Positions 1-64,000 of a stretch of 64,000 bases of DNA are shown here, piece after piece. The notes beneath the pieces were generated by a model. It did not search any database. It saw nothing but the letters and a program-made list of their open reading frames with translations, and had not been told where the DNA came from. The DNA is taken from contig CAVPVX010000011.1 of the NCBI GenBank assembly GCA_963709345.1, positions 160,001-224,000 of the forward strand, read 5' to 3'. A program made the position numbers and the translations under genes. How positions within the stretch are numbered: the stretch's first letter is position 1; every line of letters starts with the position of its first letter. Source of the DNA: an uncultured Actinomycetes bacterium (GTDB lineage: Bacteria > Actinomycetota > Thermoleophilia > UBA2241).

Positions 1-1
1 C

Positions 2-373
2 TCGGAGGCGCTGCTCGTCTTCGCGTGCATCGACCCGGCGGCCGTCGTCGGCCTCACGGTGGGCACCGGCTTCGGCAATCTGGCCAGCCCCATGATGCCG
101 CTCGACCTCGTGCTCGGGTCGGCTCTCACCCTGGTGGCCGCGAGCTTCATGCACGTCGTGGGGCCGCGCGTCGTCGCGCTGCTCGCGCCGGTGGTCGTCA
201 ACGCCCTGGGTGTGGCGGCGATGCTCGCCTTCGTCCTGGGGTTCCCGTACTGGGCGAGCGTCGTCTGGGTCGGGCTCGGCGAGGCGGTCGTGATGTTCAC
301 TGCCGGGCTCGCGCTGCTCTTCGTGGTGCGCCGGCACCGCGACCTGTTCGGGATCATGCTACCGGCCGCCTGA
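2..373 (+). CDS. queT: QueT-family transporter (5' truncated by window edge)
   Basis: Frame 2 reads SEALLVFACIDPAAVVGLTVG..GNLASP..LDLVLG..GEAVV, a hydrophobic QueT-like pattern. Confidence 0.75.
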   Translation, partial: SEALLVFACIDPAAVVGLTVGTGFGNLASPMMPLDLVLGSALTLVAASFMHVVGPRVVALLAPVVVNALGVAAMLAFVLGFPYWASVVWVGLGEAVVMFTAGLALLFVVRRHRDLFGIMLPAA

Positions 374-413
374 GGGCGAGCCGCAGCCGCTTGCGGGCGG
401 CGAGGAGGACGAC

Positions 414-1133
414 GTGAGACATGGACGCAAGCTGGACGAGCTCCGGCCGGTGAGCATCACGCCGGCGGTGGCCAAGTTCGCCGCCGGCTCCGCACGCATC
501 GAGCTCGGCGACACGCACGTCTTCTGCACGGCGTCGCTCAGCGATGGTGTGCCGGGCTGGTTGCGCGGCTCCGGTCGCGGCTGGCTCACGGCCGAGTACA
601 GCATGCTGCCGGGCGCAACGCCCTCGCGCACCGCGCGCGAGGCCGTCCGTGGTCGGCAGAGCGGTCGCACCATGGAGATCCAGCGCCTGATCGGCCGCAG
701 CCTCCGCGGCGTCATGGATCTCGGCATCATCGGCGAGCGCACCATCGCCGTCGACTGTGACGTGCTGCAGGCCGACGGAGGCACGCGCACGGCGAGCATC
801 ACCGGCGCGTACGTGGCCGTCTACCAGGTCGCGCTCGCCATCAAGGAACTCCTCGGCCTGCATGAGGTGCCGCTCTTCGATTCCATCGCCGCCGTGTCCG
901 CCGGTATCGTCGACGGCGAGGCCAGGCTCGACCTCGACTACGAGGAGGATTCGTCCGCGGAGGTCGACCTCAACGCGGTGATCACCGGTGACGGGCGCCT
1001 CGTGGAGGTGCAGGCGACGGCCGAGGGCGAGCCGTACTCACGGCCGGCGCTCGAGGCGATGCTCGATCTGGCGGCCGCGGGCGCGGCCTCTCTGGCGGCC
1101 GCGCAGACGGCGGCCGTCGCGGAACTGGGGTAG
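414..1133 (+). CDS. rph: Ribonuclease PH
   Basis: GWLTAEYSMLP, RTMEIQRLIGRSLR, DCDVLQADGGTRTASITG and LDLDYEEDS motifs. Confidence 0.97.
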   Translation: MRHGRKLDELRPVSITPAVAKFAAGSARIELGDTHVFCTASLSDGVPGWLRGSGRGWLTAEYSMLPGATPSRTAREAVRGRQSGRTMEIQRLIGRSLRGVMDLGIIGERTIAVDCDVLQADGGTRTASITGAYVAVYQVALAIKELLGLHEVPLFDSIAAVSAGIVDGEARLDLDYEEDSSAEVDLNAVITGDGRLVEVQATAEGEPYSRPALEAMLDLAAAGAASLAAAQTAAVAELG

Positions 1134-1141
1134 GGAGCGGC

Positions 1142-1837
1142 GTGCGCTTCATGCTGGCCACCGGCAACCGCCACAAGCTCGGGGAGTTCCGGCAGATCTT
1201 GACGCCGTGTGAGGTCGTGCCGATGCCGGGCTGGGTGGAGTTGCCGCCGGAGGGGGTCACCTCGTTCGCGGAGAACGCGCTGGGCAAGGCCGAGGGTCTC
1301 GCGCAGGCTCTTGCGGCGGGGGCGCCGCCGGGCGCCTCGACGGACCACGGCGGGGTGATCGCCGGTCCCGCCGCCGGCTCTCCCGGCGCCGGGCCCGGCC
1401 TCTTCTGTCTCGCGGACGACTCCGGCCTCGAGGTCGAGGCGCTGGGGTGGGCGCCGGGCGTCACCAGCGCCCGCTACGCGGGCGTCGACGGGCCCGGCGC
1501 CGACGCCGCCAATGTGGGGCGCCTCCTGCGCGAGATGGCCGGCCTCGCCGGCCCGCTCGCGCGCCGGGCTCGCTTTGTCTGCGCGGTTGTCGTCGTGGCG
1601 CCCGACATGAAACACTACGCGGCAACGGGATACTGGTGGGGCGCCATCGCGGACGCTCCGCGCGGTGAGGGCGGGTTCGGCTACGACCCCGTCTTCGTCC
1701 CGGAAGGGTCAGACCTGACTGTGGCCGAGTGGTCGCAGGATGCCAAGGACCAGGCCAGTCACCGCGCGCTGGCCGGCAGGGCCCTCGTCGATGTCTTGCG
1801 ACGGGAGGGTCTGCAGAATGGGAATCAGGGCACCTAG
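1142..1837 (+). CDS. rdgB: Non-canonical purine NTP pyrophosphatase (Ham1/RdgB)
   Basis: ATGNRHK, ADDSGLEV, GFGYDPVF and SHR motifs; follows rph; carries an Ala/Gly/Pro-rich insertion. Confidence 0.93.
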   Translation: MRFMLATGNRHKLGEFRQILTPCEVVPMPGWVELPPEGVTSFAENALGKAEGLAQALAAGAPPGASTDHGGVIAGPAAGSPGAGPGLFCLADDSGLEVEALGWAPGVTSARYAGVDGPGADAANVGRLLREMAGLAGPLARRARFVCAVVVVAPDMKHYAATGYWWGAIADAPRGEGGFGYDPVFVPEGSDLTVAEWSQDAKDQASHRALAGRALVDVLRREGLQNGNQGT

Positions 1838-2762
1838 GCGGGGCGAGCCCGTCGCCTCGACGGAAGATCTCACCAACCACACGCTCAAGTCGCGAGCTGC
1901 CTCGGTCTCGATCGCCTCCAACTCCGTCCTCATCGTCTTCAAGCTCGTCGTCGGCGTCCTCTCCGGCTCCATCGCGATCATGTCCGAGGCGCTGCACTCG
2001 GGTTCCGACCTCGTGGCGGCGCTGATCGCCTTCTGGTCGGTGCGCCGCGCCGCGGAGCCCCCGGACGAACGCCACCACTACGGCCACGAGAAGGTCGAGA
2101 ACCTGAGCGGCGTCGTCGAGGCGCTGCTCATCATCGCTGCCGCCGGTGTGATCATCTACGAGGGCGTGATGAAGCTCATCGACGGCCCCGAGCTCGACCG
2201 CATCTGGCTCGGGATCGGCGTGATGGTCATCTCGGGCCTGACGAACCTCGTCGTCTCACTCAAGGTCCTCTACCCGGTCGCGCGGCGCACGGAGTCGGCC
2301 GCTCTCGAGGCCGACGCGGCGCATCTGCTCACGGATGTGTACACCTCCTTCGGCGTGGCCTTCGGCCTGTTGCTCGTCAAGCTGACGGGGTGGCCCTACT
2401 TCGACCCCATCGCCGCCATCGGCGTCGCCCTCCTCATCATCAGAACGGGCTACGTGCTCGTGCTCGGGTCGACTCGCGTACTCCTCGACGAGACGCTGCC
2501 GGAGGACGAGCTCGATGAGATCCGGCGCTGCGTTCGCGAGCACCGCGGCGACATCATCTGGGGCTACCACAAGCTGCGCGCCCGCCGGGCCGGCAGCCGC
2601 CGCCACGTCGATCTGCACGTCACCGTCGACGACGATCTCACCGTCGCCGAGGCGCACGAGATCGCCGAGCACATCGAGGCGGACATCCGGAACTGCGTGC
2701 CCAACACCGATGTGCTCGTCCACATCGAGCCACGGACGCACGACCGCGTCGACGGTAGCTGA
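1818..2762 (+). CDS. Cation diffusion facilitator family transporter (FieF-like)
   Basis: EALHSGSD, HHYGHEKVE, DAAHLLTD and VHIEP motifs; ATG at 1818 with GGGAGG upstream. Confidence 0.92.
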   Translation: MGIRAPRRGEPVASTEDLTNHTLKSRAASVSIASNSVLIVFKLVVGVLSGSIAIMSEALHSGSDLVAALIAFWSVRRAAEPPDERHHYGHEKVENLSGVVEALLIIAAAGVIIYEGVMKLIDGPELDRIWLGIGVMVISGLTNLVVSLKVLYPVARRTESAALEADAAHLLTDVYTSFGVAFGLLLVKLTGWPYFDPIAAIGVALLIIRTGYVLVLGSTRVLLDETLPEDELDEIRRCVREHRGDIIWGYHKLRARRAGSRRHVDLHVTVDDDLTVAEAHEIAEHIEADIRNCVPNTDVLVHIEPRTHDRVDGS

Positions 2763-2823
2763 GCGGCGGCCGGGCCGGCTTCGCCCGCCGGCCACCGTGC
2801 CTGCAGACGGTTGCGCCTCGCCG

Positions 2824-4092
2824 TCAGGTGAAGAGCGGGGAGGCCAGCAGCGCGACGCTCAGCGCGATGAGCGTGCCGGTGAACGTCCAGGCGAGGATGT
2901 TGCGGAAGCGGCCGTTCACGTACTTGCCCATCACCCGCGGATCGTTGATGAGCAACAGGGTGAACACGAGGATCACCGGCAGCAGGACGCCGTTCAGCGA
3001 CTGGGCGACGAGGATGACCTTGACGAGCGGCAGGCCCGGGATCATCGCGACCGCGGCCGGGACGATCATCAGGAACGTGATGAGGCCGTTGAAGACCGGC
3101 GCCTCGCGGAACGAGTTGTCGAGGCCGGACTCGAAGCCGAAGGCTTCGCAGACCACGTAGGCGGTGGCGAGCGGCAGGACGCCGGCGGCGAGGATGGAGA
3201 CGCTGAGCAGCCCGATGCCGAAGAGGTACTTCGCCGCGACTCCGAGAAACGGTTGCAGCGCCATCGCCGCCTGCTCGGCAGACTCGATGACCGTCCCTTC
3301 CGCGAAGAGCGTCGCCGCGCAGGCGACGACGATGAAGAAATCGATGGTGGTCATGAACAGCGAGCCGGCGTAGATCTCGTACTTCGTGTACATGTACTGC
3401 TTGATCGGCACCTTCTTGTCGACCACTGCCGCCTGGATGTAGAACTGGCCCCAGGGGGTCAGCGTGGTGCCCACGGCGGCGATGGCCGTGAATATCCACA
3501 GGGTGTTCCACTCCATGTGCGGCGTTACCGCGCCGCGGGCGGCGGCCGTCCAGTCCGGGCCGGCCATGATCCCCGCGACGACGTAGGTGAGCAGCACGAA
3601 GCCGAGCGCCAGGAGCACGCGCTCGACCTTGCGGTAGGACCCGTGGATGACGAGCAGCCAGATCGCGATGACGACGACCGGGACGCCAACGAAGGGCGGC
3701 ACGCCGAAGAGGCTTCCGGCCGCGGCGACGCCCGAGAACTCCGCCACGGTCGTGCCGAAGTTGGCGACGAACACGGCGAGGATCGCGAGGGCCGTCACCT
3801 TGAGGCTGAAGTTCTCTCGGATGAGGGCGGCCAGTCCGCGCCCGGTGACGACGCCGACACGGGCGTTCATCTCCTGCACCACCGCGAGCACCGGCGTCAT
3901 GATCACAAGCAGCCAGATCATGCTGTAGCCGTAGCGGGAGCCGATCACCGACCAGGTGGTGATGCCCCCGGCGTCGTTACCCGCGTTGGCGGCGATGAAG
4001 CCCGGCCCGACCATCGCGAGGATGACGAGCAGGCGGGTACGGCCGACGCGGCCGGCGAGGCGACGGCCTACTGTGGCGGGAGAGCGCACCAT
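2824..4092 (-). CDS. Nramp-related divalent metal (probably Mg2+) transporter
   Basis: GPGFIAANAGNDAGGI and GTTLTPW motifs; about 11 hydrophobic segments; downstream of an MgtE-like gene and M-box. Confidence 0.88.
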   Translation of the reverse strand: MVRSPATVGRRLAGRVGRTRLLVILAMVGPGFIAANAGNDAGGITTWSVIGSRYGYSMIWLLVIMTPVLAVVQEMNARVGVVTGRGLAALIRENFSLKVTALAILAVFVANFGTTVAEFSGVAAAGSLFGVPPFVGVPVVVIAIWLLVIHGSYRKVERVLLALGFVLLTYVVAGIMAGPDWTAAARGAVTPHMEWNTLWIFTAIAAVGTTLTPWGQFYIQAAVVDKKVPIKQYMYTKYEIYAGSLFMTTIDFFIVVACAATLFAEGTVIESAEQAAMALQPFLGVAAKYLFGIGLLSVSILAAGVLPLATAYVVCEAFGFESGLDNSFREAPVFNGLITFLMIVPAAVAMIPGLPLVKVILVAQSLNGVLLPVILVFTLLLINDPRVMGKYVNGRFRNILAWTFTGTLIALSVALLASPLFT

Positions 4093-4102
4093 CGAGGCCT
4101 CC

Positions 4103-5362
4103 TCAATGGAAGATCCTCGGCAGGCGCTTCTTCCAGGCGAGCGGAAGCACCAGGTCGATGGCGTCGTCGATGGTGATGATGCCGTGCAGCTCGCCCTCGT
4201 CGTCGACGACGGGCAGGGCGAGCAGGTTGTACTTGGCGATGACCTCTGTGATCTCGTCTTCGTCGGCGTCCGTCCGCACCGCGACCGGGTGCTCGGTCAT
4301 GAAGTCGCGCACCTTCTTCTCCGGCGGCGTCATCAGGAGGTCGCGCAGCGAGAAGACTCCGCGCAGGTGCTCGGAGCGGTCCACGACGTAGATGTAATAG
4401 ACGGTCTCGGCGTCTTCTTCCTGCTCGCGCAGCCGTTTCGTTGCCTCGGCGGAGGTGTCGTCCAGTCTCGCCCACGCGTAGTGCGTCGTCATGATGCCGC
4501 CGGCGGAGTTCTCCGGGTAGCTGAGCAGCTCGCGCATGTCCTCGGCGTCGTCCTGCTCCATCATCGCGATGAAGTGCTGGCGACGGTCGTCGGGCAGGTC
4601 GGCGAGGAGGTCCGCGGCGTCGTCCGGCGACATCTCGTTGAGGATCTCGCTCGCCTTGTCGTCCGGAAGATCGAGCAGCAGCGACGTCTGATACGACGGG
4701 TGCATCTCTTCGAAGGCGTCGGCGGCAAGATCGTCCTCGAGTTCGTCGAACACGGCCGCCCGCTCCTCGGGGGAGAGCTCGTGCACGAGCTCGGCGATGT
4801 CGGCCGGGTGGAGCAGTTCGAGCTTGGTCTGCGGCACGGCGAGGCGCACGGCGGCCTCGTCCGTGTGTTCGATGTCGACGTCCTTCCAGTCGATCAGGTG
4901 TGGCCGGGGGCGCTGGCGTGTCTTGGCGAGCCTGTCGCCGACCTTCGCCAGCCCGACGCGGCGGAGGATCGCGCTGCTCGAGACGTCGACGGCGGCGACG
5001 TGGACGAAGGGGCCGTTGCGCAGGAGCTGGATGTCGTTGACGCGGATGACCTTGCGACCCTCGGTGTCGACCAGTTGCTTGTCGAGGAAGGTGGCCGAGA
5101 GGGGGAGTTCGTCCGGCTGGAGCTCACGCTCGCCCAGCTCGGCCGCCGGGATCCGCAGCAGCAGGCCCGACTCCTCGAAGCTGGAGACAGCGTCCCACGG
5201 CGCGTACAGCGTGCGGCCGCGACGCCGGACGCCGACCGCGGTCACGCGGGGGTAGGCTTGTCTCGTGCTCACCACCAGGTCGTGGAGCGTGCCGGCGGAC
5301 TTGTTGGCGACGTCCTTGACCGGGCTGCCGAGCAGCTTGCTCAGGTAGAACACGGGCCTCAC
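4103..5362 (-). CDS. MgtE-like soluble protein (PRC-barrel + MgtE N domain + CBS pair, no membrane domain)
   Basis: LHPADIAE, MSPDDAAD, YPENSAGGIMT and KYNLLALPVVD..GIITIDD motifs; ends before the MgtE transmembrane part. Confidence 0.88.
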   Translation of the reverse strand: MRPVFYLSKLLGSPVKDVANKSAGTLHDLVVSTRQAYPRVTAVGVRRRGRTLYAPWDAVSSFEESGLLLRIPAAELGERELQPDELPLSATFLDKQLVDTEGRKVIRVNDIQLLRNGPFVHVAAVDVSSSAILRRVGLAKVGDRLAKTRQRPRPHLIDWKDVDIEHTDEAAVRLAVPQTKLELLHPADIAELVHELSPEERAAVFDELEDDLAADAFEEMHPSYQTSLLLDLPDDKASEILNEMSPDDAADLLADLPDDRRQHFIAMMEQDDAEDMRELLSYPENSAGGIMTTHYAWARLDDTSAEATKRLREQEEDAETVYYIYVVDRSEHLRGVFSLRDLLMTPPEKKVRDFMTEHPVAVRTDADEDEITEVIAKYNLLALPVVDDEGELHGIITIDDAIDLVLPLAWKKRLPRIFH

Positions 5363-5394
5363 CTCCTTCGCGCTGCATGCCGACGATGGGCATA

Positions 5395-5417
5395 CAAAAA
5401 CCTCCCTCGCGGAAGGC
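5395..5417 (-). terminator. Intrinsic terminator of the M-box expression platform
   Basis: Minus strand GCCTTCC-GCGA-GGGAGG-TTTTT lies between the aptamer and the start codon. Confidence 0.7.
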
Positions 5418-5444
5418 TCCGGGCGCGCAGCCGAAGGGGGCGAT

Positions 5445-5605
5445 CCTCACTCGTCCACAGCTTTAGCACAACACACCGTAGAGGACGAAGCCTCAGCCGT
5501 TTTGGGCAAAACCTTGAGCCGGTAGTGCCTGTTCTACCCGTTGGCGTCTCTGGACGTTTCCGGGCAACGGCCTTTTTGTGTGCCGGAGCCTCACCTAACG
5601 AGGAA
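5445..5605 (-). ncRNA. M-box (ykoK) Mg2+ riboswitch
   Basis: Minus strand CTCGTTAGGTGAGGCTCC...GCCCGGAAACGTCCAGAGACGCCAACGGGTAGAACAGG...AAGG...GTGCTAAAGCT matches the ykoK consensus; upstream of Mg transport genes. Confidence 0.95.
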
Positions 5606-5741
5606 TGCGCCGTACGTGACGCTCACGAAACGTACCCCCGCGACACGACACTGTCAAGGTGGGGCCGGTGGTATACTGGGCTTCGTCGAGGTCGGCGCCG
5701 GGCATGGTGCCGGCCTCAGTGCGGAGGCGACAGGAGGGCTC

Positions 5742-6698
5742 GTGATCATCACCGTCACCCCGAACGCCGCGGTCGACAAGACGCTCACCGTGCCGAACTT
5801 CCAGACCGGCTACCGTCACCGGGCCAGCGAGAGCCTCACACTCCCGGGCGGCAAGGGCGTCAACGTTGCCCGGGCCCTCAAGGCGCTCGACGAGCCGGTG
5901 GTCGTCACCGGTCTCATCGGTGGGCGCGCCGGCCAGCAGATCATCGAGGGTCTGCAGCGCGAGAACATCCTGAGTGATTTCGTCCACATCGGTGGTGAGT
6001 CCCGTACCTCCACGGCGGTCGTCGACCCCACCACCATGACCCAGACCGAGGTCGTCGAGTACGGCCCCATCGTCACCGAGCCGGAGACCGCGGCTCTGCT
6101 GGACAAGATCGAGTACCTGGCCAAGGGCTCCCGCTTCGTGGTGCTTGCCGGGTCGCTGCCGCGCAAGATGCCGGAGGACTTCTACGCGACGGCGCTGCAG
6201 CGCATCCGCCGCCACCGCTGCTTCGTCATCCTCGACAGCGCCGGCGAACCCCTGCGCCTTGGAGTGCGCGGCCGTCCCAATCTGATCGTGCCCAACCTCC
6301 GTGAGGCCGAAGACCTCGTCGGCCACGAGTTCCACGAGGATCAGGACGTCGTCGACGCGACGGCCATGATCGCCGACCTCGGCGCCCGTAACGTCGTCGT
6401 CAAGACGCCCCACGGCTGCGTGGCTCGCTTCCAGTTGGGGCGCAAGCAGCGGGTCTTCCGCGCCTCCATCAGCCCGCTCGAGTCGGTGATCAGCACGGTC
6501 GGGTCCGGCGACGCCTTTCTCGCCGGCTTCATCAGCGCGCGCTTCCGCAAGCTGGAGCTCGCGGAGTGTCTCAGGCACGCGCTCGCCGTAGGCGCCGCCA
6601 ACACGCAGCGGTTCGGCGCCGGGGTCCTCGACGCGGAGACTGCGGAGAAGCTTCTCGAGACCGCCGAGGTCGAGGAGCTCGGCGGGCGCCGCAACTGA
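5742..6698 (+). CDS. 1-phosphofructokinase-family (PfkB) hexose kinase
   Basis: TVTPNAAVD, GGKGVNVARAL, GSLP and TVGSGDAF motifs; GTG start after GGAGG. Confidence 0.9.
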   Translation: MIITVTPNAAVDKTLTVPNFQTGYRHRASESLTLPGGKGVNVARALKALDEPVVVTGLIGGRAGQQIIEGLQRENILSDFVHIGGESRTSTAVVDPTTMTQTEVVEYGPIVTEPETAALLDKIEYLAKGSRFVVLAGSLPRKMPEDFYATALQRIRRHRCFVILDSAGEPLRLGVRGRPNLIVPNLREAEDLVGHEFHEDQDVVDATAMIADLGARNVVVKTPHGCVARFQLGRKQRVFRASISPLESVISTVGSGDAFLAGFISARFRKLELAECLRHALAVGAANTQRFGAGVLDAETAEKLLETAEVEELGGRRN

Positions 6699-6803
6699 AG
6701 GGCGGCGTTCTTCTCCGCTCTGGTCCCTAAAGGCCGCGCGTTCGTCTGTCGACAATGGTCGGGAGGCCTGGCGGGCGGCGTCGCATGACACGCGTCCCGG
6801 GGC

Positions 6804-8219
6804 ATGCGGACTGACGCGAGCGAGGGGACGATCATCGACAAACTGGCCGGCACGGTCCTGCTGCACGTTCAGACCGCGGCCGTCGCCGTGGACGAGAGCG
6901 GCCGCGTCGGCGTCTTCAATCCTGCCGCGGCGCGCGTGCTCGGGGTCGAGATCGAGGAGGTCCTGGGGCGCGAACTCGAGGACCTCGACTCAGGCGAGCC
7001 GGCGCTGGCGGCGCTGGCCGCCGTCCTGCTCGAGGCTCGCCGCACGGGCCGGGCGGCGGCGCGCCGCCAGGTGGACGTCGAGACGCCCGGCGGCACGCGC
7101 ACCCTCGGGTACACCGTGTCGCTTCTCGGCGGCGGCGGCGCCACCGCCCTCTTCTTCGCCGACCTCACCGACGCCCTGGCCGAAGAACGGCGCGCGGCCG
7201 AGGCCCAGCGGTTCGCCGAGGTCGGTCGCATCGCCGGCGCGATGGCTCACGAGCTCAAATCACCGCTGGCTACCGTCGAGCTCTACGTGAACCTGCTGAG
7301 ACGGGAGCTCGGCGATGACGCCGCCGCCACCCGGAACCTCGACGTGATCAAAGACCAGACCCGCGTCTGCCTCGATCGCATCGGCGCGATCATGCACTCG
7401 ATCAACCCCGACGCCGCGCGCAGCGGCGGCATGACGCTCACGCCCGTACTGCCGGTCGTCCGCGATGTCGTCACGGGGCTGCGGCGCCGCAGCGAGGGCG
7501 CCGAAGTGAGACTTCGGGTCGCGTGCGATCACCCGCGTGCGGCGCTCGCCGTCAACGACCTGCGCTCGGTGGTCGGCAACCTGATCGTCAATGCGCTCGA
7601 GGTCACGGCCGGCAAGGGGCCGGTGACCGTCACCGTCCGCAGTGACGCCGACACGGCGACGGTGACGGTCGCAGATCGCGGCCCCGGGTTGCCCGACAGG
7701 GACGTCTTCGAAGCCTTCTTCACGACGAAGTCGAGCGGCACCGGTCTTGGCCTGTGGCTCGTGCGCCGGCTGGTGGAGGACGCGGGCGGCAGCATCGTCT
7801 CGGGCGACCGCCGCGGGGGCGGCGCGGTGTTCACGGTGAGGCTGCCGCTGCCTCGTCACGAGCGGCTGCGGGGAGCGGAGGTGCTCGTCGTCGAAGACGA
7901 CGCGCCGCTCCGCGCCGCGACCGCCTCCGCGCTCGAGGCGTGCGGCGCGCGCGTGACTGCCGTCGTCTCGGGGAAGGACGTCTTTCTGGAGGCCGAACGC
8001 TGGGGGTGCGCCGTCCTCGACTACCATCTGCCGGACATGAACGGCATCCAGATAGCGTCGCGCCTGGCTCCCGCCACGCCCGTCCTGCTGGTCAGTGGCG
8101 ACCCGGCGGCCGGGCCGGCGCTGGCGGAGGTGCGCGGGAGGCGCGCCTGGTACCTGCCGAAACCCTTCGAGGTCGACCAGTATCTCGACCTCGTCTCACT
8201 GCTGCTGGGGGCGAAATGA
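6804..8219 (+). CDS. Hybrid sensor histidine kinase (PAS-HisKA-HATPase-receiver)
   Basis: AHELKSPL, NLIVNA, DRGPG and FFTTK..GTGLGL motifs; C-terminal VVEDD..LDYHLP..KPF. Confidence 0.9.
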   Translation: MRTDASEGTIIDKLAGTVLLHVQTAAVAVDESGRVGVFNPAAARVLGVEIEEVLGRELEDLDSGEPALAALAAVLLEARRTGRAAARRQVDVETPGGTRTLGYTVSLLGGGGATALFFADLTDALAEERRAAEAQRFAEVGRIAGAMAHELKSPLATVELYVNLLRRELGDDAAATRNLDVIKDQTRVCLDRIGAIMHSINPDAARSGGMTLTPVLPVVRDVVTGLRRRSEGAEVRLRVACDHPRAALAVNDLRSVVGNLIVNALEVTAGKGPVTVTVRSDADTATVTVADRGPGLPDRDVFEAFFTTKSSGTGLGLWLVRRLVEDAGGSIVSGDRRGGGAVFTVRLPLPRHERLRGAEVLVVEDDAPLRAATASALEACGARVTAVVSGKDVFLEAERWGCAVLDYHLPDMNGIQIASRLAPATPVLLVSGDPAAGPALAEVRGRRAWYLPKPFEVDQYLDLVSLLLGAK

Positions 8220-8878
8220 TCGACAAGGGAAGAGTCATCATCGCGGACGACCACGGGTTGTTCCGCCAGGGGCTGAAGCAACTCCTGGAGGCTGAAGGCT
8301 ACGAGGTGGCTGCCGAGGCGCAGACCGGCGACGAGGCGCTCGCCCGCGTCGCCGAGCACCCCGGCTGCGTCCTGCTTCTCGACATCGCCATGCCGGGGAT
8401 GAGCGGTCTCGATGTGGCGCGCCGTCTGGGTGAGCGCGGCGACGACGTCAAGGTCGTCATGCTGAGCGCCCGCGAGGACCGGGACGCGCTCTTCAGCGCC
8501 ATCTCCGCCGGCGCCCGCGGCTACGTCGCCAAGGACGCCGAGCCGGACCAGCTCTTCGCCGCCATCGACCTCGTGCTGCGGGGCGGCACGGTGCTCAGCA
8601 CCGGCGTGGCGCAGAACCTCGGCGAGGGCATCCGCCAGCTCGACTACGCCCCCGGCGCCTACGAACAGCGACGTCTTGACCTCACCGACCGCGAGCTCGA
8701 GATACTGCGTATGCTGGCGACGCCCAGGTCGCCGGCGCAGATGGCGTCGCAGCTCTTCCTCAGCAAGAAGACGGTGCAGAACCACATCTCCGCGATCTAC
8801 CGCAAGCTCGACGTGCGCAGCCGCTCCGAGGCCATCGTCAAGGGCATGGAGCTGCACCTCATCGACAGCAAGGGCTGA
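8216..8878 (+). CDS. NarL/LuxR-family response regulator
   Basis: IADDHGLFRQG, LDIAMPG, LTDRELEIL and TVQNHISAIYRKL motifs; ATGA overlap with the kinase. Confidence 0.93.
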   Translation: MIDKGRVIIADDHGLFRQGLKQLLEAEGYEVAAEAQTGDEALARVAEHPGCVLLLDIAMPGMSGLDVARRLGERGDDVKVVMLSAREDRDALFSAISAGARGYVAKDAEPDQLFAAIDLVLRGGTVLSTGVAQNLGEGIRQLDYAPGAYEQRRLDLTDRELEILRMLATPRSPAQMASQLFLSKKTVQNHISAIYRKLDVRSRSEAIVKGMELHLIDSKG

Positions 8879-9136
8879 GGCCGGCCCGCCTTCGGGGTCG
8901 GCCCGGCATCCGGCGGCCTCCTCCCTTCGATCCGGGGGCGCGTGCCTATGGTGATGGGGAATCCCGCGGACGATTCTCTAGAGTGCAGGAGGAGATCCCG
9001 CCGGACCGCGCGGAGATGCGAAAGAGAGCCCCACGGGGCCCCGGCAGACGGTCCGGCGGGACCTCTCTAAGCTTCTCTGAAGGGAGGCGGCGCACCGGTC
9101 GAGTCTCACTTCCCATCGCCTTGCCTGGCCTCCATT

Positions 9137-9174
9137 GGGGCGGGCGCCGGTCCGCGGGGACCGGCGCCCGCCCC
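9137..9174. repeat. Perfect 17-bp inverted repeat hairpin (terminator-like)
   Basis: GGGGCGGGCGCCGGTCC-GCGG-GGACCGGCGCCCGCCCC. Confidence 0.7.
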
Positions 9175-9191
9175 GGCCACGTACGGTCATG

Positions 9192-9220
9192 TTGACCCTC
9201 CCCGGGGCCGCTGGTAGAGT
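9192..9220 (+). promoter_or_regulatory. Sigma70-type promoter of guaB3-guaA
   Basis: TTGACC-17 bp-TAGAGT. Confidence 0.7.
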
Positions 9221-9278
9221 CGGACGACATTGCCACGAGAGGCAGTCAGCTCACACAGAAGCATAGCCCAGAGCCCAG

Positions 9279-9316
9279 AGACCCCGGCAGTACGTCCGTG
9301 CCCGGGTCTTTTCTTT
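9279..9316 (+). terminator. Terminator within the guaB3 leader (attenuator candidate)
   Basis: AGACCCCGGCA...TGCCCGGGTCT followed by a T-tract, upstream of the RBS. Confidence 0.65.
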
Positions 9317-9348
9317 AACTCGCATCGCGCCCCTGTCAGGAGGACGGC

Positions 9349-10506
9349 ATGGAAGTAGAGATCGGCCGCGGCAAGAAGGGCCGTCGCGCCTACGGCTTCG
9401 ACGACATCGCCATCGTGCCCAGTCGGCGCACGCGCGACGCCGAGGACGTCGACATCACCTGGGATCTCGGCGAGCACACGCTGCCGCTGCCCTGCCTCGC
9501 CAGCGCCATGGACGGCGTGGTCGACCCGAGGTTCGCCGTCACGATGGGCAAGCTCGGCGGTCTCGCGGTGCTCAACCTCGAGGGCGTGCAGACGCGCTAC
9601 GAGAACGCCGACGAGCAGCTCGACCGTATCGCGTCGCTCCCCAACGAGACGGCGACGCGCACGCTGCAGGAGATCTACAGGGAGCCGATCAAGGCGGAGC
9701 TGGTCGCGAAGCGTGTCGCGGAGATCAAGGACGGCGGCGTGCTGGCGGCGGCCTCTCTCACGCCGCAGCGCGTGGAGAAGTACTACCAGGTCGCGCTCGA
9801 GGCCGGCCTCGACGTGCTCGTGATCCAGGGCACCGTGGTGTCCGCCGAGCACGTGAGCACCAGGGTCGAGCCGCTCGACCTGCGGAAGTTCATCGCCGAG
9901 TGCCCGGTGCCGGTGATCGTCGGCGGCGTGGCCAGCTACGCGACCACGCTGCACCTCATGCGCACCGGCGCCGTCGGCGTGCTCGTGGGCGTCGGCCCGG
10001 GCCACGCCTGCACGACGCGCGGCGTGCTCGGCATCGGCGTGCCGCAGGCGACGGCGATCGCCGACGCCGCGGCGGCGCGCGTCCAGCACGTGCTCGAGAC
10101 CGGCGACTACTGCCACGTCATCGCCGACGGCGGCATGCGCACCGGCGGCGACGTCAGCAAGGCGATCGCCCTCGGCGCCGACGCCGTGATGATCGGCTCG
10201 CCGCTGGCCGCGGCCGCCGAGGCGCCGGGCCGCGGATACCACTGGGGCATGGCGACCTTCCACCCCGAGCTGCCGCGCGGCACGCGTGTCAAGGCCGGCC
10301 AGAAGGGCACCCTCCAGGAGATCCTCCTCGGTCCGGCGCACGAGAACGACGGCACCCGCAACCTGTTCGGCGCCCTGCGCACGAGCATGGCGACCTGTGG
10401 CTACGAGACGCTCACGTCCTTCCAGAAGGCCGAGGTCATGGTCGCCCCGGCGCTGATGACCGAGGGCAAGAAGCTGCAGAAGGAGCAGGACGTCGGTATG
10501 GGCTGA
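9349..10506 (+). CDS. guaB: GuaB3-family IMP dehydrogenase-related protein
   Basis: MEVEIGRGK..RAYGFDDIAIVPSRRTRD, GVGPGHACTTR and IADGG motifs; no CBS domain. Confidence 0.92.
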   Translation: MEVEIGRGKKGRRAYGFDDIAIVPSRRTRDAEDVDITWDLGEHTLPLPCLASAMDGVVDPRFAVTMGKLGGLAVLNLEGVQTRYENADEQLDRIASLPNETATRTLQEIYREPIKAELVAKRVAEIKDGGVLAAASLTPQRVEKYYQVALEAGLDVLVIQGTVVSAEHVSTRVEPLDLRKFIAECPVPVIVGGVASYATTLHLMRTGAVGVLVGVGPGHACTTRGVLGIGVPQATAIADAAAARVQHVLETGDYCHVIADGGMRTGGDVSKAIALGADAVMIGSPLAAAAEAPGRGYHWGMATFHPELPRGTRVKAGQKGTLQEILLGPAHENDGTRNLFGALRTSMATCGYETLTSFQKAEVMVAPALMTEGKKLQKEQDVGMG

Positions 10507-10578
10507 GGCCCGGCCGGCGCCGGCCGGGCGAGGCCGCCCAGGCGGCCCCGCCCGGCTCCACCGATCGAAGGAGACGCC

Positions 10579-12135
10579 GTGGCGCACCGCACGCCGCAAG
10601 TCAAGGGGTTCGACACCGTCCTCGTGCTCGACTACGGGGCGCAGTACGGCCAGCTCATCGCGCGCCGCGTGCGCGAGTGCCGCGTGTATTCGGAGCTCAT
10701 CCCGCACGACGCGTCCATCGAGCGCATCAGGAGCTACGACCCCAAGGGCATCATCTTGTCCGGCGGCCCGGCCAGCGTGTACGTCGAGGATGCGCCCAAG
10801 GTGAACCCCGAGCTGTTCGAGCTAGGCGTACCGGTGCTCGGCATCTGCTACGGCGCCCAGGGCATCGCCCTCGAGCTGGGCGGCACAGTGGCGCGCACCG
10901 ACCTCAGCGAGTTCGGCAAGGCCACCCTCGCGGTGCACGGCAAGGGGCTGATCCTCGAGAGCATGCGCTCCGAGGAGCAGTGCTGGATGAGTCACCGCGA
11001 CAGCATCACCGCGGCGCCGCCCGGCTTCGATGTGCTGGCGTCCACGCAGGGCGCTCCCGTGGCCGCCATGGAAGACCGGGAGCGCGGCTTCTACGCCGTG
11101 CAGTTCCACCCCGAGGTGGTGCATACGCCCAAGGGTATGGACGTCCTGCGCAGCTTCCTCTACAAGGCGTGCGGCTGCGAGCCCGCGTTCACGCCTGAGG
11201 CGGTCGTCGAGGAGTCGATCAAGAAGATCCGCGAGCAGGTGGGCGACTCCAAAGCCATCCTTGGTCTCTCCGGCGGCGTCGACTCGTCCGTGGCTGCGCT
11301 GCTCATGTACCGCGCCATCGGCGACCGGCTCACCTGCGTCTTCGTCGACCAGGGCATGATGCGCATGCGCGAGGCCGATCGCGTGGTCGAGACCTTCTCC
11401 GGCACGTTCGGCATCCCGCTGGTCTCCGTCGACGCCAGCGACCGCTTTCTCGACAAGCTCGAGGGCGTCACCGAGCCCGAGCGCAAGCGCAAGATCATCG
11501 GCGAGGAGTTCATCCGCTGCTTCGAGGAGGAGGCGCGCAAGCTCACCGACGCGAAGTTCCTCGTGCAGGGCACCCTGTACTCGGACGTCATCGAGAGCGG
11601 CACCCGCCAGGCCGCCAAGATCAAGAGCCATCACAACGTCGGCGGGCTGCCCGAGAAGATGGATTTCGAGCTGGTCGAGCCGCTGCGCTGGCTCTTCAAG
11701 GACGAGGTCCGGGCGGTGGGCGAGGAACTGGGACTGCCGGAGCACATCGTCTGGCGGCAGCCGTTCCCGGGTCCCGGTCTCGCCATCCGCATCATCGGCG
11801 AGATCACACGCGAGCGCGTGGATGTGCTGCAGCGCGCGGACGCGATCGTGCAGGAGGAGATCCGCAAGGCCGGGCTCTACCGCGAACTCTGGCAGTGCTT
11901 CGCGATCCTGCCGGTCATCCGCAGCGTCGGCGTGCAGGGCGACGAGCGCACCTACGGCTACCCGATCGCCATCCGCGCCGTCACCAGCGACGACGCCATG
12001 ACCGCCGACTGGGCGCGACTGCCCTACGATCTGCTCGAGACCCTGGCCTCACGCATCATCAACGAGGTGCCCGAGGTCAACCGCGTCGTCTACGACATCT
12101 CGAGCAAACCGCCGAGCACGATCGAGTGGGAGTAG
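10579..12135 (+). CDS. guaA: GMP synthase (glutamine-hydrolyzing)
   Basis: [26 protein letters not shown] and KPPSTIEWE motifs. Confidence 0.98.
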
Positions 12136-12259
12136 TATCGGCCGCAGGCGGATCACCGTCCGGTGCGCCGCAGGCTCACCGGACGATGACACGGGTAGGC
12201 TCGCTGCTCTGCGGCGCACCGCGGCGCGGAAGAAGCGAACGCAGGTCAGGCCACGACCC

Positions 12260-13048
12260 TCACCCTTGACTTGAGGCTGAGGGTCCGCCCGTTTCCGGCG
12301 TGACGCGCCCGCTCTCGACGGCGCTGAGGTAGACGACGACGAGGACGACGTCGGCGACGAACAGCACGACGCCCATCACCAGGCACTGGACGAGGAGGAT
12401 GGGGAGCGCCTGCAAGAGCGCCGGAGGCCGCGGCTGCCGGTGAGCAGTTGCGCCATCGTGTCGCCGGCCAGCGAGACCGTGAGCAGGACGAGCCCCGAGA
12501 CCAGGAACGCCGACCTCACGGTGCGCCACGAGAGGACGATGGCGCGGATGGGCCCGACGCCGGCGAGCACCACGATGTAGTCGGCGTACATCAGCGCCAG
12601 GTACAGCGCGAACAGCGCGATCACGACGACGGCGCCGAACTCGAGGTTGTCTCCGCCGAGAACGAGCGCGCCGACGGCCGCCGCGGCGATCGCCTGGAGG
12701 ATCGCTTCGAGGCCCAGCAGCCGCGCGAACTGGCGGAAGTCCGCCGCGCCGAGGTGGAACGGGCCGGTGAGCGAACGCACGTAGCCGGCCCGCAGCCACG
12801 TCTTCGTCACGATGAACGCGAGGAACAGCCCGGCGATCACGAGGCTCTGTGACGCCACGGCGTCGGCGAGCGCTCCCCGCGTGTTCTCCAGGATGCTCGG
12901 GGAACGCCGCCCGGCGGTACAACCACGCCGAGACGAGAGGCACCGCCACGTCGAGCGCGAACAGGCCGATGGCGAAGAAGACGACGTACTGACGGGCGCG
13001 GAGGACGGCGGTCACCCGCTGGGGGAGCGTGGGTCGGTCGCCGTTCAT
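12260..13048 (-). CDS. Hypothetical membrane protein (frameshifted across ORFs)
   Basis: Hydrophobic segments are split between ORFs 12260..13048 and 12376..12858. Confidence 0.55.
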   Translation of the reverse strand: MNGDRPTLPQRVTAVLRARQYVVFFAIGLFALDVAVPLVSAWLYRRAAFPEHPGEHAGSARRRRGVTEPRDRRAVPRVHRDEDVAAGRLRAFAHRPVPPRRGGLPPVRAAAGPRSDPPGDRRGGRRRARSRRRQPRVRRRRRDRAVRAVPGADVRRLHRGARRRRAHPRHRPLVAHREVGVPGLGARPAHGLAGRRHDGATAHRQPRPPALLQALPILLVQCLVMGVVLFVADVVLVVVYLSAVESGRVTPETGGPSASSQG

Positions 13049-13137
13049 CGACGGGGAGTATATCCCGAGTGTGGTCCCGCCGGGCCGCCGGACGACCCAC
13101 CGAATGCACCATCTCCGGCAGCGGGTATCATGAGTCC

Positions 13138-13870
13138 ATGAGGCTCTCGCGCCGCACGCTGCTCTTTCTCGCCGCCAGCTGGGTCCTCGTGGTGCTCTAC
13201 CCGGACCCGACCCTGCTGGTGCGGAGCGTGCGCAACACCGTGTCGCCGAGCATCGACCCCACGGCCGTCGCCGCCCTCGCCGCCCGGCTCCCTGCCGACC
13301 CGGCGCTCATCGAGAGCTACGTCCTCGAGCGTCAGGTGCCGTACGCGTACGACTGGCAGTCGGCCGGCGTGCCGTGGTACTTCCCGACGACGGCCGAGGT
13401 CCTGCGCGCCGGTCGCGGCGACTGCGAGAGCCGGGCGCTGGTGTTCGCCGCGATCCTCACGGCCAAGGGCATCCCCAACGAGCTGCGCGTGAGCCTCGAT
13501 CACATCTGGGTCGACTACCCGGGCAAGCAGGCGAACGCGATGGAGAACGCCGGTGTCGAGCTCGCCGGACGGCGCGACGGCCGCTTCTTCCTGCGCTGGC
13601 CCTCAGACTTCGACCTCGGCCGGGAGGTCGCCGACCAGGTCGCGATCTACTGGACGCCGGCCCCGGCCGTTCGCGTGGCTGCTGCTCGTCGCCGGCCTCT
13701 CGCTCATCGCGCTGTGGAACGTCATCGCGGCGCTGCTCGGCGGCGGGCCGGCTCTGCCGGCGAGCGCGCCGCTGGGGAGGGCGACCGGCGGGACTCGGCG
13801 CTCGGTCGCGGGAGGCGGCGGCCGGCGGCCGTGGCCACGCCGGCTTGGCCGCGCGGCCGCAGCGGGTGTA
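13138..13870 (+). CDS. Transglutaminase-like membrane/secreted protein (frameshift near 13670; 3' end uncertain)
   Basis: N-terminal TM; GRGDCESRA and DHIWVD match a Cys-His type core. Confidence 0.6.
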
Positions 13871-13970
13871 GCCTCTGGCGACGTCGGCCGCGGACCTCGG
13901 CGCGACGCCTCGGCCCGGCGGCCGCGGCACGCGCCCGTACGACGTCAGCCCAACGCGCGAAGGAGACCGC

Positions 13971-15013
13971 ATGGACCCGATCGACCTGCGCAGCGACACC
14001 GTCACCCGGCCGTCGCCGGCGATGCGGAGCGCGATGCTGGAGGCCGAGGTCGGCGACGACGTGCTCGGCGACGACCCGACGGTCATCGCCCTGCAGGAGT
14101 ACGCCGCCGAGCTGCTCGGCAAGGAGGCCGGCCTCTTCTTCCCGTCGGGCACCATGTGCAACCAGGCGGCGCTGCGCGCGCTCACGCGGCGCGGCGACGA
14201 GGTGTTCCTGCACGCGCAGGCGCACATCATCTTCTACGAGCAGGGCGCGGCGGCGGCGCTCAGCCAGCTCCAGCTCCGCGTCTTCGACTCGCCCGACGGC
14301 ACGCTCGACCTCGAGAAGATGGACGAGTACGTGCACACCGACGCCGACGTGCACTGGGCGCCGACGCGTCTCGTCTGCCTGGAGCAGACGCACAACCACT
14401 GCGGCGGCGTCGTCCTGCCGCTCGAGCACATCCTGGCCGTGCGCGAGCTCTGCGACCGGCACGGCCTCGCCATGCACCTCGACGGCGCCCGGCTGTTCAA
14501 CGCCTCGGCGGCGAGCGGCGTCGGCGCGGCGGAGTACGCCGCGCCGTTCGACACGGTGAGCATCTGCCTGTCGAAGGGTCTCGGCGCGCCGGTCGGCTCC
14601 GTGCTCGTCGGCGACGCGGCGACGCTGCGCCAGGCCGCGCGCGCCCGCAAGATCTACGGCGGCGGGATGCGCCAGGCCGGCATCGTCGCGGCCGCCGGCC
14701 TCCACGCGCTGCGAGCACAACGTCGACGCGGCTCGCCGACGACCACCGCCGCGCGCGCCGCCTCGCCGAGGGGCTGGCGGCGCTCCCCGGCCTCGACGTC
14801 GACCTCGCGAAGGTGCAGACGAACATGGTGTTCGCCGGGACCAGCGGGACGGGGATGCCGGCCGCCGCGCTCGTCGAGCGGCTCGCCGCCCACGGCGTGC
14901 TGTGTCTCGACGAGGCGCCCTGGTCGGTGCGCTTCGTCACGCACCTGGACGTCGACGACGACGGTGTCGAGGCGGCGGTCGCCGGCGTCACCGCCGTCCT
15001 CGCCGCCGGCTGA
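13971..15013 (+). CDS. ltaE: Low-specificity L-threonine aldolase (apparent frameshift near 14715)
   Basis: [19 protein letters not shown] and [12 protein letters not shown] motifs; C-terminus [20 protein letters not shown] is in another frame. Confidence 0.88.
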
Positions 15014-15103
15014 CGGCCGTCCCGGGCGTTGGAGCCGTGTGCGCCGCCCGAGGCCGTGACTGCTGGCCTGCGGCGCCGGGACGGCATAGACTGCGGCAAC
15101 CGA

Positions 15104-15117
15104 CCCACCCGGGTGGG
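15104..15117. promoter_or_regulatory. Palindromic operator CCCACCCGGGTGGG upstream of tetR
   Basis: Perfect palindrome just downstream of TAGACT (15087-15092); the same core recurs at 15995 and 36545. Confidence 0.7.
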
Positions 15118-15198
15118 CGCCTCTTCGTGCCTTCCGTGAGGCGGGCGAGGCGGCGCGAAGGGCGCACGAGGTACCGCGGTGGAGACGGGTGAGTTCAC

Positions 15199-15882
15199 AT
15201 GAGTCGATCCGACAGGGACAAGCAATCGGGGAAGCTGCAGTCGCCGTTCGCGGACCCGGTCGCGAGCCTTCCGACCACCGCGCAGAAGATCCTCGCGGCC
15301 GCCACAGGCCTGCTGGCCGAGGGCGGGTACGCCGCCGTCACGCTGGAGAACGTCGCCGCCGAGGCGGGGGTCAACAAGGCGTCGATCCGCTACAACTTCG
15401 GCAACAAGGCCGGTCTGATGATGGCCGTGGCCGACGCGCTCATCCACGATGAGTGCCTGCGCATCGTCGCCGACGTCGAGGGAGTCTCCGAAGAGGAGCA
15501 GTTGCACGCGGCGATGGAGGGCATCCGCGGCATGATCGTCGAGGCCGATTCCCTCCAGGGGTGGTTCGACATCCTGCCTCACGCCTTCCGCGATCCGGAT
15601 CTGCGCACGCGCATGTTCGCCCTGTATCCGTGGTGGTACGAGCAGAACCTCAAGTGGCTCGGGCTGCACCGCCCCGGCTACGAGGACAACGAGATCCTGG
15701 TGGGGCTGTCGGAGCTCATGGCCGCCATCCCCGACGGGCTGTCCGCTCAGGCGGCGCTGGATCCCGAGCACTTCGACCTCGCCCGGCCGCTGGCCGTTCT
15801 GGAGCTCCTGCTGCGGAATTCCATGGACCAGCTGCGGCAGGTCGCCGACGCCGTCGCTCGGGAAGAGGCCGCCGCGTCCTGA
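15199..15882 (+). CDS. TetR/AcrR-family transcriptional regulator
   Basis: KILAAA..LLAEGGYAAVTLENVAAEAGVNKASIRYNFGNKAGL helix-turn-helix. Confidence 0.92.
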   Translation: MSRSDRDKQSGKLQSPFADPVASLPTTAQKILAAATGLLAEGGYAAVTLENVAAEAGVNKASIRYNFGNKAGLMMAVADALIHDECLRIVADVEGVSEEEQLHAAMEGIRGMIVEADSLQGWFDILPHAFRDPDLRTRMFALYPWWYEQNLKWLGLHRPGYEDNEILVGLSELMAAIPDGLSAQAALDPEHFDLARPLAVLELLLRNSMDQLRQVADAVAREEAAAS

Positions 15883-15962
15883 GCCGTGGCTCGAGGGGGC
15901 GGCGACGCCCTGCTCCTCGAGCCGGTGAGCGCGGCGTTCGCCTGACCGGTCTACCGTGGTAC

Positions 15963-16007
15963 TTGACAAGACCCCGGCGGTCGCTATTCTCAATCCACCC
16001 AGGTGGG
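15963..16007 (+). promoter_or_regulatory. Promoter plus operator of the mtbB/mttB operon
   Basis: TTGACA-16 bp-TATTCT, then CCACC-CA-GGTGG at 15995-16006. Confidence 0.75.
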
Positions 16008-16084
16008 TATCGGAGGGGAAGGTTGACCCCGTTGCGCCCCCGCGACCGACCCGCCACGGGAATCCGGCTGGAAGGGGGTGGGAG

Positions 16085-17503
16085 TTGAGTTCCGTCGTCA
16101 CACGTATGGGGGACGGCAGCACCGTCCACCTGACCCGCGACGAGATCCGCAGGGATGTCGCCGAGGGATCCGAGGCGGCTGCCGTCAAGGCGAAGGTCCC
16201 GGTCCTCGACGAGAACGAGGTCGACTATCTCGTCGACATGTTCTGCTGCCCCAGCAGGGTGTGGGGCGTCGAGCGCGGCCACGAGGCCGTCATGACGAAG
16301 GACGGTGGCACCAACACGCTGATCTCGTCGCGGTTGTCGAGCGGCATCGCCGCGCCGATCGGCCGCGAGACGGCGGTGCGCCTCTTCGAGCGCGCCTTCG
16401 CTTACGACTCGATGGAGGTCGGCCACATCGACTACTCCGTCAAGCCGAGCAAGTTCATCGTCAGCGTCGAGCAGGAGCATATGGAACTCCTGCAGCACAC
16501 GACCGATCTTCCCGCTCTTCTACGGCTTCATGCCGAATCTCGGCCTGTACTACCGTCCGGACGGCCAGTTCGCGAACCCGTCGGACCTGCTGCCGCTGGC
16601 CAAGATCGACGAGGCGCGGCGGACGCAGGAGGAGGCTCTGGAGGCGTGCCACGACGACGTGGTCTGGCAGAGCAGGATGTTCTGTCGAGACGGGCGCCGA
16701 CGGCATCAACTACGACACGGTGGCGTCCACGGGCGACGCCGAGTTCCTCGCCACGCTGCGCGCCACCGAGGTCATCTCATCCACGACCGACATGCCGGTC
16801 GAGGTGAGCATGGCGGCCGAGATGGTCCTCGGGTTTCACGGAGAACTTGAGTACCGGGGCACCCGGCTCGCCGGTCTCTGGCCGCACCAGCAGATGAAGC
16901 TCGTCGAAGATGCCGGGGCGGCGATCTTCGGCCCCGTCGTCAACAACAACAGCAAGAAGTCGTGCGCCTGGAACGTCGCCCGTGCGGTGACGTTCGTCAA
17001 GGCGTGCACCGCGCGAGGCGAGGATCCCCATCCACCCCAACGTCGGCAACGGCGTGGGCGGCGTGCCCATGTTCGAGGTCTCGCCGATGGACATGGTGAG
17101 CCGGGCCAGCGCCGCGATGATCGAGGTCGGCAAGGCCGACGGGTTGTAGGTGGGCACCGGCGACCCGAACGGCATGGGCATGGCACACGCGCTCGCCTCG
17201 TCGATGGGTGGCATCAAGACCGCCGGAGATCTGGTGGCCAGGATGCAGCTCAACGAGAAGATGAGGCTGACGGAGGCAAAGCAGTACGTCGCCGACAAGC
17301 TCGGCGTCAGCGTGTTCGACCTGTCCGATTCGACCGTCATGCGCACCGTGCGCGAAGACTTCGACATCGGCGTCGTGACCGCGGTGCCGGGGCTGGCGAA
17401 GGGGCTCGAGGCCAAGGCCCGTATCGCCGACCTGCTCGGCATCAGGATCAACAGCGTCGAGCGGCTCAAGGCCAAGACGGGCTTCGGCGCGCTCCTGGAC
17501 TGA
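16085..17503 (+). CDS. mtbB: Dimethylamine:corrinoid methyltransferase MtbB #1, pyrrolysine at TAG 17147-17149 (about 3 apparent frameshifts near 16505, 16685, 17015)
   Basis: TRMGDG, DYSVKPSK, MPNLGLYY and GLWPHQQ motifs; [23 protein letters not shown] matches MtbB GVDGI-O-IGVGDP. Confidence 0.85.
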
Positions 17504-17546
17504 CCCCGGGGCGTCTGCGCGACGCCGCCTCCGGAAGGAGACCCGT

Positions 17547-18173
17547 ATGAACGACCAGCTCAAGCAGGCCATCATCGCCGGCGACGCCGACGTGGCCACC
17601 GCGCTCACCACGGCGCTCCTCGCCACCGGGGCCACGGCGCGGGAGATCCTCGACTCCGCCCTGCTCCCCGGCATGGAGGTCGTCGGCACGCGCATGCGTG
17701 ACGGCGAGTGCTTCATCCCCGAGGTGCTGCTCTCCGCCCGCGTCATGCAGGCCTGCCTCGACCTGCTGCGCCCGCACATGGCCGCCGGCGACGAGGCCGG
17801 CGGCGGCGTGGTCGTGATCGGCACCGTCGAGGGCGACCTGCACGACATCGGCAAGAACCTCGTCGGCATGCTCCTGCAGGGGGCCGGCTTCACGGTCGTC
17901 AACCTCGGCACCGGGGTGACGGCGGCCGACTTCGTCGCCGCCGTCAAGGAGCACGCGCCGAAGATCATCGGCATGAGCGCCCTGCTCACGACCACCCTGC
18001 CGCACATGGCCGAGACGATCGCCGCGCTCAAGGCCGAGAGCCTGCGCGACTCCGTCAAGGTGATGGTCGGCGGCGCCCCGGTGACCGCCGCCTACGCCGA
18101 CGAGATCGGCGCCGACGGCTACGGCGCCAACGCCGGCATGGCGGTGGAGCGGGCGAAGGAGCTGGTGGCATGA
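17547..18173 (+). CDS. Methylamine-type corrinoid protein (MtbC/MttC-like)
   Basis: B12 cap domain plus GDLHDIGKNLV, SALLTTT and GGAPV..IGADGY motifs. Confidence 0.95.
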   Translation: MNDQLKQAIIAGDADVATALTTALLATGATAREILDSALLPGMEVVGTRMRDGECFIPEVLLSARVMQACLDLLRPHMAAGDEAGGGVVVIGTVEGDLHDIGKNLVGMLLQGAGFTVVNLGTGVTAADFVAAVKEHAPKIIGMSALLTTTLPHMAETIAALKAESLRDSVKVMVGGAPVTAAYADEIGADGYGANAGMAVERAKELVA

Positions 18174-18500
18174 CCAGCATGGCAGAAGGCATCTACGCAG
18201 AAGCAGCCGAGAGCATCGTAAGCGCAGACCGGGCGGCCGCCGAAGAGGTCGCGACGCGCGCCCTCGCCGACGTGCACGACATCGGCAAGGCGATCGTGAT
18301 CGCCTACCTCAAGGCCAACGGATTCGAGGTCACCGACCTCGGCCGCGACGTCAGCGCCGAGACCTTCATCGCGCGCGCCAAGGAGCAGAACGCCGACATC
18401 ATCGGCATGAGCGCGCTGGGCCGACCAGATCGGCGCCGACGCCTACGCCGAGGACGCCAACGACGGCGTCAAGAAGATGGACGCGCTGCTGGGCGTCTGA
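18170..18500 (+). pseudogene. Second corrinoid protein remnant with two internal deletions
   Basis: The cap helix joins directly to DVHDIGK; after IIGMSAL it jumps out of frame to ADQIGADAYAEDA. Confidence 0.75.
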
Positions 18501-18549
18501 GAGTCGTGCGGGGTCGGATCGGCCCGGATCGGAGAGTAGGGGTGGGCGG

Positions 18550-19989
18550 ATGACGGTGCGAGTGGAGTGGCTCACGGTCGCCGAGAGGGACGCCGTGTAC
18601 GCGGAAGCGGTCTCGATCCTCGAGCGCGTCGGCATGAAGATGCAGGGGGCCGCCGTGCTCCCGCTGCTGCGCGAAGCCGGCGCCGCCGTCGACGGGGCCT
18701 CCGGCGTCGTGCGCTTCCCTCCGGAGCTCGTGGCGAGCGCCGTCGCCGCGTGCCCGCGAGACGTCCTCATGGCCGGCGAGACGCCGGCCGGTGACGTGGT
18801 CCTGGACGGCTCGCGGACGTTCTTCAGCGTCAGCGGCTGCGCGGCCAAGACGCTCGATCCCGACACCGGCGCGGTGCGGCCGTCGACCCTCGACGATCTG
18901 CGCGCCGGCACGATCGTCCTGGAGGCCACGGCTGAGCTGGACGTCGTCTGGACCTTCGTCACCGCCACCGACGTGCCGCTGGAGCGGCGCGAGCTGGTCG
19001 AGTACCACACCTACCTCACCGAGACGTCCAAGCCGATGGTGTTCGTGGACTGTCCCAGCGACACGAGCCACGTGCGGCGCATCTTCGAGATCGTCTCCGG
19101 CGACCTCGCACGCTTCCGGGCCCGGCCGCGCATGTCCCTCCTGTGCGCCGCCCGGTCGCCGCTCGAGGTCAACGGTGAGCTGCTGGACGCGGCGGTGGAC
19201 TTCGCGTCGCTGGGAGCGCCGATCTGGGCGTACTCGATGCCCATCTCGGGAGCGACCGCTCCGGTCACGCCGGCCGGTACTCTGGCGCTGGTCTGGGCGG
19301 AGGTGCTCGGCATCATCACCGCCCTTCAGACGGCGGCCCCGGGGGCTCCCGTCGTCGCCTGCTGCGGCCCCGGCATCCTCGACATGCGGCATACGACCAT
19401 GTCTCTGGGCAACCTCGAGAGCACTCTGGTCGGCGCGGCGTCTACGGAGGTCGGGCACCACCTCGGGATCCCGGTACACAACTCCGGCCTGTCCACCGAT
19501 GCCAAGCACTGCGGCGTCCAGGCCGGGTATGAGAAGGGCCTCAAGGTAATGGCCGCCGTCGCCACGGGCGCGGACATCGTGAGCGGCGGATTCGGGTTCC
19601 TCGACTCGTCGAGCACCTTCAGCCTTCCCATGATCCCGGTGGACGCGGAGATCGCCGCCATGGCGCGACGCATGGCCGCGGGCATCGGCATCTCGCCGGA
19701 GACGTTCATGAGCGACTCGTTCCCGCGTGTCGGCATCGGCGGCGACTTCCTGCGTGAGAAGGCCACCAGGACGCGCATCCGCGGTGGCGAGCACTTCGTC
19801 CCGCGCATCGGCTCGAGGCTGCCCTTCGAGCAGTGGGCGAGCGAAGGTCGCACGGAGACGGACGCGGCGACCGTCGTCGTCCGCGCCGCGCTTGCCGCGC
19901 GCGCCGAGCGCGGGCCGCGGCTGACCGACGAGCAGCGTCGTGACCTCGCGGAGGTCTGCGGCGTCGAGCCGGGTGAACACCCGGCGTGA
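18550..19989 (+). CDS. Non-pyrrolysine MttB-superfamily methyltransferase
   Basis: MPISGATAPVTPAGT and GLSTDAK..QAGYEK motifs; Ser at the Pyl-equivalent position. Confidence 0.9.
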   Translation: MTVRVEWLTVAERDAVYAEAVSILERVGMKMQGAAVLPLLREAGAAVDGASGVVRFPPELVASAVAACPRDVLMAGETPAGDVVLDGSRTFFSVSGCAAKTLDPDTGAVRPSTLDDLRAGTIVLEATAELDVVWTFVTATDVPLERRELVEYHTYLTETSKPMVFVDCPSDTSHVRRIFEIVSGDLARFRARPRMSLLCAARSPLEVNGELLDAAVDFASLGAPIWAYSMPISGATAPVTPAGTLALVWAEVLGIITALQTAAPGAPVVACCGPGILDMRHTTMSLGNLESTLVGAASTEVGHHLGIPVHNSGLSTDAKHCGVQAGYEKGLKVMAAVATGADIVSGGFGFLDSSSTFSLPMIPVDAEIAAMARRMAAGIGISPETFMSDSFPRVGIGGDFLREKATRTRIRGGEHFVPRIGSRLPFEQWASEGRTETDAATVVVRAALAARAERGPRLTDEQRRDLAEVCGVEPGEHPA

Positions 19990-20050
19990 GTGGAAGGCGG
20001 ACATCGATGAAGGCACGGCACAGGCCGGACGGACCGAAGGAGGTCCGGCC

Positions 20051-21517
20051 GTGAAGCGAAATCTCCATGCGGGGCGCCTGCGCAGTGACGGGGTGCAGTT
20101 TCGCGTGCTCACCGACGACGATCTCGCCGACGTCCATCTCGGGACCCTGGAGGTCCTCGAGCGGACGGGCGTGTTCGTCGAGGACGAAGAGGCCCGCGAG
20201 GTCTTCGCCGGGTCCGGAGCCACGGTCGACGCCAAGGGCGTCGTCCGGATCCCAGGCCACGTCGTCGAGCAGGCCGTGCGCACAGCGCCGAGCAAGCTGA
20301 GGCTCGCCGGCCGCAACCCCAGGAACGACATCGTGCTCGAGGCGGGCCGCGTAGGCTTCACCAACTTCGGCGAGGGCGTGCAGATCGTCGACCCGTACAC
20401 CGGCGAGCTCAAGGTCCCGACCAGACAGGACGTCGCCGACACCGCCAAGGTCGTGGACGCGCTGCCCAACGTGGACGTGTACGAGCGCGCCGTGGTGGCC
20501 GAGGACGTCGACCAGCGCGTCGTGCATCTGCACCAGGCCGAGGCGTGGATGACGAACACGTCCAAGCACGGCTTCATGGGCTCCGGCAACGGCTATCTCT
20601 CGAAGAAGCTGGTCGAGATGGCCACGGCCGTCGCCGGCGGGCGCGAGAAGCTCAAGGCGCGCCCGCTCATCTCCTTCATCACCTGCCCGGTGAGCCCGCT
20701 CAAGCTCGTTCGGGACACGTGCGAGATCATCATGACAGGCGCGCGCGAGCACGTGGCCGTCAACATCCTGTCGATGGCGATGGCCGGCGGGTCGTCTCCG
20801 GTGACCCTGGCGGGTACGCTCGTGACGCACAATGCCGAGGTGCTCGCCGGTCTGACCCTGGGCCAGCTGGTCAGGCCGGGGGCGGCCGTCGTGTACGGCA
20901 GCTCGACGACGGCCATGGACCTGCGGCTCGCGTCGGCGAGCGTCGGCTCGCCCGAGTGCGGGCTCATCAACGCCGCCGTCGCCCAGATCGCCCGCTTCTA
21001 CCTGCTGCCCAGCTGGGTGGCCGGTGCGTAGGGCGACTCCAAAGTGGTCGATGCCCAAAGTGGCCACGAGAAGACCCTGACCGGCCTTATGCCGGCGTTG
21101 GCAGGCGCCAACGTCATCTACGGTCTGGGGATGATCGAGTCGGGCATGACCTTCGACTTCGGCCAGCTCGTGATGGACGACGAGTTCGCCGGGATGATCA
21201 AGCAGTGCGTCCGTGGCATCCGCGTGGACGACGAGTCGCTGGCGATCGACGTGATCGACGACATCGGCCCCTTCGGCGACTTCCTCAGCCACGACCACAC
21301 GCTGGCCCACATGCGCGAGCAGTCACAGCCGGCCTTCATCGACCGCCGCGTCCGGGAGGACTGGAAGCAGAGCGGTTCGCTGACGATCCAGGACCGCGCG
21401 CTCGCCAAGGCGCGCACGATCCTCGAGACCCATCAGCCGGATGCGCTGCCCGAGGGCGTGGCCGCCGAGTTCACCGAGATCATCCGCGGCGCCGAGCGGG
21501 AGCTGGGCGTCTCGTGA
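20051..21517 (+). CDS. mttB: Trimethylamine:corrinoid methyltransferase MttB, pyrrolysine at TAG 21029-21031 (codon 327)
   Basis: SMAMAGGSSPVTLAGTLVTHNAE; PSWVAGA-TAG-GDSKVVDAQSGHEKT continues in frame to TGA 21517, as in Pyl-MttB. Confidence 0.95.
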
Positions 21518-21548
21518 CCGGCGTTCCGCCAGAAGGAGGGCGGGACGG

Positions 21549-22931
21549 ATGAGCGCGATCCGTACACGCATGGGCGACGGCTACGTCACCGAGCTCACGC
21601 CGCAGGAGCTACGCGACGACCTCGTGGCCGGCAGCGCCGACGCCGTGAAGCGCGGCAAGGTGCCGCCGCTCGAGGAGAACGAGGTCGACTGGCTGGTCGA
21701 CCTGTTCACCAACCCCAGTCGCATCATGGGGGTGGAGGCGGGCCACGAGGTCATCCTGACCAAGGACGGCTCCGTCAACACGCTGTACTCGGCCCAGCTC
21801 TCCAGCGGCGTAGGGCTGCCGCTGGGCCGCGAGCAGTGCTTCCGCATCTTCGAGCGTGCGTTCTGCTTCGACACCATGGAGATCGGCCACCCCGACTACT
21901 CCTACAAGCCGGTCAAGCCGATCGTCGCCCTGGAGGCGACCGGCGTGGAGCAGGCTCTGCTGACGGCCGTGATCCCGGTGTTCTACGGCGCCATGCCGAA
22001 CTTCGGCCTGTATGCCCAGCCGGACGGGCCGTTCCCCAACCCCGCCGACCTGCTCCCTCGAGGTGAGGTGGAGGCGGCCCGCGAGGCGCAGATGCAGATG
22101 GCCGAGGCATGCAAGGCCGACATGCTCTACGTCTCGCGCATCATGGCCGAGGTGGGCAGTGACGGCATGAACTTCGACACCACGGCCTCGACCGGCGACG
22201 CCGAGTTCCTCGCCGTGCTCGAGACGGTGGAGGAGCTGGCCGCGACCACCGACCTCGCCATCGAGGTCGGCATGGCGGCCGAGTTCGTCCTCGGCTTCCA
22301 CGGCGAGCTCGAGTACAAGGGCAAGCGGCTCGCCGGCATGTGGCCCCACCAGCAGGTCAAGGTGGTGGAGGATGCCGGCGCGCACCTGTTCGGACCCGTC
22401 GTCAATACCAACTCGGGCCGATCGGTGCCGTGGAACGTCGCGCGCGCCGTCACCATCGTCAAGGAGTGCTCGCGCGTCGCGACGATCCCCATCCACGCCA
22501 ACGTCGGCATGGGCGTCGGCGGCGTGCCCATGTTCGAGGTGCCGCCGACGGACGTCCTCACGCGGGCCAGCGCGGCCATGGTCGAGATCGGCCGCGTCGA
22601 CGGGTTGTAGGTGGGCACCGGCGATCCCTACGGGATGTCGATCAGCCACGCGCTCGCGTCGGGCATGGGCGGTATCAGGACCTCCGGAGATCTGGTGGCC
22701 CGGATGCAGCTCCGCAAGAAGATGAGGCTCCCGGAAGCGAAGAAGTACGTGGCCGACAAGCTCCACGTCAGCCTGGACGATCTGTCCGACTCGACCGTCA
22801 TGCGCGGTCTGCGTCAGGAGCTGGACATCGGCGTCATCACGGCCGTCCCCGGTGCGCGGCGGGGCATCGAGGCCAAGCGCAACATCGCCGAGCTCCTTGA
22901 CGTCGAGGTGCCCTGCCTCAAGCGGCTGTAG
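21549..22931 (+). CDS. mtbB: Dimethylamine:corrinoid methyltransferase MtbB #2, pyrrolysine at TAG 22608-22610 (codon 354)
   Basis: One frame: TRMGDG...GRVDGL-TAG-VGTGDP...GDLVARMQ...[10 protein letters not shown], 460 residues. Confidence 0.95.
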
Positions 22932-23287
22932 GTGCAGGGCGGCTCTCTCCCGGACGCCCGCGGCCGGCTTGCAGCCGGCCGCGGGCGTCCGCGTGGCCGG
23001 GATCGACAGGGCGGCACGCGGCGGGTCGCGAGCTCGGGTTTCGGATTCCGTGCCGAATCGCTAGCCGCGGTTACTAAGTTCCTCCATCAGGTCCACTTGA
23101 TTCATGAAGTGAGGAAGACGGACGAGACACGATTGGAATCCGTCGTTGAGCGCTTGTCGGCGGGGAGCCCCGGTGCTACCCTCGGGGACAGGGACTCCGT
23201 CACGTGGCCCGCCGCCTCACGGCCCGGCCCGGGATGTGAGGCGAAATCCCAGGCGCTGCACATCACGACTGAGCGAGGAGCTGCCAG

Positions 23288-24016
23288 ATGAACAAGATTG
23301 TCCCCCTCTGGTCCGTCCCGCGGTCCATCTCCACCGGGTTCGAGCGCATGATGTTCGAGCGCGGCGACTTCAAGGTCGTCCACGAGCCGTACGGCTACTT
23401 CTTCTATCTCGAGGCCGCGCACAAGGAGCCCGTGGGCATGCAGCCGCAGGAGGGCCACCCGCGGACCTTCGAGGGCACGACGGAGATGATCGAGGCGGCA
23501 GCCACCGACAAGCCCGTCTTCTTCAAGGACATGGCCTACTACGTCAGCGACGTCGCGGACGAGGACTTCATGAAGAAGTTCACCAACACGTTCATCATCC
23601 GTGACCCCGCCCTCACGCTGGTCTCGTACCACAAGCTCGACCCCGGCGTGACCCTGCGCGAGATCGGCTTCGAGTCGCAGTTCAAGCTGTTCGAGTTGGC
23701 CAAGAAGATCACCGGCGAGGTGCCGGCCGTGGTCGACGCCGAGGACCTGCTCATCGATGCCGGGTCCGTGGTCAAGCAGTACTGCGAGAAGGTCGGCATC
23801 CCGTTCCTGCTCGAGTCGCTCACCTGGAAACCCGAGTTCAAGCAGGAGTGGAAAGACTGGGAGATGTGGCACCTCGACGCCGGCGACAGCACCGGGTTCC
23901 AGAAGGACATGGAGGACTTCGGCTACACGGTCGACGACGTGCCCGAGCTCAGGGAGATGTACGACAAGTGCATGCCGCTGTACGAGAAGATGTACGCGGA
24001 GCGGCTCAAGCCGTGA
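23288..24016 (+). CDS. Sulfotransferase-like P-loop protein
   Basis: LWSVPRSISTGFERM, HEPY, FFKDM, FIIRDP and VVDAEDL motifs. Confidence 0.75.
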   Translation: MNKIVPLWSVPRSISTGFERMMFERGDFKVVHEPYGYFFYLEAAHKEPVGMQPQEGHPRTFEGTTEMIEAAATDKPVFFKDMAYYVSDVADEDFMKKFTNTFIIRDPALTLVSYHKLDPGVTLREIGFESQFKLFELAKKITGEVPAVVDAEDLLIDAGSVVKQYCEKVGIPFLLESLTWKPEFKQEWKDWEMWHLDAGDSTGFQKDMEDFGYTVDDVPELREMYDKCMPLYEKMYAERLKP

Positions 24017-24148
24017 CCGGCTGGTCTTCCCGGGAGGGCGTCTGTGCCGCGGGCGGCCCTCCCGGGGGGATTCGAGTGTGACCGCGCCTGCCCGGCCGGG
24101 CGCCGCGCGAGCATCCGGATCGCACCACCATCGGCGAGGAGTCCTGCC

Positions 24149-25394
<1,246 letters not shown>

Positions 25395-25414
<20 letters not shown>

Positions 25415-27104
25415 TCGCCGGCGCCGGCTGAGCCTTCCCTCACGCGGCGACCTGCTGCACGACCTGGTCGCCGGCGTCACCGTGGGGGCGTCGCAGGTCG
25501 GCAACGCCATGGCGTACACCATGCTCGCCGGCGTCCCGCCCCTCCACGGACTGTATGGGGTCGCCGCCGGGACGCCCGCGGGAGCGCTGGCGTCCGGGTC
25601 GCAGCGCATGCCGATCGTGCCGACGGCGGCGCTCTGTCTGGCGGCCGGCGGCGCGCTGGCGACCCTGCCCCCGGCGCACCGCGTCGACGGGCTGTTCACG
25701 CTCGCCGTGCTCACCGGCGTCATCATGCTCGCCGCCGGCCTGCTGCGAGCGGGCGGACTGGTGCGGTTCATCTCCAACGCGGTGATGGTCGGGCTCATGG
25801 CCGGCATCGCCGTGACGATCCTGCTCTCCCAGCTCGGCGCGCTCACCGGATTCTCCAGCCGCTACGACAACAAGGCCCGTGAGGCGGCCGACCTCCTGTT
25901 GCATCCTCTTGCGTCCGACCTGTGGACCGCCGTCATCGGCCTGACTACGGTAGTCCTCGTCCTCCTCCTCAGGCGCACCCCCGCCCGGCTCTTCGCCATG
26001 GCGCTGCCGCTCGTCCTCATGACGGCCGTCGTCGCCCTCGTCCAGCCGCCGTCCGTCGCCGTGGTCGGAGACATCGCCCCGATCCCCCGGGCGTTGCCGT
26101 TGCCTCGCCTCCCCGATCTCTCACTGGCGCCGGGGCTGCTGCTGCCGGCGCTCTCCCTGGTGATCATCGGTCTCGTCCAGGGCGCCGGACTCAGCCGCAC
26201 GGTCCCCAACGCGGACGGGTCCTTTGGCGACACCAGCACGGACTTCGTAGGCCACGGCGTCGCCAACATCGTCTCGGGCGTCTTCAGCGGTGGGGTGGCG
26301 GGGGGGTCGGTCCAGGCCACGGCGCTCAACCTCGGCGCCGGGGCGCGCACCCGGTGGGCGTCGGTCTTCACGGGCGCGTTCGTCATCGTCGTCATCCTCG
26401 CCGTCGCCCCACTCGTGCAGGAGGTGCCGCTGGCGGTCACCGCGGGCATCCTGATCGTCGCCGCGGCCGGCGCGCTCAAGCCGCGCGATGCCCTCGATGT
26501 CTGGCGGGCGGACAGGATGTCCGCCGCCATCATGGTGATGACCTTCGTCCTGGTCCTGGTCATCCCGCTCCAGTACGCGGTGCTCGCCGGGGCGGCCGTC
26601 TCGGTGCTGAAGTACATCTACCTGTCGTCGCTCGACGTCCGCGTGACCCAGGTGGTGCTGAACGGCGGGGGGTTGCCGAGAGAGGTGGAGGCTCCGCGCG
26701 CGCTCCCGAGCGAGGCGGTGACCGTCCTCGACGTCTACGGCAGCCTCTTCTACGCTGCCGCACCTCGCGTCCGAACGTCACTGCCGGTCGTCGGTGAGGC
26801 TCACTGCCCCGTCGTCGTCCTCCGTCTGCGCGGCCGTGGCAGGCTCCACAGCGCCACGATCGCCGTGCTTCGCGACTACGCGGAGGAGTGCATGGCCCGC
26901 GGAGGGCGCCTGTATCTCGCCGGCGTGGGCACGGAGATGGAGGATCAGTTGCGTCGCACCGGCCTTCTCGACCTGCTGGGCCCCGACGCGGTGGTGGAGG
27001 CGAGCGACGAGGTGTACGGCGCGTGCGCGACGGCGCAGCGGCGCGGCGAACGCTGGCTGGCGGAGGACGCCGGCGGGCGAGGGCCGGGTCCGCGCACCGT
27101 CTGA
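25395..27104 (+). CDS. SulP-family anion transporter with STAS domain
   Basis: DLVAGVTVG..AMAYTMLAGVPP..GLY, VMVGLMAG and C-terminal YGSLFYAA. Confidence 0.9.
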
Positions 27105-27129
27105 GCTCTGCCGGTGCGCGTCATCCTCT

Positions 27130-27345
27130 TCAAGGACGCCGGCGCTCCGGGTGCTCCCCGCACCAGTCGCCCGGATCGGTGACCGGGAACTCGCGCGGAG
27201 GCCGGGGAGGAGACTGGCGGCATTCGCCCTTCTCGTTCGGGGTCCTGACCTCGACCTGGGCGCTCTCGGTCGCCGACCAGCGGTACTCGACCCTCTCGGG
27301 GAACCGCGACCACCAGGGGCAGGTCGTGCACGTCGGCTCGTCCAT
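27130..27345 (-). CDS. Small Cys-rich putative metal-binding protein
   Basis: CTTC..W...GECRQSPP..FPVT..DWCGEH; GGAGG RBS. Confidence 0.65.
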   Translation of the reverse strand: MDEPTCTTCPWWSRFPERVEYRWSATESAQVEVRTPNEKGECRQSPPRPPREFPVTDPGDWCGEHPERRRP

Positions 27346-27495
27346 GACAACACCCTCCTGCACGGCCGCAACCGGTGCGGATCCGCGCGATCCCGGGGAC
27401 CGGGCTCAGCACCGCGATCCGTCATCCTCTTCTCACACGTGAGGGTACCCCGTGCGTGCGCCGGCGCGCCATCCGGCGTGCGTCGCGGCGGCGGC

Positions 27496-28341
27496 TCAGC
27501 CGAGCGTCAGGCAGACGATGCCGGCGAACACGAGGCAGGCCGCGACGATCTGAACTGGTCGCAGTCGCTCGCGAAGCACGATGCGCGCCCAGACCATGGT
27601 GACGGCGGGGTTCAGCCAGCCGAGGACTCCCACGATGCTCAGGTAGCCGAACGTCGTCGCGGAGGTGAACAGCAGGTTCGCGGCCACGATCAGTGATCCG
27701 ATGACCAGGAGCCACGGCACCGCCCGACGGCGCAGGCGCACGACCGGCCGGGTCGCGACGGCGATGGCGAGGAGGGTGACCAGGGCCGTGGTGCGCGCGA
27801 CGGTCACCGTGTACAGGGGCTCGGCCTCGTCGCCGTAGTCCAGAGCGACCAGGAAGAGGCCGAAGGCCGCGGCGGACAGGACGGCCATGACGACGCCCGT
27901 GCGGTCCAGGGAGCGTGACGCGTCGGGCGCGCCGGGCTCCCGACGGGAGACGAGGACGATCCCGACGAGGGTGAGCGCGATGCCCAGCGTCTGCAGGACG
28001 CCGGGCCGCTCGCCGCCGGCGGTGCCCCACAGCACGGGCACGAGCGCGGCGCCGGCGATGATCGGCGAGACCACGCTCATGTCGACGAGCGCGAGCGCGC
28101 GATACTGGAGGACGACCCCGAGACCGCCGACCGCTCCGCCGACGGCGGGCGCGGCCAGAGCCGCCAGGGAGGGCCGTGCCGGCGACGCCGCCGCCAGCAG
28201 GGCGAGCAGCGAGACCGAGGCGACCGTCTGACCTCCCAGCGCGGCGGTCCACGCGGTCGAACGCCGCGACTCGAGACCCGCCAGGAAGTCCGAGGTACCC
28301 CAGGAGAAGCTTGCGAGCAGGGCGAGGACGGCGGCGATCAC
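27496..28341 (-). CDS. DMT/EamA-family transporter
   Basis: SWGTSDF, YRAL...MSVVSPI, GER and LRERL motifs; about 10 TMs. Confidence 0.88.
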   Translation of the reverse strand: MIAAVLALLASFSWGTSDFLAGLESRRSTAWTAALGGQTVASVSLLALLAAASPARPSLAALAAPAVGGAVGGLGVVLQYRALALVDMSVVSPIIAGAALVPVLWGTAGGERPGVLQTLGIALTLVGIVLVSRREPGAPDASRSLDRTGVVMAVLSAAAFGLFLVALDYGDEAEPLYTVTVARTTALVTLLAIAVATRPVVRLRRRAVPWLLVIGSLIVAANLLFTSATTFGYLSIVGVLGWLNPAVTMVWARIVLRERLRPVQIVAACLVFAGIVCLTLG

Positions 28342-28380
28342 GGTCAGGTCACGCGCGCCGGAGGGTCACAGGGCGCGCGC

Positions 28381-28971
28381 TCAGGAACCCGGCGCGGGAT
28401 CGCCTTCCCCGTCCGTACCGTGCTTGTCCGTCGAGGCTCCGAGGCCGACATCCTCGCCCTCCCAGTTGTAGAAGAACTTCTCGGTGCGCAGCACGTTCCA
28501 GGTCTGCGTCCCGGCGATGCCGTCGATCTTCTCGAGGTCCTCGTTCAGGAACTTGAACAGGCCCTCTGTGTGGGGCAGGTACGCCTGGATGATGATGTCG
28601 AAGTTCCCGGCTACGTAGGCGACGTAGGCGACGTTCTCCATCTCCGCCAGCCTGCGCCCGACCTCCCTGACCTTGCCGCGCACGACATTGATGCCGACCA
28701 TGGCGTCGATGGGGAAGCCGATGGGAGCCGGGTTGATGCGCGCGGCGTTGATGATGGCGCCCGCGTCCACCAGACGGTCGATGCGCTTACGCACGGTAGG
28801 CTCGGAGAGGCCGACGACGCGCGCGATGTGGGCGTAGCTCAGTCGCGCGTCGTGCCGCAGCAGCTTCATGATGCGGCGGTCGCTGTCGTCCAGTTCGATG
28901 GTGCCGTGGGGCAGGGACCCCAGTCGGACGAACGGCTGATTGTCGTGATGTCTATCCGAATCGCCCTTCAT
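28381..28971 (-). CDS. Lrp/AsnC-family regulator
   Basis: LDDSDRRIMKLLRHDARLSYAHIARVVGLSEPTVRKRIDRL; divergent from the ABC operon. Confidence 0.92.
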   Translation of the reverse strand: MKGDSDRHHDNQPFVRLGSLPHGTIELDDSDRRIMKLLRHDARLSYAHIARVVGLSEPTVRKRIDRLVDAGAIINAARINPAPIGFPIDAMVGINVVRGKVREVGRRLAEMENVAYVAYVAGNFDIIIQAYLPHTEGLFKFLNEDLEKIDGIAGTQTWNVLRTEKFFYNWEGEDVGLGASTDKHGTDGEGDPAPGS

Positions 28972-29286
28972 GAATGCGAAGTATAGCGAATAGGCCCTGC
29001 GCGTTCAATGACCCGCTCGGAATACGCCACTTTCGCTACGATTCAACAGTCCCTCTATTTGCCAGCGCGGGGTTCTGGTGCTACTGTGTCTCGCGGGGAG
29101 TCTTGACAGGGCGGCGGCACGTTGTCCATGGATGGTGACGCATGGTGATTACCGACCCGAGTGGATGTTGGTGGGCGCGGACATGACCATTGATGGCGCT
29201 CGGCGGCGAGACCGACTTCCCGAGACGCCTTTGATCGAGTTGAGGTGCGACCTTCAGGAAACGGCCAAGACAGGGGGAACGGCATC

Positions 29287-30939
29287 GTGACTGACAAGGA
29301 TCAGCGGTCTTCATCGGGGTACGACTTCGGCGAGCTCGGGGAGCTCGTCAACGGCAAGCGCATCTCGCGGCGCAGCCTGCTCAAGGGCGCGGCTGCCATG
29401 GGGGCGGTAGCGGCGCTGGGGCCGATCGCCTCGGCGTGCGGCAGCGGCGACTCCGGCACGGACGCGTCGAGTTCGGCGGCCGCGGAGGGTTCGGCTACCA
29501 AGGGCGGCGACCTCAAGGTCGGCATCGTCGGCGGCTCCGCCAAGGACACGGCCGATCCGCACACCGGCTCGTACGAGCCCGACATCGCCATCCAGTACAT
29601 CATGTACGAGGGCCTCACCGCGTGGGACTTCGACATGAACCTCACCAATCTGCTGGCCGAGACCATCGAGCCCAACGCCGACGGTTCCGTCTGGCAGGTC
29701 ACGCTCCGGGACGGGGTGCTGTGGCACGACGGCAAGCCCGTCACCGCCGACGACGTCGTCTACTCCATGGACCGCATCGTCGACCCGAAGGACCCGAAGG
29801 TCGGCGCCGCCGCTCTTACGGGCGTCACGCCCGGCGGTACGAAGAAGGTCGACGACAAAACGGTCGAGATCACTCTTTCGACGGCGAACGTGCTGTTGGC
29901 CGAGAACCTCGCCGAGCGTAGCTGCAAGATCGTGCCGGTGGGCTTCGACCCGAAAGCTCCCATCGGCAGCGGCCCGTTCAAGATGGTCGACATGAAGCCC
30001 GGTGAGTCCTTCAAGTGGGATGCGTTCGCCGACTACTGGGACACGCCCCCGTACGTCGACACGCTCACCATGATCGAGTATGCCGACGACACGGCGCGCA
30101 TCAACGCGCTGAAGAGCGGCCAGATCCAGGCGATGTCGCAGTTGCCGAAGAGCCAGGCCAAGGTCATCGAGGCGACGGACGGGCTCGCGCTCCTCAACGC
30201 CGAGACCGGCGCATGGCGTCCCTTCACCATGCGCATCGACGTCAAGCCGTTCGACGACGTGCGCGTCCGGCAGGCGTTCCGGCTCATCGTCGACCGCCAG
30301 CAGATGATCGACCAGGCCTACAGCGGCCTCGGCGCCGTCGCCAACGACATGTACGGCCGGTTCGACGCCGGCACGCCCGAGCTCGAGCAGCGCGTGCAGG
30401 ACATCGAGCAGGCCAAGTCGCTGCTCAAGCAGGCCGGCTACGACAACAATCTCACCGTCGAGCTCGTCACCTCGGAGGGCGCGCTGGGCGGCGACGAGGT
30501 CGCGGCGGCGCAGGTGTTCGCCGAGCAGGCCAAGGCCGCCGGTGTCACCGTCAAGATCAAGAAGACCGACTCCAGCGTCTTCTACGGCGACGACTACCTG
30601 TCCTGGCCGTTCGCGCAGGACTTCTGGGCGACGCGCACCTTCCTGGCGCAGGCCAGCCAGGGCACGATGCCCGATGCCCCGTACAACGAGACGCACTGGA
30701 AGAACGCCGAGTGGCTGTCGCTCGTCAATGAGGCCTTCAAGACGGTCGACGACGATCAACGCAACGCGCTGGTCAGCCAGGCCCAGCAGATCGAGTTCGA
30801 CACGGGCGGCTACATCGTCTGGTCGTGGCGCAACCAGGTCGACGCGTACTCCGAGACGACCACCGGCTACAAGCTGGACAAGCTCGGCGGTCCTGTCGGC
30901 CGGATGTACTTCAAGGACGTCTACTTCGTGAAGGGCTGA
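29287..30939 (+). CDS. ABC transporter substrate-binding lipoprotein (family 5), Tat signal
   Basis: SRRSLLK twin-arginine, ASAC lipobox, WHDGKPVTADDV and GSGPF motifs. Confidence 0.92.
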   Translation: MTDKDQRSSSGYDFGELGELVNGKRISRRSLLKGAAAMGAVAALGPIASACGSGDSGTDASSSAAAEGSATKGGDLKVGIVGGSAKDTADPHTGSYEPDIAIQYIMYEGLTAWDFDMNLTNLLAETIEPNADGSVWQVTLRDGVLWHDGKPVTADDVVYSMDRIVDPKDPKVGAAALTGVTPGGTKKVDDKTVEITLSTANVLLAENLAERSCKIVPVGFDPKAPIGSGPFKMVDMKPGESFKWDAFADYWDTPPYVDTLTMIEYADDTARINALKSGQIQAMSQLPKSQAKVIEATDGLALLNAETGAWRPFTMRIDVKPFDDVRVRQAFRLIVDRQQMIDQAYSGLGAVANDMYGRFDAGTPELEQRVQDIEQAKSLLKQAGYDNNLTVELVTSEGALGGDEVAAAQVFAEQAKAAGVTVKIKKTDSSVFYGDDYLSWPFAQDFWATRTFLAQASQGTMPDAPYNETHWKNAEWLSLVNEAFKTVDDDQRNALVSQAQQIEFDTGGYIVWSWRNQVDAYSETTTGYKLDKLGGPVGRMYFKDVYFVKG

Positions 30940-31125
30940 TCGGAGAGACGGCAGCGGCCGCGGGCGCGGGGCACGGCCCCGCGCCCGCGGCCGCTCCGCG
31001 GCGATTGCCGCCGGCTCGCTCGATCGTCAGCCGGACAGCAGCACTCGTGAACCCGTCTTCTCCGTACTCCGCCCGCGAGAGGCAGCCATCATGATCGGTA
31101 GAACCGCAAGAGGGAGGCGCAGCCC

Positions 31126-32091
31126 ATGCCCCCGCTCCTGAAGCTGATCCTCATACGGATCGGCCTCGGCTTGCTCACGCTTCTGCTGGTGTCCATGGTC
31201 GTGTTCGTCGCGACGCAGGCTCTCCCGGGCGACACCGCCAAGGCGATCCTCGGCAGGGAGGCGGCCAACAAGGACCGCTACGAGGCGCTCAAGGAGCAAC
31301 TCGGGCTCAACAAGCCGGTCACGTCGCAGTACTTGGACTGGCTCGGCGGCGTGGTCACCGGCGACCTCGGCGACTCGCTCGCTCAGGGCTCGCCGGTCAC
31401 GGAGCTCATCGGCAGGCGCGTCATCAACACCTTCATCCTGGTGTTCGTCGCGGCTCTGGTGAGCGTGCCCGTCTCGCTCCTCTTGGGCTCCCTCACCGCG
31501 TTACGAAGAGACACCAAGTTCGACGGCACCGTCACTGTCGGCAGCCTGTCGCTGGCGGCGCTGCCGGAGTTCGTTATCGGCATCTTCCTCATCCTCCTGT
31601 TCGCGACCCAGGTGTTCCGTATCCTGCCGGCGACGTCTCTCGTGGATTCGAGCCTGCCGATCCTGCAGCAGCTCGACCTGTTCGTCCTGCCGGCGCTCAC
31701 GCTGACGCTCGCGGTGGCGCCGTACATCACGCGCATCCTGCGCGCCAGCACGATCGAGGTGCTCGAGAGCGAGTACGTGATGATGGCGCGCCTCAAGGGA
31801 CTGCCCGAGCGGCTGGTGCTCAACCGGCACGCGCTTCCCAATGCGCTGGCGCCGGCGCTTCAGGTCACGGCGCTCAACCTCGCGTGGCTGGCCGGCGGCG
31901 TCGTCGTGGTCGAGTACCTCTTCGCCTTCCCCGGCATCGGCTCGCTGCTCGTCGACTCTGTCGCCAACCGCGACATGCCCATGGTGCAGGCGATCACGTT
32001 GATCATCGCCGCGGTGTACGTGGTCGCCAACCTGACGGCCGACATCCTCACGATCCTCGTCAGCCCACGACTCAGGACGGGCCTGCGATGA
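31126..32091 (+). CDS. ABC permease (DppB-like)
   Basis: LPGD, GDLGDS and EYVMMARLKGL..HALPNAL motifs. Confidence 0.92.
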   Translation: MPPLLKLILIRIGLGLLTLLLVSMVVFVATQALPGDTAKAILGREAANKDRYEALKEQLGLNKPVTSQYLDWLGGVVTGDLGDSLAQGSPVTELIGRRVINTFILVFVAALVSVPVSLLLGSLTALRRDTKFDGTVTVGSLSLAALPEFVIGIFLILLFATQVFRILPATSLVDSSLPILQQLDLFVLPALTLTLAVAPYITRILRASTIEVLESEYVMMARLKGLPERLVLNRHALPNALAPALQVTALNLAWLAGGVVVVEYLFAFPGIGSLLVDSVANRDMPMVQAITLIIAAVYVVANLTADILTILVSPRLRTGLR

Positions 32092-33011
32092 GCACTCCAG
32101 AGATGAGAGTGACCGACTCGGAGCTCGTCGAGCCGCCGGTCGTGCACGCCGACAACCGGCCCTCCGAGTGGCTCATGATGCTGCGCGAGGCGTGGCGCAT
32201 GGGCCGCACCAAGATCGGCGTCGGCATCTTCGCGATCATCGTCCTCATCGCCGTCGTCGGCCCGTGGGTGGCGCCGTACTCGCCCACCGAGTTCGTCGCG
32301 CCGCCGTTCTCGCCGCCCGAAGTCTCCAAGATGTGGCTGGGCAGCGACTACATCGGCCACGATGTGCTCACGCGCGTGCTCTACGGCGGCCGTACCGTCA
32401 TCCTGCTCGCCCTCGCGGCCACGGTCATCGGCCTCGTCCTGGGCGTGACCCTGGGACTTGTCACCGGCTACGCGCGGCGCTGGATCGACGAGTCGATCAT
32501 GCGCATCCTGGACGTCGTCCTCGCGTTCCCGCAGATCGTGCTCGCGCTGCTCTTCGTTTCGATCCTTGGGCCGAGGCTCTGGCTCATCGTGCTCATCGTC
32601 GGCATTTCGCACGCGCCGCGCATCGCGCGCGTCGCGCGGGCTGCCACGCTCGAGGTCTCGCAGCGCGACTTCGTGCTCGCCGCCGAGGCCTTCGGCATCG
32701 CGCGCTGGAAGATCCTCTTCAACGAGATCCTGCCGAGCATCACCAGCCCGCTGCTGGTCGAGTTCGGCCTGCGCCTCACCTACTCGATCGGTGTCATCGC
32801 CGCGCTGTCGTTCCTCGGCTTCGGCATGCAGCCGCCGGCGGCCGACTGGGGCCTGATGATCAACGAGAACCGCATCGGCCTCATCATCCAGCCGTGGCCG
32901 GTCGCGGTCCCCGTGATACTCATCGGCATCCTGACGATCGGCACCAACCTGATCGCGGACGGCCTCGGCCGCTCCCTGATCGGCATCGAGCGCGACACGG
33001 GGGTAGGGTGA
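32088..33011 (+). CDS. ABC permease (DppC-like)
   Basis: LGSDYIGHDVLTRVLYGGR, DFVLAAEAFG and LSFLGFG..PP.ADWG motifs. Confidence 0.92.
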   Translation: MSTPEMRVTDSELVEPPVVHADNRPSEWLMMLREAWRMGRTKIGVGIFAIIVLIAVVGPWVAPYSPTEFVAPPFSPPEVSKMWLGSDYIGHDVLTRVLYGGRTVILLALAATVIGLVLGVTLGLVTGYARRWIDESIMRILDVVLAFPQIVLALLFVSILGPRLWLIVLIVGISHAPRIARVARAATLEVSQRDFVLAAEAFGIARWKILFNEILPSITSPLLVEFGLRLTYSIGVIAALSFLGFGMQPPAADWGLMINENRIGLIIQPWPVAVPVILIGILTIGTNLIADGLGRSLIGIERDTGVG

Positions 33012-34831
33012 TGGAGACCGCTACTGAGAACACCGCTGCTGCTCCGGAGCTCGAGGCCGTCCTCAAGGTCGAGGGACTGCGCATCGTCCTCGACCCCTCG
33101 GGCGTCGACATCGACGACGACATCTCGCTGGCGATCCACCGCGGCGAGGTTCTGGGGCTCGTCGGCGAGTCCGCGTCGGGCAAGACGACCGTCGGAACCA
33201 GCTTGCTCGATTACCAGCGCCGCGGCGCCAAGATCGCTGGGGGGCATGTCGAGATCGACGGCCGTGACATCCTTGCCATGGATCCCGGCACGTTGCGCAG
33301 CGTCCGCGGGGGGCAGATCAGCTATGTGCCCCAGGACTCCTCGGCGGCGCTGAACCCTGCGCTGCGCATCGGCACGCAGCTCATGGAGATCCTCGAGGTG
33401 CACGGCTTCGGCTCGTCGTCGGCGGACCGTGACGCCCGCCTTGCTCAGATGATGTCGGAGGTGCTGCTGCCGTCGGACAAGCAGTTCCTCCGCCGGTACC
33501 CGCATCAGCTCTCCGGCGGCCAGCAGCAGCGGGTCGCCATCGCCATGGCGTTCGCCAACCGGCCCAAGGTCATCGTCCTCGACGAGCCGACCACCGCCCT
33601 CGACGTGACCACCCAGGCGCACGTGCTCGACACCGTGCGCGACCTCACCAAGTCGTACGGGGTCGCGGCGCTGTACATCACCCACGACCTCGCCGTGGTC
33701 TCCAACCTCGCCGACCGCATCGCCGTCATGTACGCCGGCAGGGTGGTCGAGACGGGCACGCGCGACGAGCTGTTCGACCAGGGGCACCACCCGTACACGC
33801 GCAAGCTGCTCGCCTCGATCCCCGACATCACCGGGGAGCGCGCTCTGCGCGGCATACCCGGCTGGGCCCCCCGTCCGGGACAGCGACCCAGCGGCTGTTC
33901 CTTCACGCCGCGCTGCGACTGGGCGGTCGACAAGTGCGGGGAGCAGTTCCCGCCGGTTGAGCAGGTGAGCCCGGGGCACAACGTTCGCTGCTGGCGCTAC
34001 ACGGAGGTCGGCGCGCAGACGGCCGTGCTCGACGTCCAATTGCGCGACAAGTCGCTCTCCGCTCGTGAGACGCCGGACAAGCAGGTCATCAGCGTGCGCG
34101 ACGTGACGGCTTACTACCAGCACAAGGAGACGCTGCACGACATAAGTGCCAGTCTCAGCGAGCGCCGCTGCCTGTCGCTCGTCGGCGAGTCGGGGTCCGG
34201 CAAGACGACCTTGGCGCGCTGCATCGCCGGCCTGCACCGGCACAAGATCGTCGGCGACATCGACTTCATGGGCAAGCCCCTGGTGCGCGACGCGCGCCGC
34301 CGGCCGCGTGCGACCCGGCAGTCGATCCAGTACATCTTCCAGAGCCCCTACAGCTCGCTCAACCCGCGCAAGACGATCGCCCAGATCCTCTCGCAGCCGC
34401 TGAAGGTCTTCTTCGACCTCTCGCGCGACGAGATGGAGGATCGGATGGTGAAGGCGCTCGAGCAGGTGGCGCTCGACTCCTCTCTGCTGAGCCGCTACCC
34501 GGACCAGCTCTCCGGCGGCGAGCGCCAGCGTTTGGCCATCGCCCGCAGCCTGGCAGCCGAGCCCACGGTGCTGATCTGCGATGAGGTGACCTCGTGGCTG
34601 GACGTCTCCGTGCAGGCGGCGATCATCGAGCTGCTGGCGGCGCTGCAGCGCGACATGGGTCTCTCGATGCTGTTCGTGACCCACAACCTGGCGCTGGTGC
34701 GCAGCATCTCGCAGGAGGTCGCGGTGATGAACGAGGGCCGCATCGTCGAGTACGGGCTCGTCGACGCGGTGCTCGAAGACCCGCAGGCTGACTACACCAG
34801 GAAACTGCTGTCGGACACACCGACGGTGTAG
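33011..34831 (+). CDS. ABC ATP-binding protein, fused DppD/DppF
   Basis: Two Walker A motifs (GESASGKT, GESGSGKT) and two LSGG signatures; ends in TAG. Confidence 0.93.
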   Translation: METATENTAAAPELEAVLKVEGLRIVLDPSGVDIDDDISLAIHRGEVLGLVGESASGKTTVGTSLLDYQRRGAKIAGGHVEIDGRDILAMDPGTLRSVRGGQISYVPQDSSAALNPALRIGTQLMEILEVHGFGSSSADRDARLAQMMSEVLLPSDKQFLRRYPHQLSGGQQQRVAIAMAFANRPKVIVLDEPTTALDVTTQAHVLDTVRDLTKSYGVAALYITHDLAVVSNLADRIAVMYAGRVVETGTRDELFDQGHHPYTRKLLASIPDITGERALRGIPGWAPRPGQRPSGCSFTPRCDWAVDKCGEQFPPVEQVSPGHNVRCWRYTEVGAQTAVLDVQLRDKSLSARETPDKQVISVRDVTAYYQHKETLHDISASLSERRCLSLVGESGSGKTTLARCIAGLHRHKIVGDIDFMGKPLVRDARRRPRATRQSIQYIFQSPYSSLNPRKTIAQILSQPLKVFFDLSRDEMEDRMVKALEQVALDSSLLSRYPDQLSGGERQRLAIARSLAAEPTVLICDEVTSWLDVSVQAAIIELLAALQRDMGLSMLFVTHNLALVRSISQEVAVMNEGRIVEYGLVDAVLEDPQADYTRKLLSDTPTV

Positions 34832-34996
34832 GTGGGCTCGGCGGGCGGGCGGACGCAACTCCGCCCGCCGCCGGATCGCCTTCTCTCGTCGCACCCTGCC
34901 GCCGGTCGTGCCGGCTTCGCGGCTCCTCCGGCGCACGGAGTCCTACAGCGATCGGACCAACGGAATCGACCCAAGCATGAAGATCGGAGGAGGCCC

Positions 34997-36448
34997 GTGC
35001 GTGCGCACATGACCTGGCTGGACGAGACCGAGAAGCGGTCGTTCGTCGAAGAGGCGCTGGGCATCCTCGAGCGCGTGGGCGTCGAGCTCAAGGGGTCGGC
35101 GGCGCTGACCGTCCTCGCGGACCTCGGGGCGGACGTCGATCTCGCCACCGGGATCGTGCGTTTTCCGCCCGACCTGGTGCTGCGCGCCGTCGAGGCGTGC
35201 CCGCGCCGGGTGCTCTTCGCCGGGTCGTCGCCCGAGCACGACGTGGCGCTGGACGAGGGAGAGCCGGCGCACTTCTGCTCGTCGGGCTGCGCCGCGTTCG
35301 TGCTCGACCACGAGACGGGCAGCAGGCGTCCCTCGACGCTGACCGACCTGCAGGCGGCGACGATCCTGCTCGACGAAGTTCCCGAAGTCGACGTCCTGTG
35401 GACGACGATCACGGCCGGCGACGTGCCGGTCGAGATCCGCGAGCTGGTCGTCTGCTACGTGGTGCTCACCGAGACGCGCAAGCACGTCACGCTCGTCGAC
35501 AGCCCCTCGCAAGCCGAGCCGTTGCTGCGCATCATGGACGTGGTCTCGGGAGACGCCGAGGCGTTCCGGGAGCGGCCGCGGTTCAGCACGCTGCTCACCG
35601 CGGCGTCTCCGCTCCGCATCGACGGGCCGCTTCTCGACTTCCACGCGGCCACGGCGCGGCGCGGGGCGCCCGTCGAGGTCTACACAGTGCCCATGGCTGG
35701 AGCCACGTCGCCGGTGACGCCGGCCGGGACCGTCGTGCAGGGTCTGGCCGAGTTCCTGGCGATCGCGACCGCCCTGCAGGCGCTGGCTCCGGGGGCCCGG
35801 GTCGTCATGGGAGTCTCGGGCTCCATCATGGACATGCGTTCCGCGGGGGTCTCGTACGCAGCGCCGGAATGCACGCTGATGAACGTCGCCTGCGTGGAGC
35901 TCGCGCATCACCTGGGAGTGCCTGCGGCCGTTCCGGGCCTCGCGACCGACGCCAAGTACGCCGGCGTGCAGGCGGGGTATGAGAAGGCGCTCAAAGGCCT
36001 CGCGACGGCCGGCGTGGGCGCCGACGTGCTGAGCGGCGGCGTGGGCATGATCGACTCGGTCAACACGCTGTTCCTGCCCCAGATCGTCCTGGACGCGGAG
36101 GTGGCCGGAATGATCCGCCGCGTGCTCGGCGACGTCGCCACCGGGCGCGACGACATGATGGTGGAGATGATCGAGCGGGTGGGCATCGGCGGCGACTTTC
36201 TCAAGGAGAAGGAGACCGCCCGGCGGCTGCGCGCCGGCGAGCACTTCGCCCCCGCGATCTCGTCACGCCAGGCCTACGACCAGTGGGTCGGCGACGGGCG
36301 CGACGAGGTGGCTCGGGCGAGGGAGCGCATGGATGCGCTCTTCGCCGCCCGGGCCGAGCGCGGCCGGATGCTCCATGAGGAGACCCGGGCCGAGCTCGCC
36401 GCCGTCTGCGGGGTGACCGCGGAGATGGAGCTCGCGCTCGGCCACTGA
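34997..36448 (+). CDS. Non-pyrrolysine MttB-superfamily methyltransferase (paralog of 18550..19989)
   Basis: PMAGATSPVTPAGT and GLATDAKYAGVQAGYEK motifs; Ala at the Pyl-equivalent position. Confidence 0.9.
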   Translation: MRAHMTWLDETEKRSFVEEALGILERVGVELKGSAALTVLADLGADVDLATGIVRFPPDLVLRAVEACPRRVLFAGSSPEHDVALDEGEPAHFCSSGCAAFVLDHETGSRRPSTLTDLQAATILLDEVPEVDVLWTTITAGDVPVEIRELVVCYVVLTETRKHVTLVDSPSQAEPLLRIMDVVSGDAEAFRERPRFSTLLTAASPLRIDGPLLDFHAATARRGAPVEVYTVPMAGATSPVTPAGTVVQGLAEFLAIATALQALAPGARVVMGVSGSIMDMRSAGVSYAAPECTLMNVACVELAHHLGVPAAVPGLATDAKYAGVQAGYEKALKGLATAGVGADVLSGGVGMIDSVNTLFLPQIVLDAEVAGMIRRVLGDVATGRDDMMVEMIERVGIGGDFLKEKETARRLRAGEHFAPAISSRQAYDQWVGDGRDEVARARERMDALFAARAERGRMLHEETRAELAAVCGVTAEMELALGH

Positions 36449-36514
36449 CCGGCGGCATCCGCGTCGGCTCGGTGGACGCTGCCGGCGGGCGGCCGCGGCG
36501 CAGCGGGGACCATG

Positions 36515-36557
36515 TTGACACCTGGACGGGGAGCCCTTAGGTTTCCACCTGGGTGGA
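36515..36557 (+). promoter_or_regulatory. Promoter plus operator of the aminotransferase-gap-pgk-larA operon
   Basis: TTGACA-17 bp-TAGGTT, then TCCACC-TG-GGTGGA. Confidence 0.78.
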
Positions 36558-36579
36558 TACCGCAGGAGAGGAAGGAAGC

Positions 36580-37953
36580 ATGGCAGAGCAGGATCCGGCC
36601 GTGGCCGGGGGGGTCAAGGAGGAGTTTCTCGAGCAGCACCTCTGGCCGCCGTTCACGCAGATGCAGAACCTCAAGCCCATCGTGATGGAGCGAGCCGAGG
36701 GCGCGCTCGTCTGGGACAGCGACGGCAACGAGTACATCGACGCGTTCGCCAGCCTCTGGACGGTCAACGTTGGTCACGGCCGCACCGAGATCCACGACGC
36801 CATCAAGGCGCAGATGGAGAAGCTCTCCATCTACCACATCTTCCAGATCGCCAACGAGCCCGCGGTCAAGCTCGCGAACAAGGTCGCCCAACTGGCGCCC
36901 GGCGACCTCGACCACGTGTTCCTCACGCTCGGCGGCGGGGAGTCGGTCGAGACCGCCGTCAAGATGGTGCGCCAGTACTGGCGCAACAAGGGCAAGGGCA
37001 CCAAGTACATGGTCATGTTCCGCGACCGCTCGTACCACGGCACGACCATGACCAGCACCAGCGCCCAGGGCCTCACCGTGAACCGCGCCAAGTTCGAGCC
37101 CATGCTCCCGGGCTTCATCAAGCTCGGCGCTCCCTACTGCTACCGCTGTGCCTGGAACAAGACCTACGGTGAAGACTGCAAGATGGAGTGCGCGAAGCAG
37201 GTCGAGACGGAGATCGACTTCTACGGCCCCGAGAACGTCGGCACCATGCTCGGCGAGACCATGATCGGCACCGGCGGCGTGATCCCGCCGCCGCCGGAGT
37301 ACTGGCCGATGGTCAACGACATCTGCAGGGCGAACGACGTCCTCGTGATCAACGACGAGGTCATCACCGGCTTCGGTCGCAGCGGCACCTGGTTCGGCTT
37401 CGAGCAGTTCGGCTCGAACCCCGACCTCGTCACGCTCGCCAAGGGCCTCTCGAGCGGCTACCTGCCGCTCGGCGCGGTGCTCGCGCGCGACCACGTCTAC
37501 GAGGCGTTCCTCGGCGGCCCCGCCGAGGCGTTCATGAGCGGCGCCACCTACATGGGGCACCCACTGTGCTGCGCCGCCGGCGTCGCCAACCTCGAGATCA
37601 TCGAGCGCGAGAAGCTGGTCGAGCGCTGCGCCGAGGTGGGAGCGTATATGCAGGAGGGGCTCGCCACACTGCTCAAGCACCCCATCGTCGGCGACGTGCG
37701 CGGCGTCGGCCTCGTCGCCGGCATCGAGTACGTGCAGGACAAGGAGACGCGCGAGTGGTTCGCGCCGGCGCAGGGCGTCGCCGCCAAGATCCGCGACGAG
37801 GCCTTCAAGCGCGGCGTCTTCGTGCGTCTGCTGGGGGGCGGCCACGTGACCGCGGTCGCGCCGCCGTTCATCATCAGCAAGGAGCAGATCGACACCGTCG
37901 TCGGCGCCCTCGACGAGTCCATCGGCGTCGTCGAGAAGCAACTCGGTTACTGA
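36580..37953 (+). CDS. Class III PLP omega-aminotransferase
   Basis: SLWTVNVGHGR, SYHGTT, DEVITGFGRSG and AKGLSSGYLP motifs. Confidence 0.93.
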   Translation: MAEQDPAVAGGVKEEFLEQHLWPPFTQMQNLKPIVMERAEGALVWDSDGNEYIDAFASLWTVNVGHGRTEIHDAIKAQMEKLSIYHIFQIANEPAVKLANKVAQLAPGDLDHVFLTLGGGESVETAVKMVRQYWRNKGKGTKYMVMFRDRSYHGTTMTSTSAQGLTVNRAKFEPMLPGFIKLGAPYCYRCAWNKTYGEDCKMECAKQVETEIDFYGPENVGTMLGETMIGTGGVIPPPPEYWPMVNDICRANDVLVINDEVITGFGRSGTWFGFEQFGSNPDLVTLAKGLSSGYLPLGAVLARDHVYEAFLGGPAEAFMSGATYMGHPLCCAAGVANLEIIEREKLVERCAEVGAYMQEGLATLLKHPIVGDVRGVGLVAGIEYVQDKETREWFAPAQGVAAKIRDEAFKRGVFVRLLGGGHVTAVAPPFIISKEQIDTVVGALDESIGVVEKQLGY

Positions 37954-37984
37954 CCGCTCACAGCGAACCGCAAGGAGCACGACA

Positions 37985-39004
37985 ATGGCAAAGCCCAGAG
38001 TAGGTGTGGTCGGCTACGGCGTCATCGGTCAGCGTCTGGCCGACGGCGTCGCCCTGCAGGAGGACATGGAGCTCGTCGGCGTCGTCGACGTGGCCCCGAC
38101 GCTCTCGACGAGGGCTCTCTGCGAGTCCGGCATGCCCTACGACCTGTACGTCGTCGAGGCGGGCCAGAAGGCCGCCTTCGACGCGGCCGGCATTCCCGTG
38201 AGCGGCACCATGGACGACCTGCTTGGCAAGGTCGACATCGTGCTCGACTCCTCGCCCGGCGGCGTCGGCCGCAAGAACAAGGAGCTCTACCAGGCGAAGG
38301 GCGTCAAGGCGATCTTCCAGGGCGGCGAGACGAACGACATCGTCGACGTCTTCTTCCACGGCTACGCCAATTACGAGAAGGGCGTCGGCAAGGACTACCT
38401 CAAGCTGACGAGCTGCAATACGACGGGCCTCATTCGCGCCGTCGACTGCCTCGACCGCGAGGTCGGCGTGGAGCGCGTGATCGTCACCATCGTGCGCCGC
38501 GTCGCCGACCCGGGCGACACGCACCGCGGCCTCGTCGACGTGGCCCAGGTGGAGCCGGTGCCGAACCATCAGGCGCTCGACCTCATGACGATCATGCCGC
38601 ACATCGAGGCCACCGGCCTGCTCGTGCACGTGCCGACCACGCACGGCCACATCATCAACGTCATCGCCACCACCAAGGGCGACATCAGCAAGGAGCGGGC
38701 GCTCGAGCTCTTCGAAGCCCACCCGCGCATCCGCAACGTCAAGATCGCCGACGGCTTCAACAGCAACTCGGCGCTCTTCCGCTACGCCCGTGAGCTCGGC
38801 AACAAGCGCGCCGACATGTACGACATCGCCGTGTTCGACGAGACCATCGCCAAGAGCGGCCGCGAGTTCATGTTCGCGATCAACATCCCGCAGGAGGCGG
38901 TCGTCATCCCCGAGACCGTCGACGGCATCCGCGCCGCGCTCTCCCTGCAGACCGACCGCCTTGAGGCCGTGGGCCTCACCAACACGTACCTCGGGCTCGC
39001 CTGA
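37985..39004 (+). CDS. Type II (archaeal-type) phosphorylating glyceraldehyde-3-phosphate dehydrogenase homolog
   Basis: GYGVIGQRLAD, IFQGGE, SCNTTGL, RRVADP and QEAVVIPETVD motifs. Confidence 0.9.
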   Translation: MAKPRVGVVGYGVIGQRLADGVALQEDMELVGVVDVAPTLSTRALCESGMPYDLYVVEAGQKAAFDAAGIPVSGTMDDLLGKVDIVLDSSPGGVGRKNKELYQAKGVKAIFQGGETNDIVDVFFHGYANYEKGVGKDYLKLTSCNTTGLIRAVDCLDREVGVERVIVTIVRRVADPGDTHRGLVDVAQVEPVPNHQALDLMTIMPHIEATGLLVHVPTTHGHIINVIATTKGDISKERALELFEAHPRIRNVKIADGFNSNSALFRYARELGNKRADMYDIAVFDETIAKSGREFMFAINIPQEAVVIPETVDGIRAALSLQTDRLEAVGLTNTYLGLA

Positions 39005-39052
39005 GCGGCACGGACTGACGGCACAAGCGGCTCGGGGAGGCGAGAGGCGCAG

Positions 39053-40303
39053 GTGAAGTACGGCATCCACACCCTGGATGACTTCGAGTGGGGCGGCAAG
39101 GTCGTGCTCTGCCGGGTCGACATCAACGCGCCGCTCGACCCCGAGACGGGGGGGCTGCGCGACGTCACCCGGCTGGAGGGTTGCGCGCCGACGGTCCGCG
39201 AGCTGGCGGAGGCCGGCGCCAGGGTCGTGCTCCTCGCCCACCAGGGCGGCGACCTCGAGTACCACAACTACGCGACGACCGAGAAGCACGCGCCGGTGGT
39301 GAGCGAGCTGACCAGGCGCCCCGTCGCCTTCATCGACGACGTCTGCGGGCCGGCCGCGCGCGAGGCCATCGGCCGGCTCGCGGACGGCGACGTCCTCCTG
39401 CTCGACAACGTGCGCTTCTGCGCCGAGGAGCTGACTCTCTTCGAGCGCAAACTCGACCTCTCGCCCGAGCAGCAGGCGAAGACGCTGGTGGTGCGCAAGC
39501 TGGCGCCGCTCGCCGACCTCTACGTGTGCGACGCATTTGCCGCCGCGCACCGCTCGCAGCCCACCCTGGTCGGCTTCGAGCAGCTCCTTCTGTCGGCCAT
39601 GGGCCGGCTTTTCGAGCGCGAGTACTCCAACCTTGCGCGTCTGCGCGCCGAGCCGGCGCGCCCGTGCGTGTTCGTGCTCGGCGGGACGAAGATCCAGGAG
39701 GCCTTCCCGATGATGGCAGCCGCTCTGCGCGACGGCATGGTCGACACCGTCCTCGCCGCCGGCGTCGTCGCGAACGTCATGCTCGCCGCCAAAGGCGTCG
39801 ACATAGGCGAGCCGTCCCTGGAGTTCATCAGGGCCGGCCAGCTGGAGAGGTTCATCGAGGAGTCGAAGGCGATCCTGGCCGATCACGGCGACAAGGTCGT
39901 GCTGCCCGCCGACGTCGCCTGCGTGAAGGCCGGCGGCCGCGTCGAGCTGGCGTCGGCCGATCTGCCCGTGGACGCGCAGCTCGTCGACATAGGCCACCGG
40001 GCCGTCGACGAGTACCGGCGGCGCATCGCCGCCGCCGGCACGGTGTTCGCCAACGGCCCGGCCGGCGTCTTCGAGCAGCCCGAGACCGAGTACGGCACGC
40101 GCTCGCTCTGGAAGGCGATGGCGACCACCGCCGGCTTCAGCGCCCTGGGCGGCGGCGACTCCGTCGCCGCCATGAACCGCTTCGGCCTCGCCGGCCGCTT
40201 CGACTACGTCTGCACGGCCGGCGGCGCCATGGTCCAGTTCCTCAGCGGCAAGCCGATGCCCGTGATCGAGGCGCTCAAGGCCTCGGCTGCGCGCTTCGCA
40301 TGA
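39053..40303 (+). CDS. pgk: Archaeal-type phosphoglycerate kinase homolog
   Basis: RVDINAP, NVRF, DAFAAAHRSQP, NGPAGVFE, GGGDS and TAGGA motifs. Confidence 0.88.
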   Translation: MKYGIHTLDDFEWGGKVVLCRVDINAPLDPETGGLRDVTRLEGCAPTVRELAEAGARVVLLAHQGGDLEYHNYATTEKHAPVVSELTRRPVAFIDDVCGPAAREAIGRLADGDVLLLDNVRFCAEELTLFERKLDLSPEQQAKTLVVRKLAPLADLYVCDAFAAAHRSQPTLVGFEQLLLSAMGRLFEREYSNLARLRAEPARPCVFVLGGTKIQEAFPMMAAALRDGMVDTVLAAGVVANVMLAAKGVDIGEPSLEFIRAGQLERFIEESKAILADHGDKVVLPADVACVKAGGRVELASADLPVDAQLVDIGHRAVDEYRRRIAAAGTVFANGPAGVFEQPETEYGTRSLWKAMATTAGFSALGGGDSVAAMNRFGLAGRFDYVCTAGGAMVQFLSGKPMPVIEALKASAARFA

Positions 40304-41574
40304 AGCTGACGATCCCCTACGGCGACGGGGAACTGCCGTTCGAGTTGCCCGATGCCTGCCTGATGGACGTCGTACGCCCCGGCTGCGGCCTCGGGGAGGA
40401 GGCGGACCCGCCGACGGCGCCCTCCGCCGCCGAGGAGCAGGCGGAGATACGGCGTGCCCTGGCGGAGCCCGTCGGCACGCCGCCGCTCGCCGAGCTGGCG
40501 GCCGGGGCGGGCAGCGCGGCCGTCGTCGTCAGCGACGTCACGCGGCCATGCCCCTCGTATCGCTTTCTGCCGGCCCTGCTCGCCGAGCTGGCGCCGATCG
40601 CGCCGGAGCGCGTCAGCATCCTCTTCGCGCTCGGCGGTCATCGCGCCCACACGCACGAGGAGCAGGTGCGACTGGTCGGCGAGGAGGTGGCCGCGAGCGG
40701 CGTCCGCCTCCTCGACCTCGACCCGGCGCGCTGCGTGCCGGTCGGCACGACCTCGCGGGGCACGCGCCTCGAGGTCTTCAAGCCGTATCTGGACGCCGAC
40801 CTGCGCGTGTGCACCGGCAACATCGAGTACCACTACTTCGCCGGGTTCAGCGGCGGGGCCAAGGCCGTGGTGCCGGGTCTGTGCTCCTACGCCGCCATCA
40901 GCGACAACCACAGCATGATGCTGGCGCCGGCGGCGAGGGCCGGGGTCATGGACGGCAACCCGGTGCGCGAGGACATCGACGAGGCCGGCGGCATGATCGG
41001 CATCGACTCCATCTTCAACGTGCTGCTCGACGAGGACAAGCGCATCATCGGCGCTGTGGCCGGGCACCATCTGGAGGCTCACAGGGTGGGGGCGGCAGCG
41101 TACGACCGGCGCTGCGACCTGCGCATCCCCGCGCCTGCCGACATCGTGATCGCTTCGCCCGGGGGCAGACCCAAGGACATGAATCTCTACCAGGCGCAGA
41201 AGACGCTCGACAACGTGGGCGGCGCGGTCCGTGACGGAGGCGTCGTGATCCTCGTGGCGCGCTGCCGTGAGGGATTCGGTCAATCGGTCTTCGAGGATTG
41301 GATGCGCGGCATGGGCTCGCCGCAGGCGCTCATCGACAGGATCCGGGAGGAGTTCGTCCTCGGCGGCCACAAGGCGGCGGCGATCGCCGGGCTGCTCGCC
41401 CGGGCGCGCGTCTATCTGGTCTCGGAGTTCCCGGACGATGTGGTCGAGAGCATGTGCATGCGGCCCTTCGCCACCGTCGACGGCGCCGTGCGGGCCGCCC
41501 TTGCCGAGGTCGGCGCCGACGCTCGCAGCCTCGTCGTGCCGCACGGCAGCCGGGTCACGGCCGGGACCGCGTAG
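40300..41574 (+). CDS. larA: LarA-family nickel-pincer 2-hydroxyacid racemase/epimerase
   Basis: SDVTRP, ALGGHR, HYFAGFSGGAK and DMNLYQAQK motifs. Confidence 0.88.
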   Translation: MKLTIPYGDGELPFELPDACLMDVVRPGCGLGEEADPPTAPSAAEEQAEIRRALAEPVGTPPLAELAAGAGSAAVVVSDVTRPCPSYRFLPALLAELAPIAPERVSILFALGGHRAHTHEEQVRLVGEEVAASGVRLLDLDPARCVPVGTTSRGTRLEVFKPYLDADLRVCTGNIEYHYFAGFSGGAKAVVPGLCSYAAISDNHSMMLAPAARAGVMDGNPVREDIDEAGGMIGIDSIFNVLLDEDKRIIGAVAGHHLEAHRVGAAAYDRRCDLRIPAPADIVIASPGGRPKDMNLYQAQKTLDNVGGAVRDGGVVILVARCREGFGQSVFEDWMRGMGSPQALIDRIREEFVLGGHKAAAIAGLLARARVYLVSEFPDDVVESMCMRPFATVDGAVRAALAEVGADARSLVVPHGSRVTAGTA

Positions 41575-41733
41575 TCGCGCCGGTGGAGCGGCCGGGCGCG
41601 GTGGCGCGCCCGTGCCGGCGCCCCGGGTCCGAGACGAGAAGAGAACGGCGGGCCGCCCTGCGGCGGCCCGCCGTTCTCCGCGTCTCCCCGGCGCTCGCGC
41701 GGGGAGGGCCTCGTCAGGACGACGGCGGGGACG

Positions 41734-42948
41734 TCACTTCGCCTTCGCCGCGGCCTTCTTCTCCTTGACCGGCTCGGTGCCGGGCTTGACGGCCATGTTG
41801 CGGTAGACCTGCTCCATGTCTTCGGCGGTGAACTTGCGCGGGTTGTTGTTCCAGAGCCGCGCCTGCGTGAGGGCGCCCTTGACCAGGTCCGGGATCGCCG
41901 ACTCGGGGATTCCGACCTCGTTCAGGTACTGCGGCACGCCGAGGTCGTCGGCCAGCGTGCGCAGCGCCTGCAGCGTGACCTCGCAACCCTCGCGGTCGCT
42001 CAGCCCTTCCATGTTCTCGCCCATGAGCTCGCCGATCTCGCGGAAGAACTGCGGGCAGGCCAGCATGTTGTACTCCATGACCCAGGGGAGCATGAGCGTG
42101 TTGGCGATGCCGTGCGGCACGTGGAACATGCCGCCGACCGGGTAGCTCATGGCGTGGACGGCGCCGACGCCGGCGTTGCCGAAGGCGATGCCGCCGAGCA
42201 GCGAGCCGATGGCCATGTTGTGGCGCGCCCAGGCGTTGGTCCCGTCGAAGACGGCGGTGCGGATGCTCTGGCTGATGAGCTTGATGCCCTCCGCGGCCAG
42301 CGGGTCGGTATGCATGGTGGCGTTGACCGAGATGTAGGCCTCGATGTTGTGGATGAGTGCGTCCATGCCGCTGGCGGCGGTGACGCCGGGCGGGCAGCTG
42401 TAGGTGAGCACGGGGTCGACCATGGCGATGTTGGGGATCAGGTGGGGGCTGACTACCCCCTGCTTCACATTGAGCTTCTCGTTGGCGAAGATGCCGATCG
42501 CGGTGACCTCGGTGCCCGTACCGGCCGTGGTCGGCACGGCGATGAACGGCAGCCCCTTCTTCGGCACCTGGTCGACGCCGACGTAGTCCTCGATGCGGTC
42601 GTCGGTGGGGGCGAGCACCGCGACCAGCTTGGCGACGTCGATGGCCGAGCCGCCGCCGAAGCCGACGATGAGGTCGTACTCGCCCTTCTTGGCGATGTCC
42701 ACGATCTTCTGGACGCTGCCCATGGGGGGCTCGGGGACGGCCTTGTCGCAGATGCCGACTTCCATACCCGCTTCACGCAGCGGGGCCTCGACGCTGTCCA
42801 CGGTGCCGCAGCAGGCCACGCCGGGGTCGGTGATGACGAGCACCTTGGTGGCGCGGAGCTTCTTCGCCTCGGCGCCGAGCTGCGCGACGCAACCGTTGCC
42901 GGTGATGAGCGTCTTGGGCGCCCGGTGGACGCGGATCTTGGTATCCAT
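41734..42948 (-). CDS. Iron-containing alcohol dehydrogenase (probable 4-hydroxybutyrate dehydrogenase)
   Basis: GGGSAID, PTTAGTGTE, DALIH and HAMSY..HVPHG motifs; in operon with cat2 and abfD. Confidence 0.85.
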   Translation of the reverse strand: MDTKIRVHRAPKTLITGNGCVAQLGAEAKKLRATKVLVITDPGVACCGTVDSVEAPLREAGMEVGICDKAVPEPPMGSVQKIVDIAKKGEYDLIVGFGGGSAIDVAKLVAVLAPTDDRIEDYVGVDQVPKKGLPFIAVPTTAGTGTEVTAIGIFANEKLNVKQGVVSPHLIPNIAMVDPVLTYSCPPGVTAASGMDALIHNIEAYISVNATMHTDPLAAEGIKLISQSIRTAVFDGTNAWARHNMAIGSLLGGIAFGNAGVGAVHAMSYPVGGMFHVPHGIANTLMLPWVMEYNMLACPQFFREIGELMGENMEGLSDREGCEVTLQALRTLADDLGVPQYLNEVGIPESAIPDLVKGALTQARLWNNNPRKFTAEDMEQVYRNMAVKPGTEPVKEKKAAAKAK

Positions 42949-42974
42949 GGCTCTTCTCTCCTCCGTTGTGACTG

Positions 42975-44285
42975 CTATCTCGTGAAGCGGCCGGGCCCGT
43001 AGACGGCGGCCGCCTCCTCGCGAATCTGGTCTCTGAATGCCGGGTCGGCGATCTCCAGCAGGGCTTCGGCACGCTGCCGCAGCCCCAGGCCGCGCAGGTG
43101 GGCGATGCCGTGCTCGGTGACGATGTAATCGACGTCGGCGCGCATCGTGGTGACGGCGGTGCCGGGGGCGAGGGCGGCGGCGATGCGCGACACCGTCCCC
43201 TTCTTCGCCGTGCTCGGCAGAGCGATGATCGCCTTGCCGTCGCGGCTGCGCGCGGCGCCGCGGACGAAGTCGACCTGGCCGCCGATGCCGGTGAACTGCG
43301 TCGCGCCCATCGTGTCGGCCACGACCTGCCCCATGACGTCGACCTGGAGGGCGGAGTTGATGGCGACGACGCGGTCGTTCTGGCCGATCAGGTACGGGTC
43401 GTTCGTGATGTTGACCGGGAACATGTTGACGGCCGGGTTGTCGTCGACGAAGTCGTAGAGACGGCGGGTCCCCATGAGGAAGGTCGCCGCTATCTTGTCG
43501 CGGTTGATCGCCTTGTTGCGGTTGGTGATCACGCCCTCGTTGTAGAGGTCGACGACGCCCTCGCTGAACATCTCGCTGTGGATGCCGAGGTCGTTCTTCT
43601 CGTGCAGGAAGGCGAGGACGGCGTCGGGGATCGCGCCGATACCGAGCTGCAGGCAGGCCCCGTCGTCGATGAGGCCGGCGATGTGCCTGCCGATGGCCTC
43701 TTCGACGGGGCCGATCCTGGGCGGCTGCAGTTCGATGATGTCCTGCTCCGTCTCGACGATGAAGTCGAGCTCGGAGACATGGATGAAGGAGTCGCCGTGG
43801 GTACGCGGCATCTTCGGGTTGACCTGCGCGACGACGGTCCGGGCGACCTGGGCCGCCGGCTTCGTGTAGTCCACGGAGATGCCGAAGGAGCAGAAGCCGT
43901 GCTTGTCCGGCGGCGAGACGTGGACGAGGACGACGTCCGGCGGCAGGTAGCCCTCGCAGAAGAGCCTGGGGATCTCGCTGAAGAAGACGGGGATGTAGTC
44001 GCCGCGGCCGTCCTTCACGGCTTCGCGTGAGGACGCGCCGACGAAGAGCGACTGGTGGAAGAAGGAGTCGGCGTACTCCGGCCGGCAGTACTCGCCGTTG
44101 CCCATCGCGACCATGTGGTTGATCTCGACGTTCTCGAGCTCGCCGGCCCGGGCGACCAGCGCGTCGACGAGCTCGAGCGGCTCGCCGCAGGCGTGCGCGA
44201 ACACGACGCGGTCGCCTGACCTCACGCACTGCATGGCCTCGGCGGCGGTGACGTGCTTGCCGGCGTAGTCGGTGTTCCAGTCCAT
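42975..44285 (-). CDS. cat2: 4-hydroxybutyrate CoA-transferase (acetyl-CoA hydrolase/transferase family)
   Basis: LQLGIGAIP, DLGIHSEMF and GIGGQVDFVRGA motifs. Confidence 0.88.
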   Translation of the reverse strand: MDWNTDYAGKHVTAAEAMQCVRSGDRVVFAHACGEPLELVDALVARAGELENVEINHMVAMGNGEYCRPEYADSFFHQSLFVGASSREAVKDGRGDYIPVFFSEIPRLFCEGYLPPDVVLVHVSPPDKHGFCSFGISVDYTKPAAQVARTVVAQVNPKMPRTHGDSFIHVSELDFIVETEQDIIELQPPRIGPVEEAIGRHIAGLIDDGACLQLGIGAIPDAVLAFLHEKNDLGIHSEMFSEGVVDLYNEGVITNRNKAINRDKIAATFLMGTRRLYDFVDDNPAVNMFPVNITNDPYLIGQNDRVVAINSALQVDVMGQVVADTMGATQFTGIGGQVDFVRGAARSRDGKAIIALPSTAKKGTVSRIAAALAPGTAVTTMRADVDYIVTEHGIAHLRGLGLRQRAEALLEIADPAFRDQIREEAAAVYGPGRFTR

Positions 44286-44287
44286 CT

Positions 44288-44584
44288 CTAGTGCTCCTTG
44301 AGCTTGCGCATGATGGCGGGCGCGAGCTCGTCCTGCGGCGTGGGAACGCCGTCGACGAGCTCGCCGGCGACGACCACCGCGGTGGGGTCGTCGCTGGTGA
44401 GCATCTGGTTCGACGCGCACGCGCGGGAGCAGCCGCTCAGGTGCACGGTCGCTCCCGGGCGTAGGTCCGGATCGTCGGCGGGCAGCTCGGCGGCGACTGC
44501 CGTGCGGTCGATCTGCGGGTTGCAGCCGCCGCAGTACGCGACCTTCACGCGCTTCCCGTCGTCCGCTGTGCCCTCGCCGGTCAT
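44288..44584 (-). CDS. Small Cys-rich protein (YCGGCNP...GCxxAC)
   Basis: ORF between abfD and cat2 with four Cys in two motifs. Confidence 0.7.
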   Translation of the reverse strand: MTGEGTADDGKRVKVAYCGGCNPQIDRTAVAAELPADDPDLRPGATVHLSGCSRACASNQMLTSDDPTAVVVAGELVDGVPTPQDELAPAIMRKLKEH

Positions 44585-44588
44585 CGAG

Positions 44589-46099
44589 TCAGTCGGCGGC
44601 CACCGCCGTGGGCCTCTTGATCCGCTCCTTGTCCCACGGCTTGCCGACCTCGGCGATGGCCTTGGCCAGCTCCTTCTTGTGGTTCAGGTTGGACTGGCGC
44701 GCGATCATGATGCGCTGCGCCTGCGGCGAGCCGGCGCCGTGCATGCTCTCGGTGAGGTAGCCCACGGCCGCCGCGCCCAGAGTGAGGTTCTCGACCAGGC
44801 GCAGTATCCGCATGCGGTCGATGGTCGGTCGTGTCGCAGTTGCGCCGACCAGGTACTTCTTCACGATGGGGCCGACCTTGGGGTCGGCCAGATCCTGGGC
44901 CGACGGCATCGTGACCATCAGGCCCCCGGCGATGTCCTGCGGCGAGGCGCGCGATCTCGTAGGGGAAGCGGGTCACGTTCTGCTTGTGACGTTGGCCAGC
45001 AGCAGGTCGATCTAGGTAGTTGCCGGCCGGCATCTTCCGCCCTCGGCTGAGCAGGCGATGCCGCAGGCGAACATCGTCTCGTTGAGGTGGGTCATCTCGA
45101 CGATCTTGTCCTTGATGTGCGCTGGCCTTGGCGACGCCGTTCATCTCGGCGGCGACGGCGGCCGCGCCGATGAGCACGTCGCCCACGCCGACCTTGCAGC
45201 CGCCGTAGCTCTGACCGGTGATAGCCGGCGAAGCGCTCGACCAGCGGACCGGCGAACTCGACCTCGCCGCACAGGAAGACGTGGTCCCATGGGACGAAGA
45301 CGTCCTCGAAGACCATCAGTGCTTCCTGCCCGCCGAAGTTGGACGTTGCCGATGTCGAGGTCGTTGCCCTCGAGCTTGCGCGTGTCGCAGGTCTGGCGGC
45401 CGTAGATGTAGGTACACGCCCTCGGCGTTCGCCGGGCAGGCGAAGCTGACGGCGTAGTCCTCGTCGCCCTCGCGCATGGCGATGGTCGGCATGACGACGA
45501 TCTCGTGCGAGTTGCAGGCGCCCGGTCTGGTGCGCCTTGGCGCCGCGCACGACGATGCCGTCGTCGCGCTTCTCGACGACGTGCAGGTACATGTCGGGGT
45601 CGGGCTGCTGGTGTGGCGGCAGGCTGCGGTCGCCCTTGGGGTCGGTCATGGCGCCGTCGGCGACGAGGTCGTTGTCCTGCAGGTACTGGACGTACCTCCG
45701 GAACCGCGCGTGATACTCCGTGCCCAGTTGGCCTGGTCGATCTCGTAGGTGACCGACCAGAGCGCGTTGAGGGCGTCCATGCCGACGCAGCGCTGGAAGC
45801 AGGAGCCGGTCTTCTGGCCCAGCAGCCGCAGCATCTTGACCTTGTTCAGCAGGTCGTCGGTGGACTGGTGCAGATTGGTGAACCGGTTGACCTTCTTGCC
45901 GGTCAGGTGGCTCGTCGCCAGCATGAGGTCTTCGTGCTCGGGCGTGCTGCGCCAGTTCGTAGGTCATGGCGATGCAGTTGATGCTGGGCCGTATGAGCGG
46001 GTGGTTGACGTAATCGTCGATCCGCTCGCCGAACAGATAGACCTGCAGGTGCAGGTCGGCGAGGCTCTGGATGAACTCCTCGGGTGTCTTGAGAGCCAT
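44589..46099 (-). CDS. abfD: 4-hydroxybutyryl-CoA dehydratase (multiple apparent frameshifts)
   Basis: CFQRCVGMDA, GAMTDPKGDR, VVRGAKAHQTG, FAGYHR and ESMHGAGSPQAQ motifs across frames. Confidence 0.88.
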
Positions 46100-46259
46100 G
46101 CGGTGCACTCCTTCCTGGCGCCCTCGGGTGGTCGGGCGCTGCGCTGGCTTGCAGGCACGGGCGCGCGCATGGGCGGGAGCGCTCGCGCGTTGGTTCGCTC
46201 CGGCGGGGCGCGGACGGCTCGCGATCGACCGTGTGACGCTCGGCGCCCTCGTGGATTCA

Positions 46260-46298
46260 ACTATAGGAGCGCCTCCGGCGTTAGTCAATTAGTGACTA
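46260..46298 (-). promoter_or_regulatory. Promoter of the abfD operon with an overlapping inverted repeat
   Basis: Minus strand TTGACT-17 bp-TATAGT; TAGTCA-N5-TGACTA overlaps the -35 element. Confidence 0.7.
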
Positions 46299-46632
46299 GG
46301 AGTCGCCAATTCCGGGGGTAGTTCTTGTACCTCTTGTACAAGGCAAAGAGCGACCGGATGGCGTGTTCGGAAGGATATGCGCCGCCATCGCAGCCGAGAC
46401 GGCAGTGTCGCGGTGGCGTCAGAGAGCGCCCCGATGCTCCAGAGTGTACCAAGTGGCGCACGATGGCCGGAGAGGTTTGGCCCGAATGGCGACTGCGAGG
46501 TGGCTCGCGAGGGCGTATACTCCGGGCGCTCCGCGCCATCGTGCGCCGCCGCCGTGTCGCGCGCGTCCGCGCGGGGCTCTTTGAGGAGCCCAGGATCACC
46601 CAGACCTGCATCGCCTACGTGGAGGGCACTAC

Positions 46633-47994
46633 ATGAGCGCATTCGTCGACGAATTCATGGCCGAACTCACGGCCAAGAACCCCGCTGAGCCCGAGTTCCA
46701 CCAGGCCGTCCTCGAGGTGGCCGAGTCTCTCGAGGCCGTCCTCGACAAGAACCCCAAGTACCGCGAGGCCAAGGTCCTTGAGCGCATCGCCGAGCCGGAG
46801 CGGGTCATCATGTTCCGCGTTCCCTGGGTCGACGACAAGGGCGAGATCCAGCTCAACAAGGGCTACCGCGTCGAGATGAACAGCGCCATCGGCCCGTACA
46901 AGGGCGGCCTGCGCTTCCACCCCAGCGTGTACCTCGGCCTCCTCAAGTTCCTCGCCTTCGAGCAGGTCTTCAAGAACTCGCTGACGACGCTGCCCATGGG
47001 CGGCGGCAAGGGCGGCGCGAACTTCGACCCCAAGGGCAAGAGCGACCGCGAGGTCATGGCCTTCTGCCAGAGTTTCATGACCGAGCTCAGCCGCCACATC
47101 GGCGACCGCACCGACATCCCCGCCGGCGACATCGGCGTCGGCGGCCGTGAGATCGGCTTCATGTTCGGCCAGTACAAGCGCATCCGCAACGAGTTCGTCG
47201 GCGTGCTCACCGGCAAGGGTATCGAGTTCGGCGGGTCGCTCATCCGCCCCGAGGCCACCGGCTACGGCGCCGTGTACTTCGCCGCGGAGATGCTCACCAC
47301 GCGCAGCGAGACGCTCGAGGGCAAGACCTGCCTCGTCAGCGGCTCCGGCAACGTCGCCCAGTACGCCACCGAGAAGATCCTCGACCTCGGCGGCAAGCCC
47401 GTCACGCTGAGTGACTCCGGCGGCTACATCTACGACGAGGCCGGCATCGACCGCGAGAAGCTCGCCTTCGTGCTCGAGCTCAAGAACGTCAAGCGTGGCC
47501 GCATCCAGGAGTACGCCGACAAGTACGCGAGCGCCGTCTTCACGCCGCGGGACGACAGCAAGGACCACAATCCGCTGTGGGACCACAAGGCGGACTGTGC
47601 CTTCCCCTGCGCCACGCAGAACGAGATCAACGCCAAGGACGCCCGGAACCTCGTGGACAACGGCGTGTACCTGGTCTCCGAGGGCGCCAACATGCCGACG
47701 GTGCCCGAGGGCGTCAACCTCTTCGTCGACAAGAAGCTCCTCTACGGCCCCGGCAAGGCCGCCAACGCCGGCGGCGTCGCGACCTCCGGTCTCGAGCAGT
47801 CGCAGAACAGCCTGCGCCTCAGCTGGACGCGCGAGGAAGTGGACGCCCGTCTGCACGGCATCATGAAGAGCATCCACAAGCAGTGCGTCGACGCGGCCGC
47901 CGCCTACGGGGTCGAGGGCAACTACGTGGCGGGCGCCAACATCGCCGGCTTCCTCAAGGTCGCCAACGCGATGATGGCCCAGGGCGTCGTCTGA
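46633..47994 (+). CDS. gdhA: Glutamate dehydrogenase (NADP-type GdhA)
   Basis: GPYKGGLRFHP, MGGGKGG, RPEATGYG and KAANAGGVA motifs. Confidence 0.97.
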   Translation: MSAFVDEFMAELTAKNPAEPEFHQAVLEVAESLEAVLDKNPKYREAKVLERIAEPERVIMFRVPWVDDKGEIQLNKGYRVEMNSAIGPYKGGLRFHPSVYLGLLKFLAFEQVFKNSLTTLPMGGGKGGANFDPKGKSDREVMAFCQSFMTELSRHIGDRTDIPAGDIGVGGREIGFMFGQYKRIRNEFVGVLTGKGIEFGGSLIRPEATGYGAVYFAAEMLTTRSETLEGKTCLVSGSGNVAQYATEKILDLGGKPVTLSDSGGYIYDEAGIDREKLAFVLELKNVKRGRIQEYADKYASAVFTPRDDSKDHNPLWDHKADCAFPCATQNEINAKDARNLVDNGVYLVSEGANMPTVPEGVNLFVDKKLLYGPGKAANAGGVATSGLEQSQNSLRLSWTREEVDARLHGIMKSIHKQCVDAAAAYGVEGNYVAGANIAGFLKVANAMMAQGVV

Positions 47995-48125
47995 TCCGGC
48001 TGCATCGCGCAGCGGCGTTTTGCGGCGCTTCGCTCACGGGTACGTACCCAAGCGACGCCGGCCATGAATGACCCAGTACATCCCGTGGCGGGCCATCCCG
48101 CCGCAGGATGAAAGGAGCGGCAAGC

Positions 48126-48467
48126 ATGAAGAAGATCGAGTGCTACATCCAGCCGTACAACCTCGACACGGTGGCCGAGGCTCTCGCGGTCGAGGGCGTG
48201 CTCGGCATGTCGGTCGCCGAGATCAAGGGCTTCGGCGTCCAGAAGGGCTTCATCCGCGACGAGGACGTCCAGCCCGGCCAGTTCCGCTTTCACCCCAAGA
48301 TGAAGGTCGAGATGGTCGTGCTCGAGAAGGACGTCGAGCGCATCATCGCGGCGATCAACGCGTCGCTCAAGAGCAACCAGATCGGCGAGGGCAAGATCTT
48401 CGTCACGCCGGTCGACGACGCCGTGCGCACGCGCACCGGCGAGCGCGGGCGCGACGCGATCAAGTAG
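48126..48467 (+). CDS. glnB: PII-family nitrogen regulatory protein with divergent T-loop
   Basis: MKKIE, KGFGVQKG, PKMKVE, IGEGKIFV and RTGERG motifs. Confidence 0.88.
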   Translation: MKKIECYIQPYNLDTVAEALAVEGVLGMSVAEIKGFGVQKGFIRDEDVQPGQFRFHPKMKVEMVVLEKDVERIIAAINASLKSNQIGEGKIFVTPVDDAVRTRTGERGRDAIK

Positions 48468-49227
48468 TCGCCGGGCGGCCGCGAGGCCGCCGTTGCGACG
48501 CAGTGGAGACGAGGGGCCCGGGCCCGCTTCGGCGCCCGGGCCCCTCGCCCTCGTTCTTTCCCGTCGCGCGCGCGAGCGCCGCACGCCTGCGTGAGAACGA
48601 TGAAGTTTTCCGGAGCTTCGTGTTGCGCCGCGAGCGCTCAGACGCTAAAGTGCCCCAAAGGACGTGCCCGGACGGGCGTCCGACGGCGTGGCAGCCGGCT
48701 TCGCACGCGAGCGGCGAGCCCAGGAGGCTCGTGCGGCTCCTGCGCCGGGCCGGCGATGCGTCACCACGGTGGAGGGGGAACCTGGCCCATCCGGTCACCC
48801 ACCACCAGGCATCACAGGTAACAAGGGGGGAGGTGGGTGCTGCTGCCGGAGAAGGAAAGTCGTGGCTCGCGTTGTAGAGTGATACCTGACAGAGTCGATC
48901 TGGAGGTCATCCGACCTTGAGAGCCCCCCACCCATGCCACGCGCGATCTGTGCTGTTTGGCGTTGGACTCGGCACACCGGTCGTTATAGAGTGTGAAGTT
49001 GTGTGGAGCAGTAGACACAGGGGGCGTCCCGCGTGTTCGTGCAGCGGCGCGCGGAACGGCGAAACAGGGCCGGCACATGGCCCCGACTCAGGCGGGTAAG
49101 GCTCCGCAAGCAAGCCTAGGAGGTGGTCGTGTCGTGAGAAACACATGCGTCCCCGTGGGATCTCGGTCCCACGTCAAGGTCAAATTGGCTGAAAGCCATC
49201 GTAGTGAACCAATCAGGAGGTCGTAAC

Positions 49228-51603
49228 ATGCAGCAAACGAAACGACGGAGTAAGAAGGGTCTGACTCTTCTTGCGTTGGCGATCGCCCTGTTGGTTGTGG
49301 CGATTGTGCCGGCCGGCGCGATGGGCGCAACGGCCAACGGCGTACTCGAGCCGGGTCTCGTTCTCGACGGCGCCGATGGCCAGGGTGGTCACGTCTGGTT
49401 CGGCGCCACCACCGACCCCGTCGACGGCTATTACAGTCCTTGGTACAACGATGCCCTGGAGGCGAGCTGGAACGGCATCGTCATCGAGCCGGTCTACGGC
49501 GGCGGCGTCATCGACGTCCTCGCCATCAACTGGATCATCGACGGCGACGCTGCTGGCCACGCGTTCAGCTACGTGCATCCGGGCGGACCGCCGCAGTACG
49601 TGAGCTTCGGCGCCGCTAGCCATCCCTCGGAAGGCCTGCACACCATCGACAGCTGGCTGCAGGAGACCACTGCGACGGCGCACGTGCTCGTCCGCAAGGC
49701 GACCGTCACCGACACGTTCGGCATCGACCAGACGGATCCCGAGTGGCAGCACGTGACCATCGACGAGGACTGCTACTACAACATCCCGGTCGAGTTCAGC
49801 GCCATCGCGTCTGATGACTACGGCTCGGGTGTGGCTCCTACTCCCACCGCTACGTGGACCGACCCAGTGGACGGCGCCATGGTCGCTGACGGCGTTCCGC
49901 TCACCTGGAACAAGTGGATCGTACGAAGTGACCGGCACGGTCAATCCTGTGGGCCATCCCTTCTACGGAACGGTCCCGGTCGTCTTCACCGCCACCGACA
50001 TGGTCGGCAACGTCAACGTTGACCAGTACGATGTCAACTTCGACCTGGTGGCCCCGGATACGTCCTACAAGGTCACCCCGGCCGGCTCCGATAACCAGAC
50101 CGGCTGGACCAACCAGCCCGTCACCGTGGACTTCACGGCGACCGACATCGGCGGCGCGGGCGTCGACTACACCGAGTACATCGTCAAGACGTCGGACACG
50201 ACGGCTCCGCCGGCGACTCCGGGTATCGACGAGTCCGGTACGAAGGGCAACTCGGTCGTCATCAACGAGACCGCCCCCATCGGCCCGAACTACGTGTACT
50301 ACCGCTCCGTCGACGCCGCTTGCCCCGAGGGCAACAAGGAAGCCTGGAAGCTCGTCATGGTCTTCTTTGACGACGTCGCTCCCGCCATGTCCGACGATAC
50401 TCCGGACTGGTGGATCAACAACAGCCTGCTCGACGGTTTCGACATGTGGGGCGAGATCGGCATCACGGCGTCCGATCACAACAGCGGCATTGCTCCTCCC
50501 GGCATCGAATGGGAGCTGGTCGGTCATCCGCTGCATCTACGGTAGCGGCATGGGTCCGACAATCTATGTCCCGATCCTGGCGCTCGGTATCGCTGACGGC
50601 ATCCGCGACTTCACGTACACCGCGACCGACAAGGCCGGCAACGTGGCCAACGGCGGCAACCGAGGTCAAGATCGACACCCGTGGTCCCGTCACCGACGGC
50701 GACTGCCGGCTGGGTCAACGGTCTTGAGCCGTACGTGCTCACCGCCACCGATCAGGTTCCGGGTTCGGGCGTCGCTGCGACCGTGTACCGCGTCGACCAG
50801 GCCACTCCGTGGTCCATCAACGAGGCCGGCGTCGTGGCTCCCACGCTCGATGACCGAGATCATGCTCACCGGTGGCCACGGCTCCATGCACACCATCGAC
50901 TTCGCGTCGGTGGATGCGGCGCTGCCGTTCTACTACGACGCAGCTACGTACATGACGCCGAGCTGGCACTACGGCAACTGGGAACTCGACGTTCTCAACC
51001 TGCTCACGACCGGGCTCGGTCTACAAGAGCCGCACCGTCACGCTCGACATCACGGCTCCTGAGGTCATGCTCGCCGATCCGGTTCAGCCTGACTGGCAGA
51101 AGGTCCCCGCGACCCTCAACTTCACGGGTACTGACGTGGGTTCGGGCTACGACTACACCGAGTGGAGCACCGACGGCGGCGCCACCGTCAACAAGGGCGA
51201 AGTCGCCCAGATCGGCGGCAACGGCGTCATCACCGTGAACTACCGCGGTGTGGACAAGGTGGGCATCAGGTCCGCCTGGAAGGCCACGACGGTCACGGTC
51301 GCCACGACTCGCCCGAGCGTCAAGGCCAGCAACGTGACCGTCAAGAAGGGCAAGAAGGCCAAGTTCCGCTTCAACATCACCGCGGTCACGCCGACGGCCA
51401 CCAGCGTCGTCATCGAGATCCGCACCAGGGCCGGCAAGACCGTCAGCACGCACCGTTATGCCAACGTGAAGACGAACTCCGACCAGTCGCGCCGCTTCAG
51501 GGTCAACCTGAAGAAGGGCAAGTACCTCGTCCGCATCAGCGCCGTCGATGCAGCGGGTAACATCCAGGCCAAGCGTGGTACCGCGACGTTGAGCGTGAAG
51601 TAA
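49228..51603 (+). CDS. Large secreted Ig-like/beta-sandwich surface protein (frameshifted; S-layer candidate)
   Basis: Signal peptide, repeated D-x-GN/D-xx-AP modules and a basic C-terminal domain; AGGAGG RBS; TAA stop. Confidence 0.7.
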
Positions 51604-51638
51604 GTCACGACCGCCTTCGAACCTGAAGGTAGCTGCAG

Positions 51639-51672
51639 TGGGCGGGGCGCCGAAAGGCGCCCCGCCCATTTC
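51639..51672 (+). terminator. Intrinsic terminator
   Basis: TGGGCGGGGCGCC-GAAA-GGCGCCCCGCCCA-TTT. Confidence 0.8.
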
Positions 51673-51793
51673 TGCGTTCGGAATGGGTCCGCCGCTGCGC
51701 GTCGAACTTGTCTTATGGCGCTCGTGTGCGTAGGACTACTGTAAGTGACCGTCGGCGTTGCGCTCGCCGGCCCACCCGTACTGGAGGTAGCGC

Positions 51794-53401
51794 ATGGGTA
51801 GCAGCACTGAACGGGCAGGAAGGCGCCGGCTGAAGCGTGGCCTGCGCGGCTTTGGATTGGCGGCGGGGCTGCTGCTGCTGGCTGCGGCGCCGGTACTCGC
51901 GGCAGTCGTGGGGCCGACGAGCAGCTCCAGCTACACCTTCGCTGCCGAGCGGGGCCCAGGGCGCCGCGGGGCACTGGCAGAACAGCACCCAGTCCGTCTC
52001 CGTCACGGCCACGCCCTCTGTCGACGCTACCGTGACGGCCCACTTCAGCGCCGACGGCGGCATCAGCTGGACGACGAGGTCTGCGGCGAACACGCAGACC
52101 GCGACGTGGAGCTTCGTGGTCGACGACGAGGGCTCGAACGCGATCAGGTACTTCGCGAGTGACTCGTCGGGCAACCCTGACGAAGCAATGCACTCTCCAG
52201 GCTTCGTGAACATCGACTTCACGGAGCCGACGATCACGGCGACGAGCCTCGAGACGACCTCGACGCAGAGCGAGGCGGCAGGCTGGTCGCAGGACACGAC
52301 CGGGACGGTCACCTTCACGGCTGCGGACCCGGTGCCGCCCTCGGGCGCCGAGACCTCAGGGCTGGAGCAGATCTCGCGCACCGTGAACGGCGGCGGTGCG
52401 GTCGTGACGACCGGGACCGCTACCGTGGACTACGAGTGGGTCAAGGGCGCCGCCGGCGTGGTCGAGGGCAGCAACGAGGTCACCTACTCGGCCAAGGACT
52501 GGGCCGGCAACAGCGTCAGCATGACCGGGTTCATCAACATCGACACGGTTGCCCCGACGACCACGCCGTCGCCGGCGCTGGCGTCCAGCCCCACGACGGG
52601 GTGGCGCAGCACCGAGGTGACGGTGACGCTCGAGCTGGCTGGACGTCTCGTCCGGTGTGCCGCCGCTGGGCACGGTCTACCGGCTGGGCGACGCCCTGAA
52701 TCCCACCGTCTACGTGAATCCGTTCGGGGTGAAGGTGGAGGGTTCGACCCGGCTGGAGTACTCGTCGTTCGACCGGGCCGGCAACCTCGAGGCCACGCAG
52801 ACCGCCTACGTGAACATCGACAAGAGCGTCCCGACCGCGAGCGCCACGACGACGCCGGCGGGCAACGACGGGTGGTACAAGACCGACGTCAAGGTGACGC
52901 TGGCGGGTAGCGGATCGCCCTCCGGCATCGCCAAGACCCAGTACCGGCCGGACGACGACCCGTCGCCGGCCTGGCAGGACGCGGCGAGCAACCAGTTCAC
53001 GGTATCGGCGGCCACAGAGCGGCTTCAAGACCTACGAGTATCGTGCGGTCAACGGGGCCGGCACGGCGAGCGCCGTCAAGAGCCTCGTGCTCAAGATGGA
53101 CACGGTCAGGCCGCGGGTCGTCGGCAAGAAGGCCTCCGGCAAGAGGAACAAGAGGATGACGCTCAAGTACCGGTTCACGGACAACCTCAGCCCCAAGATC
53201 AAGACCGTCTACGTCAAGATCACGAACTCCCGGGGCAAGGTCGTCTCCACGAAGCGGCTGGGGGCGGTCAAGAACGTGAAGAGGTGGTACTCCTTCACGT
53301 GGAAGACGAGCAAGAAGGGCACGTACAGGTACTACCTGCACGGCAGCGACCTCGCCGGTAACCGGTCTCAGACGAAGCCGGCGAAGATCAGGGTGAAGTG
53401 A
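51794..53401 (+). CDS. Secreted Ig-like repeat protein (frameshifted)
   Basis: Signal peptide; repeats of DxAGN..VNID.TAP; Lys/Arg-rich C-terminal domain. Confidence 0.7.
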
Positions 53402-53592
53402 CCGGCGTAGCGAAGCCGGCGCCGGCCCGCTGACTCGGGCGTGCGCCGCCGGTGAAGAGCGGGGAGGGGCGGGGCGCCCGAAGGGGCTCCCCGCCCCTCG
53501 CGCGTACGCGTGCGCCGAAGGACTGCTTGGGGCATCCGCGACGCGCGTAGTACACTACGGGCGACAGCACGATCCCCGGGGGGCCCGAAGCA

Positions 53593-55097
53593 GTGCGCAG
53601 CGGCAGTCGAACCAAGGTCGTCACCGTCATCGCGGCGGTGCTCGTGCTGTCGCTCGCCTGCGCCGCGCAGGCGCCCGCCGAGCCCTCGGCCGACAACCCG
53701 GCGCCGAGCATAAGCTCCCTGTCTCCGGCGGTGGCGGCCACCGGGGGCGCGGAGTTCACCCTGACGGTCACCGGTCTCGGCTTCGTCGCCGCCTCACAGG
53801 TGTACTGGAACGGCGAGGCGCGGCCCACCGTCTTCGTCTCGACCACGCAACTGCAGGCGCAGATCGCGGCCGGTGACATCGCCGCCGACCAGACGGCCGC
53901 CGTCACCGTCGTTCAACCCGGCGCCCGGCGGGGGCATGTCGCCGGCCGTGAGCTTCCGCGTCGCGGCGCTCGAGCCCGGTCCCGGAGATCACCGGTCTCA
54001 GCCCCGCGCAGGCGCTTGCGGGCGACACCGCCTTCGGCATCACCGTGATCGGCAGTGGGTTCGTGCCCGGCGCCGAGGTGTTGTGGAACGGGGAGGACCG
54101 CGCGACCGGGTACGTGAACTCATTCATGCTCGCGGCCACCATCCGCGCGAGCGACGTCGCCGAGGCCGGCACGGCCTACGTGAGCGTGGTCAACCCGCCG
54201 CCGGGCGGGGGGCAGTCGCTGGAGGCGCGCATCTTCACCATCGTCCACCCGGCGCCGACGCTCGAAGGGCTGGAACCGGCTTCGGTGTGGGCGGGAGGCT
54301 CGTCCTTCACGCTGGCCGTGAACGGGAGCCGGTTCGCGCCCGGCTCAGTCGTGCAGGTGGCCGGAGTGGATCTGCCCACCACCTTCGTCTCCGCTGAGCG
54401 CCTGGAAGCGCCGGTGCCCGCGGCTGCGATCGCCCACGCCGGGTCGCCCAGCGTGCGCGTGTTCACACCCGACCCCGGCGGGGGGCTGAGCGAGCCGGTG
54501 CTCCTGGCGGTCGAGGACGACCCGTATCCTACGGAGACCTCGGTGAGCGGGCTGGCCGGCGTCTGGTACCGCAAGACGGTCACCTTCACCCTGGTTGCGA
54601 CGGATGTCGGCCGGGGGGTGTGGAAGACCTTCTATCGCATCGGAGAGGCCGGCGACTACAAGGAGGGCACCACGGTCCGTGTACCCGCGCCCGCGAACCA
54701 CTCCAAGGACGGTCTCTACCTGGTGCGGTTCTACTCCGTCGACGAGGCGCTGAACTGGGAGCAGCCCAAGGAGGTGTCGGTAGGCATCGACACCCGGCGT
54801 CCCAAGACGTGCGTCACGTCCCGCACCGTGAAGAGGGGCGCCACGCTGCGCCCGCGCTACCGCGTCGACGACGCCCTGAGCTCGCGGGCGCGGGACGCGA
54901 CGCTGCGGGTCACGAACAAGGCCGGCAAGGTCGTACTGCGCTGCTACCTCGGGCGGCCGCTCACGCGCAGGTGGCGCACGGGCGCGGGGTGCAAAGTGAC
55001 CTTGCCGCGCGGCACCTACAAGATGCGCGTCTTCGCTCACGACCTCGCAGGCAACCCGCAGGGCGGCATCCGGTCGGGGACTCTGAAGGTCTACTAG
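53593..55097 (+). CDS. Secreted IPT/TIG repeat protein (frameshifted)
   Basis: Three P.I..LSP...G..FTLTV.G..F..T.FVS...L repeats plus a basic C-terminal domain. Confidence 0.72.
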
Positions 55098-55164
55098 AGG
55101 GTCAGCTTCGAGTCTCCGCACCCGGCCGTGGCGGCGCCTCCGCGCAGGGGCTAGAATCACGGTC

Positions 55165-57114
55165 GTGTACACGCCGCAGGGGCAGGCTTCCTGCCCGATC
55201 CCGCCGACAGTGAGCAGGGCGCACCACGTGCTGAAGCGAGTCTGGGAGTACCTGAACGAGTTCCTGCGCATCAACGCCATCAGGCGGATGCTGGCGATCG
55301 TCGACGTCAAGGCATCCGAGATCGGCGGGCTTGTCGGACTCGCAGTGCTCTTCGCCGTCTTCGAGGGCATCGGCCTCTCGCTGCTGCTGCCGATACTGCA
55401 GTACGCCGACGGCGGTCAGACGGCGATCATCGAGAGCTCGGGCTTCGTCTGGCAGGCGATCGCGTCGTTCATGGACCTCTTCGACCTGCCCATCACGCTC
55501 CCCGTGCTGCTGGTGCTCGCCTTCATCCCCATCCTGATGCGCCAGGCGGTATTTTACGTCAACGCCTGGTACTCGGCTGTGGTCTCGACGCGTATCGGCC
55601 TGCGGCTGCGGATGCAGACGCTCGATCGCGTGCTGGACGCCGACCCCGCGTTCTTCTCTCACCATTCGATCGGGCATCTGGTGAGCATCATCCTGACCCA
55701 GACGGCGGTGGGCAGCAGCGCCATCCTCGCCGTCATCAGGCTGCTCTCCATCGCGCTGCTCATGCTCGTCTACGTCGCGATCCTCCTGGCGCTCTCGGTG
55801 CCGCTCACGTTCAGCATCCTGCTGTTTGCCGTCGTGGTGTCGCTGGCGATCCGGGCGAACATCGCTCACATCCGGGAGTACGGTACCGTGACCGCCAAGG
55901 TCACGCAGGAGGTCTGGATCACGCTCGTCGAGCGCGTCGGGATGATCCGGCTCATCAAGCTGCGCGACCAGAAGGCGGCCGAGTCGGCGCGGATCCGGAC
56001 GTTCCTGGACAGGCTCCGGGCGGTCGACGTGCGCCAGGCCCGCCTGGGGGCGAACATCGAGGTGACGGCAGATCCCTTGCTCATGCTCTCGGCGTTCGTC
56101 ACGCTCTACATCGGCATCGCCGTTCTGGGCATGACGCTGCCCCAGCTGGGGCTGCTGCTCTTCGTGCTCAACCGCATGAACGCCAAGGTCAAGGAGTTCA
56201 ACGCCGGCCGCCAGGCGATCTCGCAGAACATGGCCGGCCTGCTGCTCGTCAACGAGCTGGCGCACGACGCCGCCGCCGCGAACACCATCGGCCGGGGCGC
56301 TCTGCCGTTCGGCGGTCTCGAGCGTGAGATCGTGCTCGATGACGTCACGTTCGAGTATCCCGACGACGCGGCGCCCGGCGCCCCGGTGGCCGCCGGGGAT
56401 GGGGCACCCGACCCGGAGGCCGCCGCCGACGGCCGGGTCGTGCTCAAGGGCGTCACGCTCTCGATCCCCGCCGGGTCGTTCACGGCGCTGGTCGGTCGCT
56501 CGGGCGCGGGCAAGTCCACGCTGGTCGAGCTCCTCCCTCGCCTGCGGGACGCGACCAGCGGCAGCATCACCCTCGACGGCACCGACATCCGGGCGTTCGA
56601 CGTGGGCACGCTGCGCAGGGGGGTCGGCTACCTCACCCAGGACGCCATGCTGTTCAACGACACCGTGCGCGAGAACCTGGTGTACGGGCTCGGGTCCGAG
56701 CCGTCGGACGAACAGATCCGCGACGCGCTGGAAGGCGCCCACGCGGGGTTCGTCCTCGACCTGCCGAACGGGCTCGAGACCAAGCTCGGCGACCGCGGTG
56801 TGCGGTTCTCCGGAGGCGAGCAGCAGCGCATCGCGCTGGCGCGCGTGCTGCTCGAGGACACATCGATCCTCATTCTCGACGAGCCCACCAGCGCCCTCGA
56901 CTCGGAGTCCGAGCAGTACATCCAGGATGCGCTCGCCCGGCTGCACGGGCGCAAGACCATCATCGTCATCGCGCACCGCCTGGCGACCGTCATCCAGGCG
57001 GACCAGCTCCTGGTGATCGAGGAGGGGCGCATCGCGGAGCGCGGCACGCACGACGAGCTCGTCGCTCAGGCCGGCGCGTACCACAAGCTCTTCCAGAGCC
57101 AGTTGCTGGGCTGA
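55165..57114 (+). CDS. ABC exporter (MsbA/PglK-like, probable glycan flippase)
   Basis: TM domain plus GRSGAGKST, FSGGEQQR and LDEPTSALD motifs. Confidence 0.88.
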   Translation: MYTPQGQASCPIPPTVSRAHHVLKRVWEYLNEFLRINAIRRMLAIVDVKASEIGGLVGLAVLFAVFEGIGLSLLLPILQYADGGQTAIIESSGFVWQAIASFMDLFDLPITLPVLLVLAFIPILMRQAVFYVNAWYSAVVSTRIGLRLRMQTLDRVLDADPAFFSHHSIGHLVSIILTQTAVGSSAILAVIRLLSIALLMLVYVAILLALSVPLTFSILLFAVVVSLAIRANIAHIREYGTVTAKVTQEVWITLVERVGMIRLIKLRDQKAAESARIRTFLDRLRAVDVRQARLGANIEVTADPLLMLSAFVTLYIGIAVLGMTLPQLGLLLFVLNRMNAKVKEFNAGRQAISQNMAGLLLVNELAHDAAAANTIGRGALPFGGLEREIVLDDVTFEYPDDAAPGAPVAAGDGAPDPEAAADGRVVLKGVTLSIPAGSFTALVGRSGAGKSTLVELLPRLRDATSGSITLDGTDIRAFDVGTLRRGVGYLTQDAMLFNDTVRENLVYGLGSEPSDEQIRDALEGAHAGFVLDLPNGLETKLGDRGVRFSGGEQQRIALARVLLEDTSILILDEPTSALDSESEQYIQDALARLHGRKTIIVIAHRLATVIQADQLLVIEEGRIAERGTHDELVAQAGAYHKLFQSQLLG

Positions 57115-57251
57115 CGGCCGCGGGCCCGGCTGGGCAGGCGGTCGCGGCTGTTGCGGAACCCCCTCAGAACCGCTAGGTTCCGTTTGCTTGGAGGACGTGA
57201 TTCGGCACTCTGGAGGCGCCGGCGGTGACAGCCCGAGACGGCGGAAAGAGG

Positions 57252-58265
57252 ATGGCGCGGTGGCTCGTTCAGGAATCCCTGCTGTCCACCCCTCTTCATC
57301 GGTTCCTGGCGAAGGTCTTTCGAGTCACGGCCTTCACCGGAGCAGGAAGCGACATCTGCCTGCGAGAGGGGTACCTTCCGATTCCCATCCACTTCTATTC
57401 GCCCGTACCGGACATTGCCGACCTGCAGGCCCGAAGCGTCTGGGACAAGCGCAGCCTGATGGCCGGGATCGACTTCCGTGAGGCTGCACAGGAGCAGCTT
57501 CTTGCTCGGTTGGGGGCGGCGCATGGAGACGAGTGCCTCTGGCCGTTCGACTCCGTCGGCGATCCGGCGCAGTTCTATCTGAACAACCAGTCGTTCAGCT
57601 TCGGCTGCGCCGCCGCCACCCACTGCGTGATCCGTCGGTTCCAGCCTCGCTTGGTGATCGAGATCGGCTCCGGCCAGTCCTCCCGCGTGATCGCTGCAGC
57701 GATGCAGCGCAACCGGGTCGACAATGGCGTCTCGGGACGCCACATCATCGTGGATCCTTACCCGGAGCAGGTCTTGCGCGGAGAGGCCTTCCCCTCGACC
57801 ACAGTGATCTCCGAGCGGGTGGAGCTGGCGGATGCGTCCCTGTTCTCGGCGCTCGGCGAAGGGGACATCCTCTTCATCGACTCGGGCCATACAGTCAGGA
57901 TCGGCGGCGACGTGAACTCCCTGTTCCTGGATGTGCTACCTGGACTGGCGCCCGGTGTCATCGTCCACGTTCACGACATCGCCCTGCCGTTCGAGTATCC
58001 AAAGGCGTACGCGACCAACGAGAGCTTCCGGCAGTTCTGGACCGAGCAGTACCTGCTTCAGGCGTTCCTCTGTTTCAACCGGGAGTTCGAGATCCTGTTG
58101 GCGATGAACTGGCTCATGGTGGAGCGCATGGGGCTGGTGCGCGCCGCGTTCCCGCACTATGACCCGGCGGTCCACCCGTTCCTCAGTGGCAGCTTCTGGA
58201 TGCGCCGGGCGCCCGCGGGCGGGGCGGTCCCGAGCGGGGGGCGAAGCACGGCAAGCTCCGCGTAG
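57252..58265 (+). CDS. Class I SAM-dependent methyltransferase
   Basis: IEIGSGQSS, DILFIDSGH, HVHDI and WTEQY motifs. Confidence 0.82.
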   Translation: MARWLVQESLLSTPLHRFLAKVFRVTAFTGAGSDICLREGYLPIPIHFYSPVPDIADLQARSVWDKRSLMAGIDFREAAQEQLLARLGAAHGDECLWPFDSVGDPAQFYLNNQSFSFGCAAATHCVIRRFQPRLVIEIGSGQSSRVIAAAMQRNRVDNGVSGRHIIVDPYPEQVLRGEAFPSTTVISERVELADASLFSALGEGDILFIDSGHTVRIGGDVNSLFLDVLPGLAPGVIVHVHDIALPFEYPKAYATNESFRQFWTEQYLLQAFLCFNREFEILLAMNWLMVERMGLVRAAFPHYDPAVHPFLSGSFWMRRAPAGGAVPSGGRSTASSA

Positions 58266-59383
58266 AGACCCACGTAGCCCTCGACCATCTGGTCGAGGGC
58301 GAAACGCTCCTCGACCCGCTGCGCGCCCGCGGCGGCAAGAGAGCGCGCCAGGGCGGGGTCGCCCAGGAGGCGGCGTACCGCGCCGGCAATGGCCCCCGCA
58401 TCGCCCGGCGGCGCGAGCAGGCCCGTCACGCCGTCGAGCACGACCTCGGGCAAGCCGCCCACTCGTGAGGCCACGACGGGTACGTTCAGCGCCAGCGCTT
58501 CGATGGCGGTGAGTCCGGACGCCTCCGACAGCGAGGGGACGACCACCACGTCGAGCGCGGCCAGGAGCCCCGGCGCCGACTCCACGTAGCCGACGAAGTC
58601 GACGGTGTCCCCGAGGCCCAACTCGGCGGCGAGCGCGCGTAACTCGCCGGCGCGGGATCCCGTGCCGGCCACCACGAAGCGCGCGTCGGGATGGTCTGCC
58701 GCCAGCAGCGCCGCGGCGCGGATGAAGAACTCGCATCCCTTGACCTTCTCCAGGCGCCCGACGAAGCCGACGCGCCTGCTCGTCTCTGCAAGCGTGACGC
58801 AGGCGTCGCGCGAGGCCGTCTCTCGGAGCGCGGCAGTGTCGACGCCGTTGGGAATCACCACGATCCGGCTAGGGTCGACACCGTCGGCCGTCAGGCCGTT
58901 GCCGACAGCCTCCGAGACGGCCACGAAGCGGGCCACGGTCCTTCGGCTCGCACGATTGAGCAATGCCCGCACCGCTGCCTGCGTGGCTGGTTCACCATCC
59001 AGGCGTGCGGCCCCGGGGACGACGTGGACCGTGTTGACCACCGGGGCGTGGGTGCGGGCGCCGACCCGCCGCGCGATCAGATCGGTCAGAAAGCCCGTGC
59101 CCTGGACGATCTGGGCGCTCTTGAGCTTCGCCGCCAGAGCAGCGGTGAGCGACATCACGGATCGAGGCGCGAAGTCGACGGGGAGGACGACGACTCCCCG
59201 AAGCGCGCGCGCCTCGCGCTCCAGCGCCGAGCCCGCCGCGCAGACCACGACGGGCCTGACGCCGGCGGCCGGCAGCCTGCCGGAGCAGAGCGAGCAGCTG
59301 CACCTCGCCACCGCCCAGGGTGGGCCCGGGGAAGTTGTTGATGACGGCCAGCGCGATGTCCGCCGGGCGGGCGCGCTCGGCAC
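58157..59383 (-). CDS. Glycosyltransferase family 4 (frameshifted near N-terminus)
   Basis: GGGEVQL, IPNGVD, GRLEKVKG and PSLSEASGLTAIEA..SRVGG motifs. Confidence 0.82.
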   Translation of the reverse strand: MPSAPARRTSRWPSSTTSPGPPWAVARCSCSLCSGRLPAAGVRPVVVCAAGSALEREARALRGVVVLPVDFAPRSVMSLTAALAAKLKSAQIVQGTGFLTDLIARRVGARTHAPVVNTVHVVPGAARLDGEPATQAAVRALLNRASRRTVARFVAVSEAVGNGLTADGVDPSRIVVIPNGVDTAALRETASRDACVTLAETSRRVGFVGRLEKVKGCEFFIRAAALLAADHPDARFVVAGTGSRAGELRALAAELGLGDTVDFVGYVESAPGLLAALDVVVVPSLSEASGLTAIEALALNVPVVASRVGGLPEVVLDGVTGLLAPPGDAGAIAGAVRRLLGDPALARSLAAAGAQRVEERFALDQMVEGYVGLYAELAVLRPPLGTAPPAGARRIQKLPLRNGWTAGS

Positions 59384-59389
59384 GGTCCG

Positions 59390-60270
59390 CCCGCGCGTCT
59401 GGTGAGGCTCGCGACCACGCTCGCACGCGGCGCACGCGGCGAGCATCCGTTCGAGCGTCCGCGGGACCGATGGCTCCGGCCAGTGCCCTCCTCGTGCCGG
59501 ATGCTCCGCCGGAGCCGCACCGCCGATGTCGCGCCGGCGGCGAGCTGCGCCTCGGAGAGCAGGCCGGTGCCCATGACCTCGGTGACCACGCGCAGGTCGG
59601 TCTCGCGCATCAGGAGTGCATCGGCCGACTTCTGCGCCTCGGTGCGCCGATGCACGGACAGCGGCCGCGGGATGTGCCGGTGCCTGTGACCGTGGGCGAG
59701 CGCGAGCAGCCAGAACAGGTAGTCCTCGGCGTAGATGCCTTCGCGGAAGCCGCCGACGGCGTCGAACACCGCGCGCCTGTACACCGCGCCCACGCCGTAG
59801 AAGCAGGCGTCGAGCAGTTCCTCCAGGGTGCAGCCGGCCGGATCGGCCCAGCGCGCTCTGCGGCCGTGCGGCCTCGCGTCGCCCGTCGTCGTACTCGTAC
59901 CAGCCATCGGACGTGAAGACCGAGGCGCCGGGGTCGTCGCGGATGCAGGCGTCGAACGTGGCCAGATGACCGGGGAGCAGCAGGTCGTCGGCGGAGAGCA
60001 TCACGAGGAGCTCACCGCGGGCGCTGCGCACCGCGGTGTTGTAGGCGCCGCCGGAACCGCGGTTCTCCTGCGAGACGACGCGGATCCGCGAATCCGTCGC
60101 CGGGCCAGTCGCTCGGCCACGGCGCGGGTCTCGTCGGTGGAACCGTCGTCGACGATGACGATCTCCCAGTCGGTGAAGGTCTGCGCCAGCACCGACTCGA
60201 CGGTCTCGGCCAGCGTCGCCCGGGCGTTGTAGGCCGGGATCGTGACCGAGAAACGCGGCCTACCGGCCAT
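59390..60270 (-). CDS. Glycosyltransferase family 2 (frameshifted)
   Basis: IPAYNA..AQT..VDDGS, SADD and EDYLFWL motifs; paralog of 62487..63380. Confidence 0.78.
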
Positions 60271-62490
60271 CGAGCACGCTCCGGTACACCTCGAGGATCT
60301 GCGCGGCCACCACGTCGGGGGCGAAACGCTCGACGGCGTAGCCGGTGGAGCGCGATCCGGGTCGAACTCGCGGAAGTGATCCAGCATCCAGTCGAGTCCC
60401 TCCAGCGAGGGCCTCCACGCTGCCCGCCTCGATGAGCCGGCCGACATCCGCCGTGACGAACTCCTCGGGCCCTCCGCAGCGCGTCGAGAGCACCGGGCGC
60501 CCGCACATGAGCGACTCCGCGGCCGCCACCGAGAAGGTCTCGTGCGTGCTGCTGACCACCGAGAAGGCCGAGTCGGCCAGGAGCGCGGGGACCTCGGCGG
60601 CCGGCACACGACCGGTGAACTCCACGACGCCGCCGAGCTCGGAGCGCGGCCGCCATCCGCTCCAGTTCGGCTCGCGACTCGCCGTCTCCGATGAGGCGCA
60701 GCACGAAGTCCGTGCGCCGCCGGCGCAAGCGGTCGACGGCCTGGAGCAGCGCGCCCAGGTTCTTCGCCGGCCCCATGATCGAGACGTGGGCGATCGCATG
60801 CCGCTCGGCGACGGGTGGCGGGACAGGTTCCGTCACCGGCACCACATTGGGGATGACCACCGGCTCCACGGCCAGACCGAGCTCCGTCAGGCGCTCGGCC
60901 AGGAACCGGCTCACGACGATCGTGCGCGACGCGCCCCGCGCGAGCGGACGCAGCAGGAAGCGCACCACGCCGGGAGTCCTCACCAGACGTCGCTCGCTCG
61001 CGGCCAGATACTCCTCGGAGTGCTCGGTGACCACGTAGGGGATGCCGTAGCGACGCTTGATCGCGCAGGCGATCAAGCCGGCCGGCCAGAGCGCCTGCAC
61101 GTGGACGATGTCCGGGGCGCCCCGGACAGTCGCGCAGGATCTCGAAGGCGGCCAGGCCGACGCGCGGATAGCGATAGAGCTTGTTGAAGAGATTGGTGGC
61201 CACCGCCCGCGCGCGCCCGGGGACCGTGCGCGAGACGGGGGGCATCTTGAGCTGAGCGCGCACGACGGTGCTTGCCCCCTCGCTCGTCGCGCGCGGCCTC
61301 AGCCCCTCCTCGGCCTCCCGCACGTACACCACGGCGATCCCGGCTCGCTCTTCGAGCGCCTCCACCTGCTGCTGGATGAAGATGCCCGCCGTCGGCTGCT
61401 CGAGGCTCGGATACCAGCTCGGGATGACGAGGACCTTCAAGGCGCCATCGAGCGAGGACCGGTCGAGCGCGAGGGTCCGCTGGCTCACACGATCCTGGTG
61501 GTTCTCCAGCCTCGCGTCGAGCGCCCTGTACGCCAGTATCCGCGCGAGCGATCGGCGGATGGGCCTGGCAGCAGTCGTCACGCTCCGCAGGTGGGAGAGC
61601 GCGGCGCTTGCGCCTGGTTCTCCGAGACACCTCTCGAGGGTCCTCCGCAACCAGACCGCCTGCCGGGCGAGCGCCTGGTCGTCCGCATCGCCCAGTAGCC
61701 AGCGCCGCCGACGCGCGAGGGCCTGCTCGGTCCTCGAGACCATCGCCGGCGGGACCATGCCCTGCTTCAGGAGATCGTCGAGCGACCCGACGACGGCCAT
61801 CGCCCCTTCCCGTCCATCGTCGTTGCGCGGCTCGGGACGATCGAGGTGGTACACGTACAACTCCTCGGGCAAGTACAGGGCCCGCATCCCGCGTGCCGTC
61901 GCCCGCAGCCAGAGGTCGTAGTCCTGGGCGCGCACCATGGGGCGGAAGCCGCCCAGATCATCGAAGCGCGTGCGCTTGATCAGCGTCCCGCCGGCGGCGA
62001 TGACGCATTTGTCCAGGAGGTCCTCGAAGCCGAACGAGCAGACGTCAAGACGAGCGCAGAATGGCGACACCGTCCCGTCCTCGGCGACGACGGTGAGGTT
62101 CGGATGGTAGATGTCGAACCCGGGATGCCGGCTGATGAACGCGCGCATGGCGCGAAGGTAGTGCGGGTCCAGCTCGTCATCAGCGTCGAGGAAGCCGACG
62201 AACTCGGTGTCGCTCCTCGCCACGCCGTTGTTGCGGCCCTTTCCGACGCCGAGCTTCTCCTGTACGACCACCTCGATCCGTGCGTCGCGCGCCGCATAGC
62301 GGCGGGCGACGGCCGCGGTCTCGTCGGTGGAGCCATCATCGACGACGACGAGGCGCCAATCCGGGCAGCTCTGGGCGAGGACTGAATCGATGGCCCTGCC
62401 GAGGGTGTTCTCCTCGTTGTGGGCGCAGATCACGATCGCGTAGAGGGGGGCCGTCGAGTCGCCGCACGCGCCGGTCGGTGCGCCCATCAT
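60260..62490 (-). CDS. GT2 + GT4 two-domain glycosyltransferase (frameshifted)
   Basis: N-terminal VDDGS/LDADD/QDYDLW; then IPSWYP..GIFIQQQ, VTEHS and ETFSVAAAES..STRCGG. Confidence 0.75.
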
Positions 62491-63380
62491 GTGACTCTGC
62501 GGCCGACGATGGATCGGAGCTGCTCGAGGAGTTGCCGGGCGCGCCGCTCACCAAGCAGCCACGCCGCCGTGCTCATGGCGGCGGCCTGCCTCTTCGGCGT
62601 CAGAAGACGCGGAGGTCTTGCGATTTGGGCGAGCAGTCGCTCGCGCTCCCGGATGCACTCGTCGACGGCGCGAACGTCCTCGGGGCCAAGCGCGAAGTCG
62701 CGCCGCAGATCGGAGACGAGGCGGATGTCGGAACGATAGGCGGCCACCAGGTTCGCTGATTTCTGGCCGGGGCTCACCCGGTGAAGCGAGAGGGGCTCCG
62801 GGAGGTAGCGGTGTCGTGCGCCCCCCGCCATCGCCCTGAGCCAGAAGTCGTAGTCCTCGCCGAACACTCCCACCCGGTAGCCGCCGACCGCGTCGAACAA
62901 CTCCCGCCTGTACGTGGCGCCGACGCCGTAGAAGCAGTTGCCGATCACATCGGCGAGCGACAGGGACTCCGGGATCGCCTCCGGGGGGTAGACCTCTCGG
63001 CGGGAGCCGTCCGGGTGCAGATAGTAGCCGTTGCACGAGTAGATGTCGTAGCCGCCGACATCGACCGCGCGCGCCATCCCGGCCAGATGCTGCGGCAGCA
63101 GGATGTCGTCGGCGGAGCACAGCACGACGTAGTCCCCCTCGGCCAGGGCCACGCCGGTGTTGTACGCGCCGGCAGACCCCCTGTTCGCCTGAGACACGAC
63201 TCGGACGCGCGCATCGCGCGCCGCGAACGACGCGGCGATCACCGGCGTGTCGTCGTCCGAGCCGTCGTCGACGACGACGCACTCCCAGTCGTCCCATTCC
63301 TGATCCAGGACGGCGTCGAGTGTGTCGGCGAGGGTCTCCTGAGCATTGAAGGCAGGGACGACGATGGAAAACCGCGGCAT
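62487..63380 (-). CDS. Glycosyltransferase family 2
   Basis: VPAFNA, VDDGSDD, SADD and EDYDFWLR motifs. Confidence 0.88.
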   Translation of the reverse strand: MPRFSIVVPAFNAQETLADTLDAVLDQEWDDWECVVVDDGSDDDTPVIAASFAARDARVRVVSQANRGSAGAYNTGVALAEGDYVVLCSADDILLPQHLAGMARAVDVGGYDIYSCNGYYLHPDGSRREVYPPEAIPESLSLADVIGNCFYGVGATYRRELFDAVGGYRVGVFGEDYDFWLRAMAGGARHRYLPEPLSLHRVSPGQKSANLVAAYRSDIRLVSDLRRDFALGPEDVRAVDECIRERERLLAQIARPPRLLTPKRQAAAMSTAAWLLGERRARQLLEQLRSIVGRRVT

Positions 63381-63441
63381 GGAGCTCCCGTGTCGGTGCG
63401 GGCGTCCCAAGAGCTTGGACGCTTCTTCCTCCCGATAGAAT

Positions 63442-63753
63442 ATGCTAGGCGACGTGGCCGCGGATCGGGATACGCCTCACCAGCGAACGAGACCCGGACA
63501 GGATCCCGCAAGCGCTGATCCTGCCCGCCACCCTGTCGACGACATCGACTACTCCACTCCGGAAGCCCAGCGCGCCTTGATGTGGGCATCGCAGATGCTC
63601 CTGGAGGTCCGTCGCGAGTATGTCAAGTCGGCGTCTCGGAAGATAGCGCTCTACGAGCGCTCGCTGGGTCTGGCGGTCATCCCGGTGTTGCTGCGCAGAG
63701 GCGTGATCGTCCTGGCCAGGAAGGCGCGCCGCGGGCCTCGCGGCCTCTCGTGA
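63442..63753 (+). CDS. Hypothetical protein (start uncertain)
   Basis: ORF whose stop overlaps the GTG of the next gene. Confidence 0.35.
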   Translation: MLGDVAADRDTPHQRTRPGQDPASADPARHPVDDIDYSTPEAQRALMWASQMLLEVRREYVKSASRKIALYERSLGLAVIPVLLRRGVIVLARKARRGPRGLS

Positions 63754-64000
63754 AGGTCCTCCAGGTCAACTGCACGGACCTCCCCGGCAGACGGTTCAAC
63801 GGCTACGATCTGCTCACCGACCTGAGGTCGAGGGGGATCCGGGGTGAGCAGGCGGTCCTCTTCAGGCGGAGCGAGGACCCCGACGTCCGCACCCTCATGA
63901 GCGACCCCGGCGATGACCGGCTGCAGGAGGCGGTGTACCAGGCCGAACTACGCCACTCCATGGACGATCTCCTGTATCCTTGGGGAAGGGTGCTGGCCGC
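63750..64000 (+). CDS. Glycosyltransferase (GT4-like), 3' truncated by window edge
   Basis: GTG start; MKVLQVNCTDLPGRRFNGYDL N-terminus. Confidence 0.65.
   Translation, partial: MKVLQVNCTDLPGRRFNGYDLLTDLRSRGIRGEQAVLFRRSEDPDVRTLMSDPGDDRLQEAVYQAELRHSMDDLLYPWGRVLA

Follow-up and report, generated by a model that had tools for sequence, protein, structure and literature searches.

Amber-interrupted methylamine methyltransferase genes and a pyrrolysine cassette in an uncultured Thermoleophilia bacterium

Introduction

In Desulfitobacterium hafniense and other bacteria with a split PylRS, the two parts of the synthetase are encoded by separate genes, pylSn and pylSc, in the vicinity of pylBCD and pylT, an arrangement also found in the genome described here. 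A comparable non-methanogenic host is the Delta1 symbiont of Olavius algarvensis, which likewise has several pyrrolysine (Pyl)-type MtbB/MttB, tRNA-Sec and a full pyl set; its eight Pyl genes (six MtbB and two MttB) earned it, in 2007, the title of bacterial record holder (Zhang and Gladyshev 2007, PMC1976440). Two Actinobacteria were among the 81 bacterial PylRS genomes of Guo et al. 2022 (JBC, PMC9630628), whose supplement includes the PylRS of a 'Thermoleophilia bacterium' and an 'Actinobacteria bacterium'; that survey is silent on methyltransferases. Peatland Actinobacteriota MAGs have been reported to express Pyl-encoding mttB and mtbB, and the genus Bog-752 was counted there as one of the most active methylotrophs (Ellenbogen et al. 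2023, mSystems, PMC10805028). They represent the same phylum and the same two amber-codon enzyme families as the organism studied here, and the one sentence describing them gives no gene counts, pyl cassette or downstream pathway.

Here we describe a 64,000-nt stretch of DNA (the window) from an uncultured Actinomycetes bacterium (GTDB Thermoleophilia; UBA2241; assembly GCA_963709345.1, contig CAVPVX010000011.1, positions 160,001-224,000 of the forward strand). The window's genome (G000) is a high-GC assembly of 3.1 Mb, 98.06% complete with a contamination estimate of 1.45%, and the window's contig (C11) is 486 kb long.

Results

A methyltransferase cluster with three in-frame TAG codons

The following features of the window, all on the + strand, are referred to below:

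15199..15882, +, TetR-family regulator (PF00440 TetR_N, E 2e-13), directly upstream of the methyltransferase cluster
16094..17503 (start approximate), +, mtbB1, dimethylamine methyltransferase homologue, frame-broken, TAG at 17147-17149
17547..18173, +, corrinoid (B12-binding) protein (PF02607 and PF02310), predicted methyl acceptor of the MtbB/MttB enzymes
18164..18430 (approximate), +, remnant of a second corrinoid gene from which the C-terminus and an internal stretch are missing (match limited to PF02310 positions 6-61 of 121)
18550..19989, +, non-Pyl methyltransferase of the MttB superfamily, lacking an in-frame TAG (PF06253, 227 bits; TIGR02369, 306.2 bits, below the cut-off of 525)
20051..21517, +, mttB, Pyl-type trimethylamine methyltransferase, TAG at 21029-21031 (TIGR02369, 731.2 bits, above the cut-off of 525)
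21549..22931, +, mtbB2, intact Pyl-type dimethylamine methyltransferase, TAG at 22608-22610 (TIGR02368, 517.3 bits, above the cut-off of 369.1)
35009..36448 (start approximate), +, the window's third MttB-superfamily gene, a non-Pyl one (PF06253, 252 bits; TIGR02369, 335.2 bits, below 525)

The tetR gene, mtbB1, the corrinoid protein gene, the non-Pyl mttB-family gene, mttB and mtbB2 form an operon-like cluster, and the position of the TetR-family protein suggests that it may act as the cluster's regulator. With the corrinoid protein, none of the specific NCBIfam corrinoid models reached its cut-off (MtgC_2, 223.5 against 370; MtbC, 191.7 against 350), and four further loci of the genome carry copies of the gene that are 99-100% identical. 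In a relative, the syntenic region does not contain the corrinoid-gene remnant, and the flanking genes there are about 97 nt apart as compared with 371 nt here. The non-Pyl gene at 35009..36448 was preceded by an Opp/Dpp-type ABC transporter.

Read-through translation placed in-frame TAG codons at 17147, 21029 and 22608, exactly as originally predicted. The accompanying claim that homology continues in frame past each TAG held: in mttB and mtbB2 the PF06253 and PF09505 matches, respectively, run across the codon, and mtbB1 is split additionally by three insertions (see below). A frame plot showed that the coding-type GC3 signal persists downstream of all three TAGs.

In mttB, the translation around the TAG at 21029 reads ...WVAGA-O-GDSKVVDAQSGHEK, and the PF06253 match (322 bits) extends beyond it. 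The predicted protein aligned end to end with Methanosarcina barkeri MttB (7xcl_A, E 7e-114), with the TAG, as had been proposed, at the Pyl column: it corresponds to X334, which is Pyl334 of the M. barkeri MttB/MttC structures (PDB 7xcl, 7xcm and 7xcn; Li et al. 2023, PMC9842639). Of the residues whose roles that study described, G110 and Y364 have identical counterparts in the window MttB; T111 is replaced by Glu. On the basis of family membership, mttB probably encodes a TMA:corrinoid methyltransferase.

The mtbB2 gene gave one uninterrupted PF09505 stretch (positions 4-461 of 463, 639 bits) spanning the TAG, and by its family it is a putative DMA:corrinoid methyltransferase. In other genomes, 80 loci gave 82 HSPs (59-95% protein identity); in every one of these the TAG occupied the same codon column, and protein similarity extended past it to the C-terminus. 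All 150 MtbB matches listed from the genus contained an in-frame TAG (149 with one, 1 with two). A length of 353 aa, which a gene call takes if it stops at the TAG, is shared by most of the 120 top-ranking mtbB2 homologues listed from the database. We take this codon to be the Pyl position of Methanosarcina MtbB (GVDGI-O-IGVGDP).

The pyrrolysine cassette lies on the same contig

Upstream of the window, at a distance of about 141-148 kb, C11 carries pylB, pylC, pylD, pylSn, pylSc and a gene for tRNA-Pyl(CUA). The five proteins were called by curated NCBIfam cut-offs, which all of them exceeded:

C11, pylB, 427 bits (cut-off 348)
C11, pylC, 279.6 bits (cut-off 248.3)
C11, pylD, 212 bits (cut-off 150)
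C11, pylSn, 122 bits (cut-off 51)
C11, pylSc, 318 bits (cut-off 178)
G000:C11:14991-15063, tRNA-Pyl(cta), anticodon CUA (ARAGORN)

In its fold (z = -3.1) the tRNA is a compact cloverleaf: the D-loop measures 5 nt, the variable region 2 nt, and the anticodon stem is elongated. This shape is typical of tRNA-Pyl; an Rfam scan gave no match at E <= 0.01. In contrast to the split PylRS systems described above, pylSc follows pylSn at a distance of about 2 kb and in the reverse orientation, with a radical-SAM gene and a corrinoid-protein gene between the two. Its product appeared, by eye, collinear with the PylSc of 'Thermoleophilia_bacterium' and 'Actinobacteria_bacterium_ADurb.BinA094' (Guo et al. 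2022). In pylC a frame break was found near the C-terminus, with model positions 307-365 (the last ~60 residues) in another frame. Finding the complete set of pyl genes that the original prediction had asked for on the window's own contig gives its proposal, that UAG is decoded as Pyl, good genomic support.

TAG usage and Pyl genes across the genome and its relatives

In the whole genome we found 11 full-length mtbB genes with a TAG at column 354 and nine mttB genes with a TAG at column 327, spread over seven contigs; these 20 Pyl-type genes in 3.1 Mb compare with eight in the Delta1 symbiont. The ten intact MtbB paralogues share 39-68% mutual identity, and each has a single TAG, in the motif DG[LY]-O-[VI]GxGD. 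Seven of the paralogues, on contigs C2, C7 and C10, scored 392-475 bits against TIGR02368 (cut-off 369.1).

Among 1424 crudely called genes, 308 (21.6%) end in TAG, as compared with a 20.6% share of TAG among the three stop trinucleotides. There was no excess of back-up stops near TAG-ended genes, the median read-through extension being 56 codons against 51.5 for TGA. A code in which all TAGs are read as Pyl has been proposed for some archaea (bioRxiv 10.1101/2024.09.30.615893); complete reassignment was rejected for this genome, given that TAG serves as a stop at its background share.

The trait is widespread among relatives. Of 36 other species in the window's genus, 33 have a PylSc above the cut-off, as do 72 of the 79 sampled genomes of the window's family, and MtbB exceeded its own cut-off in 52 of 54 genus genomes (the window's own included), with up to 12 copies each. 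PylSc was above the cut-off in the genome of the MAG 'isolate bog_752', named as in Bog-752, which also holds an mtbB locus (L043) with the same-column TAG and 67% identity to MtbB2.

Genes for downstream metabolism

A RamA/AcsV-like activase, RamA being another gene suggested for searching, was present, as was a candidate for the subsequent methyl transfer:

G000:C9:6140-7930, RamA/AcsV-like activase
G000:C3:92995-93939, MeTr/MtgA-like protein (E 3e-34 to 2yck_X, 6e-34 to 4o0q_A)

The suggested Wood-Ljungdahl module was not found: the genome has the MeTr/MtgA-like protein and an MTHFR gene, and it gave no PF03598 match for acetyl-CoA synthase (CdhC/AcsB), which was detected in both control methanogens. 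The missing match does not prove that the gene is absent. Neither an MtrH gene nor a haem-copper oxidase gene was found in the window's genome. Since no gene for acetyl-CoA synthase, MtrH or haem-copper oxidase was found in this 98.06% complete genome, the organism is apparently not a Wood-Ljungdahl acetogen, and methylotrophic acetogenesis was not supported as a description of it. The host is probably an anaerobe.

Frame breaks in mtbB1

The read-through sequence of mtbB1 (...KADGL-O-VGTGDPNG) shows its TAG directly, and the PF09505 match falls into four pieces in three frames (4-143, 133-197, 199-311 and 308-462). Comparison with three orthologues located three 1-nt insertions, near 16506, 16683 and 17011-17013, and the frame plot tracks the resulting shifts. 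We consider these breaks to be probably an artefact of the assembly; no sequencing run containing the strain turned up to compare them with. A genuine, recently inactivated pseudogene is the less likely reading, even if three uncompensated 1-nt insertions within 510 bp exceed the expectation for one gene under a uniform error rate, the degraded second corrinoid gene is found 660 bp downstream and the redundancy of 11 paralogues would permit the loss. Against inactivation, the insertions are missing from relatives' contigs (that at 17013 in 4/4 metagenomes, that at 16683 in three and that at 16506 in two), all three changes are insertions, every segment retains full coding-type GC3 and strong family similarity, and the only stops besides the TAG are those created by the shifts. 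Moreover, frame breaks are common assembly-wide, with about 10 of ~46 MttB-family loci split between frames and further breaks in a beta-eliminating lyase, an HpaB-like gene, an S58 peptidase and pylC, and some genes that are unbroken in this genome carry uncompensated single-base indels in a related assembly. If the breaks in pylC and mtbB1 were real, part of the Pyl system would be decaying.

Discussion

The explanation we favour, to which we assign a probability of roughly 0.88, is that this uncultured Thermoleophilia bacterium inserts Pyl at specific UAG codons of mttB and mtbB and uses the products for methylamine-corrinoid methyl transfer. As reconstructed from gene content, PylB, PylC and PylD would convert lysine to Pyl, and the split synthetase PylSn + PylSc would charge it onto tRNA-Pyl(CUA). 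At the one in-frame UAG of each mttB or mtbB mRNA, the ribosome would then insert Pyl, and this reading would compete with termination, as UAG is still a common stop in this genome. The Pyl enzymes would transfer a methyl group from TMA (MttB) or DMA (MtbB) to a Co(I) corrinoid protein, kept reduced by the RamA/AcsV-like activase, and the MeTr/MtgA-like pterin-binding methyltransferase would probably pass the methyl on to tetrahydrofolate, for oxidation or assimilation. The M. barkeri-style acceptor, CoM via MtbA, is ruled out here, leaving the tetrahydrofolate-linked enzyme as the likely acceptor. Use of TMA and DMA by the host, as first proposed, is suggested by the families to which the enzymes belong.

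Were the three TAGs ordinary stops, these would be shortened or non-functional genes, and the similarity past the codon would be a relic. Such a reading could draw on the frequency of TAG as a stop in this genome, on public gene calls that end at the codon and on the broken frame of mtbB1; it is nevertheless very improbable, as a relic does not agree with an invariant TAG column in HSPs down to 59% identity with similarity reaching the C-terminus, with ten out of ten divergent intact paralogues interrupted once, always by TAG and in the same motif, with coding-type GC3 past each TAG, or with a complete pyl cassette in the genome. Equally hard to sustain is the idea that the contig entered this bin by error, its true source being a known Pyl user (for example a deltaproteobacterium, firmicute or archaeon), and that its actinobacterial assignment is an artefact. 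The closest mtbB2 locus (L020, 95%) does come from a 'Deltaproteobacteria bacterium' record, on a 4-kb contig, but 77 of the 80 loci are from Thermoleophilia, Actinomycetota, Actinomycetes or actinobacterium records (two are from Deltaproteobacteria and one has no visible taxon). In addition, the GC of the long window contig (0.692) matches that of the other ten (0.689-0.701), the housekeeping genes guaB, guaA, pgk and gdh adjoin the methyltransferase cluster, TAG-bearing mtbB and mttB genes are distributed over several contigs, MtbB is nearly universal in the genus and estimated contamination is low.

Among the outcomes named as refuting the original prediction, membership of a known Pyl clade applies in part, and the novelty attached to the prediction is much reduced, since Pyl users among Thermoleophilia and Actinobacteriota are already in print (Guo et al. 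2022; Ellenbogen et al. 2023): the trait is real, and the lineage is not new to it. A more speculative possibility, which we regard as doubtful at present, is that this Thermoleophilia family is the heaviest bacterial Pyl user known, judging from 20 UAG-bearing methyltransferase genes in one 3.1-Mb genome, and that its eleven MtbB paralogues, which are old and maintained throughout the genus, have diverged to demethylate a range of secondary or tertiary amines beyond dimethylamine, in a non-acetogenic, non-methanogenic anaerobe in which UAG makes up about one fifth of stops without back-up stops. If this were the case, Pyl insertion would have to be controlled by the supply of Pyl or by some signal in the sequence context.

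In-frame TAG codons at the pyrrolysine position

Three methyltransferase genes of the window contain a TAG codon within their reading frame; in the read-through translations, O marks the pyrrolysine (Pyl) position read from TAG.

Window genes with an in-frame TAG
16094..17503 (approximate start), + strand: mtbB1; TAG at 17147-17149, read directly in the sequence; KADGL-O-VGTGDP
20051..21517, + strand: mttB; TAG at 21029, residue 327 of the frame starting at 20051; WVAGA-O-GDSKVVDAQSGHEK
21549..22931, + strand: mtbB2; TAG at 22608, residue 354 of the frame starting at 21549; RVDGL-O-VGTGDP

The original prediction had described three amber-interrupted methylamine methyltransferases, and its observation is confirmed: all three TAGs (17147, 21029 and 22608) lie exactly where it placed them and homology continues in frame past each, the family matches spanning every TAG. 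MtbB2 matched PF09505 in a single stretch (positions 4-461 of 463, 639 bits) and scored 517.3 bits on the NCBIfam equivalog TIGR02368 (cut-off 369.1), and MttB scored 731.2 bits on TIGR02369 (cut-off 525). Direct alignment with M. barkeri MttB, which window MttB matches end to end (E 7e-114), placed the mttB TAG at the MttB Pyl position, opposite the X at position 334 of 7xcl_A, where 7xcm_A has K. In the structure paper, this M. barkeri residue is Pyl334, and Gly110 and Tyr364 are given as fully conserved in Pyl-type MttB (PMC9842639). The equivalents of both residues are kept in window MttB.

No MtbB chain was present among the PDB matches (obtained with queries other than MtbB), and the MtbB column was judged by conservation in place of alignment to a solved chain. 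For this, mtbB loci were scanned in one genome per species, and the best 80 of 241 confirmed loci were used. The codon aligned to the mtbB TAG was itself TAG in 82 of the 82 HSPs covering the column (59-95% protein identity), a column which we take to be the Pyl position of archaeal MtbB. Most of the best 120 MtbB database homologues listed were 353 aa long, as results from a gene call stopping at the mtbB TAG. Together with the pyl genes described below, the sequence data support the interpretation that this lineage is predicted to decode UAG as Pyl.

A pyl cassette on the same contig

The search for pyl genes elsewhere in the window's own genome (G000; 3.11 Mb, 11 contigs, 69% GC, 98.06% complete, 1.45% contaminated) found a cassette on the window's contig, C11, 141-148 kb upstream of the window.

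pyl cassette on C11 (all protein-coding genes above the curated cut-off)
11843-12853, + strand: pylB
12903-14052, + strand: pylC
14136-14921, + strand: pylD
14991-15063, + strand: tRNA-Pyl(CUA)
16192-16452, + strand: pylSn
18405-19130, - strand: pylSc

pylSn and pylSc are separated by a radical-SAM gene and a corrinoid-protein gene, and pylC has a frame break close to its C-terminus. The predicted fold of the tRNA is a compact cloverleaf in which the D-loop has 5 nt, the anticodon stem is long and the variable region has 2 nt, a shape which we assume to be typical of tRNA-Pyl; an Rfam scan around pylT returned nothing at E <= 0.01. Upstream of pylB (C11:8177-10678; positions 177-2675 of L100, a stretch of G000), an aldehyde:ferredoxin oxidoreductase-like gene and a 4Fe-4S protein gene are separated by a same-frame TAG, and are probably two adjacent genes and not a Pyl site. 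A tRNA-Sec (anticodon TCA) is encoded at C1:120215-120312, suggesting that the organism probably uses selenocysteine as well as pyrrolysine.

TAG terminates 308 of 1424 crude gene calls (21.6%) versus its 20.6% share among stop trinucleotides, back-up stops after TAG showed no enrichment, and read-through extensions were not shorter than those after TGA, indicating that UAG is ambiguous and not reassigned.

Frame breaks in mtbB1

Matched against PF09505, mtbB1 falls into four pieces in three frames, and its GC3 frame signal tracks the shifts. Compared with three orthologues (88% nucleotide identity), it carries one additional base near each of 16506, 16683 and 17011-17013. In short-read contigs of relatives from four metagenomes the extra bases were absent at the covered sites (17013 in 4/4 runs, 16683 in three and 16506 in two). 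Programmed frameshifting was rejected, as the three orthologues and the relatives' contigs read straight through. Of the words sampled from window 15900-23000, no public run contained more than 0.14, and no RNA run was listed for this region.

We lean towards assembly error as the cause, because frame breaks are frequent across the assembly, including those in pylC and in an S58 peptidase gene, because uncompensated single-base indels also occur in a related assembly, at genes intact in this one, and because the pieces of mtbB1 show no other decay. Three insertions in one gene still exceed the expectation from a uniform error rate; for this reason the pseudogene is kept as a possible, if rather unlikely, explanation. 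By hand count, about 10 of about 46 MttB-family loci in G000 are split between frames. Further window genes are disrupted, as would fit an assembly in which indels are a general problem:

Other disrupted genes in the window
12263-13306: membrane-protein gene; frame-plot signal changes frames
13971-15059: beta-eliminating lyase; frame-broken, two extra bases near 14714 and 14726 versus a relative
44592-46288: HpaB-like gene; frame-broken, at least three pieces

The methyltransferase set of the genome

By tblastn, full-length mtbB genes carrying TAG at the Pyl column number 11 in G000, and a further mtbB fragment lies at the end of a contig. Nine mttB genes also carry the TAG, and roughly 35 other members of the MttB superfamily lack it. 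Pairwise identities among the 10 intact MtbB paralogues, which form two groups, are 39-68%; the sole stop in each is a TAG within the motif DG[LY]-O-[VI]GxGD. Among 43 candidates for other Pyl genes (coding-like stretch after TAG), those outside mtbB and mttB look like adjacent same-frame genes. Two MtmB-family (PF05369) genes (C2:391900-393261, or positions 5885-7327, minus strand, of the G000 stretch L104; and C7:776285-777439) have no in-frame stop and adjoin corrinoid-protein genes; the C2 copy has Ile opposite Pyl202 of M. barkeri MtmB (1l2q_A). Both may be Pyl-independent MtmB homologues.

The 208-aa corrinoid protein of the window (17547-18170) recurs at four other sites (C1:441973-442593, C7:343293-343913, C8:13078-13698 and C10:87662-88282) with 99-100% amino-acid identity, each of the five copies adjoining mttB or mtbB genes; this could be due to recent duplication, gene conversion, or a collapsed or duplicated assembly. 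At 18164-18430 is a corrinoid-gene remnant that carries an internal deletion and has lost its C-terminus. It is similar to the corrinoid protein whose gene lies in the pylSn-pylSc interval, and this stretch is missing from the syntenic region of a relative.

Putative downstream route

G000 encodes a RamA/AcsV-like corrinoid activase (C9:6140-7930), in line with the RamA sought by the original prediction, an MeTr/MtgA-like pterin-binding methyltransferase (C3:92995-93939) and MTHFR. The Wood-Ljungdahl module sought with it did not emerge: CdhC/AcsB was not found in this 98.06% complete genome, which also had no match to the MtrH family. A strong Pterin_bind match at C3:65154-65876 was rejected as methyl acceptor; it adjoins folK and is most likely folP. 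We propose that methyl groups would be passed to tetrahydrofolate in a non-acetogenic organism. Aerobic respiration was assessed by COX1, which was not found in G000; the host is probably an anaerobe.

Just upstream of the activase, an MttB-family gene and, after it, a lysine 2,3-aminomutase gene (AblA, 558 bits) share one open frame (C9:3135-6020, L105), the two being fused or merely adjacent. mtbB2 is immediately followed on its own strand by genes for a sulfotransferase, ATP sulfurylase and a SulP-family sulfate permease (window 23288-27104), with no evident link to the methyltransferases. A minus-strand cluster (window 41737-46288) coding for an Fe-alcohol dehydrogenase, an acetyl-CoA hydrolase/transferase and the HpaB-like (4-hydroxybutyryl-CoA dehydratase-type) protein suggests a 4-hydroxybutyrate-type fermentation route.

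Distribution in the lineage and significance

Among the best 80 of the 241 mtbB loci, 77 came from records titled Thermoleophilia, Actinomycetota, Actinomycetes or actinobacterium, two from records titled Deltaproteobacteria and one from a record without a taxon visible in its title. Two loci on short contigs of a 'Deltaproteobacteria bacterium' record (L020 and L081), with mtbB 95% and 62% identical to MtbB2, share the pattern of the Thermoleophilia records and are thus probably mis-binned or mislabelled. Within the genus, 33 of the 36 other species had PylSc above cut-off, as did 81 (G000 included) of 401 genomes sampled evenly from the class; at E <= 1e-40 PylSc was found in 72/79 genomes of the window's family, 9/61 of a second family and none of the other ten families sampled. 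Of 54 genus genomes, 52 had MtbB above cut-off, in as many as 12 copies, and the two exceptions are small genomes of 1.7-1.8 Mb at 98% completeness.

In the survey of Guo et al. 2022 (PMC9630628), two of the 81 bacterial PylRS genomes are from Actinobacteria, and two supplementary files name 'Thermoleophilia_bacterium' and 'Actinobacteria_bacterium_ADurb.BinA094'. According to Ellenbogen et al. 2023 (PMC10805028), Pyl-encoding mttB and mtbB are expressed by some Actinobacteriota MAGs, and Bog-752 and RBG-16-64-13 are among the most active methylotroph genera; the 'isolate bog_752' MAG is the source of one of our TAG-containing mtbB loci (L043) and has PylSc in its genome. Among the matches listed for pyrrolysine in Actinobacteriota, Actinomycetota, RBG-16-64-13 or Bog-752, only PMC10805028 was relevant, and no UBA2241 paper concerned Pyl, judged by title or abstract. 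As encoding and expression of actinobacterial Pyl-type mttB and mtbB are already published, the novelty originally expected is largely gone at the level of the lineage and holds for extent and detail. Family-wide conservation, 20 Pyl genes per genome (the bacterial maximum in 2007 was eight, in a worm symbiont; Zhang and Gladyshev 2007, PMC1976440), the long-standing diversification of MtbB and the lack of an outlet of the Wood-Ljungdahl or methanogenic type go beyond the searchable papers.

The clade supplies a large set of divergent MtbB enzymes and is a naturally occurring example of ambiguous UAG decoding in a bacterium of 69% GC. In soils, sediments and peat, Pyl-dependent demethylation of trimethylamine and dimethylamine outside methanogens draws methylamines away from methanogenesis, and a widespread uncultured Thermoleophilia family whose genomes each carry at least ten such genes would form a sizeable, little-studied methylamine sink.

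Follow-up and report, generated by a model that had tools for sequence, protein, structure and literature searches.

We consider it slightly more probable than the opposite that four tightly packed genes in a Thermoleophilia MAG, that of a soil actinobacterium, form one catabolic unit in which a carboxylate look-alike of glyceraldehyde 3-phosphate (GAP) would be oxidized and the energy kept as ATP. The substrates, products, flux direction and amine that we infer for this unit are as follows. The substrate of the omega-aminotransferase would be a 4-amino-3-hydroxy acid, in the simplest case (R)-4-amino-3-hydroxybutyrate (GABOB), or else an omega-amine like it, and the product D-malate semialdehyde (3-hydroxy-4-oxobutanoate). 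A GAPDH paralog (GAPDH2), proposed to be a phosphorylating D-malate-semialdehyde dehydrogenase, would use NAD+ and phosphate to turn this, through a Cys thioester, into D-malyl 1-phosphate, and a PGK paralog (PGK2), a putative malyl-phosphate:ADP phosphotransferase, would carry out the ATP-forming step and release D-malate. The LarA-family enzyme, a putative D/L-malate racemase, would then supply L-malate to malic enzyme or the TCA cycle. We found no description in the literature of a GAPDH/PGK-like pair that makes malate and ATP from malate semialdehyde.

The initial annotation had proposed an ATP-yielding amine-to-hydroxyacid module; comparative genomics favors its repurposed pair, its malic semialdehyde and a malate-type LarA, but not its link to MttB and carnitine.

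Organization of the locus

The window is the whole 64-kb stretch of DNA analyzed. The aminotransferase, type II GAPDH, PGK and LarA genes previously read at 36580-41574 (+) are all present (Table 1). GAPDH2 is set off from its neighbors by 31 and 48 nt, with a Shine–Dalgarno-like motif upstream in both cases, and the stop codon of PGK2 overlaps the LarA start codon (ATG at 40300) as ATGA. A strong RBS, GGAGAGGAAGGA, lies upstream of the aminotransferase ATG at 36580. The convergent LarA and Fe-ADH genes are separated by a GC-rich perfect hairpin, likely a bidirectional terminator that marks the end of the operon; a consensus terminator scan missed it because it has no T-tract.

Table 1. Features of the locus, with the housekeeping glycolytic genes of the same genome (C7, separate contig)
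Feature	Position	Strand	Evidence
AsnC/Lrp-type regulator	28381..28971	-	Pfam HTH_AsnC-type + AsnC_trans_reg
Dpp/Opp-type ABC importer	29245..34831	+	Pfam matches
SBP_bac_5 binding protein with TAT signal	29245-30939	+	
Two ABC permeases	31126-32091 and about 32168-33011	+	
Fused double ABC ATPase	33011-34831	+	
Non-pyrrolysine MttB-superfamily methyltransferase	34832..36448	+	PF06253 256 bits
Class-III (omega) aminotransferase, 457 aa	36580..37953	+	PF00202 323 bits
Type II (archaeal-type) GAPDH paralog, GAPDH2	37985..39004	+	NF003251 388 bits
Archaeal-type PGK paralog, PGK2	39053..40303	+	PF00162 340 bits
LarA-family nickel-pincer racemase	40300..41574	+	Lar_N 186 bits, LarA_C 77 bits
GC-rich perfect hairpin	41640..41678		Direct sequence reading
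Fe-ADH	41734-42972	-	Pfam/NCBIfam
CoA-transferase	42975-44285	-	Pfam/NCBIfam
AbfD/HpaB-like dehydratase, several frameshifts	about 44589-46100	-	Pfam/NCBIfam
NADP-type glutamate dehydrogenase	46633-47994	+	Pfam/NCBIfam
Canonical gap	C7:~142916-143383 (match)		
Canonical pgk	C7:141683-142810		509 bits
tpi	C7:140889-141623		

The amine-catabolism setting described earlier is borne out: the MttB gene abuts the ABC transporter, its GTG start directly 3' of the ATPase stop. At 17-23 kb of the window there are another two MttB genes, along with MtbB genes and one for a corrinoid protein. The importer, whose synteny is kept in the closest loci, has a binding protein of the peptide/nickel rather than the betaine/carnitine type, which reached no NCBIfam cut-off. 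Divergent from the transporter, and in the same place in five other loci (L019, L021, L029, L031 and L040), is the AsnC/Lrp-type gene, a candidate regulator of the locus. Sulfur-assimilation genes are found 10 kb upstream, with an EamA gene and a divergent regulator in between.

An additional GAPDH–PGK pair

Canonical gap, pgk and tpi genes form an operon on contig C7, where the sole tpi and enolase matches of the genome also reside; a separate housekeeping set had been named as the thing to look for. No tpi or eno match was found within the window, in agreement with the earlier reading. Since the genome has this operon, the window genes are supported as an extra pair and not the housekeeping one. 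A one-genome-per-species scan from GAPDH2 gave at least 587 relatives, and the best 80 loci were analyzed; all clade and locus counts below refer to these best 80 of at least 587.

GAPDH2 is of type II, as its SCNTTGL motif had suggested, and scores above the cut-offs of NF003251 (388 vs 185) and TIGR01546 (297 vs 233). Among archaeal GAPDH structures, 1CF2, 2CZC, 2YYY and 1B7G share 36-41% identity with it. Within the best 80 loci it belongs to a monophyletic clade of 51 sequences (support 0.963); identity to it never falls below 66% inside this clade and never exceeds 40% outside. The S-C-N-T motif, R171, R172, H195 and H222 are invariant in all 51, as are H220 and D35, and in every one of them His194 of the Pi site is replaced by Gln (Q196). 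A phosphorylating mechanism is expected, since GAPDH2 retains the Cys and catalytic His, the two Arg at its substrate-anion site and the larger part of its Pi site; Asp35 suggests dependence on NAD rather than NADP.

Arg65, Arg122 and Arg170 of PGK bind the 3-phosphate (PMC7729029). The deviation noted earlier at the first of these was seen again: PGK2 reads LLAHQGGD, whereas the genome's own canonical PGK has SHLGRP, with Arg at position 65. The loss is fixed across the clade in the best 80 loci, with Asp in 26, Gly in 17 and Ser in 8 of the 51 PGKs and a basic residue in none, while D23, N25, R38, H62, R122 and R170 are kept in all. The closest solved relative, Pyrococcus horikoshii PGK (2CUN), has HQGK.

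The pair thus shares with the archaeal type II GAPDH and PGK its folds, families, catalytic Cys/His, Arg pair, nucleotide and hinge residues, and the same succession of two steps, from aldehyde to acyl phosphate and on to ATP. It differs in that GAPDH2 sits in a separate bacterial clade with Gln for the Pi-site His, an extra His220 and an NAD-type Asp35, in that PGK2 has neither Arg65 nor the Lys of 2CUN, and in that both genes lie beside catabolic genes. One might read GAPDH2 and PGK2 instead as a horizontally acquired second set acting on GAP and 1,3-bisphosphoglycerate, maybe gluconeogenic or condition-specific, with coincidental neighbors. The family models that both proteins pass (PF00162 in the case of PGK2) and their intact catalytic and mostly intact anion-binding residues are in line with this, and the pocket differences from bona fide enzymes are few, given that PGK2 has lost one phosphate-binding Arg out of three and GAPDH2 neither of its substrate-site Arg. 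We regard it as very unlikely, however: the genome already has its canonical operon, the basic residue at PGK position 65 is gone clade-wide, the clade is sharply set apart in identity, tpi and eno are absent from the window, and in the best 80 loci the operons around the pair are always catabolic ones that contain LarA, transketolase, iol genes or malic enzyme.

Conservation of the module across phyla

A survey of neighborhoods for the four-gene set, suggested with the first reading, gave a divided answer in the best 80 loci: GAPDH2-PGK2, in part with LarA, is conserved across phyla, but the full set with the aminotransferase is confined to Thermoleophilia-like loci. Of 58 other-phyla loci, 55 have PGK2 adjoining GAPDH2, as do all 15 Thermoleophilia-like loci with room. 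LarA directly follows PGK2 in 12/13 Thermoleophilia-like loci; among the 53 other-phyla loci with room, it is within the locus in 29 and missing from 24. The aminotransferase is directly 5' of GAPDH2 in 16/17 Thermoleophilia-like loci with room, and at >60% identity it was found in none of 51 other loci.

Among the best 80 loci, those from other phyla place the module after sugar importers and iol genes of catabolic function. A split transketolase is present in 24 of 61 such loci, including all 11 that have iolD/E/B, and malic enzyme in 12 of 61; in many, iol genes and malic enzyme are both missing. Clostridium tanneri (L094) has, in this order, an ABC transporter, malic enzyme, GAPDH2, PGK2, TktN, TktC, IolB, IolD, IolE, IolG and LarA. 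IolD, IolE, IolG and LarA, the last as LarAH6 malate racemase (594 vs 500), exceed their NCBIfam cut-offs, IolB is below its own (106 vs 205), and iolC, iolJ and iolA are absent from this gene row. This arrangement supports the view that in Clostridia the module would replace iolC/J/A after iolB plus a transketolase. Transketolase cleavage of 2-deoxy-5-keto-D-gluconate predicts a D-configured 3-hydroxy-4-oxobutanoate, and its oxidation D-malate. The malic semialdehyde proposed at the outset therefore gains stereochemical backing from gene context, as the predicted D-malate semialdehyde. In the window's own genome, tblastn found neither IolE nor IolB, and its IolD- and IolG-like matches were weak and of paralog level (24% and 22.5% identity), so that an inositol feed is not used there.

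The direction of flux should also be considered. In principle, each of the four types of reaction can run backwards, and archaeal type II GAPDH is commonly anabolic, so one could envisage L-malate being converted to D-malate, to malyl phosphate at the expense of ATP, to malate semialdehyde and to GABOB, for a compatible solute or carnitine-like compound. We give this biosynthetic direction very little credence: the module follows catabolic genes in other phyla, Asp35 suggests NAD over NADP, the flanking genes encode an importer and demethylases, not methylases, and L023 has aminotransferase, GAPDH2, PGK2 and LarA in succession, with malic enzyme next after LarA.

A probable malate-type racemase

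The first reading had left the LarA subfamily to be placed. The closest solved relative is the malate racemase Mar2 (6D6Z, E 1.2e-100), with lactate racemases at 1.5e-63 or weaker, and the best NCBIfam match is NF052593 (malate racemase LarAH6), yet the score of 458 is below the cut-off of 500. The catalytic His, the NPN-binding Lys/His, Q293, K294 and K351 of Mar2/LarAH6 from Thermoanaerobacterium thermosaccharolyticum (6D6Z; PMC7583248) are shared with the window LarA, which keeps H171, Y172, K181, H197, Q293, K294 and K351. It differs at K173 (Phe) and H180 (Ala), one of which is a proposed substrate-recognition residue. Among the 34 module-linked LarAs of the best 80 loci, K351, the proposed second-carboxylate binder of Mar2, is kept in 31, Phe replaces K173 in 33 and Met in the other one, and position 180 lacks His throughout, Ala being commonest there beside occasional Arg, Ser or Ile. 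LarC (Ni_insertion) is encoded in the same genome. The main text of the Mar2/LarAH6 papers gives no GAPDH, PGK or transketolase context.

These pocket positions bear on whether the same chemistry might serve another GAP-like 2-hydroxy aldehyde, such as tartrate semialdehyde, sulfolactaldehyde or an amino-deoxy-tetronate-derived one, with LarA racemizing or epimerizing the matching 2-hydroxy acid. At two positions of the pocket region the 34 module-linked LarAs all deviate from Mar2 (HYF for HYK, GGAK for GGHK), the window LarA is under the malate-racemase cut-off, and characterized malate racemases epimerize tartrate too (PMC11770544). The feeder genes vary among the best 80 loci, many of those from other phyla being without iol genes or malic enzyme, and the window also has sulfur-assimilation genes. 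Those genes are, however, separated from the operon by the EamA gene and regulator. Malic enzyme recurs downstream (12/61 other-phyla loci and L023), the Clostridium LarA ortholog clears the curated malate-racemase cut-off, K351 is largely retained, and the iol and transketolase context specifically predicts malate semialdehyde. Another aldehyde thus seems unlikely to us, and a malate-racemase-like LarA is supported as the conserved partner of GAPDH2/PGK2, joined in places by malic enzyme.

The aminotransferase and a possible origin of the amine

The aminotransferase reached no NCBIfam equivalog cut-off. Among solved structures it is closest to pyruvate-type omega-transaminases, putrescine/polyamine:pyruvate and GABA transaminases, and it is single-copy in the genome, the next paralog being 33-35% identical. 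The genes at 41734..47994, which are context rather than core, resemble a 4-aminobutyrate/4-hydroxybutyrate route and are also just 3' in eight closely related loci. With GABA transaminases among its relatives, the aminotransferase could serve this branch (GABA to succinate semialdehyde), with GAPDH2 and PGK2 oxidizing succinate semialdehyde or being otherwise fed. Such an assignment strikes us as most improbable. The aminotransferase stays with GAPDH2 (31-nt gap, same strand) in L023, L032, L034 and L035, which do not have the 4-hydroxybutyrate genes; LarA would have no role, because succinate is not a 2-hydroxy acid; PGK2 retains D23 and N25, the binders of the 2-hydroxyl; and the frameshifts break the AbfD-like gene of the window.

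For the GABOB route that we prefer, the weakest step is a supply of the amine from L-carnitine by the neighboring MttB together with other corrinoid methyltransferases, which we think doubtful. L-carnitine-derived malic semialdehyde has been found experimentally to give D-malate in Acinetobacter baumannii (PMC11353897), which would explain the need for a racemase. The MttB frame is open, with no in-frame stop, scores 335 for TIGR02369 (cut-off 525) and ends 131 nt before the aminotransferase; its functional tie to the four genes is one that we infer. Known MttB-family enzymes take one methyl off a quaternary amine to leave a tertiary amine, so the primary amine of the transaminase is unexplained and two further demethylations would be needed. 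Nor is an MttB neighbor rare in this genome, given 64 matches. The expected conservation with MttB holds within the Thermoleophilia-like group of the best 80 loci (directly 5' of the aminotransferase in 9/13 with enough upstream DNA), but not in other phyla (1/61).

Comparison with known pathways

As outlined in PMC11353897, the aerobic L-carnitine pathway of A. baumannii (CntAB, malic semialdehyde dehydrogenase and a decarboxylating D-malate dehydrogenase) has the same proposed intermediates, malic semialdehyde and D-malate, and the same stereochemical problem, D-malate being barred from direct entry to central metabolism. No proteins are homologous between the two. There an O2-dependent Rieske monooxygenase supplies the aldehyde, its oxidation by an ALDH-superfamily enzyme is non-phosphorylating and yields no ATP, and a DmlA-type dehydrogenase removes D-malate; in the window, a transaminase, a GAPDH/PGK pair with a gain of ATP and a racemizing nickel enzyme are proposed in their stead. 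The synthetic malyl-phosphate route to 2,4-dihydroxybutyrate (PMC5481828, PMC12104201), called non-natural by its authors, also passes through malyl phosphate and malate semialdehyde with a kinase and a phosphorylating dehydrogenase. It is, however, engineered from aspartate kinase and aspartate-semialdehyde dehydrogenase, runs reductively and uses the other carboxyl group (4-phospho-malate and 2-hydroxy-4-oxobutanoate).

Classical myo-inositol catabolism (IolG, IolE, IolD, IolB, IolC, IolJ, IolA) is related through the Clostridia, where the module shares an operon with IolG, IolE, IolD and IolB. There, the kinase, aldolase and malonate-semialdehyde dehydrogenase would give way to the split transketolase, GAPDH2, PGK2, LarA and malic enzyme, whereas the genome of the window places an aminotransferase ahead of the module instead.

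The four-gene unit and its surroundings

Gene calls and profile matches confirm the four genes that the initial annotation had described (Table), together with the two motifs it had singled out, SCNTTGL in the type II (archaeal-type) GAPDH paralog, here GAPDH2, and HQGG in the archaeal-type PGK paralog, here PGK2. The window has a G+C content of about 69% and belongs to a genome of 3.1 Mb in 11 contigs that is 98% complete. The genes are co-directional, with intergenic gaps of 31 and 48 nt and a Shine–Dalgarno-like motif before each following gene, and the PGK2 stop and LarA start codons overlap as ATGA.

Genes of the four-gene unit (window positions)
Gene	Position	Strand	Basis
Class-III aminotransferase	36580-37953	+	family profile match
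Type II GAPDH (GAPDH2)	37985-39004	+	exceeds both NCBIfam cut-offs
PGK (PGK2)	39053-40303	+	family profile match
LarA homologue	40300-41574	+	best family malate racemase LarAH6, below its cut-off

On the upstream side are an ABC importer of the Dpp/Opp type and, divergent from it, an AsnC regulator; the start codon of an MttB-superfamily gene immediately follows the stop of the ATPase gene, and 131 nt separate this MttB gene from the aminotransferase. Reading the sequence of that gap, one finds TTGACA at 36515 and TAGGTT 17 nt on (36515-36545), a hexamer pair that is a possible separate promoter of the unit. A GC-rich perfect hairpin, also read from the sequence, lies 3' of LarA at 41640-41678, before a convergent gene. 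A consensus promoter and terminator scan gave no signal within 36-42 kb.

No single sequencing run contained more than 0.22 of the window's sampled words. Contigs of a soil RNA library (X20) fell on 29 of 30 window bins at 88% likeness or more, and 16 of the 165 were at least 99% alike; they are short, most derive from relatives, and DNA can be present in libraries of this kind, so they do not prove transcription or an operon transcript.

The downstream genes for an Fe-ADH, a CoA-transferase, an AbfD-like dehydratase, and a glutamate dehydrogenase are reminiscent of a GABA/4-hydroxybutyrate route. Of these, the AbfD/HpaB-like (4-hydroxybutyryl-CoA dehydratase-like) gene at about 44589-46100 (-) shows at least six frame changes in some 1 kb; its orthologs in five related loci (L020, L021, L022, L028, and L031) keep one frame and its neighbors in the window are intact. 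Either decay into a pseudogene or a local misassembly would explain the frame changes.

Two further groups of genes should be recorded. A PLP-dependent aldolase (13971-15059, +; 338 vs. a GntG-family cut-off of 230), which also matches low-specificity threonine aldolase, is encoded upstream of the methylamine genes, next to a TetR regulator of the BetI type. Between those genes and the operon, at 23288-27104 (+), lie a sulfotransferase, an ATP sulfurylase with a PUA-like domain, and a SulP/STAS sulfate permease. These sulfur-assimilation genes could hint at a sulfonate substrate, which we rejected as the main reading, given the malic enzyme partner described below and the EamA gene and regulator that intervene.

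Housekeeping genes elsewhere in the genome

The window pair is a spare one and not the only gap and pgk of the genome, since a genome-wide check located adjacent canonical copies of gap, pgk (509 bits), and tpi on contig C7, the only contig with tpi and enolase matches. Malic enzyme is encoded on C4, and LarC (PF01969, 339 bits) on C3. By tblastn, IolE and IolB have no match in the genome, and the IolD- and IolG-like matches are weak and paralog-level (24% and 22.5% identity). Contig C2 carries a second LarA-family gene (C2:335868-336392; Lar_N, 147 bits) and, a few kb away, a series of MttB fragments (C2:330290-333210).

Conservation of the gene set

Of 24 other genomes of the genus, 18 encode a GAPDH2 that is at least 90% identical; among 16 genomes from other genera of the class there was one match, at 39%. 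Relatives of at least 70% identity in a collection of 5.8 billion proteins come from Desulfitobacteriaceae, Firmicutes, Chloroflexota, Anaerolineae, and Humimicrobiaceae. A pattern scan with an alignment of GAPDH2 relatives as query, using one genome per species, confirmed at least 587 relatives, the best 80 of which were analyzed as loci: 19 Thermoleophilia-like (L018-L035 and L040; GAPDH at least 83% identical to that of the window), two of them titled with other phylum labels, and 61 from other phyla. Gene presence was assessed by tblastn with the window proteins, counting loci with enough flanking DNA ("with room"), and genes in high-GC loci were called by third-position GC.

Among these best 80 of at least 587, PGK2 directly follows GAPDH2 in 55 of 58 other-phyla and 15 of 15 Thermoleophilia-like loci with room. 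LarA is present somewhere in 29 of the 53 other-phyla loci with room; it stands immediately 3' of PGK2 in 17 of these 53, as against 12 of 13 Thermoleophilia-like loci. An aminotransferase above 60% identity occurs in 16/17 Thermoleophilia-like vs. 0/51 other-phyla loci. From these counts, the conserved core is GAPDH2-PGK2, often with LarA, and the aminotransferase and MttB are lineage-specific additions to it.

The expectation that the set would be conserved with MttB homologs thus holds for one lineage only. Within the same best 80 of at least 587, 13 Thermoleophilia-like loci have 3.2 kb or more of upstream sequence; in 9 of these, MttB is the gene immediately before the aminotransferase, and in 10 it is found within 10 kb, whereas a single other-phyla locus (1/61) has an MttB, at 26% identity.

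Fusions of module genes were also looked for. A 566-aa database protein (P0005), 96% identical to the window GAPDH2, has Gp_dh_C and PGK domains; it may be a genuine fusion of GAPDH2 and PGK2 or an error of gene calling in a MAG. No PGK-LarA fusion was seen among the longer PGK2 relatives searched, which is a weak test; these yielded only one PfkB-PGK protein, at 32% identity.

Proposed feeders of the module in other genomes

Clues to the substrate come from clustering the ORFs of the 80 loci and annotating the clusters. In the 61 other-phyla loci (among the best 80 of at least 587), a split transketolase occurs in 24, malic enzyme in 12, and iolD/E/B in 11, every time with transketolase. The gene row of Clostridium tanneri (L094) is a good example: AraC regulator, sugar ABC transporter, malic enzyme, GAPDH2, PGK2, TktN, TktC, IolB, IolD, IolE, IolG, and LarA. 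IolD (977 vs. 715), IolE (434 vs. 290), IolG (489 vs. 355), and LarA (malate racemase model NF052593, 594.3 vs. 500) exceed their cut-offs; IolB, at 106, is below its cut-off of 205, and iolC, iolJ, and iolA are absent from the row. In a Thermoleophilia-like locus (L023), malic enzyme comes after aminotransferase, GAPDH2, PGK2, and LarA, in that order.

By our own reasoning, the IolB product, 2-deoxy-5-keto-D-gluconate, would present the D-threo ketol arrangement that transketolase requires. Removal of a C2 unit by transketolase would then leave D-configured 3-hydroxy-4-oxobutanoate, that is, D-malate semialdehyde, which has a carboxylate where GAP has its phosphate ester and whose oxidation would give D-malate. 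An L-specific malic enzyme cannot use D-malate, which would explain the presence of a racemase. As far as the available part of PMC11353897 goes, malic semialdehyde derived from L-carnitine has been shown experimentally to yield D-malate, because the stereocentre is untouched. By analogy, the racemase logic of the iol feed should hold equally for an amine feed.

Other loci differ in their neighbors. Clostridium magnum DSM 2767 carries two GAPDH2-PGK2 modules in one genome (L048 and L050), one within a full iol-transketolase operon with LarA last, the other with malic enzyme, LarA, differing neighbors, and a transketolase C-terminal subunit several genes upstream; the two copies suggest that the module plugs into more than one feeder pathway. 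Two loci from uncultured Eubacteriales/Clostridia (L079 and L093) have GAPDH2-PGK2 without LarA, transketolase, or iol genes, followed by five conserved unannotated gene clusters (59 and 42-45), which may represent another feeder or consumer.

Sequence features of GAPDH2, PGK2, and LarA

GAPDH2 scores 387.8 with NF003251 (cut-off 185) and 296.7 with TIGR01546 (cut-off 232.9). After 50% clustering, two full-length representatives of its clade are 69% and 66% identical to it and the next ones 41% at most, and in a FastTree phylogeny of 126 sequences the 51 clade members form one group (support 0.963); judged from these sequences, the clade is discrete within the type II GAPDHs. Residues were compared using the site list for 1CF2 in PMC12041015 (catalytic His219, substrate-phosphate site Arg167/Arg168, and Pi-site His193/His194). 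S143, C144, N145, T146, H222, R171, and R172 are invariant in 51/51 clade members. The Pi-site pair is incomplete: His193 is kept as H195 and His194 is replaced by Gln196, both in 51/51, with His at the latter position in 62/75 other type II representatives. The position of Leu217 is His in 51/51 members vs. 10/75 others, and Asp35 is found in 51/51, where 27/75 others have Lys. The retained phosphate site fits an acyl-phosphate product, and the acidic residue at 35 would fit NAD+ and a catabolic role.

PGK2 matches PF00162 with 340.5 bits (gathering score 27) over profile positions 1-379 of 379, and reaches no NCBIfam equivalog cut-off (PRK13962, 267 vs. 883). According to the available part of PMC7729029, Arg65, Arg122, and Arg170 of PGK bind the 3-phosphate of 3-PG, and the basic patch includes His62. 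When the window PGK2 was aligned with 50 module-linked PGKs (n=51), the Arg65 position was D in 26, G in 17 (the window PGK2 among them), and S in 8, and basic in none; H62, R122, and R170 are kept in 51/51, leaving the patch incomplete in this clade. The genome's canonical PGK, unlike PGK2, has Arg there, and the archaeal PGK 2CUN, the best solved relative, reads HQGK (with Lys at the Arg65 position) where PGK2 reads HQGG. Also conserved in 51/51 are D23 and N25, which bind the 2-hydroxyl, and R38, which in PGK binds the carboxylate/acyl phosphate.

LarA belongs to the malate-racemase branch: its best family is LarAH6 (NF052593, 458.4, below the cut-off of 500), and its closest solved relative is the crystallised malate racemase Mar2 (6D6Z; 1.2e-100, compared with 1.5e-63 for lactate racemase). 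It keeps the catalytic and NPN-binding Mar2 residues R74, H171, K181, H197, and K294, as well as the substrate-recognition residues Y172, Q293, and K351; the motifs TRP, HR, HY, KA, NH, and QK recur among module-linked LarAs. Two Mar2 residues differ: K173, a further substrate-recognition residue, is replaced by Phe in 33 of 34 module-linked LarAs and by Met in one, and H180 is His in none of the 34. These LarAs therefore form a distinct subgroup of the malate-racemase branch, with malate as their candidate substrate.

Malate racemases form the largest LarA group; PMC7583248 and PMC11770544, in the portions available, regard what these enzymes do in vivo as an open question. The available main text of both makes no mention of GAPDH, PGK, or transketolase.

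Origin of the amine

The aminotransferase resembles pyruvate-dependent omega-transaminases and GABA transaminases, and has no close paralog in the genome. GABOB (4-amino-3-hydroxybutyrate) would be the only amine to give malate semialdehyde by transamination. A true trimethylamine methyltransferase is recognized by an in-frame UAG and a TIGR02369 score above cut-off. The upstream MttB gene matches PF06253 (256 bits), reaches 335 with TIGR02369 (cut-off 525), and has no in-frame stop; it is therefore a non-Pyl member of the superfamily.

MttB is matched 64 times in the genome, and about ten of these matches carry one in-frame TAG; the C-terminal part of PylS is matched as well (318 vs. a cut-off of 178; C11:18405-19130). 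The window has, at 17-23 kb, a corrinoid protein gene and methyltransferase genes interrupted by in-frame TAG codons: one for MttB (20051-21517) and two for the dimethylamine methyltransferase MtbB. The TAGs (17147-17149, 21029-21031, and 22608-22610) fall where the Pfam Dimeth_Pyl profile runs on. The source appears to be a Thermoleophilia bacterium that uses pyrrolysine and has a very large set of methylamine methyltransferases. In one Thermoleophilia-like locus (L032), MtbB and MttB genes lie just 3' of LarA.

Such MttB, MtbB, and PylS content fits a methylamine specialist, in which stepwise demethylation of carnitine would be possible. Three points count against a carnitine origin: known MttB-family enzymes go no further than the tertiary amine, the binding protein of the ABC importer is of the peptide/nickel type, and in two Thermoleophilia-like loci (L034 and L035) genes for a DAO-type oxidase and a PGDH-like protein take the place of MttB. 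We regard the carnitine/MttB origin as no more than a plausible guess.

Overall reading and implications

The core idea of the initial annotation, a GAPDH/PGK pair repurposed to oxidize malic semialdehyde with a yield of ATP, followed by racemization, is well supported by gene context, stereochemistry, and clade-wide residue changes; the activities are predicted. The full-text literature searched, with subscription journals mostly outside its scope, held no natural GAPDH/PGK-type oxidation of malate semialdehyde, no transketolase-dependent inositol route, and, in main texts, no genomic link between LarA and PGK.

A broader reading, which we consider rather unlikely as a whole, would join a widespread undescribed "carboxy-glycolysis" module with a role here as the end point of a fully anaerobic L-carnitine breakdown that releases no TMA. 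A GAPDH and PGK dedicated to this task would, in anaerobic and soil bacteria, convert D-malate semialdehyde through a natural D-malyl 1-phosphate with the gain of one ATP, and nickel-pincer malate racemases would exist largely to clear the resulting D-malate. In this organism, MttB- and MtbB-type corrinoid methyltransferases would remove all three methyls of L-carnitine to give (R)-GABOB, which the omega-transaminase would turn into the D-malate semialdehyde.

Should the proposed reading of the module be correct, two textbook glycolytic enzymes would also work outside glycolysis, as a pair that oxidizes an aldehyde and conserves the energy as ATP, and pipelines that name GAPDH2 and PGK2 "GAPDH" and "PGK" would inflate or distort the inferred glycolytic capacity of hundreds of species. 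Malyl 1-phosphate would join the natural acyl phosphates of anaerobic energy metabolism, together with a new substrate-level phosphorylation; malate racemases would gain a physiological role, and Clostridia a transketolase-dependent myo-inositol route. Finally, there would be an O2-independent route from carnitine-type amines to malate without release of trimethylamine, which would bear on gut TMA/TMAO biology.
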